From an uncultured virus (IMG/VR IMGVR_UViG_2100351003_000006) (lineage: Duplodnaviria; Heunggongvirae; Uroviricota; Caudoviricetes), in the IMG/VR virus record IMGVR_UViG_2100351003_000006: 58,153 bases of DNA, one strand, 5' to 3'. Made by a program: the position numbers and the translations under genes. Positions within the stretch are counted from its first letter, which is position 1; each line of letters starts with the position of its first letter. This document shows positions 1 through 58,153 of this stretch, in pieces. Below the pieces are notes generated by a model. It searched no databases, had not been told where the DNA came from, and was given only the letters and a program-made list of their open reading frames with translations.

Positions 1-2177
1 ATGTCTGACGCCGCCACACTCGACCGCCTCGCCGGCCTCGTAGAACGCGTCACCTTCCACAACGAGCAGAACGGTTTCTGTGTTCTACGCCTGAAAGTGA
101 AGGGTGAGCGAGAACTGATCACCCTCATCGGCCACGCCCCCGTCGTTTCTCCCGGCGAATACGCTTCTGCTTCCGGCAGCTGGGTCACCGATCGCGAGCA
201 TGGCCGGCAATTTCGCGCCGTCTTCGTCAAAATCTCGCCGCCGACCACCTTGACCGGCATTGAGCGCTACCTCGGTTCAGGCATGGTCAAGGGCATTGGC
301 CCGGTCTATGCCGGCAAGCTGGTGAAGTCCTTCGGTGCGGCGGTGTTTGACGTCATCGAGCAGTCGCCAGAGCGTCTCCGCGAAATTCCCGGCATCGGCG
401 AAGTCCGCGCCAGAAGGATCACCTCCGGCTGGGCCGACCAGAAGATCATTCGCAGCATCATGGTCTTCCTGCACGCGCATGGGGTATCCACTTCCCGAGC
501 GGTGCGCATCTTCAAGACCTATGGCCAGGGCGCCATCGAGATCGTCACCGAAAACCCCTACCGCCTGGCCCAGGACATTCGCGGCATCGGCTTTCTCTCC
601 GCGGACACGATTGCCCAGAAGATCGGCATCGCCAAGGATTCTCCCCTGCGCGCCCAGGCCGGCATCTCTTACGCGCTGACCGAAGCATCAGGCCAGGGCC
701 ACTGCGGTTTGCCCTATGCAGAACTGGTGCCCTTGGCGGTGAAGCTGCTCGACATTCCGGAATCATCATCGAGACAGCGATCGCTCAGGAAATCACCGAC
801 GAAGTGCTGTTGCCCGACACCGTCGCAGGCAAACCCTGCGTGTTCCTTGCGCCGCTGTACTACGCCGAGCAGTCGATCGCCGCCCAGATACAGCGCCTCA
901 AAACGGGCGGGACGACCCTTCCTGACTTCGATGCCGACAAAGCCATCCCTTGGGTCGAGCAGAAGCTCGCCATCCAACTAGCCGACAGCCAAAAGGAAGC
1001 CATCCGTCTCGCACTGTCTTCCAAGCTGCTGGTGATCACCGGCGGACCCGGCGTCGGCAAGACCACCCTGGTGAATTCGATTCTGACCATCATGACCGTC
1101 AAGGGCGTCAAGCCTCTGCTGTGTGCGCCCACCGGACGAGCAGCCAAGCGTCTCTCCGAATCGACAGGACTGGAAGCAAAGACGATCCACCGCCTGTTGG
1201 AGGTCAATCCGCTCAACGGTCAGTTCAAGCACAACGCGGACAATCCTCTCGAATGCGATCTTCTGGTTGCCGACGAATGCTCGATGATCGACGTGCCCCT
1301 GGCGAACCAGTTGCTCAAGGCGGTGGCCACCAGCACAGCGATGATTCTCGTTGGCGACGTGGATCAACTGCCCTCGGTCGGCCCCGGACAATTTCTCACC
1401 GATCTGATCGACTCAGGAGCGGTTCCCGTCATCCGGCTGACTGAAGTATTCCGCCAGGCGGCGACATCGCGCATCGTTCGCAGTGCCCACCAGATCAACC
1501 GAGGCGTGTTTCCCAGCCAGCCAGAGAAGGGAGAAGCCTCGGACTTCTACCTCGTCGCTGCCGAGGAGCCGGAAGTCATCGCGCAAACCGTGGTGGATTT
1601 GGTGCAGACGCGGCTGCCGCGGAAGTTCAAGGTCGATCCGATTCGCGACATTCAGGTGCTGTGCCCGATGAACCGGGGCATCACCGGCGCCCGCGGTATC
1701 AACCAGGCTTTGCAGGCGGTGCTCAACCCGCCCGGCGAGCACAGTGTTGATAAGTTCGGCAACCGCTTCAGCGTGGGCGACAAGGTGATGCAGATCGAGA
1801 ACAACTACGACCGGGATGTCTTCAACGGCGATATCGGTTTCGTCACCGGCATTGATCAGGAGGAAGAGGAACTCGCCGTGGCCTTCGATGGCCGGGTGGT
1901 GACTTATCCGTTTGGCGAACTCGACGAACTGGTGCTCTGCTACGCAACGACGATCCACAAGTCGCAGGGTTCTGAGTACCCGGTGGTGGTCATTCCGATC
2001 TCGACCCAGCACTACATGATGTTGAAGCGCAACCTCATCTACACGGGCATCACGCGTGGCAAGAGGCTGGTGGTGCTGGTTGGCCAGAAGAGAGCGCTGG
2101 CCATGGCGGTCAAGGGCAAGCAGGTGGAACGGCGCTGGTCAAAACTGAAAGAACGTCTGGTGGCGAGAGAGCGGTAG
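1..2177 (+). pseudogene. recD2: ATP-dependent RecD2-like (RecD/TraA family) helicase, split by a 1-nt frameshift near 765
   Basis: N-terminal OB and HhH motifs (YLGSGMVKGIGP, NPYRLAQDIRGIGF) in 1..~765. The frame of 804..2177 continues IIETAIAQEITDEVLLPDT and has Walker A GGPGVGKT, DECSM, GDVDQLPSVGPG, YATTIHKSQGSE and YTGITRGK. The frameshift could be an assembly error. Confidence 0.9.
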
Positions 2178-2420
2178 CCGCGTGGTCACTTTTCATCGGG
2201 GCACAACTGATGCAGGGCCGTCGCTACTGTGGGCTATGCCGCCTTCCGACCCAAACCCGTCTGATGACGTCTCCAAGTGCTACGGCGGCTTACCAATCCT
2301 CAAGCTGCCTTTCGCAGAACTTGAGGTCGGCCTCGTTCTTGGCCACAGCTGTCATTGGCTAACCTCACACATTTCGTCAGGAATGTGGCCGGATGCCGAC
2401 CTTGGCCGATACGACGTTTC

Positions 2421-4673
2421 TCAGCCTCTATCAAATAGTTCTTCGATTTCATCGACAGCGTGCATTCTTGGGCCGTCTGCCTCCCCGTCATCGCCATCGT
2501 AAGAGTTCTCAAAATAGCTATTCAACCCATCAGCAACGTCATAGTAATCGACAACACGGGCAATGTCGCTGTCAGAGACATCTATTCCGAAATCAACGAG
2601 TTTTTGTTCAACTAGTTTCGTCAATTCGTTGTTAGCGGCTTGAACGTCGCCGTACTCAACTCTGGAAAAAGCAAAGTCCACATCTATGAAATCTGAAAAG
2701 CAGTCCGAAACCAAATCTAGAACGTGTTCCTTTGCGACCTGTGCGTTCTGGTCATACCCTGGTGTCTCGTCAGGAATCGCCAACAAAAGCGATGTCATAG
2801 CTTTGATTTCTGTCGCAGATTCAGCTTGTTCAATGTTGGCCGAAACAAAGCTCATAGCCTGCACGGGTGTCACAATGAGTTGGTCTAATCCCCACTCAAT
2901 GACTTCAAAAGAGTCATCAGTGGCCTCGCCCATGCCTTCGTTGAGAATGAAAATGACAGCTGCTCGCAACGCTGAGTACGATGAGCTCTTTAAGCCATCA
3001 CATCTTTTATAGACATTAAAGAGCGCCGAGATATAAGCGACGCTTACTGCCTCAAACCTAACGACGGCGAAATGTTCAAACAATGCCTCGCAAATGGCCT
3101 TTGCATTTGCGCTAGACAGCAAATCATCACCTTGAAGGCTTACCAGCGTTATCGTTGATCGGAGAGTTCTAAGGCTCTGGAAACCAAGACGCAATGCAAC
3201 CAGATCTCCTGCATATCGCCTCAATACGTAATCAGCAATGGATGGATTGAAAAGGTCAATTGTCGATGGTCCATGCGAAGAAATCGCCCTATTGAGAAAT
3301 GATCCGGTAAGTAGTCGGATATTGGACTGGAATTCGTGCCGGCCATGAAGATGCTGATTTTCGCGCAATGCGATAAATCGGTGATATGCCTCAGCGAGGG
3401 TGCTTTCATCAATAGCATGCCCATTCAGCACAACCAGAAATATGATTGCGCGTGCGAAGTCATCATGCTGTACGACGAACGGATTTTCCCAAACCTGGGA
3501 TGGATTGGTTAGTGAATGAACGATGTATTTCCAATAGTCGGCTGGTGGATATGCATCTAGTCTCGTAACATCAGTAACCAAACTGATCAAACGTGGATTG
3601 AAATTCTTATGCCCAATGATTTGGCGGTACCGCCGATCGAAATAGAGTTCCTCAACGTACTCGTTATCAAGGCCTGAATGCCAAATATGGTTGTAAAGAA
3701 TCTGCGCTTTATCTAGTTTAGTAAGTGACTGAATCTTTATTTCATATTCGTTTCGATGAATATTGCTGTGCTCAAGGCTGTCAATTAGGAACTTGCCTTG
3801 GTTCAATATCGTACTTCTTGAGGTAAGTACGAATCGCTTATTCTTGTTAGCTGCTACCCGTCGAATGAACTGCGTAATGTGACTACCTTCGTGTCCTCTA
3901 AGGGCGTCCAGATAATTGCGCCCTAAAAAATCATCAAAGTAAATGACCTGTTTATTTTCTGGATCAAATGCTGACTCCGCTTCTCGAATGTCGTCGGCAA
4001 CTTTTAGATAGACGAAATCTTGGACGACGTAATGTAGGCATAGGTGGTCCGCCAGTGTTGTTTTTCCAACTCCGGGTTCGCCTGTAATTATGACTACCCC
4101 TAGCTTGGCTAATATATTCAGCGCTGCCTGGTGGTTTGCGGTTACAACATAGCGCGATGACGAACGTATTATTTCTTGAAGCGAAAAAGCGCTTCGACCA
4201 ACAATAGCGCTGTTAAAGATGTGCCTAAGAACGCTGGAGCTATGAAGCCAAAGCTTGTAGTGCTTTTGTTCAATGTGAGGCTTACCTTTGAGTAAGTCGT
4301 TTAGGTCCTCTTTTCCATAAATGTCGCTTTCTGAAGCGATATGTGGGGTAAGAGCACGGTAGATCGTCTTCTTGTCTGCGCGTGAAAGCGAGTTAGAAAC
4401 TGCAAGTAAATATCGATTAGGCTTCAATTTATCGAGCTTTGGCTTCTCCTTGGTTTCTAGCGCGGAGACGAGTTGCCTCAACGGCGTGTTACACCAATGT
4501 TTGCACTGCAGGATCACCTCTTTGCCTTCACTGGCAAAAAACCGGCCATCAACGCCAGCGTCCCTACCTACCTTAAACCGTTCAATCCGAGTGCCTTCCA
4601 CCTCGCCTATAAGATCGGCACATAGGATTTCAAACTCCTTGTCATTTAGCGGCTTGAAGTCATAGTCAGACAT
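2421..4673 (-). CDS. Mrr-like restriction endonuclease fused to nSTAND3-type P-loop NTPase (candidate antiviral STAND)
   Basis: N-terminal FEILCADL...DAGVDG...ILQCKH (PD-(D/E)xK, Mrr-type QxK); Walker A GEPGVGKT; Walker B YFDDFLG; LTSR and FNPRLI motifs; visibly lower GC than the flanks. Confidence 0.8.
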   Translation of the reverse strand: MSDYDFKPLNDKEFEILCADLIGEVEGTRIERFKVGRDAGVDGRFFASEGKEVILQCKHWCNTPLRQLVSALETKEKPKLDKLKPNRYLLAVSNSLSRADKKTIYRALTPHIASESDIYGKEDLNDLLKGKPHIEQKHYKLWLHSSSVLRHIFNSAIVGRSAFSLQEIIRSSSRYVVTANHQAALNILAKLGVVIITGEPGVGKTTLADHLCLHYVVQDFVYLKVADDIREAESAFDPENKQVIYFDDFLGRNYLDALRGHEGSHITQFIRRVAANKNKRFVLTSRSTILNQGKFLIDSLEHSNIHRNEYEIKIQSLTKLDKAQILYNHIWHSGLDNEYVEELYFDRRYRQIIGHKNFNPRLISLVTDVTRLDAYPPADYWKYIVHSLTNPSQVWENPFVVQHDDFARAIIFLVVLNGHAIDESTLAEAYHRFIALRENQHLHGRHEFQSNIRLLTGSFLNRAISSHGPSTIDLFNPSIADYVLRRYAGDLVALRLGFQSLRTLRSTITLVSLQGDDLLSSANAKAICEALFEHFAVVRFEAVSVAYISALFNVYKRCDGLKSSSYSALRAAVIFILNEGMGEATDDSFEVIEWGLDQLIVTPVQAMSFVSANIEQAESATEIKAMTSLLLAIPDETPGYDQNAQVAKEHVLDLVSDCFSDFIDVDFAFSRVEYGDVQAANNELTKLVEQKLVDFGIDVSDSDIARVVDYYDVADGLNSYFENSYDGDDGEADGPRMHAVDEIEELFDRG

Positions 4674-5218
4674 GGCTCTCCTGAACTCTCTACGAAGGCA
4701 TTGTTAGGCTGGCAGTAGGTTGAAACAGTATGCAAGATGAGAGTGTATTTCTTTTGGCGCCAAACGCCCAGAACGCTGACGGTCAATTTATGGGTTCAAA
4801 CGAACGTCTGCAACTTGTCGTTTTGCAGTCTGATTTCGCGTAATCAGCAACAGCCGCTTTGGCCGACCAAGAGTCTGACGGCGCGCGCGGACGACAGTCT
4901 GCTTTGGTAGGACTTAGCCGCCGTTCGATGCGGTCATTTTTCGACCGTCGCTATGGCCGCTCCTGGCCGCAAGCGGCCCGACGTCGATCGCGTTACGTGC
5001 TCAACGGCCGTCGTTCTGTCAGCCAAAATACTGCCTGTATTCAAACCGATCGCCGCAAGCTTTCAGCCGGCCGAAAACAACGTCATCTCGATGCGTTTCA
5101 AGCCGCTGCCCGAGGTTTCCGCCAGCTTGACCACATTTGGATCGTCGGATCGGCGCTCTCCCGTCCGTTCGCACAACGACGCCATTTGCCAGCACAACCG
5201 GGGACCCGGGTCGCGGTC

Positions 5219-5881
5219 TTACCACGGCAGGATTTCGCCATTCTGGTGGAGGAATCGTCCGGTGGTCTCGAGTTTGAGCTGGTCGATGCGCTGCAAGAGC
5301 CCGCGAACAGACTCGTCCGTCTCGATCATACCCTGGCCGCCGGTCATCTCGGTGCGCACGGCGCCCGGATGCAGGATGACGACGGCGACCCCTCGCGGTT
5401 TGAGGTCGTGGGCTAGAGAGACACCGGCAGCATTGAGCGCCGCCTTGCTCATACGATAGCCGTAGTAGCGCCCGGAGCTGTTGTCGGCGATGGAGCCCAT
5501 GCGACTGGTAATGAGCGCGACCTTCGAGCCTGGATGAAGACGCGAGGCGAGTGCCCGCGTGAGAAAGAGCGGCGCGATGGCGTTGAGTTCGAACTGCGCG
5601 CGCACCGCGTCAAGATCAACATCTTCGAGTGAGTCGGCAATGAGCAGGCCGGCGTTCTGGACCAGGAGGTCAATGTCGTCGTGTGCGAGGCATTCGGCGA
5701 GCTTCGACCAAGCTGCAGGCTCAGTGACGTCGATATCGCATTCGACACGCACTCCGAGCGCGTCGAGCTCCGGCGAGCTCTTGCGACACACTGCAACCAC
5801 GATCGCTCCGCGTGCTTTGAGCTGCCGTGCGAGTTCGAGACCGATCCCACGATTTGCACCTGTGACGACTGAAACACCCAT
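5219..5881 (-). CDS. Short-chain dehydrogenase/reductase (CsgA/C-factor-like SDR)
   Basis: TGANRGIG Rossmann motif, NAG, catalytic YRMSK, HPGAVRT; AGGAG RBS. Confidence 0.92.
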   Translation of the reverse strand: MGVSVVTGANRGIGLELARQLKARGAIVVAVCRKSSPELDALGVRVECDIDVTEPAAWSKLAECLAHDDIDLLVQNAGLLIADSLEDVDLDAVRAQFELNAIAPLFLTRALASRLHPGSKVALITSRMGSIADNSSGRYYGYRMSKAALNAAGVSLAHDLKPRGVAVVILHPGAVRTEMTGGQGMIETDESVRGLLQRIDQLKLETTGRFLHQNGEILPW

Positions 5882-5992
5882 ACCATTTCTCCTTTTCGAT
5901 CCGCCTCGAACCCAGCGGGTACGCCGCCCTCGGTTTCAGCCCTTGCCTTTCTTCTCGGCAGGCAAGGATAGGGTCATTAACGGCGAGCTACG

Positions 5993-6820
5993 CTACGCCA
6001 CCAACCCCAAACTGTTCTCTCTGCCCTGACCACGCCACGCATCCGACTGCGGACCGCTGGTCCCGAGACGGCGCACGACCTTGCCAATAAACAACTCCAC
6101 TTCGGCGGCACCCGGCACGATGAAGGGACCAACGAGACGGTCGTCTGCCACCTCTGTCGTCCCGCCTCCAGAAAGCCGATAAACGAACGCCGATAGGTCA
6201 GAGCTATTGCGTTTGTGGTTGCCAGGCTGTGTCTCACTCGTGACGAATTCATGCACGAGCATGACGGCGCGGGAGTAACCCTTTCGCCTTGCCTCAGACA
6301 CCGCGCCAGCGCAGGCTGTGAGTAGTTGGTAGCGCAGGTCGCCTAGCCGTGGTTCGCCTTTAACGCGCGGACTGAACAAGGAACGGGCCAGCTGTTCAAC
6401 ACGGGCGACCCCGTTGGACCGCGGATTCTCAAGGCGGCGTTCGAGTGCATCGGCCAGCGTTTTCGAGACTGTGTCTCCGTATGGCTCGTCCGCCTTGGCC
6501 TCGACAGCAAGCAGGTAGGGACCGATTGCGTCGGTCACATAGACCGCGAGGTCGCTATTCCTCGGCTCACCGGGAAAGTTGTCGAAACGTAGCTTTGCTT
6601 CTGGCTCAGCTTCCCAAGATAGAACCGCTCCAAACCTGCTGTGGGCTGCCAAGCAACTGGCAACTTCAGGTGGCAAAGCCGTTCCTCCTCCCACCAGCCA
6701 AGCACGGGCAACTTCTTTGGCACTCCTCCCATCAATCCAGTGGTAAGAAGCCTTCGGATTGCCATACGTCTCCCAATCCGTGAGCGATGCGATGACGTGA
6801 CCACGTTTTGCGATAGGCAT
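5993..6820 (-). CDS. DUF6946-family protein, probable PD-(D/E)xK nuclease fold
   Basis: HWxxGRSAKE.ARAW, PRNSDL...AVEAKADE (D...ExK), LRYQLLTA, LVHEF motifs. Confidence 0.65.
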   Translation of the reverse strand: MPIAKRGHVIASLTDWETYGNPKASYHWIDGRSAKEVARAWLVGGGTALPPEVASCLAAHSRFGAVLSWEAEPEAKLRFDNFPGEPRNSDLAVYVTDAIGPYLLAVEAKADEPYGDTVSKTLADALERRLENPRSNGVARVEQLARSLFSPRVKGEPRLGDLRYQLLTACAGAVSEARRKGYSRAVMLVHEFVTSETQPGNHKRNSSDLSAFVYRLSGGGTTEVADDRLVGPFIVPGAAEVELFIGKVVRRLGTSGPQSDAWRGQGRENSLGLVA

Positions 6821-6947
6821 GCAGGCGCACCGGTAGTGTGTAATCGGGTTTGTCTGGCGCCCTTAACTGGCCTGGCTGAAGCGTCGAGGGCGGTGTTGAT
6901 GACGATTGTAAGCGAGGAGCAGCGCCGCCGGATACCGCACGGCAGAC

Positions 6948-7343
6948 TCAGCCCGCAGCACCAATTCCGAACTGCGCTCGCTGCCCAGACCATTCCACCG
7001 GAAATGGCAGCATCAAGTCCTTCAACGTCAGGCTCGCAGGCTGTTTGCCCGCCAAAATCGCTTCTACGATGTCTGGTGCCAACAACGCCAATCTGATCAC
7101 ACGACTCACGAACGAAGGTCCGATGCGCTCTGCTTTGGCGATTTCGTCCAGACACCCGTAGGTACCGTTCTCCAGCAGTTTCTGCCAGCGAAATGCCCGC
7201 GCGACCGCCTTGATCATGGTGTTGTCGATGGTCGCCATCGGCATCGGGTTGCCGTGCGTGCCATCGGGTAGAACGATCACCTTGCGCCCGCCACGCTTCT
7301 TGAAGGTCATTGGCAGATCAACAGAAATGACATCAGCAGCCAT
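6948..7343 (-). CDS. Small HTH-like protein typically following phage serine recombinase (possible accessory/directionality factor)
   Basis: MAADVISVDLPMTFKKRGGRKVIV...IKAVARAFRWQKLLE...VSRVIRLALLAPDIVEAIL; ATG overlaps the recombinase stop. Confidence 0.7.
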   Translation of the reverse strand: MAADVISVDLPMTFKKRGGRKVIVLPDGTHGNPMPMATIDNTMIKAVARAFRWQKLLENGTYGCLDEIAKAERIGPSFVSRVIRLALLAPDIVEAILAGKQPASLTLKDLMLPFPVEWSGQRAQFGIGAAG

Positions 7344-7714
7344 CACGCGGCCTTCCTCCCTGGCATGACCGACTGGATCAAGTCCCTCATGCCCGCCGCC
7401 TTCATGTCGATGCGTAGGCCGGTGGGGCTGACGGTCACCCTTTCCACCACGTAATTGAATGATCCTGGCCTGCTCGNNNNNNNNNNNNNNNNNNNNAGCC
7501 GCTGGATGCCAGGCCGATTGAGGGTGCCGCCCGAGAAGCCGCCATCGTTGTACGCGTCGTCGAGCGCTACCCAGCCTTCGGACTTCTGCGAGACGATGTA
7601 GGCCTCGCACGCATCGCGCTGGGCGTCGAGCGAGTTGTAGTTCTGCTCCAGCCCTTCCTCGGTGGATTTTCGGGTGTAGATCGCGCAGCGGAGTTTGCGC
7701 GTCATCGCGTTCAT
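7343..7714 (-). CDS. Large serine recombinase (resolvase-type catalytic domain), incomplete because of an assembly gap
   Basis: RCAIYTRKS catalytic Ser motif, SLDAQR, DGGFSGGTLNRPG; 20 N at 7477-7496; C-terminus EQARIIQL/VVERVTVS with a 1-nt frame slip beside the gap. Confidence 0.8.
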   Translation of the reverse strand: MNAMTRKLRCAIYTRKSTEEGLEQNYNSLDAQRDACEAYIVSQKSEGWVALDDAYNDGGFSGGTLNRPGIQRXXXXXXXXSRPGSFNYVVERVTVSPTGLRIDMKAAGMRDLIQSVMPGRKAA

Positions 7715-8151
7715 GCAGGCCTCCGTGCGCGCAGACCGAAGAACAACCAGCCATTCCAGACCGTGCCGGTGATCGCCTTGGCGATTGCAGAGAGTGATTG
7801 ATAGCGCTGGCCTTGGAACTCGAAATGGCCAAGCTGGACGATGACCTCGTAGGGCGTGCCCTGCCACTCGCGGATCAGCTTGGTGCCGGCGATAGGACGA
7901 TCATCAGCGCGGCGGCTGCGAACCCGCGCCTTGCCGCCGTCGAGTTGTTCACCAAGTTGTTCGAGGCGCTTGACCGTGCTGGTCTTCAGTCCGCCATGGG
8001 CGAGTTCCTGCAGGCGATAGGCGAGGCGATTCTCCAGGAAGCGCCGGTTGTACGGCGGCGGCTCCGTATCGAACAGGTCGCGCCACAGTTGCTTCAATTC
8101 GGGAATCGGGGTGGTCTTGAGGGCCACCACCCGGGCCAGTACGTCAGTCAT
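7711..8151 (-). CDS. DUF2924 domain protein
   Basis: LKQLWRDLF..PP..NRRFLENRLAYRLQE.AHGGL...GTKLIREWQG...SLSAIAKAITGT.WNGWLFFGL; coupled to the recombinase. Confidence 0.85.
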   Translation of the reverse strand: MTDVLARVVALKTTPIPELKQLWRDLFDTEPPPYNRRFLENRLAYRLQELAHGGLKTSTVKRLEQLGEQLDGGKARVRSRRADDRPIAGTKLIREWQGTPYEVIVQLGHFEFQGQRYQSLSAIAKAITGTVWNGWLFFGLRARRPA

Positions 8152-8183
8152 GAAATGTCTCCCTTGGGGTTCAGAACAGGGTC

Positions 8184-8213
8184 ATGAACGCGCTGTCCGG
8201 TGCGGCTATCAAG
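8184..8213 (-). promoter_or_regulatory. Copy of the 30-bp phage promoter-like motif upstream of the DUF2924-recombinase operon
   Basis: Minus strand CTTGATAGCCGCACCGGACAGCGCGTTCAT; same length and 3' half as the copies at 23.5-27.4 kb. Confidence 0.7.
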
Positions 8214-8450
8214 GGCTTTTTGACGCTCATGCAGGCGGAGTACGCCGTGCGCCAGTATTATTGCAATGATGCGAACAGGGTTGATGGGCGAGCTATTGCG
8301 AGAGTTGAGTTTGGCAGTCATGCATGTTTATACGGGGCCACCTCGGATTTCTTCTCAGCCGGCTTGAGAGGTCACGCCTACACGGCGGTGAGAGCCCATT
8401 TGGCCACAAAGGGCGTGCCGCAAGTCATCACAACAACAAGGAGAAATAGG

Positions 8451-10664
8451 GTGGCGAAGACCTTCAAGAACGGCATTTCATTGCATCGGCTGCTCGAGGC
8501 CGCGCCGCTGGCGGCACTGGCGACATTTCTTGAGACTGCCGACAAGGGTGACTACGCCGCCATCTTCTTCGAATTGCCATGGCAGACCGCCGGCGAGGAT
8601 AGCGGCAGCGCCGCCCTCCGCGAACAACTCATCGATCTGGGCAACGAACTCCAAGCCGACGCCGCCGTTCCTCTGGATCGCCACGCACAAAGGATCCTGA
8701 CCCTGGCGGAAGGTCGTGGTGTCGAACCCGTCAACCGGGTCGCTGCGAGAATCTTTGAGCAAGCGCATATCGATGCGTTTGACACGCAACTCGATGACCT
8801 CGGGCGCAGCCTATGGCTCTACCAGTACGAACCCGCGCTGTTCGACGAAGCCGAGAGCCTCTTCTATGCTGACCATTACCGCAACTTCGGCGGGATGTAC
8901 GAGGCCTTCGAGCTCGACGCCGACACAGTCGTGGCTTTCGTCTGGGACGACAGCGTCAAACACGCACTGGAAACCCAGATCCAAGAGCGCCTCGAACTGA
9001 CCGGGCGCTGCACGGTGACCCATCTGCAGGTTACAGGCAAGGACCAGGCTGGAAAGGAACAGCAGCAGCATCTGGTCATCGTTCGCCATGGCGGGCCGTT
9101 GTCCAGTGTGGCCGAGTTTCGGGAGGCCGATGGCAGCCGAGGGGATCGATACTACCGTCCGCTGAGCGAAGCGACCTTGCTGTTCTCGCCGGACGAGGGT
9201 GTTCTCGAAGTGTTCTCCGCTAGCCCGAGTGTACGCCAGCAGGTGGCCACCTGTTTCGCAGAAACAGGCCTCAAGATCGATCTGTCGGATAGACCTCTAA
9301 CCCTCAAGCAGTACAACTTCAAGCGCTTCTTGACCTCGCTGAACCTGAGCACACCCACTATCGCTGGGTTCGATGTCGATCGGGTCGCAGTGGTGGAAGT
9401 CGACGTGCGCCCGGACAACCCCAAACATCGCGCTGGCCTCAAGGTCAGCATCAGCGATGATATCGAGGACGTGGCCGAGGCGTTGTTCGGCAAGGATCAC
9501 TTGTTCAAGCGGGCCGCCAGCCTCGCTCGGATCGTCATCGCCGTGCGTTACACCCAGTACGGCACCAAGAAATCCAAAACGCTCAACATCACCCTTTCGG
9601 AACCGAATCGATGCAATCTGCGCAGCAACCGGGATCCGGTACAGCGGGAGTTGGGCTACGCCCTTCTGACGGCCTGGGGCGTCCTACATCAGGTCAAGCC
9701 GCTCACGCTGGTTCAGGAACACGTTCTACTTCCGGCACTGCTGCAGTTATTTGATCAGACCAAAAAGGAGGTGCCAGGGCAGTTCTTCCTCACCCGCGGA
9801 CTCGATCCCGAGGCGCTGCTGGATGGCGGCTTTATCGAACCGCGTGGCCGCTACGTCAGCTTGTTGCTGGACGAGGATGGCACTACTCACGAGGTCAACG
9901 TCCGTTCGGCAGGTAAGCCCGGCGTGATCGCCTACGACCATCCGAAGGACGGGAGCACTGTCGAATTGCCAGCGTCGGCTGCCGACAAATACGCGATCAG
10001 GCGGGACTGGCTCGATGAGATCGTCCTCAAACGCCTCAAGGCGCCCCTGGTCAGTGCCGAGTTGATCAAACTTGACGAAAACCTCACCTACCTCGGCAAG
10101 ATCAAGCTCGGGGCAGAAGCTGCGCCTTGCTACCTGGCTCGTGATCTAAGGTCGCCGACGACCCTGCAGCGTCTCGATATCCTGATGCGTGCCCGAAGCG
10201 ACAAAGGCGTGGGCCTGGTGCTCTCGGCAGGTCGAGACCACCCCTTATGCCTGGGGCCGAACGTTATCGCAGCGGTAGCCGATCACTTGGCCACCAGTGA
10301 TCAGGAGTCGTCCCTCGACATCAACAGGCTGGCAAGCGTTTTCACGCAGGGCAAGCAACTGGCGCGCGGCGGAATGGTCGTAGCTCTGGTCAAGAAGGAC
10401 AACTACAGTGCGACGCTCTACATCCCCGGCAAACCGTCACTCGCGTTGGTCGGAGTCAAAGCGATCGGCTTTTTCCAGGCCCTGGTCGATGCCTATCACA
10501 AGGGATCACCTGCCGTGCCTACCAAGCAGTTGATGAGTGCTGCGGGATCCTTGTCGCCCAGCCCGCGCCAGCTCTTGGGCAACGAGTTCTGGTCATCCGT
10601 CGAGGTCGTTTACGTGGGATTTCCACCCGGGGTCAAGCGAGGCAGCTACCAGTTGCTGGTGTAG
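8451..10664 (+). CDS. Large uncharacterised phage protein (737 aa), possible C-terminal winged-helix
   Basis: Long open frame; GTG at 8451 preceded by AAGGAG; followed by an intrinsic terminator. Confidence 0.8.
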   Translation: MAKTFKNGISLHRLLEAAPLAALATFLETADKGDYAAIFFELPWQTAGEDSGSAALREQLIDLGNELQADAAVPLDRHAQRILTLAEGRGVEPVNRVAARIFEQAHIDAFDTQLDDLGRSLWLYQYEPALFDEAESLFYADHYRNFGGMYEAFELDADTVVAFVWDDSVKHALETQIQERLELTGRCTVTHLQVTGKDQAGKEQQQHLVIVRHGGPLSSVAEFREADGSRGDRYYRPLSEATLLFSPDEGVLEVFSASPSVRQQVATCFAETGLKIDLSDRPLTLKQYNFKRFLTSLNLSTPTIAGFDVDRVAVVEVDVRPDNPKHRAGLKVSISDDIEDVAEALFGKDHLFKRAASLARIVIAVRYTQYGTKKSKTLNITLSEPNRCNLRSNRDPVQRELGYALLTAWGVLHQVKPLTLVQEHVLLPALLQLFDQTKKEVPGQFFLTRGLDPEALLDGGFIEPRGRYVSLLLDEDGTTHEVNVRSAGKPGVIAYDHPKDGSTVELPASAADKYAIRRDWLDEIVLKRLKAPLVSAELIKLDENLTYLGKIKLGAEAAPCYLARDLRSPTTLQRLDILMRARSDKGVGLVLSAGRDHPLCLGPNVIAAVADHLATSDQESSLDINRLASVFTQGKQLARGGMVVALVKKDNYSATLYIPGKPSLALVGVKAIGFFQALVDAYHKGSPAVPTKQLMSAAGSLSPSPRQLLGNEFWSSVEVVYVGFPPGVKRGSYQLLV

Positions 10665-10695
10665 ACCAGCGGGGTTACGTCCAACACTCATCCAG

Positions 10696-10720
10696 CAGGC
10701 CGCCTTGAGCGGCCTTTTTT
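10696..10720 (+). terminator. Rho-independent terminator
   Basis: aggccgc-cttga-gcggcct followed by a T run. Confidence 0.8.
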
Positions 10721-10857
10721 GTGCCTGCGGGATTCAAGCCAAGCAGCGCCGATCTGGGTGCCGAGCGCCATCTCACTTACGTCTCAATTAACGGCGTAGA
10801 GCATCTCACGTCCCGTGAGAAGAATGGGTAACTCCTAAACGAACAAGGAGTTACACC

Positions 10858-11421
10858 GTGCCACTCGATAGCACTTACTTCAAATCGGCCATCAATGCGG
10901 CGGCCGCCAGAGCATACCAGATGGCAACCCGCTTCGGACTCTCGCACGCCGACCGGGAGGATCTCCACCAGGAACTGCTGCTCGACCTGCTGGAGCGTGC
11001 CGAACAGTTCGACCCAGACAAAGGCAGCGCCGGGACCTTTACCGGAATGCTCTCCAAGCATCGGGCGTCTGAGTTCCTGTACCGACTAACGAAGGACCGT
11101 TGGCGTCTGAGTTTTTGCTCCGGGAATGAGCCGGACGAGGGCGCGACAGATCCTCTCGATGCACTGGCGGACACCGACGCCGTGCTCCCCCAGTGGGGCG
11201 AAGTCACCAACGGCTTTGACGAACTTCATTTCGCTCGCGACCTCGACCACGCCCTCAGCCGGATGGACGACGAGCAGCGAGCGCTGTTCTCCCTGCTCCT
11301 TGAGCATCAGGACACGCCCAGCGCCTGCGAGGCGTCCAGCGTTTCGTCCGCCACTTTCTACCGCCGCCTCACCGATCTGAAGATGCATCTGCGCATGTTC
11401 GGCATTAAGGCGGCGGCCTGA
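10858..11421 (+). CDS. Sigma-70/ECF-like factor (region 2 + region 4 HTH)
   Basis: DREDLHQELLLDLLERAEQFDPDKGS.GTF (region 2-like); LDHALSRMDDEQR...VSSATFYRRL (region 4); AAGGAG RBS. Confidence 0.7.
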   Translation: MPLDSTYFKSAINAAAARAYQMATRFGLSHADREDLHQELLLDLLERAEQFDPDKGSAGTFTGMLSKHRASEFLYRLTKDRWRLSFCSGNEPDEGATDPLDALADTDAVLPQWGEVTNGFDELHFARDLDHALSRMDDEQRALFSLLLEHQDTPSACEASSVSSATFYRRLTDLKMHLRMFGIKAAA

Positions 11422-11519
11422 TCGTCGCCGCCACACCCTCCTGAGAAAAATTCCCGGTCCCCCGGTAAAAACAATCAGACCCCGCAGCTTTTCTGCTGCG
11501 GCCACCTGACGGAGATTTG

Positions 11520-11912
11520 ATGAACGCCTTCGATCCCACCTTTGTACTGGGCCAAAGCGAGCCGAACGGCCTCGCGGCCAATTTCGAACGTCCGCTGTAC
11601 GTACCGGCCACACCGCTCACCGAGGCCACGCTGTGCGACTGGATCGCCACGTCGCTCGCCGGCGAGCGCATCCAGTACCACCAGGGCCTGCTGCTGGTGG
11701 ACCGCTCCGACGCAAACAGCCCGTATCCGTCCAAGGAGCGCCAGCGCATCCATGCCGTGGCCAAGCGGGCCTGGCACGCCTGCGAACTCGGCCTGGTGCA
11801 TCTGGTGAGCCAGCGCGTCGAGCCCTTCGTCTTTCGCTATATCGCGGTTCGCGCACGGATGACCCCCAACGCATCGCAAGTCCGCAAGCAGCTGCTCACC
11901 ACGGCGCACTGA
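11520..11912 (+). CDS. Hypothetical phage protein
   Basis: GGAG RBS, operon position, IQYHQGLLLVDR and LVHLVSQR motifs. Confidence 0.7.
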   Translation: MNAFDPTFVLGQSEPNGLAANFERPLYVPATPLTEATLCDWIATSLAGERIQYHQGLLLVDRSDANSPYPSKERQRIHAVAKRAWHACELGLVHLVSQRVEPFVFRYIAVRARMTPNASQVRKQLLTTAH

Positions 11913-11941
11913 CCCCTTCACTATCCAAGGAACACGCCCAC

Positions 11942-12709
11942 ATGGCCATTTCGCTCTCCCAACTCACCCGCGCCAGCGCGCCGAAGCCGCCCCGCATCCT
12001 GATTCACGGCGTCGCTGGCGTGGGCAAGACCTCGTTCGCCGCCGGCACCAGCAATCCGGTCTTCATCCAGACCGAAGACGGTCTCGGCACGATCGAGGCC
12101 AGCCACTTCCCGATCGCACGCTCGTTCGAAGAGGTCATCGAGTGCCTGGTCACCCTCTACAACGAGAAGCACGACTTCAAGACGGCGGTGGTCGATAGCG
12201 CCGACTGGCTGGAACCGCTGATCTGGGCGAAGACCTGCAAGGAATACGGCTGGAAGGATCTGGAAGCACCGGGCTATGGCAAGGGCTACCTGGCGACCAT
12301 GGAGTTCTGGCGGCAGTACCTCGACGGCCTGAACGCCCTGCGCGACGAGCGTGGCATGACCATCGTGCAGATCGCCCACACCGACATCAAACGCTTCGAC
12401 AGCCCGGAGCACGACCCCTACGACCGCTACGTGATCAAGCTGCACACCCGCGCGGCCGCCTTGCTGCAGGAGCACGCCGACATCGTGCTCTTCGCCAATT
12501 ACCGCATCAGCACCGTGAAGGCCGACGTCGGCTTCAACAAGAAGGTGAACCGCGCCCTCGGTTCCGGCGAGCGCGTCATCCATACCGCCGAACGCCCGGC
12601 TTTCCTGGCCAAGAACCGCTACGGCCTGCCCGACACCTTGCCACTCGACTGGTCGGCGTTCGCGCAGGCGATGCCGGATTGCCTGCAAGAAGCGCTCGTC
12701 AGTCACTGA
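11942..12709 (+). CDS. AAA_24 / Sak4-like phage ATPase (recombination)
   Basis: HGVAGVGKT Walker A, VVDSADWLE Walker B, IAH, AKNR motif. Confidence 0.85.
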   Translation: MAISLSQLTRASAPKPPRILIHGVAGVGKTSFAAGTSNPVFIQTEDGLGTIEASHFPIARSFEEVIECLVTLYNEKHDFKTAVVDSADWLEPLIWAKTCKEYGWKDLEAPGYGKGYLATMEFWRQYLDGLNALRDERGMTIVQIAHTDIKRFDSPEHDPYDRYVIKLHTRAAALLQEHADIVLFANYRISTVKADVGFNKKVNRALGSGERVIHTAERPAFLAKNRYGLPDTLPLDWSAFAQAMPDCLQEALVSH

Positions 12710-12740
12710 ATCCCTGTTTTTACCGCAACGGAGAACCGCC

Positions 12741-13247
12741 ATGGCCTCATTTGGACACACCTTCGACGCCTCAACCGTCGAACCCACCACCCCCTTCGAA
12801 GTCTTTCCGCCCGGCAAGTACCGGGTGCAGCTCGTCGCCAGCGAAATGCGCCCAACCAAGGACGGCATGGGGCAATACCTGCTCCTCGAACTCGATGTGC
12901 TCGAAGGTCAGTACGCCGGGCGCAAGTTCTTCGACCGCCTGAACCTCGTCAATGCCAACCCTGATGCCGTGCTGATGGCGCAGCGCAGCCTGTCGGCGCT
13001 GTGCCGGGCGGCCGGCAAGATGCAGGTCAGCAACAGCGAGCAACTGCATCTGATCCCGATCCAGATCGACGTCAAGGTGCGCCCGCCGAAGGGACAGTAC
13101 GGTGAGAGCAACTCGATCCGTTACCTGTCGGGCAGCGATACGCAGCCGATGCCGCCGGCCGCGCCAGTCCCTGCGGCCCCGGCCGGCCATGCCCGTGCGG
13201 CAAGCCCTGCGGCGCAAAGCACGCTGCCCTGGAAGCGTCAGGGCTGA
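12741..13247 (+). CDS. DUF669 single-stranded DNA-binding protein
   Basis: PPGKY.V, GQYAGRKFFDRLNL, Pro/Ala tail ending LPWKR; follows Sak4. Confidence 0.8.
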   Translation: MASFGHTFDASTVEPTTPFEVFPPGKYRVQLVASEMRPTKDGMGQYLLLELDVLEGQYAGRKFFDRLNLVNANPDAVLMAQRSLSALCRAAGKMQVSNSEQLHLIPIQIDVKVRPPKGQYGESNSIRYLSGSDTQPMPPAAPVPAAPAGHARAASPAAQSTLPWKRQG

Positions 13248-13251
13248 CCCG

Positions 13252-13617
13252 ATGCCGGCTCCCGACTTCATTCCGCTGCCCGACACCGCGTCCACCTGTC
13301 GCGAACGTCTGGTCGAGCTACAGGGCGAGATCGCCTCGATCAAGACCCAGATCGCTACGGCGGACATCGCCCGTCAGGCCCGGCGCGGAGCCCTCGATGC
13401 GCAGTGGTTCCACCGGGCGAAGACGGCGCTGCGTTTCAAGCAGCAGGAGCTTGCTCGGGTGTCAGCACATCTGGCCGCGCTGGCGGGCGATCTCCCTCGG
13501 GAGCGCTTCAAGGACACGCTGATCGGCGTGCTGCGCGAGCAGCTCCCGGACGACACCTGGCAGTTGGCCCTGGCGGTCGCCCGTGAGCGGCAAGGCAGGG
13601 AGGTCGGTCATGGCTGA
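13252..13617 (+). CDS. Hypothetical coiled-coil phage protein
   Basis: Fills the operon between SSB and exonuclease; WFHRAKTALR motif. Confidence 0.65.
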   Translation: MPAPDFIPLPDTASTCRERLVELQGEIASIKTQIATADIARQARRGALDAQWFHRAKTALRFKQQELARVSAHLAALAGDLPRERFKDTLIGVLREQLPDDTWQLALAVARERQGREVGHG

Positions 13618-14557
13618 CTTGCCTGCCGTCGTCAGTCCGACCCGCGAAGCCATCTTCGCCGCCTACGAGGCCGACGCTCACCAGGGCTTTCGTGCGCACC
13701 TGGGTGCTTCGCTGATCGGCAAGCCCTGCGAGCGGTCGCTGTGGTACGACTTTCGCTGGACCACCGTCGCGCAGCATCCGGGGCGCTTGTTACGGCTCTT
13801 CGAGACCGGGCAGCTGGAAGAAACCCGCGCCGTCCGCAATCTGCGGCGCACCGGCGCCACCGTGCTCGAAGTCGACCCGGAGACCGGGCGGCAGTGGCGT
13901 GTCGAGGCGCACGGTGGTCACTTCGGTGGCTCGCTCGACGCCGTCGCGCTGAACCTGCTCGAAGCCCCCAAGACCTGGCATGTGCTGGAGTTCAAGACGC
14001 ACGCGACGAAGAGCTTCGTCGAACTCGTCGCCAAAGGGGTGCATCAGGCCAAGCCACAGCACGACGCGCAGATGCAGATCTACATGCGGCTCACGACCCT
14101 GACACGGGCCATGTACCTCGCCGTGAACAAGAACAATGACGACCTCTACATCGAACGCGTCGAACTGGATGCCGATTACGCCGATCGGCTGCTGGCAAAA
14201 GCCGCTCGCATCCTCTTCGCCGCGCGGCCGCTCGACCGGGTCAGCGAGGATCCGGCGTGGTTCGAGTGCCGGATGTGCAGCCATGCCGAGGTCTGCCGGG
14301 GTCACGCCGCGGCGGCAGTGAACTGTCGCACCTGCCTGTCCTCGACACCGGTCGAGGGAGGCTGGTGGTGTGAACGACACCAGCGGGCCTTGTCCGAGGC
14401 CGACCAGCGCGCCGGCTGCGACCAGCATCTCTACCTCCCCGACCTGGTGCCGTGCGAGCAGATCGACGCCGGTACGGACTGGGTCAGCTATCAACTTCCC
14501 GGTGGCGAAATCTGGCGCGACAGCGGCCGCCACAAGTACGCGGAGCATTCGCTATGA
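13610..14557 (+). CDS. Cas4-like PD-(D/E)xK exonuclease with Fe-S cysteines
   Basis: LGASLIGKPCER.LWY, GSLDA...VLEFKT, QMQIYM, CRMC.HAEVC. Confidence 0.8.
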   Translation: MADLPAVVSPTREAIFAAYEADAHQGFRAHLGASLIGKPCERSLWYDFRWTTVAQHPGRLLRLFETGQLEETRAVRNLRRTGATVLEVDPETGRQWRVEAHGGHFGGSLDAVALNLLEAPKTWHVLEFKTHATKSFVELVAKGVHQAKPQHDAQMQIYMRLTTLTRAMYLAVNKNNDDLYIERVELDADYADRLLAKAARILFAARPLDRVSEDPAWFECRMCSHAEVCRGHAAAAVNCRTCLSSTPVEGGWWCERHQRALSEADQRAGCDQHLYLPDLVPCEQIDAGTDWVSYQLPGGEIWRDSGRHKYAEHSL

Positions 14558-16128
14558 CCCTGACCGTGCGGCCGTACCAACAGGCGGCCATCGATGGCAT
14601 CTACCAGTATTTTGAGGGGGAGACCGGAAATCCCCTGGTCATCATCCCGACCGCTGGCGGCAAGTCCCTGGTGATGGCCCGCTTCATCGAAGGCGTGCTG
14701 AAAGCGTTTGCGGACCAGCGCATTCTCGTCGTGACGCACGTCCGCGAGCTGATCGAGCAGAACTACCGCGAACTGATCCGGCTCTGGCCGCAGGCGCCGG
14801 CCGGCATCTACTCGGCGGGACTCAAGCAGCGAGACATCAGGGCGCGCATCCTGTTTGCCGGCATCCAGTCGATCCACAAGCGCGTCTATGACGTGCAGCA
14901 GTGCGACTTGGTATTGATCGACGAAGCGCACCTGATCCCGCGCTCGTCGAACACCCTGTACCGGCGCTTCCTCGACGGTTTGACGCGCATCAACCCGCTG
15001 CTCAAGGTGATCGGTTTCACGGCCACGCCGTACCGCCTGGACTCCGGACGGCTCCACGAGGGCGATGGCGCGATCTTCACCGACATCGCCTACGAGGTGT
15101 CGGTACGCGACCTGATCGACCAGGGCTATCTGTCGCCGCTGGTCTCCAAGCGCATGGCGACGCAACTCGATGTCGGCGGCGTGGGCACCCGTGGCGGCGA
15201 GTTTATTGCGCGCGAGTTACACGCCGCTGTCGACCGGGAGGCGATTACCCAAAGTGCCGTGGCCGAGATCGTCGCCTACGGTCAGGATCGCCGCTCGTGG
15301 TTAGTCTTCTGCGCCGGTGTCGAGCACGCGCGACATGTGCGTGACGCGATCCGCACGCAGGGCATCCGGTGCGAGACCATCGTCGGCGAGACGTCCAGCG
15401 CCGAGCGCGAGTCGCTGATCGAGGCCTTCAAGGGCGGCAAGATCCGCTGCCTGACCAACGCCAACGTGCTCACCACCGGTTTCAATGCCCCCGGGGTTGA
15501 TCTGATTGCGATGCTGCGACCGACGAAGTCGGCGGGGCTGTACGTGCAGATCGTCGGTCGCGGCTGCCGGCTGGCGCCGGGCAAGAGCGACTGCCTGGTC
15601 CTGGACTTCGCCGGCAACATCGCCCGTCACGGACCGATCGATGCGATCAAGCCGAAACGTCCCAGCGAGGGCGACGGCGACGCGCCGATCAAGGTGTGCC
15701 CGGACTGCGCCAGCAACGTTCATGCGGCGGCACGCGAGTGCCCTGAGTGCGGGCACGCCTTTCCCCCGCCCGCGCCAATGATCGAGGCCCGGGCCAGTAC
15801 GCTCGAGGTGCTCTCAAGCCTGGTCAAGCCCGAGTGGGTGGCGGTGAGCCAGGTTTGCTACGCACGCCACGAGAAGCCCGGCAAGCCGCCCTCGCTGCGC
15901 GTCGAGTACTGGTGCGGCCTGTCGGCCCATCACGAGTGGATCTGCGTCGAGCATGCCGGCTACCCGCGCCAGAAAGCAGCGACCTGGTGGGCCGCGCGCG
16001 CACCCGGTACGGCCTTACCGAAAAGCGTCGACGAGGCGCTCCAACACGCACCGGCTTTGCGGCAACCGGCCGAGATCGCGGTCCGCCCGAGCGGGCGCTA
16101 CACCGAAGTCGTGGCGGCGCGCTTCTGA
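14554..16128 (+). CDS. SF2 DEAD/DEAH-box helicase with C-terminal Zn finger
   Basis: RPYQ, PTAGGKS, DEAH, TAT, LTTGFNAP, QIVGRGCR, CPDC...CPEC. Confidence 0.92.
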   Translation: MTLTVRPYQQAAIDGIYQYFEGETGNPLVIIPTAGGKSLVMARFIEGVLKAFADQRILVVTHVRELIEQNYRELIRLWPQAPAGIYSAGLKQRDIRARILFAGIQSIHKRVYDVQQCDLVLIDEAHLIPRSSNTLYRRFLDGLTRINPLLKVIGFTATPYRLDSGRLHEGDGAIFTDIAYEVSVRDLIDQGYLSPLVSKRMATQLDVGGVGTRGGEFIARELHAAVDREAITQSAVAEIVAYGQDRRSWLVFCAGVEHARHVRDAIRTQGIRCETIVGETSSAERESLIEAFKGGKIRCLTNANVLTTGFNAPGVDLIAMLRPTKSAGLYVQIVGRGCRLAPGKSDCLVLDFAGNIARHGPIDAIKPKRPSEGDGDAPIKVCPDCASNVHAAARECPECGHAFPPPAPMIEARASTLEVLSSLVKPEWVAVSQVCYARHEKPGKPPSLRVEYWCGLSAHHEWICVEHAGYPRQKAATWWAARAPGTALPKSVDEALQHAPALRQPAEIAVRPSGRYTEVVAARF

Positions 16129-16451
16129 TGCTCTGCGACGTGTGCCGCCGCGACTACCGTGGTTTTGGTTACTCACCCCGTCTGACCCGCCAGAGCGGCC
16201 CCGATCTGTGGGCTTGTTCGATGCGGTGTCTGGGCATTATCGGGAGGCTCAAAGGAATGATCGACCCCAATGAACATGAAGAAGCCGCACTGCGTCAGGC
16301 CAGCGCCTTGGGCGGCGAGTACGTCGAATCGCTCGGCCGCACCAATCTGGCCCAGTGGTCGGAGCACGAATGGTCGACGCTGATCGACGTCGTGGTCACC
16401 GCTTTCCAGGATCACCTGCGGGACGCCTACACCCAAGACCCGCCGTTTTGA
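16128..16451 (+). CDS. DUF6511-like small phage protein
   Basis: CDVC...CSMRC N-terminus, GGEYVESLGRTNLAQWS; TGATG-coupled to the helicase. Confidence 0.65.
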   Translation: MLCDVCRRDYRGFGYSPRLTRQSGPDLWACSMRCLGIIGRLKGMIDPNEHEEAALRQASALGGEYVESLGRTNLAQWSEHEWSTLIDVVVTAFQDHLRDAYTQDPPF

Positions 16452-16460
16452 GGAGGAGCC

Positions 16461-18779
16461 ATGACCGCTTCCAGTTTCATGGCGCAGTTGGGCGCCAAAC
16501 TCGTCGACGGCGGGTTTCCGATCTTGCCGATTCAGCCCGGTACCAAGAAGCCGGGCGTGTTTCGCCGAGGGACTTGGCACGACTACCCGGCGTGGAGTCG
16601 CCATTGCACGCGCGACACCACCGAGCACGAGATTGACGTCTGGGGCGACTGGCCGGATGCCGGCATCGGCGTCGCTGCGGGACGAGTGATCGGTATCGAT
16701 ATTGATGTACTCAGCGATCCCCGGTTGGCCAAGCGCATCGAGGTCCTGGCCCGCGAGATGCTGGGCGACACGCCGGCCTTGCGGATTGGGCGTGCGCCCA
16801 AACGCCTGCTGGTCTATCGCGCCGAACAGCCCTTCAAGGGGTTCAAGTTGCCGCCGATCGACGTGCTGGGCCTGGGCCAGCAGTTCGTCGCTTACGGCAT
16901 CCATCCAGAAACCGGGCAACCCTACGACTGGCCGCTGGACACGCTGGCCGAGATCGCCATCGACGATCTGCCGGCGATCACCGAGGCGCAGGCGCACGCT
17001 TTTGCCACGGCAGCGATCGCGCTGGTGCCGCCTGAACTGCGGCCGGCGCGGCTGCCGCACCTTCAAGGCGCTGAAACAGCCGCTGGCGGGGTTGGGGAAC
17101 AGCGCGGCACGCTCGAGGCGGTGACCGAGGCGCTGCGCTTCATCGCGAACGATGACCTCGACTACGACAGTTGGGTGCGCATAGGGCTGGCCATCAAGGG
17201 CGCGCTCGGTGATGACGGCTGGCCGCTGTTCGAGAGCTGGTCGGGGCGGGCCGCGAAGGATGTTCCTGAGACGACCGTGAAAGCCTGGAAAGGCATGAAG
17301 CCGAGCCGCATCGGGGCGGGCACGCTCTACAAACTGGCGCTTGAGGCAGGCTGGGAGCCTGCCGCGACGCTACCTCTCAACGGAACGCTGGCGCTGAACG
17401 GGGAGCATCCGGCGAAGGCGATGCTGCAGTCCCTGGGAAGATCGACGCCGATCACTGCGAGCGCGTCAACGAACGCCGCGCAGACGAACCCGCCCAAGGC
17501 GCCACCCATGCCTGCCGGCTGGAATCAGGTCGGCGGAGTACTCGCCGACCTGATTCAACTGATGACGAGCAGTGCCAAGCGACCGCAACCGGTGCTCGCA
17601 TTGGGCGCCTCGCTGACCGCCGTCGGAGCCTTGATGGGGCGGAAGTACCGCACGCAGAGCAATATTCGCTCGAACCTCTATGTGGTCGGAATCGCCGAGA
17701 GTGGTGCGGGCAAGAACCACAGCCGCGTGGTGATCATTGAACTGTTGAGCCGGGCCGGGCTGCTGCAGTACCTGGGGGGCAACAAGATCGCCTCGGGCGC
17801 GGGCCTCCTGGCCGGGCTTCGCCGCCAGCCAGCCATTCTCTTCCAGTTGGACGAGTTCGGCATGTTCCTATCGGCTGCCGCGGATCGCAAGCGTTCGCCG
17901 CGCTATCTGTGCGAGGTGCTCGATTTGTTGACTGAGCTGTACACGACCTCAGGCACCACGTATTTCGGTGTGGAGTATGCGCACAGCCAGGCCGAGGCGG
18001 CGCATCGGGCGACCCATCAACCCTGCGTGTGCATTTACGGCACGACGACACCGCTACACTTCTGGCAGGCGCTTCAGGCGACCAACATCGCCGATGGCTC
18101 GTTGGCGCGGTTCCTGATTCTTCAGAGCGAGGAGGACTTTCCGGACAGCAACGAAGACTTTGGCCTCATCGATCCGCCGCAGGAATTGATCGATCGCCTG
18201 CGGTTGATCCATCAAGGCGGTGGCAAGCTCAATGGCAACCTGGCCGACGTGGGTGCGGTCGACGAGGTATCCCCCCTTCCTCGAACCGTACCGACCAATG
18301 CCCAGGCCAAGGGCGTCTTCCAGGCGCTCGACCACGACTTGCTGAACGAACTGCGCGCCGCGCACGGCACCGGCTTCGCATCAATCCTGGCGCGCATCGA
18401 GGAGAACGCCACCAAGCTGGCGCTGATCCGCGCGGTGTCGCGCGATGCCGTGGATCCGGAGATCACCGGCGACGACGCCGAGTGGGGCATCCTGATCGCA
18501 CGGCACTGCGCCGGACAGACGATTCGCGAAGCGTCGATGCGCGTTTCGGAGAACGTCATTGAGTCGAATCACAAGCGCGCGCTGCAAATACTTCAAGCGT
18601 CCGGACCGGTTGGGATGGCCAAGAGCGAGTTCACGCGCCGCACGCAGTTCATGGATGCGCGTCAGCGAGACGGCGTGCTGAAGACGCTACTGGACGCACA
18701 GATGATCGAGATTGAAATGATTCAAGGACCACGGCGCCCGATGAACTTGATAAAAGCACTTGAAAACAGTGGGTTGTGA
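16461..18779 (+). CDS. Primase-polymerase / PriCT-2 / DUF3987-type helicase fusion
   Basis: IGIDID prim-pol motif, YDSWVRIGLAIK PriCT-2, AESGAGKN and QLDEFG P-loop motifs. Confidence 0.85.
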   Translation: MTASSFMAQLGAKLVDGGFPILPIQPGTKKPGVFRRGTWHDYPAWSRHCTRDTTEHEIDVWGDWPDAGIGVAAGRVIGIDIDVLSDPRLAKRIEVLAREMLGDTPALRIGRAPKRLLVYRAEQPFKGFKLPPIDVLGLGQQFVAYGIHPETGQPYDWPLDTLAEIAIDDLPAITEAQAHAFATAAIALVPPELRPARLPHLQGAETAAGGVGEQRGTLEAVTEALRFIANDDLDYDSWVRIGLAIKGALGDDGWPLFESWSGRAAKDVPETTVKAWKGMKPSRIGAGTLYKLALEAGWEPAATLPLNGTLALNGEHPAKAMLQSLGRSTPITASASTNAAQTNPPKAPPMPAGWNQVGGVLADLIQLMTSSAKRPQPVLALGASLTAVGALMGRKYRTQSNIRSNLYVVGIAESGAGKNHSRVVIIELLSRAGLLQYLGGNKIASGAGLLAGLRRQPAILFQLDEFGMFLSAAADRKRSPRYLCEVLDLLTELYTTSGTTYFGVEYAHSQAEAAHRATHQPCVCIYGTTTPLHFWQALQATNIADGSLARFLILQSEEDFPDSNEDFGLIDPPQELIDRLRLIHQGGGKLNGNLADVGAVDEVSPLPRTVPTNAQAKGVFQALDHDLLNELRAAHGTGFASILARIEENATKLALIRAVSRDAVDPEITGDDAEWGILIARHCAGQTIREASMRVSENVIESNHKRALQILQASGPVGMAKSEFTRRTQFMDARQRDGVLKTLLDAQMIEIEMIQGPRRPMNLIKALENSGL

Positions 18780-18794
18780 AGGTCGCGAGGAACA

Positions 18795-18985
18795 ACTTCA
18801 AAACTTCATAACTTCAAGCCTTAGATACCCTGTATACCCAGATCTGCCCTCGCGCGCGATCCCGAGAGAGAAGGAGAGAAAAAAACAGGATGTATATTGA
18901 ATGAATTAAATATTGAAGTATTTATAGATCTAGCTCTCTCTCTCGGGACACTCCCCTTGAATGAATGAATTATTGAAGTTATTGC
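18795..18985. repeat. AT-rich iterated region, candidate phage replication origin
   Basis: ACTTCA x3, two TTGAATGAAT...ATTGAAGT repeats and a cccgagagag/ctctctcggg inverted repeat directly after the primase. Confidence 0.5.
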
Positions 18986-19109
18986 CGTAGTCCCGTTCTT
19001 GCTCTGACCCGTACCCGATCCCGATCGGGCATGAGGGAGCGCCGAAGACCCTGACCCGGTCGCGTGCACGCTCCTCCAGGCCGCCACTAGCCTTTTGGAG
19101 GATTTGCAC

Positions 19110-19619
19110 ATGTCCCACCACCCCACAACGCAGCCAGCGGCTTCTGCCGCCGCCCTCCCTGGCGCTACGCTCGCTCTCGATCTCGGCCAGCACACCGGCT
19201 GGGCGCTGGCCTATCCACGCGGTCCCATCACCTCGGGTACCGAGACCTTCAAAGCGGGCCGCTTCGAGGGCGGCGGCATGCCGCTGCTGCGCTTCGCCGC
19301 GTGGCTTGACGAATTGCAGGCCAAGGCCGGTCCGCTGACCGCCGTCGTGTTCGAGGAAGTGCGCGCGCACCGAGGCACGGCGGCGGCCCACACCTACGGC
19401 GCCTTCCTCGGGCAACTGACCGCGTGGTGCGAGCTCCACCAGGTGCCCTACCAGGGCGTGCCGGTCGGCACGATCAAGAAGCACGCGACCGGACGCGGCA
19501 ATGCCGGCAAGGACGAGGTGATCGCGGCGATGCGCGCCAAGGGTTTTTATCCCGCCGACGACAACGAAGCGGATGCGCTGGCGCTTCTGCAATGGGTGCT
19601 GAAAGGGGGTGCACGATGA
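19110..19619 (+). CDS. RuvC-like Holliday junction resolvase
   Basis: LALDLGQHTGWA, VVFEEV, IKKHATGRGNAGK, DDNEADALALL. Confidence 0.8.
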   Translation: MSHHPTTQPAASAAALPGATLALDLGQHTGWALAYPRGPITSGTETFKAGRFEGGGMPLLRFAAWLDELQAKAGPLTAVVFEEVRAHRGTAAAHTYGAFLGQLTAWCELHQVPYQGVPVGTIKKHATGRGNAGKDEVIAAMRAKGFYPADDNEADALALLQWVLKGGAR

Positions 19620-19843
19620 GCCGACTGACCTGCACCCTCGGGCGCCTGGTGCCGGTGGCGCCAGCGACCGAAGACGAGCTGCGGGCGATGCGTGCCGCCG
19701 CTTGGCACAAGCAGGGCGTCATCGCGGTGTCGCTCGAATCGGTCACCGACCGTTGGGAGCGCACGCTCCTCGAGGCGATCGGCAGCCGGCTCTACGGACG
19801 CCGGCAGAAGGCTTCCGATCGCCGTGGGGAGAACTCGCGATGA
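19616..19843 (+). CDS. Hypothetical phage protein
   Basis: ATGA-coupled at both ends. Confidence 0.6.
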   Translation: MSRLTCTLGRLVPVAPATEDELRAMRAAAWHKQGVIAVSLESVTDRWERTLLEAIGSRLYGRRQKASDRRGENSR

Positions 19844-20379
19844 GCGCCAAGACGAAACCCACTCCGTACGGTCCGGTGCGCCCCCTGGCCGGCAGTCGCC
19901 AAGTCGAGTGGGTGCGCGAGGCGTCCGGTGAGCACCAGGGCAACGAGCACTTCCGTACCATCGATTCGCTCAGGCTGATGCTGAAGAACGGCACCATCAC
20001 GCCACCGATGCACGACGCCGGGCAGGAATTCTCGGCCACGTTCGTGCGAGCTCAACTGGACGGACCGCGCGCGCTGGCGCTTGACCGCATTCGCGGTGGG
20101 CAGTGGTGCGACAGCATGACCGAGCGCACCGCCTTTGCCCGCAAGCGTATCGGCCAGGCGCTCGACGCCGTGGGCGGTATCGGCAGTCCGGGTGGCTCGG
20201 CAGTGTGGCATGTCGCCGGGCTCGGGCAGAGCATCAAGGAGTGGTCGGCGCAACAAGGCTGGAACGGTCGGCCGCTGTCACAGCCCGAGGCACGCGGGAT
20301 CCTGGTCGCGGCACTCGCCATGCTTTCTATGCATTACGGGTATTTGCGTGAGGCCGGGAGCAAACCCCTTGACCGGTGA
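19840..20379 (+). CDS. DUF6456-like protein, putative late-gene regulator (Q-analogous position)
   Basis: DSLRLMLKNGTIT..MHDAG..F, VWHVAGLGQSIKEW, GILVAAL..L..HYG; last early gene before a promoter-terminator unit. Confidence 0.65.
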   Translation: MSAKTKPTPYGPVRPLAGSRQVEWVREASGEHQGNEHFRTIDSLRLMLKNGTITPPMHDAGQEFSATFVRAQLDGPRALALDRIRGGQWCDSMTERTAFARKRIGQALDAVGGIGSPGGSAVWHVAGLGQSIKEWSAQQGWNGRPLSQPEARGILVAALAMLSMHYGYLREAGSKPLDR

Positions 20380-20397
20380 ACATCGAAGGCCTAGCAT
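20369..20397 (+). promoter_or_regulatory. Sigma70-type promoter (putative late promoter)
   Basis: TTGACC-17 bp-TAGCAT. Confidence 0.6.
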
Positions 20398-20412
20398 TTC
20401 GTCAGCCTCAAA

Positions 20413-20492
20413 CAAAAGCGCCTGCCGATCCTCCTCGCCGCAGGCGTTTTTGCATTCTGGCTCGACTTGACCCGCCCCGGTGGCGGGTTTTT
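20413..20492 (+). terminator. Two tandem intrinsic terminator hairpins after the late promoter
   Basis: aaaagcgcctgc...gcaggcgttttt (20413-20452) and acccgcc-ccggt-ggcgggttttt (20470-20492). Confidence 0.65.
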
Positions 20493-20530
20493 GCTTTCAG
20501 CGCCGCACCCTCCTGGAACTCCCGAACACC

Positions 20531-21937
20531 ATGCTCAACGTCGAGTACCGCAAGGTCGAGACGCTGATTCCCTGCGCCCGGAATCCGCGTACCCACAACG
20601 CCGAGCAGGTGGCCAAGATCGCCGCCAGCATCGTCGAGTACGGGTGGACCAACCCGATCCTGGTCGATGGCGACAACGGTATCGTCGCCGGTCACGGCCG
20701 GCTCGCCGCGGCGCGCAAGCTGAACCTGGACGATGTGCCGGTCATCGAACTGGCCCACCTCACGCCAACCCAGAAGCGCGCCTATCTCATCGCGGACAAC
20801 CGCATGGCGCTGGATGCCGGCTGGGACGACGCCATGCTGGCGCTGGAACTCGAAGACCTGAAGCTGGCCGACTTCGATCTCTCGTTGACCGGATTCGACG
20901 CCGACGAGATCGAGGCCTTGCTGGCTGACAGTCACACCGACGCAGAGCAGCCGGGCGATGGCAACCCGCCCGATGCCGCCGACGATGTGCCCGAGGTTCC
21001 GGCCAATCCCGTATCTCGTCCCGGCGACGTGTGGGCCTTGGGTCAGCATCGCCTGATCTGCGGTGACGCCGCTGACTCTGCCGTGATCACGACGCTGATG
21101 GCCGACGAGCAAGCCAACCTGCTGTTCACCAGCCCGCCATACGCCAACCAGCGCGCCTACACAACCGGTGGCATCGCCGACTGGGATCGCTTGATGCAGG
21201 GCGTCTTCGCCCTGGCGATGACCGTGATGGCCAGCGCGGCACAGATGCTGGTCAACCTCGGCCTGGTCCATCGCGAAGGCACCGTGGTGCGCTACTGGGA
21301 CGAATGGCTCACCTGGATGCCGCGCCAGGGTTGGCGCTTCTTCGGCTGGTACGTCTGGGACCAGGGCGTGACCGTTCCTGGCGATTGGGCCGGCCGACTC
21401 GCACCGCGCCACGAGTTCCTCTTCCACTTCAATCGCGAGGCGCGGAAGCCGAACAAGATCGTACCGTGCAAGTTCGCGGGTCAGGACAAGCATCTGCAGG
21501 CCGACGGCAGCAGCAGCGGCGGGCTGCGTACCAGGGAAGGCGAGCGTACCGGCTGGAACCATGCCGGCAAAGTGACGCAGGAGTTTCGCATTCCGGACTC
21601 GGTGGTGACCGCTACCCGCCAGCGCGGATCGATCGGCGAGGGGATCGACCACCCCGCCGTCTTCCCCATCGCCCTTCCGGAGTTCATCCTCGAGGCCTAC
21701 TCCGACACCGGCGACCTCGTCTTCGAGCCCTTCTGCGGTTCAGGAACGACGATGCTCGCGGCACAGCGTACCGGCCGCATCGCCCGCTCGGTCGAGATTG
21801 CCCCCGAGTACGTCGATGTGGCGATCAAGCGCTTCCAGCAGAATTTTGCCGGCGTGCCGGTGACGCTCGTGGCCACCGGCCAGACGTTTGACGAGGTCGC
21901 CGACGAACGACTGGGGAGCGACGATGCTGACCGTTGA
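20531..21937 (+). CDS. ParB-like N-terminal domain + DNA methyltransferase (SPPY, likely m4C)
   Basis: NPRTH...VAGHGRLAAA..ADNR; FTSPPY; HPAVFP; EPFCGSGTT. Confidence 0.9.
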   Translation: MLNVEYRKVETLIPCARNPRTHNAEQVAKIAASIVEYGWTNPILVDGDNGIVAGHGRLAAARKLNLDDVPVIELAHLTPTQKRAYLIADNRMALDAGWDDAMLALELEDLKLADFDLSLTGFDADEIEALLADSHTDAEQPGDGNPPDAADDVPEVPANPVSRPGDVWALGQHRLICGDAADSAVITTLMADEQANLLFTSPPYANQRAYTTGGIADWDRLMQGVFALAMTVMASAAQMLVNLGLVHREGTVVRYWDEWLTWMPRQGWRFFGWYVWDQGVTVPGDWAGRLAPRHEFLFHFNREARKPNKIVPCKFAGQDKHLQADGSSSGGLRTREGERTGWNHAGKVTQEFRIPDSVVTATRQRGSIGEGIDHPAVFPIALPEFILEAYSDTGDLVFEPFCGSGTTMLAAQRTGRIARSVEIAPEYVDVAIKRFQQNFAGVPVTLVATGQTFDEVADERLGSDDADR

Positions 21938-23183
21938 GCAGTGGCCGATCGACCGCCTGATCGAGTACGCGCGCAACCCTCGCAAGAACGATCATGCCGT
22001 CGACCAGATGGCCGCCGCCATCCAGGAGTTCGGCTTTCGGATCCCCTGTGTCGCCCAGTCCGATGGGCGCCTGGTCGATGGTCACCTGCGCCTGAAGGCG
22101 GCGCGCAAGCTCGGGCTCGACACGGTGCCGGTGATCCTCGCCGACGACCTGACGCCGACGCAGATCAAGGCCTTTCGTCTGCTGGCCAACCGCTCGGCGA
22201 CCTGGGCCGAGTGGGACGAGGATCTGCTGCGCCTCGAACTCGATGAGCTGAAGCTCGACGACTTCGATCTGACACTGACCGGCTTCGATGCCGACCAGCT
22301 GCTGGAAATCATGACCGGCGAGGAGACGACTGCGGCGGGGAACACCGAAGACGACGCCGTGCCGGACGTGCCGGAAACGCCGGTGTCGCGACTGGGTGAT
22401 GTGTGGGTGCTCGGCAAGCACCGGCTGCTGTGCGGGGATGCTACACACGAGGACAGCTATCAGGCACTACTCGGCACCGATCACGTGTCGATGCTCTGGC
22501 AGGACCCGCCGTACAACGTGAACTACGCCAACAGCGCGAAGGACAAAGTGCGCGGCAAGAATCGCGCGATCATCAACGACAACCTGGGTGACGGGTTCCA
22601 CGATTTCCTGGTGGCGGCCCTCACCCCGGCGCTGACGCGCTGCAATGGCGCGGTCTACATCGCGATGTCCTCCAGCGAGCTCGACGTGCTGCAGTCAGCG
22701 TTCCGCGCCGCGGGTGGCCACTGGTCGACCTTCATCATCTGGGCGAAGAACACCTTCACGCTGGGCCGCGCCGACTATCAGCGCCAGTACGAGCCGATGC
22801 TCTACGGTTGGCCCGAGGGCGGCAAGCGCCACTGGTGCGGCGACCGTGATCAAGGCGACGTGTGGCAGATCAAGAAGCCCGTCAAGAACGATCTCCATCC
22901 GACGATGAAGCCCGTGGAACTCGTCGAGCGCGCGATTCGCAATTCGAGCCACCCGGGCGATACGGTGCTCGATTGCTTCGGCGGCTCCGGTACCACGCTG
23001 ATCGCCGCCGAGAAGGCGGGACGGCAAGCACGGTTGATGGAACTGGACTCCAAGTACGTCGATACCATCGTTCGCCGCTGGCAGGACTACACCGGCAAAA
23101 ACGCCACCCGGGAGTCGGATGGCGTTGAGTTTGATGCGGTGTTGGGTCAGGCCGAGAGTGCTTCCTCGGAGATTGCGCAGTGA
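21924..23183 (+). CDS. ParB-like N-terminal domain + DNA methyltransferase (DPPY, likely m6A)
   Basis: VDGHLRLKAA; QDPPYNV; HPTMKP; DCFGGSGTT. Confidence 0.9.
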   Translation: MLTVEQWPIDRLIEYARNPRKNDHAVDQMAAAIQEFGFRIPCVAQSDGRLVDGHLRLKAARKLGLDTVPVILADDLTPTQIKAFRLLANRSATWAEWDEDLLRLELDELKLDDFDLTLTGFDADQLLEIMTGEETTAAGNTEDDAVPDVPETPVSRLGDVWVLGKHRLLCGDATHEDSYQALLGTDHVSMLWQDPPYNVNYANSAKDKVRGKNRAIINDNLGDGFHDFLVAALTPALTRCNGAVYIAMSSSELDVLQSAFRAAGGHWSTFIIWAKNTFTLGRADYQRQYEPMLYGWPEGGKRHWCGDRDQGDVWQIKKPVKNDLHPTMKPVELVERAIRNSSHPGDTVLDCFGGSGTTLIAAEKAGRQARLMELDSKYVDTIVRRWQDYTGKNATRESDGVEFDAVLGQAESASSEIAQ

Positions 23184-23527
23184 ATTACAAACCCCGTCAG
23201 GTAGGGTAAGCCTTGCGGGATGCCGGAGTCTTTGCTGGTCCGGCGGTTGATCGTCCAGCCCATCCATTGGGTGATGGCGGCGTGAATCGCCTGCTCGACG
23301 TGCTTGCCGACCAGCATCTGGTTGCGGACATCATCAGAAAAGTGTCGTCCGTGGCGGCTGTCGAGGAAGAGCCTGACCGATTCGAGAGGCTCGCCGGTAG
23401 CGTTGGAGATTGCGGTCATGGCCAAAAGCCATGCGACTTCGGCATTGTCCTGCATGCCGCCGTAGAAGCCCCAGGCTTCGTTCTCGGTGGCGGGGATCGG
23501 GTTGGCGATGGTGTTGGCGGTGGTCAT
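23147..23527 (-). CDS. Hypothetical protein (cassette 8 of the minus-strand array)
   Basis: GGGAG RBS, own promoter copy at 23561; WGFYG and FLDSRHGRHF.DD motifs. Confidence 0.75.
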   Translation of the reverse strand: MTTANTIANPIPATENEAWGFYGGMQDNAEVAWLLAMTAISNATGEPLESVRLFLDSRHGRHFSDDVRNQMLVGKHVEQAIHAAITQWMGWTINRRTSKDSGIPQGLPYLTGFVIHCAISEEALSA

Positions 23528-23618
23528 GGTGTTTCTCCCGTTTGCGTTGATGACAGAGACATGATTGCTCTACCACGAACACAAGCCAAGTGCTTTCTCA
23601 ATCATTTTGGCAACGCTT

Positions 23619-23870
23619 TCAGTCTTCCCAAATGGACGTTGCGTCGCGTGCAATCCCGATGCGCGCCCGGTCGTCGTCGCTTGCTGCTTCGAGCACCGCG
23701 CTGCCTGTTTTCGTGTTGACGCCCGCTTTGCCGGTGGCACAGAAAGTCTTGCCGTCGTGGATGATGATGCTCGGCGCCGCCTTGCTGAACTCGATCTGGA
23801 TGCTCATCATGCCGCGGTTGCGACCGTTGGTATCGGTCACGTTGGTCTGGGGGGTGGTCTTGGCGGTCAT
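23619..23870 (-). CDS. Hypothetical protein, 83 aa (cassette 7)
   Basis: GAGGAG RBS, promoter copy at 23907. Confidence 0.7.
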   Translation of the reverse strand: MTAKTTPQTNVTDTNGRNRGMMSIQIEFSKAAPSIIIHDGKTFCATGKAGVNTKTGSAVLEAASDDDRARIGIARDATSIWED

Positions 23871-24036
23871 GGCATGCTCCTCGGGGTAGTTGGCTGCGAC
23901 ACCCGTATGAACGCGCTGTTTGATTGACAAGGCAAGCGCGTTCTCAATCATCGCGGGCCCATGGCGCCTTGGCTTGCACAGACGCGCCGTGTGGCGTCGT
24001 CGTGTCGCCGGCGAGTCCTTGCTTGCCGACGCCGAT

Positions 24037-24416
24037 TCAGCACCACGTCACGCCAGACCGCAGTTCGTGGGCAATCGCCAGCAGGTGAAAGACTTCCTTG
24101 AGGCGCCGGACGACACCCTCCTGGTCGATGCCCGGGTCGATGACGCGAACGCCCCGCTGGATGGTCGGCTGGCCGTCGATCTCAACGATGCGGGTCGGCC
24201 CGCTCTCGTCGGTCGGTGCGACGGTCTGGATACCCCAGGCCTGATGCAACGCCCGGATGGCCCGTTGACGCAGGCGCGGTAGTTCGGCGAAGTCGATCTC
24301 GCCGTAACCCTCGGAGGTGTCGATGCCCAGCGCGCCCAGCACGATGGCCGCATTGCGATTGTGGAGTAGTTGACCTCGGTTTCGGGCTGCTGGTCGATGC
24401 GGATGGTAATGCTCAT
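24037..24416 (-). pseudogene. Hypothetical protein with frameshift near 24361 (cassette 6)
   Basis: MSITIRIDQQPETEVNYS switches frame to NRNAAIVLGALG...GVTWC; GGGAG RBS and promoter copy at 24454. Confidence 0.65.
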
Positions 24417-24530
24417 GGTGTGGCTCCCTGGCGTGGTTGGTGGCGACACCTCGATGAACGCGCTGTTTGATTGAGAAGCCAAGCGCCACGACGATCATTC
24501 GCGTGACCCGACGTCTGGTTCGAGATGGCC

Positions 24531-24758
24531 TCAACCCTGGCTGTCGAGTTGGAAACTGCCCGGGCCGTTGCCTTCGTCGTCGGCGAGGAAGATGAGGGTT
24601 CGCTTCTGCCCGTTGGGCAAGGTAATGACCAGACCGAAGAATTCGTCGCCGCACTCGTCGACGCCGGTCCGGGCAAGGTTGGTGATGGTGCCGCCCAACA
24701 GCGGGCGCAGTTGCTGGAGATGGAAGTCGACGACGGAGGGTGGGGTGCTGGTGGTCAT
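24531..24758 (-). CDS. Hypothetical protein, 75 aa (cassette 5, no own promoter copy)
   Basis: AAAGGAG RBS; C-terminal DDEGNGPG motif. Confidence 0.7.
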   Translation of the reverse strand: MTTSTPPSVVDFHLQQLRPLLGGTITNLARTGVDECGDEFFGLVITLPNGQKRTLIFLADDEGNGPGSFQLDSQG

Positions 24759-24806
24759 GACAGACTCCTTTGGTGTACTAGTGGACGACGGGTGCTGGTC
24801 ATCGGT

Positions 24807-25079
24807 TTAGGCGCCCCGCAGGACAGTGATGCCGGCCTGCGCCAGGGTCAACGCGGCGCTCGCGAAGATCGTCTCGGCCATCCCGGGGCACGCCTGGGTG
24901 TCGTCGAGCAATTCGTCGACGACTTCGCGAGACCTGGCGCGCATCGCCACGAGTGCCGCCTCGCGCAGTTCGTGGCTGGCGGTCCTGATCTCCGGGCAGA
25001 GCCGGATCAGCGTGGTGAGGGCGGCGGTGGCGAGTTGGTTGCCGAGGGTATCCAGGCTGCTGGTTTGGGTCGGGGTCAT
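24807..25079 (-). CDS. Hypothetical helical protein, 90 aa (cassette 4)
   Basis: AGGAG RBS, promoter copy at 25112. Confidence 0.7.
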   Translation of the reverse strand: MTPTQTSSLDTLGNQLATAALTTLIRLCPEIRTASHELREAALVAMRARSREVVDELLDDTQACPGMAETIFASAALTLAQAGITVLRGA

Positions 25080-25295
25080 GGCGGGCTCCTGCGGTGGTTG
25101 ATGACGATCGTATGAACGCGCTGTTCGCTGCTGAAGCCAAGCGGAATCACAATCTTCGTCGGCTGGCCCCTGGCGTCGTGACGCTCGCCACCTCCTCGGC
25201 GTTGGCCCTGCGGGTTGCACGGCCGCGCCGTGTGGCGCTTCGACGCCGCCGGTTGACTACTTGGTGCACCGCGCCAGTTCCGGCGCCCAGACGCC

Positions 25296-25318
25296 AAAAC
25301 GCCCGGTGGCCCGGGCGT
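25296..25318 (-). terminator. Intrinsic terminator, repeated at 26446-26465
   Basis: acgcccgg-4 nt-ccgggcgt hairpin followed by a T run on the minus strand. Confidence 0.7.
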
Positions 25319-25337
25319 CTGGCGAGATGGTTGGCGG

Positions 25338-26327
25338 CTAGGCCACCAATTTCTCCGCCAGCTGGTACGCGTGATCCTTGAACCGGGCGCCCGGGCCAAA
25401 CCAGGCGGCGTTCAACCGGTTGTCCTGGAGGCGGCCCTTCTCGTGGTCGATGTACTCGGTGGTGGCGTTGAGCAGACCCCACAGGGTCTGGTCGGTCGCG
25501 TCCTGGTGGCCGCCGATCATCTCGCCGGCAAAGAGTTCGAGGATGCGGCGGTAGCCCTTGGACTTCCTGACCTGCTCAGGCGTGTAACTCTGCCCGTAGG
25601 GCATGAAGGGCTGGAACAAGTCCTGCAGCCAGCCATCGGTTTCGAGATCGGTCAGTTTCCGGCCGGCCATCAGCCCGGCCTTCTGCTGGAACTCGTCCCA
25701 TGCGTCCAGCGCGATGCCCAGGTCCGCCCGGACCGCTTTGGCATCGAAGATCGCCTGGTGCGAGATCGTCACCTGACGCTGCGCATCCCGGTTGCGCAGG
25801 GAGGCCTGCAGCGTGTTGTTGCACACGACCCGAATCGTCGTAAACCGCGCCACGGTCGCCATCGTGCCGTCGTAGGAGGTCGCCAGCAGCAGGTAGGGCG
25901 CGACTTCGTCGTCCAGGATGCGGGCGTTCTTGCCAACGCGCCCCAGTGCCCAGATGCGCCGGCCATTCATCAGAGCGCCGACGGTCTCGATGCGGAACTG
26001 CTTGGCCTCGGCCAACGCACCGAAGAAGTTGAGAATGTCCGCCGGCTGGACCACCTGGTAGTCGGACGAGACGACCGACAAGGGTGCGCCACAGTCGCTG
26101 CGGTACAGCACGTGCTTGTCGGCAAAGGACTCGCGCTGGTTCGTGACGGTGCTGTCGAACTGGACCTCGGCCTTGAGGGCGCGCCATTCGAGCTGCGCGG
26201 CCTTCTGCCAGACCTCGACGCTGGCCTCGGGATCGACCGTTTGCCCGAGCCCGTGCCAGGGGACATCGGTGTCCGTGGCGTAGGCGATGGCGGCTTGGCC
26301 GGTGGTGAAGTCGATCTGGTGTGCCAT
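25338..26327 (-). CDS. DUF932 domain protein (cassette 3)
   Basis: PWHGLG, LSVVS.DYQVVQP, YLLLATSYDGT, IRVVCNNTL, TLWGLLNATTEYIDH. Confidence 0.9.
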   Translation of the reverse strand: MAHQIDFTTGQAAIAYATDTDVPWHGLGQTVDPEASVEVWQKAAQLEWRALKAEVQFDSTVTNQRESFADKHVLYRSDCGAPLSVVSSDYQVVQPADILNFFGALAEAKQFRIETVGALMNGRRIWALGRVGKNARILDDEVAPYLLLATSYDGTMATVARFTTIRVVCNNTLQASLRNRDAQRQVTISHQAIFDAKAVRADLGIALDAWDEFQQKAGLMAGRKLTDLETDGWLQDLFQPFMPYGQSYTPEQVRKSKGYRRILELFAGEMIGGHQDATDQTLWGLLNATTEYIDHEKGRLQDNRLNAAWFGPGARFKDHAYQLAEKLVA

Positions 26328-26484
26328 GGTGTTTCTCCTTCGTGGTGTGGTTGATGACGATCATATGAACGCGCTGTGCCCAACACAAGCCAAGCGATTT
26401 TTTAGTCCTCTGTCGTTTATCTTCGCCGTGGCTCCAAACGCAAGAACGCCCGGTGGCCCGGGCGTCTGGTGATGCTGTGGCGAC

Positions 26485-26676
26485 TCACACCATGTGGCGT
26501 GGGTCGCCGGTCAGGATTTCGAGCCAGTCCATGACGTAGTGCTCGCCGGAGACGCCTTGGGTGCGCACCTGGCGCACGCGCTTCATGGTGAGATTCCACT
26601 CCTCGGCAATGCCGCGGATCGTCTTGTGATGCTTGCGCATGAGGTGCTGGATGGTTTGGGCGCTGAGGGTGTTCAT
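26485..26676 (-). CDS. Small HTH-like protein, 63 aa (cassette 2)
   Basis: TIRGIAEEWNLTMKRVRQVR helix-turn-helix pattern; AGGAG RBS; promoter copy at 26709. Confidence 0.7.
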   Translation of the reverse strand: MNTLSAQTIQHLMRKHHKTIRGIAEEWNLTMKRVRQVRTQGVSGEHYVMDWLEILTGDPRHMV

Positions 26677-26793
26677 GGTGGTCTCCTGCTGGCGTTGATG
26701 ACGATCGTATGAACGCGCTGTCTGGCGCCGAAGCCAAGCTTTTCGTCAATCTTTTTCGGGGCGGCTGGATGTTTCCAACCACCCCTTCGGTGA

Positions 26794-27315
26794 CTACCCA
26801 ATGTGGTAGATGCGCTCACCACCCTGGGGTTTCTCCGAGGTGATGGTCAGCCCGAGCTTCTTCTTGAACGCGCCGGCAAACGCGCCTCGCACGGTGTGCG
26901 ACTGCCAGCCGGTGGATGCGCAAATTTGCGCAATTGTCGCGCCCTCGGGGCGTTTGAGCAGGGCGATCACCGCCGCCTGCTTGCTGTTCTCGCGGGTGCG
27001 GGGTTTCACCGTCGTCGCTTGCTTCTCGGCCACCCATTGCGCCTCGGTGGCCGCCAGGGCGGCTTCGACCTCCGGGTCGGGATGCGTGGTCGGCAGTGCC
27101 GGCGGGGTGCGCCCCAGGGCGTCGTAGCCAACCGGCGAGATGAACCAGTCAGCGTCGCTGCCGGTGATGAGGGCTTTGTTGCAGAGGCCCTCGATCACCT
27201 TCTTGCGGGCGCCGCCCTTGACGTTGTCGGGGAACCAATTGACACGGCCATCGGGTTGCTCGGCAGCCTGTTCGAGGACCAGGCGCTGGGTGTCGGTGAG
27301 TGCGGTGCGGGTCAT
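26794..27315 (-). CDS. DUF3489 domain (winged-helix) protein (cassette 1)
   Basis: RENSKQAAVIALLKRPEGATIAQI...TGWQSHTVRG...KKKLGL...RIY; AAGGAG RBS; promoter copy at 27350. Confidence 0.88.
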   Translation of the reverse strand: MTRTALTDTQRLVLEQAAEQPDGRVNWFPDNVKGGARKKVIEGLCNKALITGSDADWFISPVGYDALGRTPPALPTTHPDPEVEAALAATEAQWVAEKQATTVKPRTRENSKQAAVIALLKRPEGATIAQICASTGWQSHTVRGAFAGAFKKKLGLTITSEKPQGGERIYHIG

Positions 27316-27402
27316 GGCGATCTCCTTGATCGGGGTTGATGACGAGCACATGAACGCGCTGTTCAATCACGAAGCCAAGTCCTGCCAACCAGAAAGACGC
27401 GA

Positions 27403-27801
27403 ATGCCCTTGCGTGCCCCGACTCCCTGCCGACACCCGGGTTGCGGTGCGGTGCTGACCACACCCGGCTATTGCGACGCGCACCGTGCCGATCACCGGCA
27501 GTGGGACAGCAATACGGGGAAGAGGAAGCGACAAGAGAAACGTGCCCTGCCCACAAACAGCGCCGCGTGGCGAGGCCTGCGCGCTCGGCTTCTGCGTGAG
27601 GCACCGCTATGTCAGGAGTGCCTGCGGCTCGGTGTCTTGTGCGCCGCCAGCGTCGTCGATCACATCGATGGCGATAGCCACAATAACGACCGATCGAATC
27701 TGCAGTCGCTCTGCAGTCGCTGCCACGCCAGAGTCACGGCGAGGCACGACGGCGGCTTTGGCAACCCTAACCGGCGTCGCCAAGCGGACCGAGACTGCTG
27801 A
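27403..27801 (+). CDS. HNH endonuclease (terminase-associated)
   Basis: PCRHPGC...YCDAH; PLCQEC; VVDHIDG..NN..NLQSLCSRCH; upstream of terS. Confidence 0.9.
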   Translation: MPLRAPTPCRHPGCGAVLTTPGYCDAHRADHRQWDSNTGKRKRQEKRALPTNSAAWRGLRARLLREAPLCQECLRLGVLCAASVVDHIDGDSHNNDRSNLQSLCSRCHARVTARHDGGFGNPNRRRQADRDC

Positions 27802-27960
27802 GCGTGTCAGCGTCGGTCGATGGCCACTCGATGTCCGGCTGCGCACGAACGAAGCAAGGCCAGATCATTCGCTCATCATCACATTATACGTTCAGCATGC
27901 GCGGAAAATGCCACTTGTGTAGATATGGAAGTCCAGCTTCGCGAAATGACTCGGCTGCAG

Positions 27961-28052
27961 GCCCCTAGGGGCCTAGGTTCTCTACAATGGCATATGCTGG
28001 ATGCGTGCGCGTGGTCAATTTTTTGTGCGTGCAAATTAGAAAACTTTTTTTG
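27961..28052. other. Putative cos/packaging site region
   Basis: Non-coding gap between HNH and terS with a CCCCTAGGGG palindrome, repeated TGCGTGC and T-tracts; position typical of HK97-like cos phages. Confidence 0.45.
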
Positions 28053-28172
28053 GCGGAAAATAGCGCTTGAGCATTGATTTCATTGAGGTTTTTGGCAAAT
28101 CGAGAGGTGCCAAATCCGGCTCGATTTCGGCCGAAATCGGTGCGAAAGGGCCATTTCGCGGGGTGATTTCGT

Positions 28173-28643
28173 ATGGCCGCTCCCGGACGTAAGCCCCTGC
28201 CCGTGGTCGTGAAAGAGATCAAGGGGACGCTGCAGAAGTGCCGGACCAACGTGCGCGAACCGAAACCGACGACGGCCTTGTGCACCCCGCCCGAGTACAT
28301 GTCGGACAGCGCCAAGGAAGCGTGGAACTACGCGGTGGCCAATTCACCACCCGGTTTGCTGTCGGCGCTCGACGGCGCGGTGCTAGAGCGCTGGGCGAAC
28401 TGCTCGGGGATGTACCGCGAAGCACTCTCCAAGATCAACAAGGCCGGGGTCTCCGGGATGATGATCAAAACGCCCAGCGGCATCCTTCGGCGCTCACCCT
28501 TGATGGATGTGATCAGGGATCTGGCGCTGGAGATGAAGGGCTACGAGGCCGAGATGGGATTCACTCCGGCGGCGCGCTCACGCATCTCACTGCCGACGGA
28601 ATCGACGACCGAGTCGGATCCGTGGTCGGAGATTGCCGGCTGA
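28173..28643 (+). CDS. terS: Terminase small subunit, P27 family
   Basis: GRKPLP..K..GT; PPEYMS..AK..W; EMGFTPAARSRI. Confidence 0.9.
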   Translation: MAAPGRKPLPVVVKEIKGTLQKCRTNVREPKPTTALCTPPEYMSDSAKEAWNYAVANSPPGLLSALDGAVLERWANCSGMYREALSKINKAGVSGMMIKTPSGILRRSPLMDVIRDLALEMKGYEAEMGFTPAARSRISLPTESTTESDPWSEIAG

Positions 28644-30355
28644 TGGCCACTCGCAGCTACACCACGATCGCCCGTCAGTACGCCAAGGCCGTCGTCACCG
28701 GCAGGGTTCTGACCGGCAAGTGGGTGCGCGAGGCCTGCCAGCGGCAACTCGACGATCTGGCGCGCTTCACGGGCAGAGACAGTCCCTACCGCTTCAACCC
28801 GACGCTGACCGACAAGCTGGGGCGCAGTTTTCGGCCTGCCGACAACCTGTGTGCCTTCATCGAGCGCCTGCCGCACGTCAAGGGGCCACTGGCGGGACAG
28901 CCGATCCGACTGGAGCCCTGGCAGGTGTTCATCCTGACCACCGTCTTCGGCTGGGTGAAGCCTGACGGCAAGCGGCGCTTTCGCCGCGCCTATATCGAAG
29001 TGCCGCGCGGCAATGCGAAATCGACACTTTCCTCCGCCCTGGCCCTGTACATGCTCGCCGCCGACGGTGAAGGCGGCGCCGAGGTGTATTCGCTGGCCAC
29101 CACCCGCGACCAGGCGCGTATCGTCTTCGGCGATGCGCAGACGATGGCGCGCCAGTCGGCCGGGTTTCGGACACGCTTCGGAGTGGGCGTCGGTGCGCAC
29201 AACCTGCACGTACTGGCCAGAGGCTCGAAGTTCGAGGCGCTCTCCGCGGAAGGCTCGACGCTCGACGGGCTGAACATTCACTTCGGCTGCATCGACGAGT
29301 TGCACGCGCACAAGACGCGCACCGTCTACGACGTCGTCGAGACCGGCACCGGCAAGCGCGACAACTCGCTCTTGTGGGTGATCACCACCGCCGGCAGCAA
29401 CCGCTCGGGGATCTGCTACGAGATCCGGACCTTCGTCACCCGCCTGCTCGACGGCGTGTTCGCGGACGACAGCCAATTTGGCATCGTGTACGGGCTCGAT
29501 GACGGGGACGACTGGACGCTCGAAGAGTCGCTGATCAAGGCCAATCCGAACTGGGGTATTTCGGTGCGCCCGGAAGTGCTGGCGCCGCTGCAGGCCAAGG
29601 CCATGCAGATGCCGAGCGCGGTGAACAACTTCAAGACCAAGCATCTCAACGAGTGGGTCAATGCGGACACCGCGTGGATGGACATGCGCTCCTGGGATCG
29701 CTGCGCCGACCAAGGGCTTGATATCGACTCCTATGCGGGACAGCCGTGCTGGATCGGCCTCGATCTGGCCAGCAAGACCGACATCGCTGCCCTGCTGCTG
29801 GTCTTCGCCCACCAGGAAATCGACGGCGGCTTTGCAGTGTTCGGTCGCTACTACCTGCCCGAGGACACGGTTCACGCCACCGGCAACAGCCAGTACCCCG
29901 GCTGGATGGGCAGCGGGCGGCTGACGGTGACGCCGGGCAACGTGATTGATTTCTCCTGGATCGAGGCCGACCTGGTGGACTTCGCCTCGCGCTTCGCCAT
30001 CCAGGCGGTCGCCTTCGACCCGTTCCAGGCGACGCAGTTGTCGACCCGGATGCTGGCTGAGGGCCTACCGATGATCGAAGTCAGACCGACAGTGCTCAAC
30101 TTCTCGGAACCGATGAAGACGCTCGAGGCGCTGGTCCTGCAAGGAAAACTGATCCACGACGGGGATCCGGTGCTGGGGTGGATGGTGAGCAACGTCGTGG
30201 CGCACCTGGACGCCAAGGACAACATCTACCCGCGCAAGGAACGTCCAGAGAACAAGATCGACGGCATCGTCGCACTGATCATGGCACTGTCGCGGGCGAT
30301 CACGCCCGGCACCCAGGTGGTGCTCGGTGCAGACTACGAGCTGGTGATGCTCTGA
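28643..30355 (+). CDS. terL: Terminase large subunit
   Basis: LEPWQ, VPRGNAKS, IDELHAH, ITTAG, GLDLASKTD, KIDGIVA. Confidence 0.95.
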   Translation: MATRSYTTIARQYAKAVVTGRVLTGKWVREACQRQLDDLARFTGRDSPYRFNPTLTDKLGRSFRPADNLCAFIERLPHVKGPLAGQPIRLEPWQVFILTTVFGWVKPDGKRRFRRAYIEVPRGNAKSTLSSALALYMLAADGEGGAEVYSLATTRDQARIVFGDAQTMARQSAGFRTRFGVGVGAHNLHVLARGSKFEALSAEGSTLDGLNIHFGCIDELHAHKTRTVYDVVETGTGKRDNSLLWVITTAGSNRSGICYEIRTFVTRLLDGVFADDSQFGIVYGLDDGDDWTLEESLIKANPNWGISVRPEVLAPLQAKAMQMPSAVNNFKTKHLNEWVNADTAWMDMRSWDRCADQGLDIDSYAGQPCWIGLDLASKTDIAALLLVFAHQEIDGGFAVFGRYYLPEDTVHATGNSQYPGWMGSGRLTVTPGNVIDFSWIEADLVDFASRFAIQAVAFDPFQATQLSTRMLAEGLPMIEVRPTVLNFSEPMKTLEALVLQGKLIHDGDPVLGWMVSNVVAHLDAKDNIYPRKERPENKIDGIVALIMALSRAITPGTQVVLGADYELVML

Positions 30356-31635
30356 TGGGGATGTTCAGCTTCCTCTCGCGCTGGATGGCCTCGAGTGACG
30401 ACCGTTCGCCCGGTGGTGACTTCTGGTTCGAGCCGGTCACGATGCGGAGCTCGAGCGGCATGCGGGTATCGGCGGACAACGCCATGCGCGTGGCGGCGGT
30501 GTACGCCAGCGTGCGCATCCTGGCCGAGACAATGGCGTCCCTGCCGTTCGTGCTCTACCGGCAGCGCGCCGATGGCGGCAAAGACCGGGTGACGGATCAC
30601 TGGCTGTACCGCGTGCTGGCCAAGCGTCCGAATCGTTACCAGAACCCGTATGAGTGGCGCGAGATGCTGCAGGGTCATCTGGCACTCCGGGGCAACGCCT
30701 ACAACCGGATCGTCGCCAACCGCCGCGGCGAGATCGTCGAGCTAATGCCGATCCACCCGGACCGGATCAGGATGGAACTGATGCCGTCCGGTGACTACCG
30801 CTATCGGGTGACCGATCGGCTCGGCGTAGAGGCCATACTGCCGCGGGGCGAGATCTGGCATCTGCGTGGTCTGTCGTCGGACGGTTTGATGGGCATGAGC
30901 CCGATCGAGCTGGCGCGCGAGAGTCTGGGCATGGCGCTGGCGGCGCAGGACTACGGTGCGCGCTTCTTCGCCAACGACGCGAAGCCGACCGGCGGCTGGA
31001 TCGAGTTTCCGGGGTCGTTCAAGGACAGCGAGGCCAAGAAGGTGTTTCGCGAGTCCTACCAGGCGGCGCAGTCCGGCGCGAACCGCGGCAAGGTACTCGT
31101 GCTGGAAAACGGCATGAAGTTCCACGAGGTGGGCGTGACCAACCGGGACGCGCAGTTTCTCGAACTCCGGAAATTCCAGATCACCGACATCGCGCGGCTG
31201 TTTCGGGTGCCACCGCACATGATCGCTGATCTCGATCGCGCGACCTTCTCGAACATCGAGCAGCAGAGCCTGGAATTCGTCATGCACACGATGACGCCGT
31301 GGGCCGAGCGCTGGGAAGCGAGCATCGAATCCGAGTTGCTGCTCGACGGCGACGATCTCGAGGTCGAGTTTGATTTTGCGAACCTGATGCGCGGCGACGC
31401 CGCCAGCCGGTCGTCGTACTACCAGAGCGGGATCCAAAACGGCTGGCTGACACGCAACGAGGCACGCATCGCCGAGAACCTGAATCCACTCGACGGGTTG
31501 GACGAGCCGTTGCGGCCACTGAACATGGTCGAGGAAGGGTCAGCCGAGGATCTGGAAGGCGATGCCGGGCAGGACCAGCGGCCTGCGCAGGATGTGACTG
31601 GGCCGCAAGACGATGAAGACGCACAGAGCGAATGA
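30355..31635 (+). CDS. Portal protein, HK97 family
   Basis: AVYASVRILAE, PNRYQ, DAQFLELRKF, IARLFRVPPHMI, NEAR..ENL.P. Confidence 0.95.
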   Translation: MGMFSFLSRWMASSDDRSPGGDFWFEPVTMRSSSGMRVSADNAMRVAAVYASVRILAETMASLPFVLYRQRADGGKDRVTDHWLYRVLAKRPNRYQNPYEWREMLQGHLALRGNAYNRIVANRRGEIVELMPIHPDRIRMELMPSGDYRYRVTDRLGVEAILPRGEIWHLRGLSSDGLMGMSPIELARESLGMALAAQDYGARFFANDAKPTGGWIEFPGSFKDSEAKKVFRESYQAAQSGANRGKVLVLENGMKFHEVGVTNRDAQFLELRKFQITDIARLFRVPPHMIADLDRATFSNIEQQSLEFVMHTMTPWAERWEASIESELLLDGDDLEVEFDFANLMRGDAASRSSYYQSGIQNGWLTRNEARIAENLNPLDGLDEPLRPLNMVEEGSAEDLEGDAGQDQRPAQDVTGPQDDEDAQSE

Positions 31636-31651
31636 CGATGGGGATGACACG

Positions 31652-32590
31652 ATGAACCACCACTTGCTGGTTGCTGAATTTCTGACCACGCCGTGGGCGC
31701 TGATGCCTGAACGGCTGAACGCAGTCGCGGCGGTTCTGGCGCGCTGGTCGCAGGATATTCCGGCGGGTGAGGACGTGCTCATGGGTATCGCGGCAGATCG
31801 TAGCGTGCGCGAAGCACGCCGGCAGGCGGCCACAGCGGTGTCCAGTGGCGGTATTGCGGTCCTGCCGCTGTACGGCGTCGTCACCCAGCGCGGCAACATG
31901 GTCGACGATGTCTCCGGGCCGGGGAGTGTCAGCACGCAGCAGTTTGCCTCGGCTCTGCGCCAGGCGCTCGCGGATGACTCGGTCAGCCAGATCCTGATCG
32001 ATATCGACAGTCCAGGCGGCAGTGTCTATGGCGTGTCCGAACTCGCCGACGAGATCGTCAGTGCCCGGGCACAGAAGCCCGTGGTAGCGATCGCCAATAG
32101 TCTGGCAGCAAGTGCGGCCTACTGGATTGGCTGCTCGGCGTCGGAGTTCTACGTCACACCATGCGGCGAGGTCGGCTCGATCGGCGTCTGGCAGGCGCAC
32201 TTCGATTACTCGCAGGCGTTTGTCACCAAGGGCGTCAAGCCGACGCTGATCTCGGCCGGCAAGTACAAGGTCGAAGGCAATCCGTATGTGCCGCTCGATG
32301 AGGAGGCACAGGGGTTCATGCAGTCGCGCGTGGATGACTACTACGCCACCTTCACCAAGGCGGTGGCGCGCGGGCGCGGGGTGCCGATCGCGCAGGTGCG
32401 CGAGGGCATGGGTCAGGGTCGTGTGCTCGGCGGCGAGGCTGCGCAGGCGCAAGGCATGATCGATGGGGTCGCCACCTTCGACGATGTCGTCAGGAAGATG
32501 CGGCGCGATCCGAGGTCCGTCGCCAGGCCGAAGGTGAGTCGCTTGGCTCAGGCGCAACGGGAACTCGATATCTTGGGTACCCGAGCGTGA
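31652..32590 (+). CDS. S49 (SppA/ClpP-like) prohead protease
   Basis: IDSPGGSV, AASAAYWI, VGSIGV, SAGKYK. Confidence 0.92.
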   Translation: MNHHLLVAEFLTTPWALMPERLNAVAAVLARWSQDIPAGEDVLMGIAADRSVREARRQAATAVSSGGIAVLPLYGVVTQRGNMVDDVSGPGSVSTQQFASALRQALADDSVSQILIDIDSPGGSVYGVSELADEIVSARAQKPVVAIANSLAASAAYWIGCSASEFYVTPCGEVGSIGVWQAHFDYSQAFVTKGVKPTLISAGKYKVEGNPYVPLDEEAQGFMQSRVDDYYATFTKAVARGRGVPIAQVREGMGQGRVLGGEAAQAQGMIDGVATFDDVVRKMRRDPRSVARPKVSRLAQAQRELDILGTRA

Positions 32591-32828
32591 TGGGTGGAAT
32601 TGCTCGATTCATGGGTTGCTTTGCACGCGTTTCCGGCCGTTCAGGTTTAGAATTCCAATGAGTGCAGCCGGCCAGCAAGAGACGCTGAAGAAACCTGCCC
32701 AAAGCAGTCATTCAAGCAATCTGGGTGTATGCTATCGACCTGCCGTGTGAGCTGCTCGCCAGCGATTCAGCCGGGCGCTTTCGGGGCGGCAGATAAACGC
32801 TATTCGTTAGCCACCGCAGAGCCAAACC

Positions 32829-33311
32829 GTGGACATACTCCTGCGCATAGTCAACAAGTTACCCATGCCAACGAGCGTGCGTCTTGCTTGGAAGCGGTCG
32901 CTGCTCGACCGGTCTTACGCGCGCGACTTGGCGGCTGCAAAGAAGCAAAGCGATCCAAAGAAAATCGAGGAAATCGAGCAGGAGTGGAGGTTGGACATCG
33001 ATCTTCATACCGAAGATGAAGACTTCTACCTTTCTCGGCAACTTCGAGCACAGGCTCGCCACCTTCGGCTTCCCATCCCGCAGATCTACAACAAGGACAA
33101 CTCCGTGTCTGAGCACTGGCAACAGACACGTCACGCGGGGCATTGGTGCCTTACAACCACAGCAGTCCAAGCCCTTCGAGAGGCGATCCGTGGTGAAATC
33201 AAGGCTCGCCATGAACTGCGCGCGCATTGGGCCGTTTGGCTCTCCGCACTGACAGGTGTCATTGGTGCGATCACCGGCCTTGTGGCTGTTCTTGCGAGCA
33301 AGTCACCGTAG
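32829..33311 (+). CDS. Moron: hypothetical protein with C-terminal transmembrane helix
   Basis: Lower GC, hydrophobic C-terminus WLSALTGVIGAITGLVAVLA; starts 17 bp after GTTAGCC. Confidence 0.7.
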   Translation: MDILLRIVNKLPMPTSVRLAWKRSLLDRSYARDLAAAKKQSDPKKIEEIEQEWRLDIDLHTEDEDFYLSRQLRAQARHLRLPIPQIYNKDNSVSEHWQQTRHAGHWCLTTTAVQALREAIRGEIKARHELRAHWAVWLSALTGVIGAITGLVAVLASKSP

Positions 33312-33332
33312 CGCTCGCGTCGGTATGAAGAA

Positions 33333-33674
33333 ATGACGCAACCACGACTGGAAAACGACGACGTACAGGCGGCCCGCGGAAGGTGGCTATCAGCGAGCGA
33401 AAGCGCGTCTCGGCTTGCCGCCGAGCTATTTCAACCGGGATCGGGGTACGGCGACCCCGAAGCCCGAGCGGCAGATGAGCAACGACTCCAATCAGCCAGA
33501 CATGACTCTGAGCGGTTCTTTCAGGAATATCACGACCTCGATAGACGTAACATTGAATTGAAGATGCTTGAATTACAGCGCTCCCAGCGCCTGGCCACTT
33601 GGGCATCATTTACTGTCGCGGCGGTGGTGGGCCTGGCAACAGTTGTCGGTACTCTGGTAGAGCTGTTCAAGTAG
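33333..33674 (+). CDS. Moron: coiled-coil protein with C-terminal transmembrane helix
   Basis: C-terminus WASFTVAAVVGLATVVGTLVELF. Confidence 0.6.
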   Translation: MTQPRLENDDVQAARGRWLSASESASRLAAELFQPGSGYGDPEARAADEQRLQSARHDSERFFQEYHDLDRRNIELKMLELQRSQRLATWASFTVAAVVGLATVVGTLVELFK

Positions 33675-33804
33675 GTTGCCTCTTGTCAGTATCCGACTTC
33701 ACTGTGTCTCCAAGCCCATCGCCACCCAATCTGGCAGTTAACCTGACCTCGCGCATAACGCCGCGCGAGGCGGATGAAGTCAATCATCGGGCTTCATATT
33801 GGCA

Positions 33805-34356
33805 ATGACCAATGCATTTCACCGTTTCTGGGATTCACTTGTGGGGTACGTGCGCGGCCGTCCACCCCGAGCCCCCGACATTCGTCAGCCTCAGCATCCA
33901 CCGAAAGCCGAAGTTTCTGCGGCAGCGGCAGCGCGGACTGCCGAGCAGGAACTAAAAAGCGCCAGATGGCGGGAGTGGTGCGCACAGGCTTCCTTACGTC
34001 GGCAACAAGAACTACGCGAACGTACGGAACACGAATCACGACGCCTTACACACCTGGCAGCTCAGCGTCAAAGGGAAGAGATGGAAGCGCGTGCCGCGAG
34101 GGAATCGGAAGACGGTGAGCCGTTCTATCGATCCAGGCGTTGGCAGAAACTTCGATACGATGCGTTTCTGCGTTATGGCCGTGCCTGTGCGTTGTGTAGG
34201 AGAAGTCCAGAGATTCACAATGTCATACTGCACGTGGATCATATTAAGCCTCGGTCGAGGTATCCGCAACATCAATGGGATATCAAAAACTTACAAATTC
34301 TTTGCGAAGATTGCAATATGGGCAAGGGCGCTGCAGATGATACAAGGTGGCGGTGA
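33805..34356 (+). CDS. Moron: HNH endonuclease with N-terminal coiled coil
   Basis: FYRSRRWQKLRY, CALC, LHVDHIKP, NLQILCEDCNMGK. Confidence 0.85.
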   Translation: MTNAFHRFWDSLVGYVRGRPPRAPDIRQPQHPPKAEVSAAAAARTAEQELKSARWREWCAQASLRRQQELRERTEHESRRLTHLAAQRQREEMEARAARESEDGEPFYRSRRWQKLRYDAFLRYGRACALCRRSPEIHNVILHVDHIKPRSRYPQHQWDIKNLQILCEDCNMGKGAADDTRWR

Positions 34357-34395
34357 ACTGAGCAGCGTAAATCCAGTCAGCTCAGTGGCAATGAT

Positions 34396-34461
34396 TCCCA
34401 ACCCTCCAATCGAGGGGGACCCTGCGCGATAGCGCTGCACATCTGACCTCGAATGTTGATG
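34396..34461 (+). other. Degenerate integron attC-like site
   Basis: TCCCAAC...GTTGATG ends 66 bp apart with internal tcgagg/cctcga pairing; follows the HNH gene. Confidence 0.45.
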
Positions 34462-34678
34462 CTTTAGAAGCACCACTTCGACTGGCCGCTTTTCCGGACT
34501 CCGTGCGTCGCCTTTGGATCGTCCACTGCCAGTGACTCGCAAAACTTGAAGGGCAGCAACCAAGCTTTCAACGGTCGTTCCCACAGAACGACCCAAGCGC
34601 AACCGATTGAAATCCTCTACCGCGACGCTCCGTTGAACCTCGCCCCTATGTAAAACGACCCGCCGCCCGTCCCCACCC

Positions 34679-34702
34679 AAACCGCCTCCGGGCGGTTTTT
34701 TT
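34679..34702 (+). terminator. Intrinsic terminator before capsid gene
   Basis: aaccgcc-tccg-ggcggtt followed by a T run. Confidence 0.75.
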
Positions 34703-34750
34703 GTGCCCCTCGAACCCGCCTCGTGCGGGTTCTAGCTTTTGGAGAACCAC

Positions 34751-36052
34751 ATGAGCAAGCAACTGCGCCAGCTTCAGGCTCGCAAGACCACCCTGGTCAA
34801 AGAGGCCCGCGGCCTGACCGACCTCGCCGCGTCGGAGAACCGCGACCTGACAGACGACGAAGTCACCGCCTTCGACGCCCTGCGCGCGCGCATCGACGCC
34901 GCCTCGGCCGCCATCGACCGCGAAGCCGCCCTGATCGCCGATGAAGCACGCATCGGTGTCGAACACGTCATCGGCCCGATCGTCACCGACAACCGCGAAG
35001 CCGATCCCCGGCGCGGCTTCGGCTCCGTCGGCGAATTCATGCAGGCCGTCTATCAGGCCGACAAACCCGGCCAGTCGATCGACGCCCGCCTGCTGCTTGG
35101 CGGTATCGGCGCCGCCGCACCGAGCAACTACGGCAACGAGGCCGTCGGCCAGGATGGCGGTTTTCTGGTGCCGCCGCAGTTCTCGCAGGAGATCTTCAGG
35201 CTCTCGCTCGGCGAGGATTCCCTCCTGCCGCTCACCGACAACGTCGAGATCAGCGGCAACAGCATGGCATTTCCGAAGGACGAAACCACCCCCTGGGGGA
35301 CCAACGGCATCCGGGCGTACTGGCAGGGAGAGGCATCCTCGGGAACGCCCACCAAGCCGGTGCTGGGGCTGGCGACCCTGCGCCTGAAGAAACTGATGGC
35401 GCTGGTCCCGACCACCGACGAGTTGCTCGACGACGCCAACGCGCTGACCAGCTACCTGCCGGAGAAGGTCGCGGTGTCGATTCGCTGGAAAGCCAACGAG
35501 TCGATCCTCTTCGGCGCCGGCAACGGCATCCCGCTCGGCTGCATGAACGGCGGCGCCATCGTCACGGTGGCCAAGGAATCCGGTCAGGCCACGCAAACCC
35601 TGCTGACGCAGAACCTCGCCAAGATGATCGCCCGCCTGCCGCCGGGGTCGTTCACCAACGCTGTGTGGATCGTGAACAACGACGTCCTGCCGGCACTGTT
35701 CACCCTGACGCTTGGCAACTACCCGATCTACCTGCCGGTCGGCCAGTCGGTCGGCGGCATCCAGCTCTCGCCCTACGGCACGCTGCTCGGTCGCCCGGTG
35801 TTCGTCTCACAGCACGCCAACACCTTCTCGTCGCAGGGCGACGTGCTGCTGGTCGATCTCTCGTACTACCAGACCATCACCAAGGCTGGCGGCATGCAGA
35901 CTGCGACCTCGATGCATCTCTACTTCGACGCCGACCTGACCGCCTTTCGCACCACCTTCCGCATGGACGGCCAATCCAAGATCCAGAACCCGATCGCCCC
36001 GGCCAAGGGAGCCAACGCCCTCTCACCCTACATCCAGCTCGCCGCGCGATAG
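34751..36052 (+). CDS. Major capsid protein, HK97 fold
   Basis: N-terminal delta coiled coil, DGGFLVP, ELLDDA, TLLGRPV; GGAG RBS. Confidence 0.93.
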   Translation: MSKQLRQLQARKTTLVKEARGLTDLAASENRDLTDDEVTAFDALRARIDAASAAIDREAALIADEARIGVEHVIGPIVTDNREADPRRGFGSVGEFMQAVYQADKPGQSIDARLLLGGIGAAAPSNYGNEAVGQDGGFLVPPQFSQEIFRLSLGEDSLLPLTDNVEISGNSMAFPKDETTPWGTNGIRAYWQGEASSGTPTKPVLGLATLRLKKLMALVPTTDELLDDANALTSYLPEKVAVSIRWKANESILFGAGNGIPLGCMNGGAIVTVAKESGQATQTLLTQNLAKMIARLPPGSFTNAVWIVNNDVLPALFTLTLGNYPIYLPVGQSVGGIQLSPYGTLLGRPVFVSQHANTFSSQGDVLLVDLSYYQTITKAGGMQTATSMHLYFDADLTAFRTTFRMDGQSKIQNPIAPAKGANALSPYIQLAAR

Positions 36053-36088
36053 GCGCGGGCAGGAGCCATTTTTCCACAGGAGACATCC

Positions 36089-36535
36089 ATGTACCCCAAC
36101 CTCAAAGGCAGCGAAACGCTGTCGATTCTCGCCACCATCGACCCGGCCAGCCAGGCGGCCGGTACCGTCACCACCGCCTGGGTCTCGGCCGCCAACTTCC
36201 ATGCGTTTCTGGCGCTGGTCGAGACTGGCGTTCTCGGCGCTGCGGCGACCCTGGACGCCAAGATCCAGCAGGCGCGCGACGCCACCGGTACCGGCGCCAA
36301 GGACGTCGGCGGCAAGGCGATCCGGCAGATCGTCAAGGGCAGCGGCGACAACAAGCAGGTGCTGATCAACCTGAGGCCCGAGAACCTCGACAGCAACAAC
36401 GGCTTCGCCTTCCTGCGTCTGTCGCTGACCGTCGAGGTCGCCGCCAGCATCGTCGCCGGCAAGCTCATCGGTGTGCATCCGCGCTACGCCACGGCAGAGG
36501 TCTTCAACCAGGCGGCGGTGATCCAGGCGATCTGA
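36089..36535 (+). CDS. Putative head-associated (decoration) protein
   Basis: Beta-rich small protein directly after the capsid gene; AGGAG RBS. Confidence 0.6.
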   Translation: MYPNLKGSETLSILATIDPASQAAGTVTTAWVSAANFHAFLALVETGVLGAAATLDAKIQQARDATGTGAKDVGGKAIRQIVKGSGDNKQVLINLRPENLDSNNGFAFLRLSLTVEVAASIVAGKLIGVHPRYATAEVFNQAAVIQAI

Positions 36536-36539
36536 TCCC

Positions 36540-37163
36540 ATGCCGCTGCAACTCATCACCCCAGCCGCAGAGGAACCGGTGTCGCTCGCCGAGGCGAAGC
36601 TGCACCTGCGGGTGGAGTCTGCCGACGACGATGCGCTGATTGGTTCGCTGATCTCTGCGGCCCGCCAGGCGGCAGAGACACTCACCGGTCGTCAACTCGT
36701 CACCGCGCGCTGGAAACTGGTGCTCGACAGTTTCCCCGGTCCGAGCCTGACGGGCGTTCCCGCGGGACTGCCGTTCTCGCTGCCGGGGCACGCGATCCTG
36801 CTGCCGAAATGCCCCGTCCAGTCGGTGCTCGCCATAAGGTATCTCGACATGTCCGGCACCACACAAACCATGCCGCGAGCCGACTACACCGCCGATACGG
36901 CTTGCGAGCCGGCGCGCGTGACGCCGGTGTTCGGCAGTGCCTGGCCCGTTTCCCTGCCGCAGATCGGTGCTGTACAGCTTGTCTTCGGTGCGGGCTACGG
37001 CGATGCCGCCAGCGTCCCCGCGGGGATCAAGAGCTGGATCAAGCTGCGCGTGGGCAGTCTCTATGCGCACCGCGAGGAAGTCGCCCTGCTGACGAGCGGC
37101 AAGATCGAATCCTTGTCGTTCATCGACGGCCTGCTCGACCCGTACCGGGTGGTGCTGGTATGA
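36540..37163 (+). CDS. Head-tail connector (HK97 gp6-like)
   Basis: EPVSLAEAKLHLRV..DD.LI..LI.AAR; LY.HRE. Confidence 0.9.
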   Translation: MPLQLITPAAEEPVSLAEAKLHLRVESADDDALIGSLISAARQAAETLTGRQLVTARWKLVLDSFPGPSLTGVPAGLPFSLPGHAILLPKCPVQSVLAIRYLDMSGTTQTMPRADYTADTACEPARVTPVFGSAWPVSLPQIGAVQLVFGAGYGDAASVPAGIKSWIKLRVGSLYAHREEVALLTSGKIESLSFIDGLLDPYRVVLV

Positions 37164-37519
37164 CCGCGACCTTCAATCCCGGCCAGGCCAAGCAGCGCAT
37201 CCGGCTGCAGGCGAAGAATGTCACCCGCAATGCCATCGGTGAGGAAGTCGTCAGCTGGACCGACGTGGTTACCGACACCGCCGACCACGCGCTCTGGGCC
37301 GAGGCCTGGCCGCTCAAGGGACGCGAGTTCTTCGCGGCCCAGCAAACCCGCTACGCCGCCGACGTGCGTTTTCGGATCAGGTGGCGGGCGGATGTGGTGC
37401 GCGAGCAGCGTGTCCTGTGGCACGACGAGCCCTACGACATCGTGATGCTGACGGACGTCGGTGCCGGCCGCCACACGCTGGAAATCCTCGCCATCAACGG
37501 CATCCGGAACGGACTCTGA
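37160..37519 (+). CDS. Head closure / head-tail adaptor (SPP1 gp16-like)
   Basis: RIRLQ...N.IGE...WAE.WPL.GREFF.A...FRIRW...YDI. Confidence 0.85.
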   Translation: MTATFNPGQAKQRIRLQAKNVTRNAIGEEVVSWTDVVTDTADHALWAEAWPLKGREFFAAQQTRYAADVRFRIRWRADVVREQRVLWHDEPYDIVMLTDVGAGRHTLEILAINGIRNGL

Positions 37520-37521
37520 CC

Positions 37522-38004
37522 ATGAGCAGTGACATCACCGTCCAATTGCAGGGCGTCGAGGAACTCAAGCGCATCCTCGCGCGCGTGCCCGACAAGCTCA
37601 GACGCAAGGGACTGTTAAAGGCGCTGCGCGTGTCGGCGCGGCTGGTACGCGACGATGCCCGCCTGGCAGCGCCGGTACGGCAGAAGCCGAAACTCAACCG
37701 CCGACCGGGCACCGTCAAACGGGCGATCAGCATCCGCACTTCGAAGTTCGCGCGGCGGGCCGGCGACGTGGGTGTGTTTGTCAGTGTCCGCCCCTTGCGC
37801 GGCGCCCGACAGAAACGGCTCGGCGCAGCCGGTGCCAACAATCCGAACGACCCCTACTACTGGCGGTTTCTGGAGTTCGGCACACGCAAGCTGACCGCGC
37901 GCCCGTTTCTGCGCCCCGCCAGCCGCAAGCTGCCACAGGTCGCCGAAGCCTTCATCGTCTCGGCAACCGCCGAGATCAACCGGCTCAACACGGGGAGTGA
38001 ATGA
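37522..38004 (+). CDS. HK97 gp10-family tail-completion protein
   Basis: YYWRFLEFGT.KL.ARPFLRPA. Confidence 0.88.
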   Translation: MSSDITVQLQGVEELKRILARVPDKLRRKGLLKALRVSARLVRDDARLAAPVRQKPKLNRRPGTVKRAISIRTSKFARRAGDVGVFVSVRPLRGARQKRLGAAGANNPNDPYYWRFLEFGTRKLTARPFLRPASRKLPQVAEAFIVSATAEINRLNTGSE

Positions 38005-38366
38005 TGTCCGCCGAAACCGAACTCCATGCCGCCCTGTCAGCCAGCACCGCGCTGGCCACCCTGGTCGATACCCGGATCACTCCGGACGCCATTCCCGAGG
38101 GCAATCCCCTGCCGGCGGTCGTCTACCAGCGGGCCGGCACCACGCCGGTCAGCACCATTCATGACGGCCAGCCGATCGCCGAAGAAGTCCGTTTTCAGGT
38201 CAGCGCCTGGGCGCCCACGCGCACCGCGGCCGACGCCGTGGCCGACGAAATCGCCACCGCACTGGCCGTCGTTGGCGTCAGCGTCGCCGATCGTTCGAGC
38301 GGCATCGACCCGGAGACTGATCTCAAGTCGGCCACCGTCGAGGTCGACTGGTGGCACGTGTTCTGA
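38001..38366 (+). CDS. Tail terminator (DUF3168-like)
   Basis: RI.PD..P....LPAVVYQR, RFQVSAWA; synteny. Confidence 0.78.
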   Translation: MMSAETELHAALSASTALATLVDTRITPDAIPEGNPLPAVVYQRAGTTPVSTIHDGQPIAEEVRFQVSAWAPTRTAADAVADEIATALAVVGVSVADRSSGIDPETDLKSATVEVDWWHVF

Positions 38367-38429
38367 GCTTTCCCCTCTTCATCACCCGCCCGCCGATTGG
38401 CGGGTTTTTCTTTCTCGGAGGCAAATGCC

Positions 38430-39071
38430 ATGTCCAATCCCCGCAAGTGGTCGAACGTCGCCGTCGCGCTGCAGTCGGCGCTGGGCGCCGCAATCACGAT
38501 TACCGCCGTCACCAAGGCAGCGGAAGGTGTCGTCTCCGCGACCAATACCCTCGCCAATGGCGAATTCGTGCTGCTCGCGGTCGAGGGCATGTGGCAACTC
38601 AATGACCGGGTCGCCCGGGTCAAGGCGGTCTCCGGGGCCGGCTTCACCCTCGAAGGCATCGATACCACGCTGTTCGACACTTTCACCAGCGGCAGCGCGC
38701 AGAAGATCACCTTTGGCGTCAGCGTCACCACGGCGACCGAAGTCAGTCCGTCCGGTGGCGAGTTCGATTTCATTCCGACGACGACCATCCACGCCGCCCA
38801 GCAAACGCAGATCCCGGGCACCCCGACGGCCGGGGTGTACACCTTCACCAACGTCTGGGACATCAGCGACGCCGGTCTGCTGGCGATCAAGGCGGCCTCG
38901 GACACGCAGACCAAGCGTGCCGTCAAATTCACTTTCGGCGCTGGTGGTCCGATCATGTGCTTCAACGGCTACCCCGCCGGCCAGCTCCTGCCGGGTGGCC
39001 AGGCGCAGGCGCTGGTCACCACGCCGACGGTCATCACCCTGTCCGGTACGCCGAGCTACTACGCGTCATGA
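38430..39071 (+). CDS. Tail tube protein
   Basis: Synteny, beta-rich, SGGEFDF..TT...Q.QIPG motif; GGAGG RBS. Confidence 0.82.
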   Translation: MSNPRKWSNVAVALQSALGAAITITAVTKAAEGVVSATNTLANGEFVLLAVEGMWQLNDRVARVKAVSGAGFTLEGIDTTLFDTFTSGSAQKITFGVSVTTATEVSPSGGEFDFIPTTTIHAAQQTQIPGTPTAGVYTFTNVWDISDAGLLAIKAASDTQTKRAVKFTFGAGGPIMCFNGYPAGQLLPGGQAQALVTTPTVITLSGTPSYYAS

Positions 39072-39406
39072 GCGCCCTCTCCGCAAAGATTCGCAAGGCG
39101 CGCGAGCTGCGCGTTGAAATTGGGGGCTTCGTGTTCACGGTCCTGCGCCCGACCCCTCTCGAACGCGAGGAGAAGATCCGGGGCGAGTCCGCCGCGCGCG
39201 GCATCCTCTCGCTGGTGGTTGGTTGGGAGAACGTCACCGAGGGCGACCTGATCCCCGGCGGCGACCCGCATCCGCTGCCCTTCGACACGGAGGCCTGCGC
39301 CGAATGGCTGTCGGATCGCCCGGACCTCTTCGCCGGCATCGCCGACGCGGTCGTCAAGGGTTTTGAGGCGCACGTCCTGAAGATCGAGGACGCGCTAAAA
39401 AACTGA
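39068..39406 (+). CDS. Tail assembly chaperone (gpG-like)
   Basis: Between tube and tape measure; VVGWENV; ends in slippery A AAA AAC TGA. Confidence 0.8.
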   Translation: MSALSAKIRKARELRVEIGGFVFTVLRPTPLEREEKIRGESAARGILSLVVGWENVTEGDLIPGGDPHPLPFDTEACAEWLSDRPDLFAGIADAVVKGFEAHVLKIEDALKN

Positions 39407-39630
39407 GCGCCTGGTTGAGCGCGCGCGATCTTCCTGCGCAACTTCAGCCAGGCAATCAAATGGCCCCGCTGCCCATCGCCACCGCCGTCCAGGCCTGGAA
39501 CCTGATGGGCGGTATCGACTGGTCGGCGCTACCGATCGTCGTTGATCTCCTCGGCGTCTCCGACCCCGAAGCCCTCATCACCCAGCTGGTTGCCATTCGC
39601 GACCACCAGAACGACCAAGGGAGCGACTGA
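39397..39630 (+). CDS. Tail assembly chaperone -1 frameshift extension (gpT-like)
   Basis: The -1 frame from the heptamer at 39397-39403 is open to 39630 (KLSAWLSARDL...AWNLMGGIDWSAL...). Confidence 0.75.
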   Translation, partial: KKLSAWLSARDLPAQLQPGNQMAPLPIATAVQAWNLMGGIDWSALPIVVDLLGVSDPEALITQLVAIRDHQNDQGSD

Positions 39631-39633
39631 ACC

Positions 39634-41760
39634 ATGGCCCTCGCCACGCTAACCATCGACATCATCGCCAAACTGGCGAACATCGAGCGCGACCTCGGCA
39701 GGGTTTCCGGTCTGGCCGAGAGGAGCGCCAAGCGCATGGAGAGCGCTTTTGCCGGGGCCTCGTCGGTCATCGCCAACGCCTTCGCCGGTCTCGCCGGCGC
39801 GTTCTCCGTCGGCGCCATGGCAGCGATGGTCACGTCGTCGATCGACGCCGCCGATGGTCTGTCGAAACTCTCGCAGCGTACGGGTGAAACGGTCGAGAAT
39901 CTCGCCCGCCTGCAGTACGCCGGCAGCCTGACGGCTGTCAGCAATGAAACGCTGGCCACCAGTCTCAAGAAGCTCTCGAAGAACATGGGCGAAGCCGCTG
40001 GCGGCAGCGGCGAGGTGGCCGATGCATTCAGGGCCATCGGGGTTTCGGTAGTGGATTCGGCCGGCCACTTGCGCAGCTCGGGCGACGTGCTCAACGACGT
40101 TGCCGACCGCTTTGCCGGCTACGAAGACTCGGCCGCCAAGGCGGCCTTGGCCCAAGCCATCTTCGGGCGGAGCGGCGCCGATCTGATTCCGCTGCTCAAC
40201 GCCGGATCGCAAGGCCTGAGAGAGATGGGCGACGAGGCCTCGCGGCTGGGCGTCGTCATCTCGACGGAAACCGCGCAGGCCGCGGAGCGCTTCAACGACC
40301 AGATGACGCGGGTCAATGCCGCGCTCGGATCGATCGCCAAGCAGACCGCTGCCGAGTTGCTGCCGGTACTCAACGAGCTGGCCGATTCGCTGGTGGAGAT
40401 CGCCAGGGAAGGCACCGGCGCCAGTCGTTCATTCAGCCCGCTGTCGGACGCCTTCCGCGCGATCATCGTCGTAGGCGGGAATGTGGCCTATGTGTTCAAG
40501 TCGATCGGCACGGAGATCGGCGGCATGGCGGCGCAACTGGTCGCCCTGGCCAGGCTCGATTTCAAGGGCTTTGCGAACACCGGTGAAGCGATGCGCGAGG
40601 ACGCCGAGAAGAGTCGCAAGGCGATCGACGCGTGGTCGGCGCGTGTCCTGTCGGCCGGCAAGTCCGCGGGACAGACTTTCAGCGACTACAGCAACGAAGG
40701 CCGGGGGCGCGGGTTGGCAGAGCCCGCCAAGACCGCTGCGCCCAACTTCAACGTTCCCAAGGTCAAGTCCTCCGGTGGCGGGCGCGCTGCCAAGGCGATC
40801 GACGACGGCCAGCGCCTGGTCGATCAGTTGCGCGACCGCATTCGGGCGACGCAGGAACTCACCGAGGTCGAGAAGCTCGAGGCGGCGATTGCCGACGGCA
40901 AATACAGGACGGCCTCCGCGGCGAACCTGGAGATTGCCCGCGGCTACGCCGAAACACTGGACGCGATAAAGGCCGCCAGGACCGCCGCCGAGGAAGAGGC
41001 CGACATGCAGCGCCAGCGTCTGGCGGTCTTCGCCGAAGGGCAGCGCGTCTTCGAGTCGGTGCGCACGCCGGTCGAAGCGCTCGACGCCGAAGTCACGCAC
41101 TTGGTCGCACTCCTCGACGCCGGCGCGATCAGCATGGACACCTTCGGCCGTGCTGCGTCCAGAGCCGGCGAAGGCTTTATCCAGATGGGCGAGAAGGCGA
41201 AGGAAACCAGCGACGTGATGGACGAGTTCGCCAAATCAGCCGCCACGAACATCCAGTCGGCGTTTGCCGATTTCCTCTTCGACCCGTTCAAGGACGGCAT
41301 GAGCAGCATGCTCAAGCGCTTCGGCGAGACGATCCAGCGGATGATCGCCGAGGCGGTCGCCGCCGATCTCGGCAAGCGGTTGTTCGGCGATCTCGCCAAG
41401 GGCGGCGTCGGTGACGGGCTGCTGGGCAGCGCGTTCAAGGTGCTCGGCGGCCTGCTGCCGAATGCCGATGGCGGCGTCTACCGCTCGCCGAGCCTCTCAC
41501 GGTTCTCGGGCCAGATCGTCAGCAGCCCGCGCCTCTTCGCGTTCGCCGCCGGTGCGGGCGTGATGGGCGAAGCCGGGCCGGAAGCGATCCTGCCGCTTGC
41601 CCGCGGTTCGGACGGCAAGCTCGGGGTGCGCGGCGGGAACTCGATCAGCGTCACCGTCAATATCCAAGGTGTAGCCAACGCCGCCGAGTTGCGCCGGGCG
41701 GGCGGTCAGGTCGGTCGCGAGGTGCTCGCTGCGATCAGCCGCGCGCAGCGCTTTGCATAG
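39634..41760 (+). CDS. Tape measure protein
   Basis: 708 aa Ala-rich helical; IFGRSGADLIPLLN; C-terminal MGEAGPEAILPL.RG.DG.LGV. Confidence 0.92.
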   Translation: MALATLTIDIIAKLANIERDLGRVSGLAERSAKRMESAFAGASSVIANAFAGLAGAFSVGAMAAMVTSSIDAADGLSKLSQRTGETVENLARLQYAGSLTAVSNETLATSLKKLSKNMGEAAGGSGEVADAFRAIGVSVVDSAGHLRSSGDVLNDVADRFAGYEDSAAKAALAQAIFGRSGADLIPLLNAGSQGLREMGDEASRLGVVISTETAQAAERFNDQMTRVNAALGSIAKQTAAELLPVLNELADSLVEIAREGTGASRSFSPLSDAFRAIIVVGGNVAYVFKSIGTEIGGMAAQLVALARLDFKGFANTGEAMREDAEKSRKAIDAWSARVLSAGKSAGQTFSDYSNEGRGRGLAEPAKTAAPNFNVPKVKSSGGGRAAKAIDDGQRLVDQLRDRIRATQELTEVEKLEAAIADGKYRTASAANLEIARGYAETLDAIKAARTAAEEEADMQRQRLAVFAEGQRVFESVRTPVEALDAEVTHLVALLDAGAISMDTFGRAASRAGEGFIQMGEKAKETSDVMDEFAKSAATNIQSAFADFLFDPFKDGMSSMLKRFGETIQRMIAEAVAADLGKRLFGDLAKGGVGDGLLGSAFKVLGGLLPNADGGVYRSPSLSRFSGQIVSSPRLFAFAAGAGVMGEAGPEAILPLARGSDGKLGVRGGNSISVTVNIQGVANAAELRRAGGQVGREVLAAISRAQRFA

Positions 41761-41768
41761 GGGCCGAC

Positions 41769-42404
41769 ATGCCGGAATTTCTCTCCGAGCGGCTACCGGT
41801 CGATGTGCGCATGGGTGCGAGCTACGCCGACGAGTACGCCGTCGAAATCACCACCACCGCCGGTGGCGCCGAGTACCGGCGACTGATCCACGGTTTTCCG
41901 GCGCGGCGCTTCACGATCAACTACACGCTGCTGCGCGATGACCTGGCCGCGCGGGTGCTGGCGCTCTATCACCGTGCCTATGGCAAGTTCGCCGGTTTCC
42001 GGGTGCGCTGCGCTGACGATTTCTCGACCAACAATCACACCGGGGCGCCGACGGCCACCGACTGGGTGCTACCGAAGATTTCCAGCGGGGTGTACCAGTT
42101 GATCAAGGGCTACGGCAGCGGTGCGACGCCGCTCGGTATCGGCCTGCCGTACCGGAATCTGTACAAGCCGGTTTCCGGCACGGTACTCGTCTCGAAGAAC
42201 GACGTCCCGCTCAGTTCGGGCGTGTCGGTCGATTACACCACCGGGCGCGTGACCATCACCCCGGCGCCAACCTCCGAAGTGATCAAGGCCGGCTGCGAAT
42301 TCGACCTGCCGTGTCGCTTCAATTCCTCGATCGAGATTACTGCCTTGAGTAAGTCCATGCGCGACTGCGGGTCGATCGACATCATCGAGCTACTGCAGCC
42401 ATGA
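41769..42404 (+). CDS. DUF2460 distal tail protein (GTA-like)
   Basis: GFR.R..DD, YQL.K.YG, KPV.GTV, VDYTTG.VT, EFDLPCRF. Confidence 0.85.
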   Translation: MPEFLSERLPVDVRMGASYADEYAVEITTTAGGAEYRRLIHGFPARRFTINYTLLRDDLAARVLALYHRAYGKFAGFRVRCADDFSTNNHTGAPTATDWVLPKISSGVYQLIKGYGSGATPLGIGLPYRNLYKPVSGTVLVSKNDVPLSSGVSVDYTTGRVTITPAPTSEVIKAGCEFDLPCRFNSSIEITALSKSMRDCGSIDIIELLQP

Positions 42405-43249
42405 AATCCGTCGTTGCTGATTACCGCTACCGCATCCTGTGCCTGCGCATCGTGCCGGTCACCGGGTCGCCGATCTATCTGACCGACCACCCTCGGGATC
42501 TGGTGATGAGCGGGCACACCTACCTGTCGACGGCCGGCTACCAGTTCACCGGCCAGTCGGCGACCGCCGGATTCTCACCGGCCTCGGTCGACATCGAAGG
42601 CATTGCCGGGGCCTCCGGGCTGTCGCGCGCCGCCCTCGGCAGCGGCCTGTTCGACGGGGCGCGCTGCTACGTCTTCGCGACCTCGTGGGCGGCGCCGGTC
42701 GAGGACCAGGAACCCGTCGTCGCCGGCATCTTCGGCAAGGCGACCCTGCTCGACCACCGCTTCCAGATCGGCGGCGTGTCGTTGATCGACGCGCTGAACC
42801 AGAGCGTCGGGCAGACCTATGGCGCGCAGTGCCCGAAGGTGTTCTGTGGGACCGAATACGCCGGCTGCGGCGTCTCGCTGGCCGCCAACACCGTTATCGG
42901 CACACTGACCAACGTGACCAGTGCGGCGGTGTTCAGTTCGGCCGCACGAACGGAAGCGGACGACACCTTCGGCGCGGGCACGATCCAATTCACCAGTGGG
43001 CCGAATGCCGGGCTAAAGGCGCTGGAGATCAAGAGTTTCGCGGGTGGGGTGATCACCACCTTCGAGCCGTTCTATTACCTGCCGGTGGCCGGCAACGCCT
43101 ACAGCATGGTGCGCGGCTGCCGCAAGCGGCTGTCCGATTGCCAGAACCGCTGGGACGGCTCCGGCACGTTCTCCAACGTGGCGAACTTTGGCGGCTTTCC
43201 GTGGATTCCCACCGGCAGCACCTACGCGCAGGTCGGACAGGGCGGTTGA
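42401..43249 (+). CDS. DUF2163 / BR0599 baseplate hub protein
   Basis: LTDH.RDL, GLFDGA, FTSGPNAG, GC.K...C..R...NVANFGGFP.IP. Confidence 0.88.
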   Translation: MKSVVADYRYRILCLRIVPVTGSPIYLTDHPRDLVMSGHTYLSTAGYQFTGQSATAGFSPASVDIEGIAGASGLSRAALGSGLFDGARCYVFATSWAAPVEDQEPVVAGIFGKATLLDHRFQIGGVSLIDALNQSVGQTYGAQCPKVFCGTEYAGCGVSLAANTVIGTLTNVTSAAVFSSAARTEADDTFGAGTIQFTSGPNAGLKALEIKSFAGGVITTFEPFYYLPVAGNAYSMVRGCRKRLSDCQNRWDGSGTFSNVANFGGFPWIPTGSTYAQVGQGG

Positions 43250-43665
43250 TGACGGCCGACGATATCCTTGCTGCCGCTCGGCAGTGCCTCGGCACGCCGT
43301 TTCGCCACCAGGGGCGGATGCTCGGCTTCGGCCTCGACTGTGCCGGGGTGGCGATCCACGTCGCACGCCAGATCGGCGTCGGGCATCTCGACGTGTCCGG
43401 TTACGGGCGTACGCCGGTCGATGGGCAACTCGAACGCTCGCTCGATAGCCAGCCCTGTCTGGAGAGCATCGCCATGGTCGACGACCGGCGACCGGGTGAT
43501 GTGCTGCTGATGCGCTTTGCAGGCGACCCGCAGCACCTCGCGATCACCGCCGGCGACACCCTGATCCACGCCTATGAGTCGGTGGGCAGATGCTGCGAGC
43601 ACCGGCTGTCCAGCATGTGGGCGGAGCGAATCGTGCGCGTCTATCGCTTCCGGGGAATCGAATGA
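43249..43665 (+). CDS. NlpC/P60 tail-associated peptidase
   Basis: GTPFRHQGR..G.GLDCAG, PGDVLL, HLAI, IHAY. Confidence 0.9.
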   Translation: MTADDILAAARQCLGTPFRHQGRMLGFGLDCAGVAIHVARQIGVGHLDVSGYGRTPVDGQLERSLDSQPCLESIAMVDDRRPGDVLLMRFAGDPQHLAITAGDTLIHAYESVGRCCEHRLSSMWAERIVRVYRFRGIE

Positions 43666-46600
43666 GCAGTGGCGGGCAGGTGGTCGGCGGGCTCGTCGGC
43701 GCGGTGGCGGGGTTCTTCCTCGGCGGCGGCACCCCCAGCGGCGCGCTGTACGGGGCGCAGATCGGGATGACGCTCGGCGGCTACCTCGATCCGCCCAAAG
43801 GGCCGACGGTCAATGGCCCGCGGCTCAATGACCTGTCGGTCCAGACCAGCACCTACGGTGCGGTCATCCCGCGCGTCTACGGCACGGTGACGGTCAACGG
43901 CAACGTCTTCTGGCTGGAGAACAACCGGCTGAAGGAAACGGTCACCCGGAAGAAGTCCGGCGGCAAGGGCGGTGGCGGCAAGACGACCACGCGCACCTAC
44001 ACCTACTCGGCGACCTTTGCCGTCGGCCTGTGCCAGGGGCCGATTGTCGGCGTGCGCCGGATCTGGATCGGTCCGGATCTGATCTACGACGCGGGCTCGT
44101 CAGATCCAGGAACGATCGCGGCCAGCAACGCGGCGGCCAGCGGTTTCCAGATCTACCTCGGCACCGACAACCAGGCTGCGGATGCGCGCATGCAGGCGAC
44201 GCTCGATGTCGCCAATACGCCGGCCTGGCGCGGGCTCGCTTACCTCGTCTTCTACGACCTGGCGCTGGAGCGCTACGCGAATAGTCTGGCCGGCGCGCAA
44301 GTTCGTGTGGAGGTGGTCGAGCAGGGCGCGGTCGGCGGGCCTGCCGACGTAAGTTTCTTTTCTTTGCCGAGCCTGACGTCCCACTCGGGGCCCTTGTGGG
44401 ATGGGGTGGATTGGTACGGCGTGATCTTGCTGAACACCTCAACGGCGCGGATGGTGACCTCGCCGGACATGGCGTCATGGACTCAAATCGCCACCATGCC
44501 CGCTCGGTCATGGTCGCGGATTCTCTATCACCAGGGGGGGTACATCGCCAGCGCGCCGACGACGCCCGGGTTCTCGGGCGCAGGCGTCGCCACCTCAAGC
44601 GACAAGGTCAATTGGGTGGTTCGCTGGAGTGGGTCATTCGGCCGCTGGACTTTGAAATGGATCGTTCCTGGCAACGGCGGCGTTTTATTCATCGAGGGTC
44701 AACAAGGCACGGATGGCAACAGCGCGGCTGGAACGCGTTCAGTCCTTCTGGATGCCAATTTCGTGCTCGTCAACTACGGCTGGATTGTTCCGAACTTCGA
44801 TTGTGGCCATTCGCAACCGTGCCATAACGGCACGGTATTCATCGTCGGAGGGAATGTGGGGGCCGTGCCACGGCTCTTCCTATCCACCACCGGCGTGGGC
44901 ACCTGGTCGGAACAAGCCGTACCGGTTGGCGTTTCCCACATTTACGGGATCTGTGCCTTCGGATCATCGTTGCTGATGGCGGCATTCGACCAGAGCACGC
45001 GTACGGGAAAAGTGGCCGTGTCGACCGATTCGGGCGGCAGCTGGAGTGCCTGGGTAAATCTGCCGCCTTGTCTCGGGGTTGGCGGATGGCGAAATCCGAA
45101 CTGGAACGGCGCTGAATTCTTCCTCTGCGAACACGGTACCTCGCAGTGGGCGACGAGCCCGGACGGCGTGAACTGGGAGGCGCACACGACAACTGCCGGC
45201 CTGCCGGCCCACCGGCCGGATTCGTTCCAGAAAGGGTGGAACGGGTCGGCCTGGGGGTCCTTCAGCAATGAAGTCGGTGGGGCGTTTCTGTTCACCTCGG
45301 CGACAAGCGGCATCACGCCGAGCGATACGTCGCTGAGTGCAATCGTCGCCGCCGAGTGCCTGCAATCCGGCCTGCTCACCAGCGGCGACATCGACGTGAC
45401 TGCGCTAGCTCAGTCGGTGCGCGGTTACCGCGTCGGCAGCATCGGGGCGATCCGGGCGGCGCTTGAACCGCTGCAGGCGGCCTGGCCGTTCGATGTCGTG
45501 CCGCACGGCTACAAAATTCGGTTTGTGGTGCGCGGAGGGGCGTCCGTCGTTACCATTCCTGCGGCGGACCTCGACGCGCGGGGCGAAGGAGACGCGCCGG
45601 GAGTGCAGATCACGACCAGCCGGGAGATGGATTCGCAGCTTCCGCGCCGGGTGACGGTGCAGCATCTCGATTACGACCGTGAGCACAACGCCGGCACGCA
45701 GTACGCCGAGCGTCTCAATACGGCGGCGATCAACGCGCTGGTGCTTGATCTCCCGATCGTGCTGACGGCGACGGAAGCGGCGGGCAAGGCGGAGGTGCTG
45801 CTCTACCTCTACTGGCTGGAGCGTTACGACGTGTCAGTGACGCTGCCGCCGACGTACAACCAGTTGGAGGCGGGCGACGTAGTGACGCTGGTCACACCCG
45901 AGGGCAACGTCAGCCTGCGCCTGACGGCGATCCATTACACCAGCGACGGACGGATTGCGTGCCAGGCGAAATACGCCAGCGCGGCGATCTATACGCCGAC
46001 TGCGGTCGGGGCTTCGCCGGTGGTCAGCGGGACGACGACAGTCACACCAGTAGGTGCGTCGGTGTATGTGCTGATGGACGTGCCGACTGTCAGTAGCGCG
46101 CAGTCGGGGCCGTCATTCCTGGTGGCGATGACCGGTGCGCTGGCGGGATGGCGAGGCGGGGTGCTGATGCAGTCGACCGACGCCGGCTCGACTTGGGCAA
46201 GTCTGCAGGACTTCGGGCCACCGGGGGCATCCCTGGGAACCTGCACCAACAGCATCGGCGCGGTGGAGCAACGGGTGATCGACAACGCCAACGTGCTCGA
46301 TGTGACGCTGACGCAAGGCGAACTATTCAGCATGACGCAACTGGCGATGCTCGGTGGGGCGAATCACTTTGCGTACGGGGCAGACGGGCGCTGGGAGATC
46401 ATCGCGGCGCAAGATTGCACGCTGGTGAGCGGCACGAGCTACGTGCTGCAGAACCTATTGCGCGGACGATTCGGCAGCGAGTGGGCGATGGGGCTGCATG
46501 CGGTCGGCGATGCGCTGATCCTGCTCGACCCCACCGACGTGGCGGCCATCGCGATGAGTGCAGGCACGATCGGCTTGTCGTACCTCTACCGCGGCGTGAC

Positions 46601-47003
46601 CGTTGATCGTGACATCAGCACCGACGCCAACCGGGCCTTCGCGTATCAGGGGGTCAATCTCAAGCCACTATCGCCGATCGCACTGACCGGAGACCGGGAC
46701 CCTTCGAGCAATGATTGGGCGCTGACCTGGATTCGGCGCACGCGCGATGGGGGCGAGTGGCGGGACTACGTCGACGCGTCGCTTGGCGAGGCCACCGAGG
46801 CGTACGCCATCGACGTCTACGCCGACGGCAGCTACGCGGCGGTGAAGCGGACGATCACGGCGAGCACGCCTTTCTGTGTGTATGCCAGTTCCGATCAGGT
46901 CGCCGACTTCGGCACCAACCAGGCGACGCTGTATCTCAAGCTCTCTCAGATCTCGGCCACCGTTGGCCGGGGATATCCGCTCACCGCTTCCCTCACGAGG
47001 TAG
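43662..47003 (+). CDS. Large tail/host-specificity protein (GTA gp15-like) with inserted Asp-box domain
   Basis: GPRL.DL.VQTSTYG..IPRVYGT, PAWRGLAY.VF, LLRGRFGSE, W.RRTR; internal Ser/Gly/Trp-rich insert. Confidence 0.9.
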   Translation: MSSGGQVVGGLVGAVAGFFLGGGTPSGALYGAQIGMTLGGYLDPPKGPTVNGPRLNDLSVQTSTYGAVIPRVYGTVTVNGNVFWLENNRLKETVTRKKSGGKGGGGKTTTRTYTYSATFAVGLCQGPIVGVRRIWIGPDLIYDAGSSDPGTIAASNAAASGFQIYLGTDNQAADARMQATLDVANTPAWRGLAYLVFYDLALERYANSLAGAQVRVEVVEQGAVGGPADVSFFSLPSLTSHSGPLWDGVDWYGVILLNTSTARMVTSPDMASWTQIATMPARSWSRILYHQGGYIASAPTTPGFSGAGVATSSDKVNWVVRWSGSFGRWTLKWIVPGNGGVLFIEGQQGTDGNSAAGTRSVLLDANFVLVNYGWIVPNFDCGHSQPCHNGTVFIVGGNVGAVPRLFLSTTGVGTWSEQAVPVGVSHIYGICAFGSSLLMAAFDQSTRTGKVAVSTDSGGSWSAWVNLPPCLGVGGWRNPNWNGAEFFLCEHGTSQWATSPDGVNWEAHTTTAGLPAHRPDSFQKGWNGSAWGSFSNEVGGAFLFTSATSGITPSDTSLSAIVAAECLQSGLLTSGDIDVTALAQSVRGYRVGSIGAIRAALEPLQAAWPFDVVPHGYKIRFVVRGGASVVTIPAADLDARGEGDAPGVQITTSREMDSQLPRRVTVQHLDYDREHNAGTQYAERLNTAAINALVLDLPIVLTATEAAGKAEVLLYLYWLERYDVSVTLPPTYNQLEAGDVVTLVTPEGNVSLRLTAIHYTSDGRIACQAKYASAAIYTPTAVGASPVVSGTTTVTPVGASVYVLMDVPTVSSAQSGPSFLVAMTGALAGWRGGVLMQSTDAGSTWASLQDFGPPGASLGTCTNSIGAVEQRVIDNANVLDVTLTQGELFSMTQLAMLGGANHFAYGADGRWEIIAAQDCTLVSGTSYVLQNLLRGRFGSEWAMGLHAVGDALILLDPTDVAAIAMSAGTIGLSYLYRGVTVDRDISTDANRAFAYQGVNLKPLSPIALTGDRDPSSNDWALTWIRRTRDGGEWRDYVDASLGEATEAYAIDVYADGSYAAVKRTITASTPFCVYASSDQVADFGTNQATLYLKLSQISATVGRGYPLTASLTR

Positions 47004-47006
47004 ACC

Positions 47007-47675
47007 ATGGCCAGCAGCACCACGAATCTCGACCTGATCGCGCAATCGCAGGCGTCCAAAGAAGTGACGGCAAATGCGCTGTTCGACGCCGTCAGCCCGG
47101 CGACCTTGTTCGGCCGGCGCGCCAGTCTGTGCTCGGGGCTCAACTGGTTCTACTACGGCGGCGTGATGCTGGTCGACGGCGTGCTCACGGCGATTGCCAA
47201 CAATGCGGCGGCGTTGGTGCTGAGTGCGTCGACCACGAATTACATCGAGGCGACGCGCGCGGGCGTGGTGTCGAAGAATACCGTGGGCTTCACCGGCGGA
47301 TCGATTCCGCTCTACACCGCCGTCACCGGGGCGTCATCGGTGACGAGTTACACGGATCAGCGGGCATGGGTGGCGCCGGCTTTCTTGCCGAGTAATGGCA
47401 GCATTGCCGTCACCACGGCGGATGTCGATCTGACTGCGCCGGCCAATGCGGACAAGGCGCGATGCTCCTACCTGACGACGACGGGCGTACTGACCGCCAA
47501 TCGGAACGTCATCGTGCCGAACAGTTGGCAGGCCGTCGTGTTCTGCAACAACAGCGGGGCGTTCACCACGACGTTCAAGACGGTGGCGGGAAGCGGCGTC
47601 GTGGTGGCGCAGGGCAAGCGGGCCATGCTGGTTGCCGATGGGTCCAACGTCGTTCGCATTACTCCGGACACATGA
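47007..47675 (+). CDS. Putative tail fibre/adaptor protein
   Basis: NL.LIAQSQASKEVTAN start, beta-rich; synteny. Confidence 0.65.
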   Translation: MASSTTNLDLIAQSQASKEVTANALFDAVSPATLFGRRASLCSGLNWFYYGGVMLVDGVLTAIANNAAALVLSASTTNYIEATRAGVVSKNTVGFTGGSIPLYTAVTGASSVTSYTDQRAWVAPAFLPSNGSIAVTTADVDLTAPANADKARCSYLTTTGVLTANRNVIVPNSWQAVVFCNNSGAFTTTFKTVAGSGVVVAQGKRAMLVADGSNVVRITPDT

Positions 47676-47729
47676 CAAGCCACCGCGGCAGAACTCGCTG
47701 CCTCGAACACAATCCCGTTTCAACCACCT

Positions 47730-47765
47730 GACCGCCCGAGGCAGATGCCTTCGGCGGTCTTTTTG
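47730..47765 (+). terminator. Intrinsic terminator
   Basis: gaccgcc...ggcggtc followed by a T run. Confidence 0.7.
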
Positions 47766-47778
47766 CATTGGAGAGTTC

Positions 47779-48150
47779 GTGCCAGAACCAACAAATAGTG
47801 GCGTCGCCGGGGCCGCGGCGTTCAAGGCCGCCGGAGGTGCCGCGGCGGGCGGGGCATTGCTCTCGGCCATCGTCGTGATGCTGATGACGCCGCCGCGATC
47901 GACGCGCGAGTGGGCGGTGGGTTTGATCAGCACCGTCGTCACCGGGATCAGCGGCGGGGCGATCGCCGTCCAGTACTTTCGGTTGCAGGAGTGGGTGGAT
48001 TCGCTGACTGGGGTCGTGGCGCTCGGCGGTTTGATCTTCGGCTGCGGTCTGCCGGGCTGGGCGATTGTGCGCTGGGTCTTCAACTTTATCGAGCGCAACC
48101 GGGATGCAGGGATCGATGAGGTGGCCAAGGAAGTGAAGGAGGTACTGTAA
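47779..48150 (+). CDS. Holin-like membrane protein
   Basis: Three hydrophobic segments, charged C-terminus, position after tail genes; GGAG RBS with GTG start. Confidence 0.7.
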   Translation: MPEPTNSGVAGAAAFKAAGGAAAGGALLSAIVVMLMTPPRSTREWAVGLISTVVTGISGGAIAVQYFRLQEWVDSLTGVVALGGLIFGCGLPGWAIVRWVFNFIERNRDAGIDEVAKEVKEVL

Positions 48151-48478
48151 TGAATGCGGGATGCTGGAGGCCGCACGCGGCATCAGCGAACTCCGCAGTC
48201 TGCTCGATGCGTTCAACGAGGCGCGGCCGAATGAAGAATTCGACCCTACCCCACACTACCGCCGCCTTCTTTCTCCTGATCGCGCTGCTGAATACCCGAT
48301 CACTTCGCAGCAACTGGGCACGGGCTCCCCGCTGAGGTCCTACTGGCGGAGTCAGCGACGACTTCTCTGGAATCTCACGACCTCGCCAACCATCGCCCCT
48401 TGCTTCGTTGCTTTCGGTGAGGTACAAAGCTCGCTCTGGCAGCCGCGCTCGATCAGATATGCGTGCGAGGATGATCAC

Positions 48479-49708
48479 TCACGGGGAGCACTTGTAAGGC
48501 TCCAGTCCGCCCGCTCGCTTCTCCATGTACGCGATGTGTGAGTCGATCATCGCTTTAAGTTTGTCGCGAGTCGTTGGAAACGTTTCCTCAAACTGTTTCG
48601 CATATTCGGCATTCTGCTGAGCATGCACTTGGCCCAGCCAGTGCAGCATCCGTTTCGAGTAGGCGTGGCGTTTCGCGAAGTGCTCACTGTCAAGGCGCTT
48701 GTTCAAGGTAGCTTTGAAGTTCTCGTTTCTATCGTAACGAGCAATATAGTACCCTTTGCTCTCTCCCCGCACAGGCTCGGCCTTGACGAGGTGGCCAATG
48801 TCGCCACCGGGTCGATAGTACTCGGTCAGACTGGCGAGTCGCTGCTTATGATCAGCCTCCCCGCCGCTGAACACGGCTGCAGCTGGTGGCCGTTGGAGTT
48901 TGAACTGCACGATATCGCAACGTTTCTGCTCTTTGTCGCTGACTAGGTAGACAAAGCGTGGGATGCACATACTCCCCCCGCCTGCTGTCTTCATCTCGAA
49001 CCCATGATCTTGCACCTCACCTATCTCCTGAACCACCTTCGAGAAGGTATTCTGGTCCGCGTCGTAGCGCTGTTTGACCGCACTCTTGGCGTCTTCGCCT
49101 TCCAAACGCTTGATATCCCTCCCGAGGGCTTTTTTCCACTTCTCCTCTAGTTCCTTGCAGGATCGTTCGGGTGCACTCGAATCGCCCAAAACCTGCGGGA
49201 CGTCCTTGAGCTTTTGCCCCTTAAGGCCCAGGCGATACGCTGCTACCGCCTCATCGAAGGTAAGCCGCGGTTCCCAGACCTCATTGTAAGTGAGCGTGTG
49301 AAACACGTCGCCAAGAAGGCTGCCCTGACCGCCGTCATCGAGATCGATCAAGCCGATCTGCCAGTCTCCGTCAATCTTCACGATGTCGACGTTGTCCGGT
49401 TTGACATCGCCGCCGATGACACCGGAGAATGCACTCAGGCTCTGTATCTCGTTACTGCCGGCGGCTACCACCTGTTGTCGGAAGCACTCCAGACTGCCGC
49501 TCGGGTTCGAGCGCATGAACGTTGTGAGAAATTCCCTTTCTGTGAGTGCGACGCCTTTTTTCCCCACCTTCTCCACGCCGCGAAAACACCCAATCTGGGC
49601 ATCTTTTGTGCAGTCTTCAATCGCGCAGATCTCCTCGGCCGAAAGGTGCAAAGATAATGACAAAAGCACCGCAACGAGGAGAATGGCGGGACTTTTCAAA
49701 CGAGACAT
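48479..49708 (-). CDS. Secreted DUF2252-like (protein-kinase-like fold) protein
   Basis: Signal peptide; GDVKPDN, IDLDDG, AGGGS..IPRF and VQFK align by eye to DUF2252 GDxHxxN, NDFDE, AGxGS..R and LQxK. Confidence 0.6.
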   Translation of the reverse strand: MSRLKSPAILLVAVLLSLSLHLSAEEICAIEDCTKDAQIGCFRGVEKVGKKGVALTEREFLTTFMRSNPSGSLECFRQQVVAAGSNEIQSLSAFSGVIGGDVKPDNVDIVKIDGDWQIGLIDLDDGGQGSLLGDVFHTLTYNEVWEPRLTFDEAVAAYRLGLKGQKLKDVPQVLGDSSAPERSCKELEEKWKKALGRDIKRLEGEDAKSAVKQRYDADQNTFSKVVQEIGEVQDHGFEMKTAGGGSMCIPRFVYLVSDKEQKRCDIVQFKLQRPPAAAVFSGGEADHKQRLASLTEYYRPGGDIGHLVKAEPVRGESKGYYIARYDRNENFKATLNKRLDSEHFAKRHAYSKRMLHWLGQVHAQQNAEYAKQFEETFPTTRDKLKAMIDSHIAYMEKRAGGLEPYKCSP

Positions 49709-49924
49709 CGGTAGGCTCCAGAATGGGTAAGCGCTATTGCTAACGCTGTGGAGGATCAGCCGCCGTGCTGGAACGAGCCAGACGAAGTGGCGACAATGCC
49801 AGCGAGTATTGCGCAGCGTAGTGTAGAGCGCAATCGTCTGTCCGTGTCATCGACGGCAATAGACGTCCTCCGCACGCGTCACTTTCGGGAGCATGCGCGG
49901 GGGGTGTCAATTCCGCATGGTTGC

Positions 49925-50211
49925 GCGCGCGGTAGTTATGCTGATGACGCCGCCCCGCTCGACGCGCGAGTTGGCGGTGGGGTTGATCAGCACGGTGATC
50001 ACCCAAATCGGCGGCGGGGCGATTGCCCGTCCAGTATTTCCGCTTGCAGGAGTGGGTCGATTCGGTGACCGGGCTCGTGGTGCTGGGCGGCTTGATCTTC
50101 GGCTGCGGCCTACCAGGGTGGGCGATCGTGCGCTTGGTCTTCAACTTCATCGAGCGAAACCGTGATGCCGGGATCGATGAGGTGGCCAAGGAAGTGAAGG
50201 AGGTGCTGTGA
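49925..50211 (+). pseudogene. Degenerate second copy of the holin-like gene (5' part lost, frameshifted)
   Basis: VVMLMTPPRSTRE and QYFRLQEWVDS...DEVAKEVKEVL nearly identical to 47779..48150. Confidence 0.9.
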
Positions 50212-50480
50212 TGGAGGCGTGAGATTTCTGCGGCGGGACAGGCGTCGGGCAGGTTGACAGCATGCCGCCTTGACGTTCAAAGGCAGACAAACCTCGCTTA
50301 CAATGACTGTCAGTACGATTGTCGCGGGTATTCAGTCAAACGGCGTTCCGCTGTTGTCTCACGGTAAGGACGACCGTTACCGCCCCAACCGGCCGCGATC
50401 CGCGCCACGGCCGGAAAAAGTTGGTCATTCGCCCGCTGACTTCATTGGCGGTTTCGTCCTAACTTTGCAAGGAGTGCCCC

Positions 50481-51041
50481 ATGTCAGCACACGGCTCGTT
50501 TTCTGGCAATCCAAAGACCGAGTGGCTCGTTGACGCCAATGGCGAAGACCGCGACATGCAGCTACTTGAAAACTTCTCTTTTACAGATCCCGCTGGTCGC
50601 GTATGGCTGGCCCCGAAAGGCGCCATTGTAAATGGCGCTAGCATTCCGCGTGCCCTCTGGTCGACAATCGGCAGTCCCTACACAGACGACTATCGACGGG
50701 CATCCGTAGTTCATGACGTGGCGTGCGATACACCGAGTGTCCCACGGAAGGACGCCGATGCCATGTTCCTTCATGCTTGTCGTGCCGGTGGCTGCAGTCC
50801 TCTCCAAGCTCAAATACTTTATGCCGGGGTACGCCTTGGAGCATGGACATCTGCAAGTCTGCCGGCCAGATCTCTCTCTCGGGAAAGAACCATCTTCCGT
50901 GAGCGCCTCGACGTCCCTTTGCTGGAAGAGCAGTTCCTTCAGGGCAAACTCGCCGAAATCTCCCGCGATATGGAGTCTCTACCCGATGAGGCGTCGATCG
51001 AGCAGATCGATGCGGTCATCGAACGCCATCTTAAGTTCTAG
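50481..51041 (+). CDS. DUF1353 domain protein
   Basis: PKG...NGASIPR.LW..IGSP....Y..ASVVHD..C...ADAMF; AAGGAG RBS. Confidence 0.85.
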   Translation: MSAHGSFSGNPKTEWLVDANGEDRDMQLLENFSFTDPAGRVWLAPKGAIVNGASIPRALWSTIGSPYTDDYRRASVVHDVACDTPSVPRKDADAMFLHACRAGGCSPLQAQILYAGVRLGAWTSASLPARSLSRERTIFRERLDVPLLEEQFLQGKLAEISRDMESLPDEASIEQIDAVIERHLKF

Positions 51042-51178
51042 TCCGGTAGCCGGACGGCTCTCCCCGTGGCGCCCACACCACCCACCTGCAATTCGGCACG
51101 GGGCCCGTTCACGAAGACGGTCACGCCAAGCTACCTCTGCGTGGCTCCGGAGGCACCGAGAAGCGAGAGGTTATTCCT

Positions 51179-51703
51179 GTGAGCCGAACAAGAACAGCAA
51201 ATATGCTACTGCCTCTATTGCTGCTAGTCAGCATCGCCGGCGGTGCTGAAACACTGACAGGTACCGTCGTCGGAGTGGCGGATGGCGACACGGTCACAGT
51301 GCTGGATGCCAATCACCAACAACACAAGATTCGTCTTTCGGGCATTGATGCCCCGGAGAAATCCCAAGCGTTCGGCCAACGATCGAAGGAATCTATGTCG
51401 GCGCTCGTATTCGGCAAAGACGTCGATGTCGTCTGGGACAAGCGCGACCGCTACAAGCGCATCGTCGGCAAGGTGATGGTGCAACCCGCCGACTGCCCGA
51501 CCTGCCCCAAGACCCTGGACGCAGGGCTTGCGCAGATCACGGTAGGCCTAGCCTGGTGGTACCAAAAATACGCGAAGGATCAGTCTGCCGAGGATGCTGA
51601 GCGCTATGAATTCGCTGAACAATAAGCCAGAGCCAGGCGTGCTGGTCTCTGGGCCGACGCTCACCCGATACCGCCGTGGGAATTTCGGCGCGGACAGAAG
51701 TAG
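51179..51703 (+). pseudogene. Thermonuclease (SNase) family protein with premature stop
   Basis: Signal peptide, DGDT, IRLSGIDAPE, DRYKR, GLAWWY; TAA at 51623-51625, then in-frame ARARRAGLWAD.HPIPPWEFR. Confidence 0.88.
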
Positions 51704-51714
51704 GGAGTTACATA

Positions 51715-52506
51715 ATGCTTGGTACTTTAAGAGCAATCGTCAAACAGTCGAGGATGATTGCTGTTGTCATTGGGTTCCTTGGTCTGCTCACGCTCAACGT
51801 CTTGACACTGGTCGATGACGGCATTCATGCAAAAGCCTACGGTGTGCTGGAAAGCGTCGTACAAGGAACAGTGGCTGGCCCAATGCTCAAGAACAGCTCA
51901 ACTGAAGTCAGGAGGCGTGACGTCGCGGTCGCCACGCAAGTACTGAGGTCTCAGAAGGATCATTTGGCACGTCAAACCATGAATTTGGTTGCTGCCACAA
52001 ATATTTTCATTTCAAACGCAAGTAGGCTCCAAGCGGAAAAGGCCGAAGTTGAAGCACTGTTGCGAACTTGGAAGACGAAGTACTCGAGAGCACAGGCGGC
52101 AACACAGAGGTTTTCCAGAGGTGTTGCACAACGGCTAGCCAAGGGAGCAAATCGAACCGTCTCACTCTTGGTAGGCAAGGCAGTCCCCTACTTTGGAATC
52201 GCAGTTACCGTGGCCATGACCAGTCTGGACTTGAAGGATTCATGTGACACAGTCAAAGAGATCAACCAACTTGCCTTGTCGATGGAGGAGACCGCAACCG
52301 ATGAAAGCACAGTTTGCGGGCTTTCAGTCCCGACGAAAAAAGCAGTAGTTGACACTGTTTCGGATAACTTCGCGCGGGTGTACACGGATGCCCAGGAGGT
52401 GCTCGACCAAGCTGGTAACGAAATCCCGCCGCTTCCTTCCTCGACTGAAGCCTCTAAGGCGGTGATAGCTTTCGTCAAACGACTCCTAGGCGGAACCTTG
52501 TGGTAA
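51715..52506 (+). CDS. Hypothetical membrane-anchored coiled-coil protein
   Basis: N-terminal hydrophobic helix, coiled coil, lower GC; GGGAG RBS. Confidence 0.7.
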   Translation: MLGTLRAIVKQSRMIAVVIGFLGLLTLNVLTLVDDGIHAKAYGVLESVVQGTVAGPMLKNSSTEVRRRDVAVATQVLRSQKDHLARQTMNLVAATNIFISNASRLQAEKAEVEALLRTWKTKYSRAQAATQRFSRGVAQRLAKGANRTVSLLVGKAVPYFGIAVTVAMTSLDLKDSCDTVKEINQLALSMEETATDESTVCGLSVPTKKAVVDTVSDNFARVYTDAQEVLDQAGNEIPPLPSSTEASKAVIAFVKRLLGGTLW

Positions 52507-52616
52507 TGACGGGCAGGACTGCTGCCTCGCCTCGTGAGCACTGATGAAACGGTGCCGCCTTTTGGCCTCGATGCGCTCCCGATACCGCCGTGGGATTGGC
52601 GCAAAGGCCAACGCTG

Positions 52617-52898
52617 ATGACTCAGAAACAGTTTCCAGCCACGATTGACGAAGCGGTCGGCGTAGTGATCGCCACGCTGTCGGATGATGACAAGGCGCAA
52701 ATTGCAGCCACGTCAGAGTCTGATCTCATCCGGCTGCACTTCGGTTTGGGAACGTGGATTCCGAACAACCTCGGCCTCTGGTCGGGGAACGGGCAGTTGC
52801 TGGAATCCGCGGGCACCCTAAACCCAGACGATGCGTCACTGATAATCATCGAAGCCGTGTGGCGTCGTCTGCGGGAAGACGTTCCAAAGGTCCATTGA
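52617..52898 (+). CDS. DUF6794-like protein
   Basis: P.TIDEAV, LHFGLG.WI.N.LGLW.GN..L, PDDAS..IIEAVW. Confidence 0.7.
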   Translation: MTQKQFPATIDEAVGVVIATLSDDDKAQIAATSESDLIRLHFGLGTWIPNNLGLWSGNGQLLESAGTLNPDDASLIIIEAVWRRLREDVPKVH

Positions 52899-52899
52899 G

Positions 52900-53266
52900 A
52901 TGTGCGGTCGATATGCGCTCTACAGTCCGACTTCCCGTATTCGGGAGCAGTTCGATCTCGACGAGGAGTTCGACTTCGTGCCTCGCTACAACATCGCACC
53001 AACGACAAAGGCGCTGATTGTTCGTTCAGGATCGCAAAGCTGGAGAGTGGCCGGCCTCTGCCGATGGGGACTGATTCCGGTCTGGGCCAAGGACGCTGCT
53101 ATTGGCACGAAACTCATCAATGCTCGCGGGGAAACCGTCGCCGAGAAACCCGCATTCCGTACAGCTTTTCGTCACGGCAGATGCATCGTGCCTGCCAACG
53201 GTTTCTACGAGTGGAAGTCCGTTCAAGAAGGCGGTCGAACCGTAAAGCAACCGTACTACATTCGGT
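52900..53266 (+). pseudogene. SRAP/YedK SOS-response-associated peptidase, 3'-truncated
   Basis: MCGRY start, RYNIAPT, WGLIP.W, INARGET, RCIVPANGFYEW, KQPYYI, then similarity is lost (no HxRMP). Confidence 0.85.
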
Positions 53267-53369
53267 CAAACTCGAATTTGCCCTTGGTCGCCCCCTCGAA
53301 GCTCTTGAAAAATCATCTGATGTTCGCGAGTGCCAATGACCAGTACCCGTCGTAGGCGGCCCCGAGCAC

Positions 53370-53812
53370 CTACTGCCCGCCCTCGATGAATCGGTCGTAG
53401 GTATCGAACGTGCGGTAATCCCCGTCACGCGCACATCGCGGCTCAAACCTCGGGACGATCAGCAGTGACAGCACGCGCTCGAAGGTGTCCGACGTGTGTT
53501 TCATTTCACGTGGCATCCCGCCGTCATTCTTGAACCACAGATTCGCCGGCACGATTTGCCCGTCAGGGCATTGGCGTACCAACGTGTCCGCAGTAACAGT
53601 GCCGGGAATCGGTTCCAGCGGATAGCCTTTTCGATTGGCTATCCAGAGCCGCTGCACCTTCGCAGGTTCGCTGCGTGACCAGCGGAGCAGCATCCCGTTA
53701 TCCTAATAGACCAGTACGGCACGTCACCGGTGATCTCGAGCAAGCGAATGCACCTGGCCTCGAAGGACACACCGTAGAACATGGCCAGCTCGCTGATGAG
53801 ATCGGTCGTCTC
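53370..53812 (-). pseudogene. Remnant of ImmA/IrrE-family metallopeptidase (C-terminal half)
   Basis: LAMFYGVSFEA.CIRLLEIT..AVLVY*DNG...W pattern and a DTYDRF terminus; stop and frameshift present, HExxH half absent. Confidence 0.5.
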
Positions 53813-53828
53813 TGAATCAAAAAAAGCG

Positions 53829-53857
53829 TTGACAAAAGAGGTAGCGTGTTCTTAAAT
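53829..53857 (+). promoter_or_regulatory. Sigma70 promoter for the radical SAM operon
   Basis: TTGACA-17 bp-TTAAAT, ~80 bp upstream of 53935. Confidence 0.6.
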
Positions 53858-53934
53858 GACATCGTCGATGATGATCGGTCTTCGGAGAACAAGCGAAGCT
53901 AATTCAACCTTGTAACTCTTTTTGAAGGTTTATC

Positions 53935-54135
53935 ATGCCAAGAACCTCAGAAACCCCCAAACTAACCGGAATCTTCGTCGTCGACCTCAAGAGCCTCAAC
54001 TTGTCGGCGGCGCAGCTAGCTGCAATTGATACTGCCATTCAGGATACGGTGCAAACTGAACTGGGAAAGCTCGATGACACTGAAGGTCTTAGAGGTGGCC
54101 CGCTAGGAGGAGTTGCGGGCTTTATGGCCCAATGA
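53935..54135 (+). CDS. Small protein (66 aa), possible precursor peptide
   Basis: First gene of the operon; helical middle and Gly-rich tail GLRGGPLGGVAGF; GAAGG RBS. Confidence 0.65.
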   Translation: MPRTSETPKLTGIFVVDLKSLNLSAAQLAAIDTAIQDTVQTELGKLDDTEGLRGGPLGGVAGFMAQ

Positions 54136-54144
54136 GCTAGCTCT

Positions 54145-54510
54145 GTGACGGTCTTGTGTCCTAGCGCCACCTGCGAGACCGGCGCACTTTTGATTGGTCG
54201 CGCTGTCAGCCCCACTAAGGTCGTTATCCTTCCAACTCCAATAATTATTAGTACCGCGTTCGTTGATGAGGCAAGCAAGCACCGCGCGGCAGAAAAGCGG
54301 TTTCGATTTGCATCACCATGCAAAGGTAGTGGGTGTCGGAATTGGACGGGCCAAAAGTGCAAAGTTCCTGAAGAAACATTGAGCGTCCTTCCACCGCTTG
54401 ATGACCGACTCCCTGACTGCGGGATTCGAAACGACTGCCGCTGGTTCACGCAAGACGGCGCCTTGGCTTGCTCGGTGTGTGTTCAAGTTACTACCCAGCG
54501 AGACTACTAA
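54145..54510 (+). CDS. Cys-rich (9 Cys) putative metal/Fe-S binding protein
   Basis: CPSA, RFRFASPC..SGC..W...C, LPDC.IR..CRWF.Q.G..AC..C. Confidence 0.75.
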   Translation: MTVLCPSATCETGALLIGRAVSPTKVVILPTPIIISTAFVDEASKHRAAEKRFRFASPCKGSGCRNWTGQKCKVPEETLSVLPPLDDRLPDCGIRNDCRWFTQDGALACSVCVQVTTQRDY

Positions 54511-54525
54511 TGGAGGAGCCTTATC

Positions 54526-55971
54526 TTGGAACTCCTTGCTGTTGACAAGACGGGTAGGCGCAGGCTCGTCGAGCCCCTATACAAAGAGCAAAGTCCGGCG
54601 ATAGCCGTAGACGTGGCGTTTCGTGACAAAGAAAATACTCGAAAACTGCGGTCATTTCGATTCCTGTCTGACGGCAATTCTCGAGTAGTCCCGGACCTCG
54701 CCGCGATTGTAAAACCTCCTAACCATGATAACTATGTGGAAACTAGTCGCGCGGAAGCGCGCACTGACATATTTGCATTCTCCGACGCTCAAAATAATCA
54801 GGTTTTTTTTCGCAAGAGGGAGATTATCATTGGGTTTGCCCGTCGGTCAGCCTTTGATGTAGCTAACGTAATTCTCCAATATGACATGCGGCTAATCTGG
54901 TTTGACCATCGTGGAAACTTTGGCAAGTTCAACCTCACAAAGACCGAACTTGATGAAGTGCTAAGCCGCCTTCAGAAAGATTCGCGCGTCTTATTCGCAG
55001 AGCCTAATGTACTTGACGGCGCGAACTTACCTGGAATCTCAGACCTAGAGAGGGACGGGGTATCGCCCCCGACTTATCTAGCATGGAACCATCTTGCCCT
55101 AAATCGCAATACAGGTGGGTCGCCGGACGACGGAAAAGGTATTGTGATTGCTATTGTTGATACTCCCATTTCATTAGACCACCCAGGCCTTGCTGCCGCG
55201 CTGTATCTGAAGAGCCATGAACTCTACTTTGGAGACCAGAACCCAGTGCCTGACTCGCACGGAACCGCCGTCGCAAGCATATTGGTTGATTCGACTCCAA
55301 TCGGGCCTGGATTTTCTTTGGGACTTTGTCCATCAGCAAGACTCCTTCCAGTTTCGATAGATACCTCGGCGCTTTCCAGTTACGCAAGGAGGGCGACAGC
55401 CATAAATTTCCTGGCTCGGAGCGCTGTCGCGCGGGAGGTAGTTACGAAGACAGCAGGTCGTCTGCCATTGCCAAGGTTGGTGGTTAACTGTAGTTGGCAA
55501 GTAAGAGGAACACAGGACTTAACTGCAGTCTCAATGGCTTTTTCTAATCTCACCGCGAGTGGCGCAATATGTGTTTGTTCTGCGGGGAATGACAACTCGA
55601 GCCAACCACACTTTCCCTCCGACTACGCAAACTGCATTTCAGTTGCAGCCGTTACGCGGTCTATGACGAAGTCAAAGAACTCCAATTTTGGGCGATCTGT
55701 CAGTTTTGCCATGCCAGGCGGCGATGGTAGCCCCTACGGAGACGAAGACATCTTGGCGGCTCAAAGCCTCGGACTGTTCGACTATGTCTCCGGCACGTCA
55801 TTTGCTGCACCACATGCATCAGCCTTGCTGACGACGATATGGTCAAGAAATCCAAATATGACGGCGCGGGAGGTGATTGTGCTGGCAAGCACAAAGTACA
55901 GTGTCGCAATTGACTCCAGTAATCCAAACTTTGTTGGACAGCTTGGGGCAGGGCTTATCTGCTTCGCATAA
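54526..55971 (+). CDS. S8 subtilisin-like serine protease, no signal peptide
   Basis: IAIVDT (Asp), HGTAVAS (His), SAGND (oxyanion Asn), SGTSFAAP (Ser); prodomain ending FAEPN; GGAGGAG RBS with TTG start. Confidence 0.93.
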   Translation: MELLAVDKTGRRRLVEPLYKEQSPAIAVDVAFRDKENTRKLRSFRFLSDGNSRVVPDLAAIVKPPNHDNYVETSRAEARTDIFAFSDAQNNQVFFRKREIIIGFARRSAFDVANVILQYDMRLIWFDHRGNFGKFNLTKTELDEVLSRLQKDSRVLFAEPNVLDGANLPGISDLERDGVSPPTYLAWNHLALNRNTGGSPDDGKGIVIAIVDTPISLDHPGLAAALYLKSHELYFGDQNPVPDSHGTAVASILVDSTPIGPGFSLGLCPSARLLPVSIDTSALSSYARRATAINFLARSAVAREVVTKTAGRLPLPRLVVNCSWQVRGTQDLTAVSMAFSNLTASGAICVCSAGNDNSSQPHFPSDYANCISVAAVTRSMTKSKNSNFGRSVSFAMPGGDGSPYGDEDILAAQSLGLFDYVSGTSFAAPHASALLTTIWSRNPNMTAREVIVLASTKYSVAIDSSNPNFVGQLGAGLICFA

Positions 55972-55986
55972 ATAGGAGGAAAAAAA

Positions 55987-56328
55987 ATGGGAATGCCAAT
56001 GTTGATGTATGGAGTTGCTTTGAACGAAGCAATCGCTCGAGGAAATCTCTCTGAGATGCGCGACCTGGTTGCTGTAAGTACTTTTCTCAAGCGTACGCAG
56101 TTAGACGACTTGGAGTCAGATGAAGCCAAGGAATGGGAAGAGGCTCACAAACAGCTGGTCACTGCTATCTCAGAGAAAGAGTCAATTAAGTTGGCAAAAG
56201 AGGACATAATTGCAATTCGGGACGGCATTGTTGTTCTAGACAGCATAGCCATGGCGCGAGTTCTCAAGACGCTGCTGACTTCCGATACTGAGGGTCCGTA
56301 CATGAAGATTAGCTTTGGTTGGGACTGA
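55987..56328 (+). CDS. DUF1843-like protein with Y-X10-G(N/D)L motif
   Basis: MYGVALNEAIARGNLSEMRDL; AGGAGG RBS. Confidence 0.8.
   Translation: MGMPMLMYGVALNEAIARGNLSEMRDLVAVSTFLKRTQLDDLESDEAKEWEEAHKQLVTAISEKESIKLAKEDIIAIRDGIVVLDSIAMARVLKTLLTSDTEGPYMKISFGWD

Positions 56329-58153: not shown

Follow-up and report, generated by a model that had tools for sequence, protein, structure and literature searches.

A conserved promoter-like block precedes exchangeable accessory genes and an integrase operon in a widespread group of temperate phages

In phage lambda, the CII-dependent promoters pI, pRE and paQ are weak-core promoters that couple int to establishment functions through a single phage DNA-binding protein; the morons of lambdoid prophages are expressed from the prophage by unrelated promoters, each gene having a terminator of its own. 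The IncP kor regulon places many kil/kle-type small-gene operons under shared operator promoters, the Kor operators being palindromic. The closest known kind to the array reported here is the cassette of the promoter-early stem-loops (PeSLs) of lytic T4-type myoviruses, which are described as a strong sigma-70-like promoter joined to a terminator stem-loop, with excised mini-circles as a trait of the cassettes (PMC2839356). Frpo elements are hairpin-forming single-strand promoters that are repeated in the anti-defence islands of plasmid leading regions (PMC11541004).

The window in this study is the whole 58,153-nt stretch of an uncultured Caudoviricetes virus (IMG/VR record IMGVR_UViG_2100351003_000006). 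An earlier note, made from its letters alone, had described eight small genes antisense to the late operon, seven of them behind one motif. Eight small minus-strand ORFs were indeed found at 23147-27379, each falling in a different BLAST cluster. The motif CTTGGCTT-N9-ACAGCGCGTTCAT gave six minus-strand matches with 0-1 mismatch in this interval, against a chance expectation of 0.00 matches in the window (100 shuffles). The count of seven holds for the first box and the geometry, whereas the whole motif is present six times, since the second box of the orf8 copy reads GTAGAGCAATCAT; this seventh copy keeps the first box and the spacing but, of the second box, only TCAT. The features of the window are as follows, listed from high to low coordinates.

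27403..30355, plus strand: genes of an HNH endonuclease and of the small and large terminase, divergent from the array
27350..27379, minus strand: block copy P1 (CTTGGCTT-N9-ACAGCGCGTTCAT) before orf1, 0 mismatches, CAT to ATG 35 nt
26794..27315, minus strand: orf1, 173 aa, two winged-helix domains and a variable linker, C-terminal domain DUF3489 (Pfam PF11994, 1.1e-32; phrog_10315)
26709..26738, minus strand: block copy P2 before orf2, 0 mismatches
26485..26676, minus strand: orf2, 63 aa, possible small HTH protein (a lead only)
26445..26466, minus strand: terminator-like hairpin GACGCCCGGGCCACCGGGCGTT with T-rich tail, after orf2 (hairpin scan)
26365..26394, minus strand: block copy P3 before orf3, 0 mismatches
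25338..26327, minus strand: orf3, 329 aa, DUF932 / TIGR03299 phage/plasmid-like protein
25298..25319, minus strand: second copy of the 22-nt hairpin of orf2, after orf3, with a weaker T tail (read from the sequence, not called by the scan)
25112..25141, minus strand: block copy P4 before orf4 and orf5, 0 mismatches
24807..25079, minus strand: orf4, 90 aa, phrog_36268
24531..24758, minus strand: orf5, 75 aa, with its own RBS and without its own block in the window
24454..24483, minus strand: block copy P6 before orf6, 0 mismatches
24037..24416, minus strand: orf6, broken reading frame, cluster 12
23907..23936, minus strand: block copy P7 before orf7, 1 mismatch, CTTGCCTT
23619..23870, minus strand: orf7, 83 aa, cluster 4 (18 members behind the motif)
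23561..23590, minus strand: diverged block copy P8 (CTTGGCTT-N9-GTAGAGCAATCAT, i.e., TTGGCT-17-AATCAT) before orf8
23147..23527, minus strand: orf8, 126 aa, phrog_8020
20480..23183, plus strand: two ParB_N + N6_N4 DNA methyltransferase genes, convergent with the array; same neighbours in relatives
10858..11421, plus strand: prophage ECF-like sigma factor (Sigma70_r2 / ECF-type)
8184..8213, minus strand: eighth copy (CTTGATAG-N9-ACAGCGCGTTCAT) before the DUF2924/serine-recombinase operon, outside 23147-27379
7343..8151, minus strand: DUF2924 gene (7711-8151), then a broken serine-recombinase remnant (7343-7867)

Downstream of the motif, the layout agreed with that given in the earlier note: 6 nt, then GTCATCAAC (orf1-4 and orf8), a GGAG-type RBS and ATG, with GTCGC..CAAC in place of GTCATCAAC in the orf6 and orf7 leaders. 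The full block measures about 75 bp and consists of CGCTTGGCTTC, 7 variable bases, AACAGCGCGTTCAT, 6 bases, GTC, a CA-rich unstructured leader, GGAG and ATG. The start codon behind it often lies within ATGACC, and the first box of P7 is flanked by the inverted repeat TGATTGA...TCAATCA. The boxes are not palindromic and the block is without dyad symmetry, in contrast to the palindromic sites of typical dimeric regulators. A block does stand before most of the genes, but their description as self-contained was only partly true, because a terminator-like hairpin was present at only two of the seven junctions in the window. In relatives, such hairpins lay upstream of 6 of 273 copies versus 21 of 273 in a coding control (crude criterion); since they are not enriched upstream of the copies, most cassettes are not closed transcription units.

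The cassette protein families are DUFs. The AF2 model of orf1 (pLDDT 82.5) has two winged-helix domains, and a fold search gave only weak matches to wHTH proteins. No Pfam or PHROG match was obtained for orf2, whose Atlas feature matches (0.93-0.96) were to small Cro/C1- and HTH_3-type clusters, and searches of the same two collections gave no family for orf7. The orf5 family (cluster 18) has a block of its own in other phages (L218/L325). The orf6 frameshift is a 2-nt insertion at about 24361-24362, missing in contig C50 of genome G001, in L018 and in four RNA-library runs (at 24360), and intact relatives measure about 124 aa. In relatives, orf8 is mostly the last cassette, adjoining the methylase genes. 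PADLOC profiles gave no match to the eight window ORFs and one weak match (E 0.004) among 13 cluster representatives; neither these profiles nor the DUF families directly support the host-takeover or anti-defence role that the earlier note proposed for the cassettes.

More than 143 genome stretches and more than 158 viral contigs carry exact copies of the block, and these copies cluster in prophages. Within the order, 17 of 151 genomes had the block, again in clusters, versus 0 of 151 for a reversed-motif control, and all nine matches in G001 lay within two prophage contigs. Outside prophages, host chromosomes were without the block. Of 403 unique instances, 364 had within the next 120 nt an RBS and a start codon with an ORF of 35 aa or more, the distance from CAT to the start being 30-37 nt in 300 and 34-36 nt in 212 of these 364. 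For a test of conservation, DUF3489 homologues (52-94% amino-acid identity) were picked by protein similarity alone, and their upstream sequences gave 71 unique regions; 60 contained the exact 21 fixed bases, 4 had one mismatch and 7 lacked the motif, the gene sitting directly behind another gene in all seven. A logo of 63 homology-picked upstream regions showed CGCTTGGCTTC and AACAGCGCGTTCAT to be invariant and the spacer and flanks variable. This bears out the proposal that the motif is selected, and the block is under strong selection. Its place next to the packaging genes was also upheld, as the slot between the ParB-methylase and packaging genes is conserved in four of four near-complete relatives and in AcaML1; going by gene order, the array may lie near a virion DNA end. 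The packaging genes of the carriers are HK97-type and their tail genes RcGTA-like; with AcaML1 as a distant cultured relative, these phages constitute a widespread, essentially unstudied temperate phage family.

The 287 complete downstream ORFs gave 39 clusters, with 16 singletons, and the families behind the motif include DUF6900, DUF3489, DUF932, DUF2924, HTH_17 and kleA_kleC; every one of the eight window families also has members behind the motif at other loci. Scanning relatives for the motif yielded 90 different motif-to-gene strings, with cassette content and order varying rather than fixed. Contig C36 of G001, a sister prophage, is 96% identical to window 26706-28874 and then resumes at 23957-23519; five cassettes are missing, the breakpoints are inside the block, and 54 nt with the motif align to both window places at the junction. 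A variant joint (24759 to 25093) was present in contigs of three RNA-library runs, in which orf4 is gone and orf5 stands directly behind the orf4 leader. The expandable, shuffled array that had been predicted is therefore what these sequences depict. In addition, the block precedes DUF2924 and an intact serine recombinase in G013 (L318:9380-10801), DUF2924 in G003 and G016, and, at another place in G005 and G013, a 96-aa gene; in G003 it forms a second array.

A copy at the recombinase operon, copies bounding every cassette and indels ending inside the block are what would be expected if the copies were integron-like recombination sites run by the DUF2924/serine recombinase, their promoter look being secondary. 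We give this little credence, since the block has no dyad symmetry, its distance to the RBS and start codon is fixed, as recombination sites do not need, and the recombinase is broken in the window while the array is intact. Moreover, the shared 54-nt homology makes the indels explicable by ordinary homologous recombination.

Read as a promoter, the block has TTGGCT, which agrees with TTGACA in 4 of 6 bases, and a spacer of 17 in all copies, inside the canonical range of 16-18. In GTTCAT and in GTTACT, a frequent variant, position 2 of the -10 box is T, and the A + T pattern (positions 2 and 6) occurs only in the orf8 copy, AATCAT. The sigma-70 -10 box requires A at position 2, and TTGGCT-17-GTTCAT is therefore not a canonical sigma-70 promoter; no block copy was called in a sigma-70 consensus scan. 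At unchanged spacing, natural variants come nearer to the consensus: the DUF2924 copy has TTGATA and the orf8 copy AATCAT. Four RNA-library runs, each of a different study, contained the array in their contigs; such assembled contigs carry no 5'-end or strand information. Contigs cross block copies at 25096-27128 and, in X4, at 27099-27381, and hence may represent read-through transcripts or DNA carry-over; in X1, one exact contig has its end at 26344, some 14 nt inside the expected orf3 start, but a contig end does not reveal a start.

Contigs spanning several cassettes, few terminators between these and CA-rich leaders could also indicate an RNA-level element, i.e., one long transcript with the repeats as processing, stability or translation-enhancer elements. 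This is very improbable in our estimation, given that the seven window blocks share no structure and fold no better than shuffles (z -0.48 to +1.62, folded with RNA parameters), that an Rfam search of the block gave no match, that two boxes with a variable spacer are a DNA-recognition pattern, and that single copies stand before isolated genes and the integrase operon. The block forms a distinct promoter-like class, as the earlier note had it, but not one special to the array, since in relatives the integrase operon and single genes stand behind it too. We infer that the block is a promoter, and likewise its start site, its reading factor and its timing (entry or establishment).

Could these be plain host sigma-70 promoters of moron-type genes, expressed from the prophage by the housekeeping holoenzyme with no phage factor and strictly conserved because recombination spread one successful block? 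The 17-bp spacer, the 4/6 first box, the variants approaching consensus and the array contigs in four RNA-library runs of four studies agree with this, and the occurrence of the block across several host classes, with a Nitrospira chromosome record among its carriers, favours universal machinery. Against it, every standard copy is without A at -10 position 2, about 24 positions are invariant at 52-65% protein identity, beyond the needs of sigma-70 recognition, and terminators are rare; furthermore, the integrase operon has the block in common with the cassettes, as would be expected of a switched class more than of constitutive expression. We therefore regard this explanation as unlikely, and a phage factor is probably involved in reading the block.

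As to that factor, ECF promoters read GGAAC-N16/17-CGTT, and the CGTT inside GCGCGTTCAT resembles the ECF -10 core within a two-box layout, while the window itself encodes a Sigma70_r2 / ECF-type protein. A homologue or any PF04542 match was nevertheless present in only 1 of 26 motif-bearing viral records, and in 0 of 2 among those at least 90% complete, which makes a reading by the prophage ECF-like sigma factor very unlikely. As a general partner of the block, such a factor is largely refuted by the 1/26 count.

PF11994, on the other hand, was present in 21 of the 26 records, including both that are at least 90% complete; the five without it are all fragments (37-64% complete). In the 151-genome order sample, 13 genomes had motif and DUF3489, 4 the motif only (all 1-mismatch matches), 6 DUF3489 only and 128 neither. 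The association may just reflect DUF3489 being the commonest cassette. Across the phylum, the wider DUF3489 family had the motif (at most 3 mismatches) at only 2 of 30 loci (L405 and L406), and none was found at the AcaML1 homologue gp32. In print, DUF3489 appears in a general DUF survey, and a literature search for the motif strings did not find the motif.

The reading that we favour, with reasonable though far from full confidence, is that of a family-specific promoter/operator block which co-regulates the accessory cassettes and the integrase operon and also serves as a recombination seam. Under this proposal, host RNA polymerase would read TTGGCT-17-GTTCAT as a deliberately weak sigma-70-type core, with the transcript beginning at or near the G of GTC, and a regulator encoded by the phage would bind at the additional invariant bases; the best candidate for it is the product of the first cassette, the tandem winged-helix DUF3489 protein, whose gene itself stands behind a block. 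One block would thereby switch the cassettes and the DUF2924/serine-integrase operon as a single regulon, and its copies would provide the homology through which related phages lose, gain and swap cassettes. A bolder version, which we consider doubtful, is a private promoter read by host RNA polymerase with DUF3489 as specificity factor, its two domains on a flexible linker matching the two boxes. If so, a self-contained, self-amplifying regulon would travel with the phage, independent of host promoter rules, through Beta-, Gamma- and Alphaproteobacteria and Nitrospira, turning on the integrase and swappable entry-phase genes.

Should the promoter/operator reading be true, hundreds of uncultured prophages (wastewater, soil and plant-associated Proteobacteria) would have in common one signal, conserved to the nucleotide, that marks plug-in and exchange points of accessory genes and couples their expression to integration. 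The block would then be a simple sequence handle to variable cargo, itself a natural place to search for counter-defence or host-modifying genes, a pointer to a candidate new phage regulator (DUF3489), and a temperate-phage counterpart of the PeSL modular-shuffling model.

Among the known systems, the lambda CII promoters are likewise a class scattered over a temperate phage genome that ties the integrase to other functions, the need for an activator being only inferred here; they differ in that our phages have no CII homologue or TTGC-N6-TTGC repeat, far more copies and swappable cargo. The morons of lambdoid prophages are also extra genes of unknown or host-directed function with their own promoter between conserved phage modules, and here a promoter-like block stands before each unit and the array occurs in RNA-library contigs from samples in which the phage may have been in any state; however, one invariant block is common to all and terminators are mostly missing. 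The IncP kor/kle operons are shared-operator small-gene operons too, and one cassette family has a kleA_kleC Pfam match, but the Kor palindromes are of other sequence and no Kor homologue was identified here. Integron arrays consist of promoterless cassettes with palindromic attC and a tyrosine integrase, whereas here an unstructured 5' repeat stands at promoter distance and the recombinase is a serine recombinase. With Frpo islands, the locus has in common orphan methyltransferases beside small unknown genes with repeated special promoters, on DNA possibly entering first (PMC11541004). The Frpo hairpin mimics duplex -35/-10 elements and its islands are anti-defence, in contrast to a block with no excess structure (z -0.48 to +1.62, RNA parameters) and cassettes in which PADLOC profiles found no known anti-defence family. 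PeSL and block, finally, are both small conserved regulatory repeats that occur in hyperplastic, non-essential gene regions, where recombining copies insert, delete and replace genes among close relatives (PMC2839356). The PeSL promoter is strong and sigma-70-like, with a stem-loop terminator in the repeat unit and lytic phages as carriers; the block has a non-canonical -10 uncalled by a consensus scan, hairpins at 2/7 window junctions and 6/273 in relatives, and temperate carriers with HK97-type packaging and an RcGTA-like tail, in which it also heads the integrase operon.

The array of eight small minus-strand ORFs (orf1-orf8, 23147-27379) and the repeat in front of them, reported in an earlier note on this DNA, were both confirmed in the window. 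The block, CTTGGCTT-N9-ACAGCGCGTTCAT, was found in six minus-strand copies, each with no more than one mismatch; shuffles gave an expectation of 0.00. The statement that it precedes seven genes holds for these six whole copies and in part for the seventh, before orf8, which reads TTGGCT-17-AATCAT and keeps only the first box, the spacing and TCAT. Downstream of each copy, a stretch of 6 nt leads to GTCATCAAC or GTCGC..CAAC, beyond which lie a GGAG-type RBS and ATG; orf5 has an RBS only, without the block. Many cassette ORFs open with ATGACC(ACC) (Met-Thr-Thr...), e.g., at window positions 23527, 23870, 24758, 25079 and 27315, and the conserved block therefore reaches into the first codons. The frame of orf6 (24037-24416, minus strand) is broken by a 2-nt insertion at about 24361-24362. 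This insertion has no counterpart in the near-identical copy on contig C50 of the nearest genome (G001), in a named Azonexus MAG contig or in the contigs of four RNA-library runs; orf6 is a pseudogene, or the assembly is in error here. On the opposite (plus) strand, good matches to sigma-70-like sites lie inside the orf7 and orf6 blocks, respectively (23924-23951, TTGACA-16-AATCAT; 24471-24498, TTGAGA-16-GATCAT); their source is an inverted repeat, ATTGA...TCAAT, that surrounds the first box, and they may act as operators or as antisense promoters. A GCTTGGCTT copy at 10736-10744 was rejected as a further block, as it belongs to a plus-strand terminator region.

The prophage that carries the array spans roughly 6-50 kb of the window and contains the following features:

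8184-8213: eighth copy of the block, CTTGATAG-N9-ACAGCGCGTTCAT, 32 nt before the DUF2924 gene start
10858-11421, plus strand: ECF-like sigma factor gene, at the head of the replication module
plus strand, first in order: replication module (AAA_24 protein, DUF669, PD-(D/E)XK nuclease, helicase, primase-polymerase)
20480-23183, plus strand: two ParB_N + N6_N4 methyltransferase genes, after the replication module
plus strand, after the methyltransferases: HNH endonuclease, small and large terminase, portal, S49 protease and capsid genes
plus strand, after the packaging and capsid genes: RcGTA-like tail genes

The eight small ORFs sit between the methylase and HNH genes, and the order of methylases, minus-strand array and packaging genes is kept in four large relatives (G003, G005, G013 and G016). 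That the array lies near a virion DNA end, where the earlier note placed it, is a prediction drawn only from HNH-terminase gene order and HK97/lambda biology; the putative end would be the last-packaged one. The last array gene, orf8, and the second methylase gene are convergent with a 37-nt overlap (window 23147-23183), and read-through from the array would run antisense to the methylase operon. A 174-aa protein without family (19095-19619, plus strand) is 63-67% identical in three of the four large relatives, is better conserved than most of its neighbours and is a possible regulator. Adjoining the prophage, in a low-GC stretch (47.7% GC at 2001-4000), a minus-strand gene (2421-4673) encodes a protein of 750 aa that combines an Mrr-like nuclease domain with an nSTAND3 NTPase, and looks like a defence gene; outside the prophage, at 54526-57514 (plus strand), a subtilase adjoins a radical SAM/SPASM enzyme in what may be a peptide-maturation locus.

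The geometry of the block was assessed over 403 unique instances, in 364 of which an RBS and a start that opens at least 35 codons lie within the next 120 nt; the start falls 30-37 nt after CAT in 300 of these 364. A set free of motif bias was obtained from regions upstream of homologues of orf1, a DUF3489 (PF11994) protein, picked by protein similarity (52-94% identity). All 21 fixed bases are present in 60 of 71 unique regions, and four more have one mismatch; the seven without the motif directly follow another gene. CGCTTGGCTTC and AACAGCGCGTTCAT show no variation in a logo of 63 such regions, unlike the intervening 7 bases and the two flanks, which vary. Near-matches fall steeply, from 380 unique sites at 0 mismatches to 42 at 1, 51 at 2 and 12 at 3, and the reversed control gave no sites up to 4 mismatches; GTTACT recurs as a variant of GTTCAT. 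In folding, the blocks did no better than shuffled sequences, and an Rfam search of 22500-28500 with E up to 1 returned nothing beyond a chance SgrS row; duplex DNA is therefore the form in which the signal is read.

Exact matches to the pattern were present in at least 143 stretches of species-representative genomes and at least 158 viral contigs. Among the matches listed, carriers are Rhodocyclaceae, Burkholderiales, Lysobacterales/Xanthomonas, some Alphaproteobacteria and Candidatus Nitrospira defluvii, usually with 1-7 copies per record on a single strand. For comparison, genome G001 (5 Mb) and viral records were used. That the motif might be equally common in the host chromosome is contradicted by its distribution: it was found, clustered, in 17 of 151 genomes sampled from the order, with 0/151 for the reversed control, and being so confined it is not a host chromosome motif; all nine matches in G001 fall within two prophage contigs. 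In cultured or deposited phages the orf1 family was found only in AcaML1, a distant cultured relative (three records), and in two UNVERIFIED Ralstonia phage records, one of which holds six motif copies; it is also encoded by prophages in Ralstonia megaplasmids. AcaML1 has the same gene layout as the window prophage and lacks the motif, including at its orf1 homologue. Literature searches for the motif, DUF3489 and DUF932 turned up no account of the motif. The block belongs to a widespread, unstudied temperate phage family.

With two invariant boxes, fixed spacing to the start and absence from host chromosomes outside prophages, the block supports the proposal that the array has its own promoter class. 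Its 17-bp spacer gives it sigma-70-like geometry, and the two natural variants in the window shift toward that consensus (TTGATA in the DUF2924 copy, AATCAT in the orf8 copy); the standard second box, however, has T at the position where sigma-70 needs A, a sigma-70 consensus scan called 0 copies, and about 24 invariant positions exceed what sigma-70 recognition explains. Compared by eye with the sigma-54, sigma-32 and LexA-box consensus patterns, the block differs in spacing. The prophage's own ECF-like sigma factor was rejected as the general reader because a homologue, or any Sigma70_r2 match, was present in just 1 of 26 motif-bearing viral records. The gene best associated with the motif is orf1: PF11994 was found in 21 of the 26, among them the two records with a completeness of 90% or more. 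Of the genomes in the order sample, 13 had both motif and DUF3489, 4 the motif only (with one mismatch), 6 DUF3489 only and 128 neither, counts that do not amount to a statistical test because kin are not independent. Across 301 genomes of the phylum, most of the wider DUF3489 family is without the motif: of 30 loci fetched, 2 carry it when up to 3 mismatches are allowed. The orf1 model has two winged-helix domains joined by a variable linker; Foldseek of the DUF3489 model against the PDB gave weak winged-helix rows only (best E 0.03), and no solved structure was found among DUF3489 sequence relatives. The model fits orf1 as a candidate DNA-binding regulator of both boxes.

The block is not limited to the array. 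It precedes DUF2924 in G003, G013 and G016, with an intact large serine recombinase following in G013, and at other sites in G005 and G013 it precedes a gene of 96 aa; in G003, six copies on the opposite strand make up a second array. The block class also heads, and putatively governs, the integrase operon, which would make it a regulon and more than an array. In the window, downstream of the DUF2924 gene lies a broken serine-recombinase remnant (7343-7867, minus strand), a partial Resolvase split over two frames, the relatives' enzyme being intact at 473 aa; the window prophage may be unable to excise, or there may be assembly errors here too. An 826-aa plus-strand ORF (8184-10664) without Pfam/NCBIfam match, with a 29%-identical relative in G013, overlaps the DUF2924 promoter block at its 5' end.

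Behind the block, 287 complete ORFs formed 39 clusters, the largest being DUF6900 (66 members), DUF3489 (62), the orf8 family (20), a 119-aa family (19), the orf7 family (18) and the orf4 family (15); DUF2924-, HTH_17- and kleA_kleC-matching clusters also occur. The family scan covered 26 of the 39 representatives, with six window members scanned separately and seven singletons resembling spurious frames omitted. PADLOC gave no useful match to a known defence family for the cassette proteins, for which an anti-defence role had been suggested. An Atlas feature match offers a lead that orf2 may be a small HTH protein; for orf8 Atlas gave no lead, with scores up to 0.81. RNA-library runs of several studies yielded contigs that contain the array; such contigs cannot show starts, strand or level. 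Those of one run (X1) leave a gap at about 26345-27227, where orf2 and the greater part of orf1 lie, and their depth, 21.7-46.5 over orf8-orf3 versus 2.9-3.8 for short methylase-gene contigs, cannot rank genes, so that no inference on expression level or timing is drawn.

The array was expected to be expandable, and its content and order do vary between relatives, with 90 different gene orders behind the block, around a frequent backbone of DUF6900, DUF3489, a variable part, the 119-aa family and orf8, and with indels ending in the block. A second G001 prophage, 96% identical to the window on both sides, lacks orf2-orf6, and 54 nt holding the motif align to both junctions. A variant without orf4, in which orf5 stands directly behind the orf4 leader, is present in contigs of three runs. 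A terminator-like hairpin follows orf2 and an identical 22-nt stem follows orf3; no terminator enrichment was found upstream of copies in relatives, and terminators are no general part of the repeated unit. In the promoter-early stem-loops (PeSLs) of T4-type phages (PMC2839356), the terminator is part of the unit, whereas here terminators are not general. Repeated regulatory cassettes that drive modular shuffling are already known as a kind, and this block is new among them.
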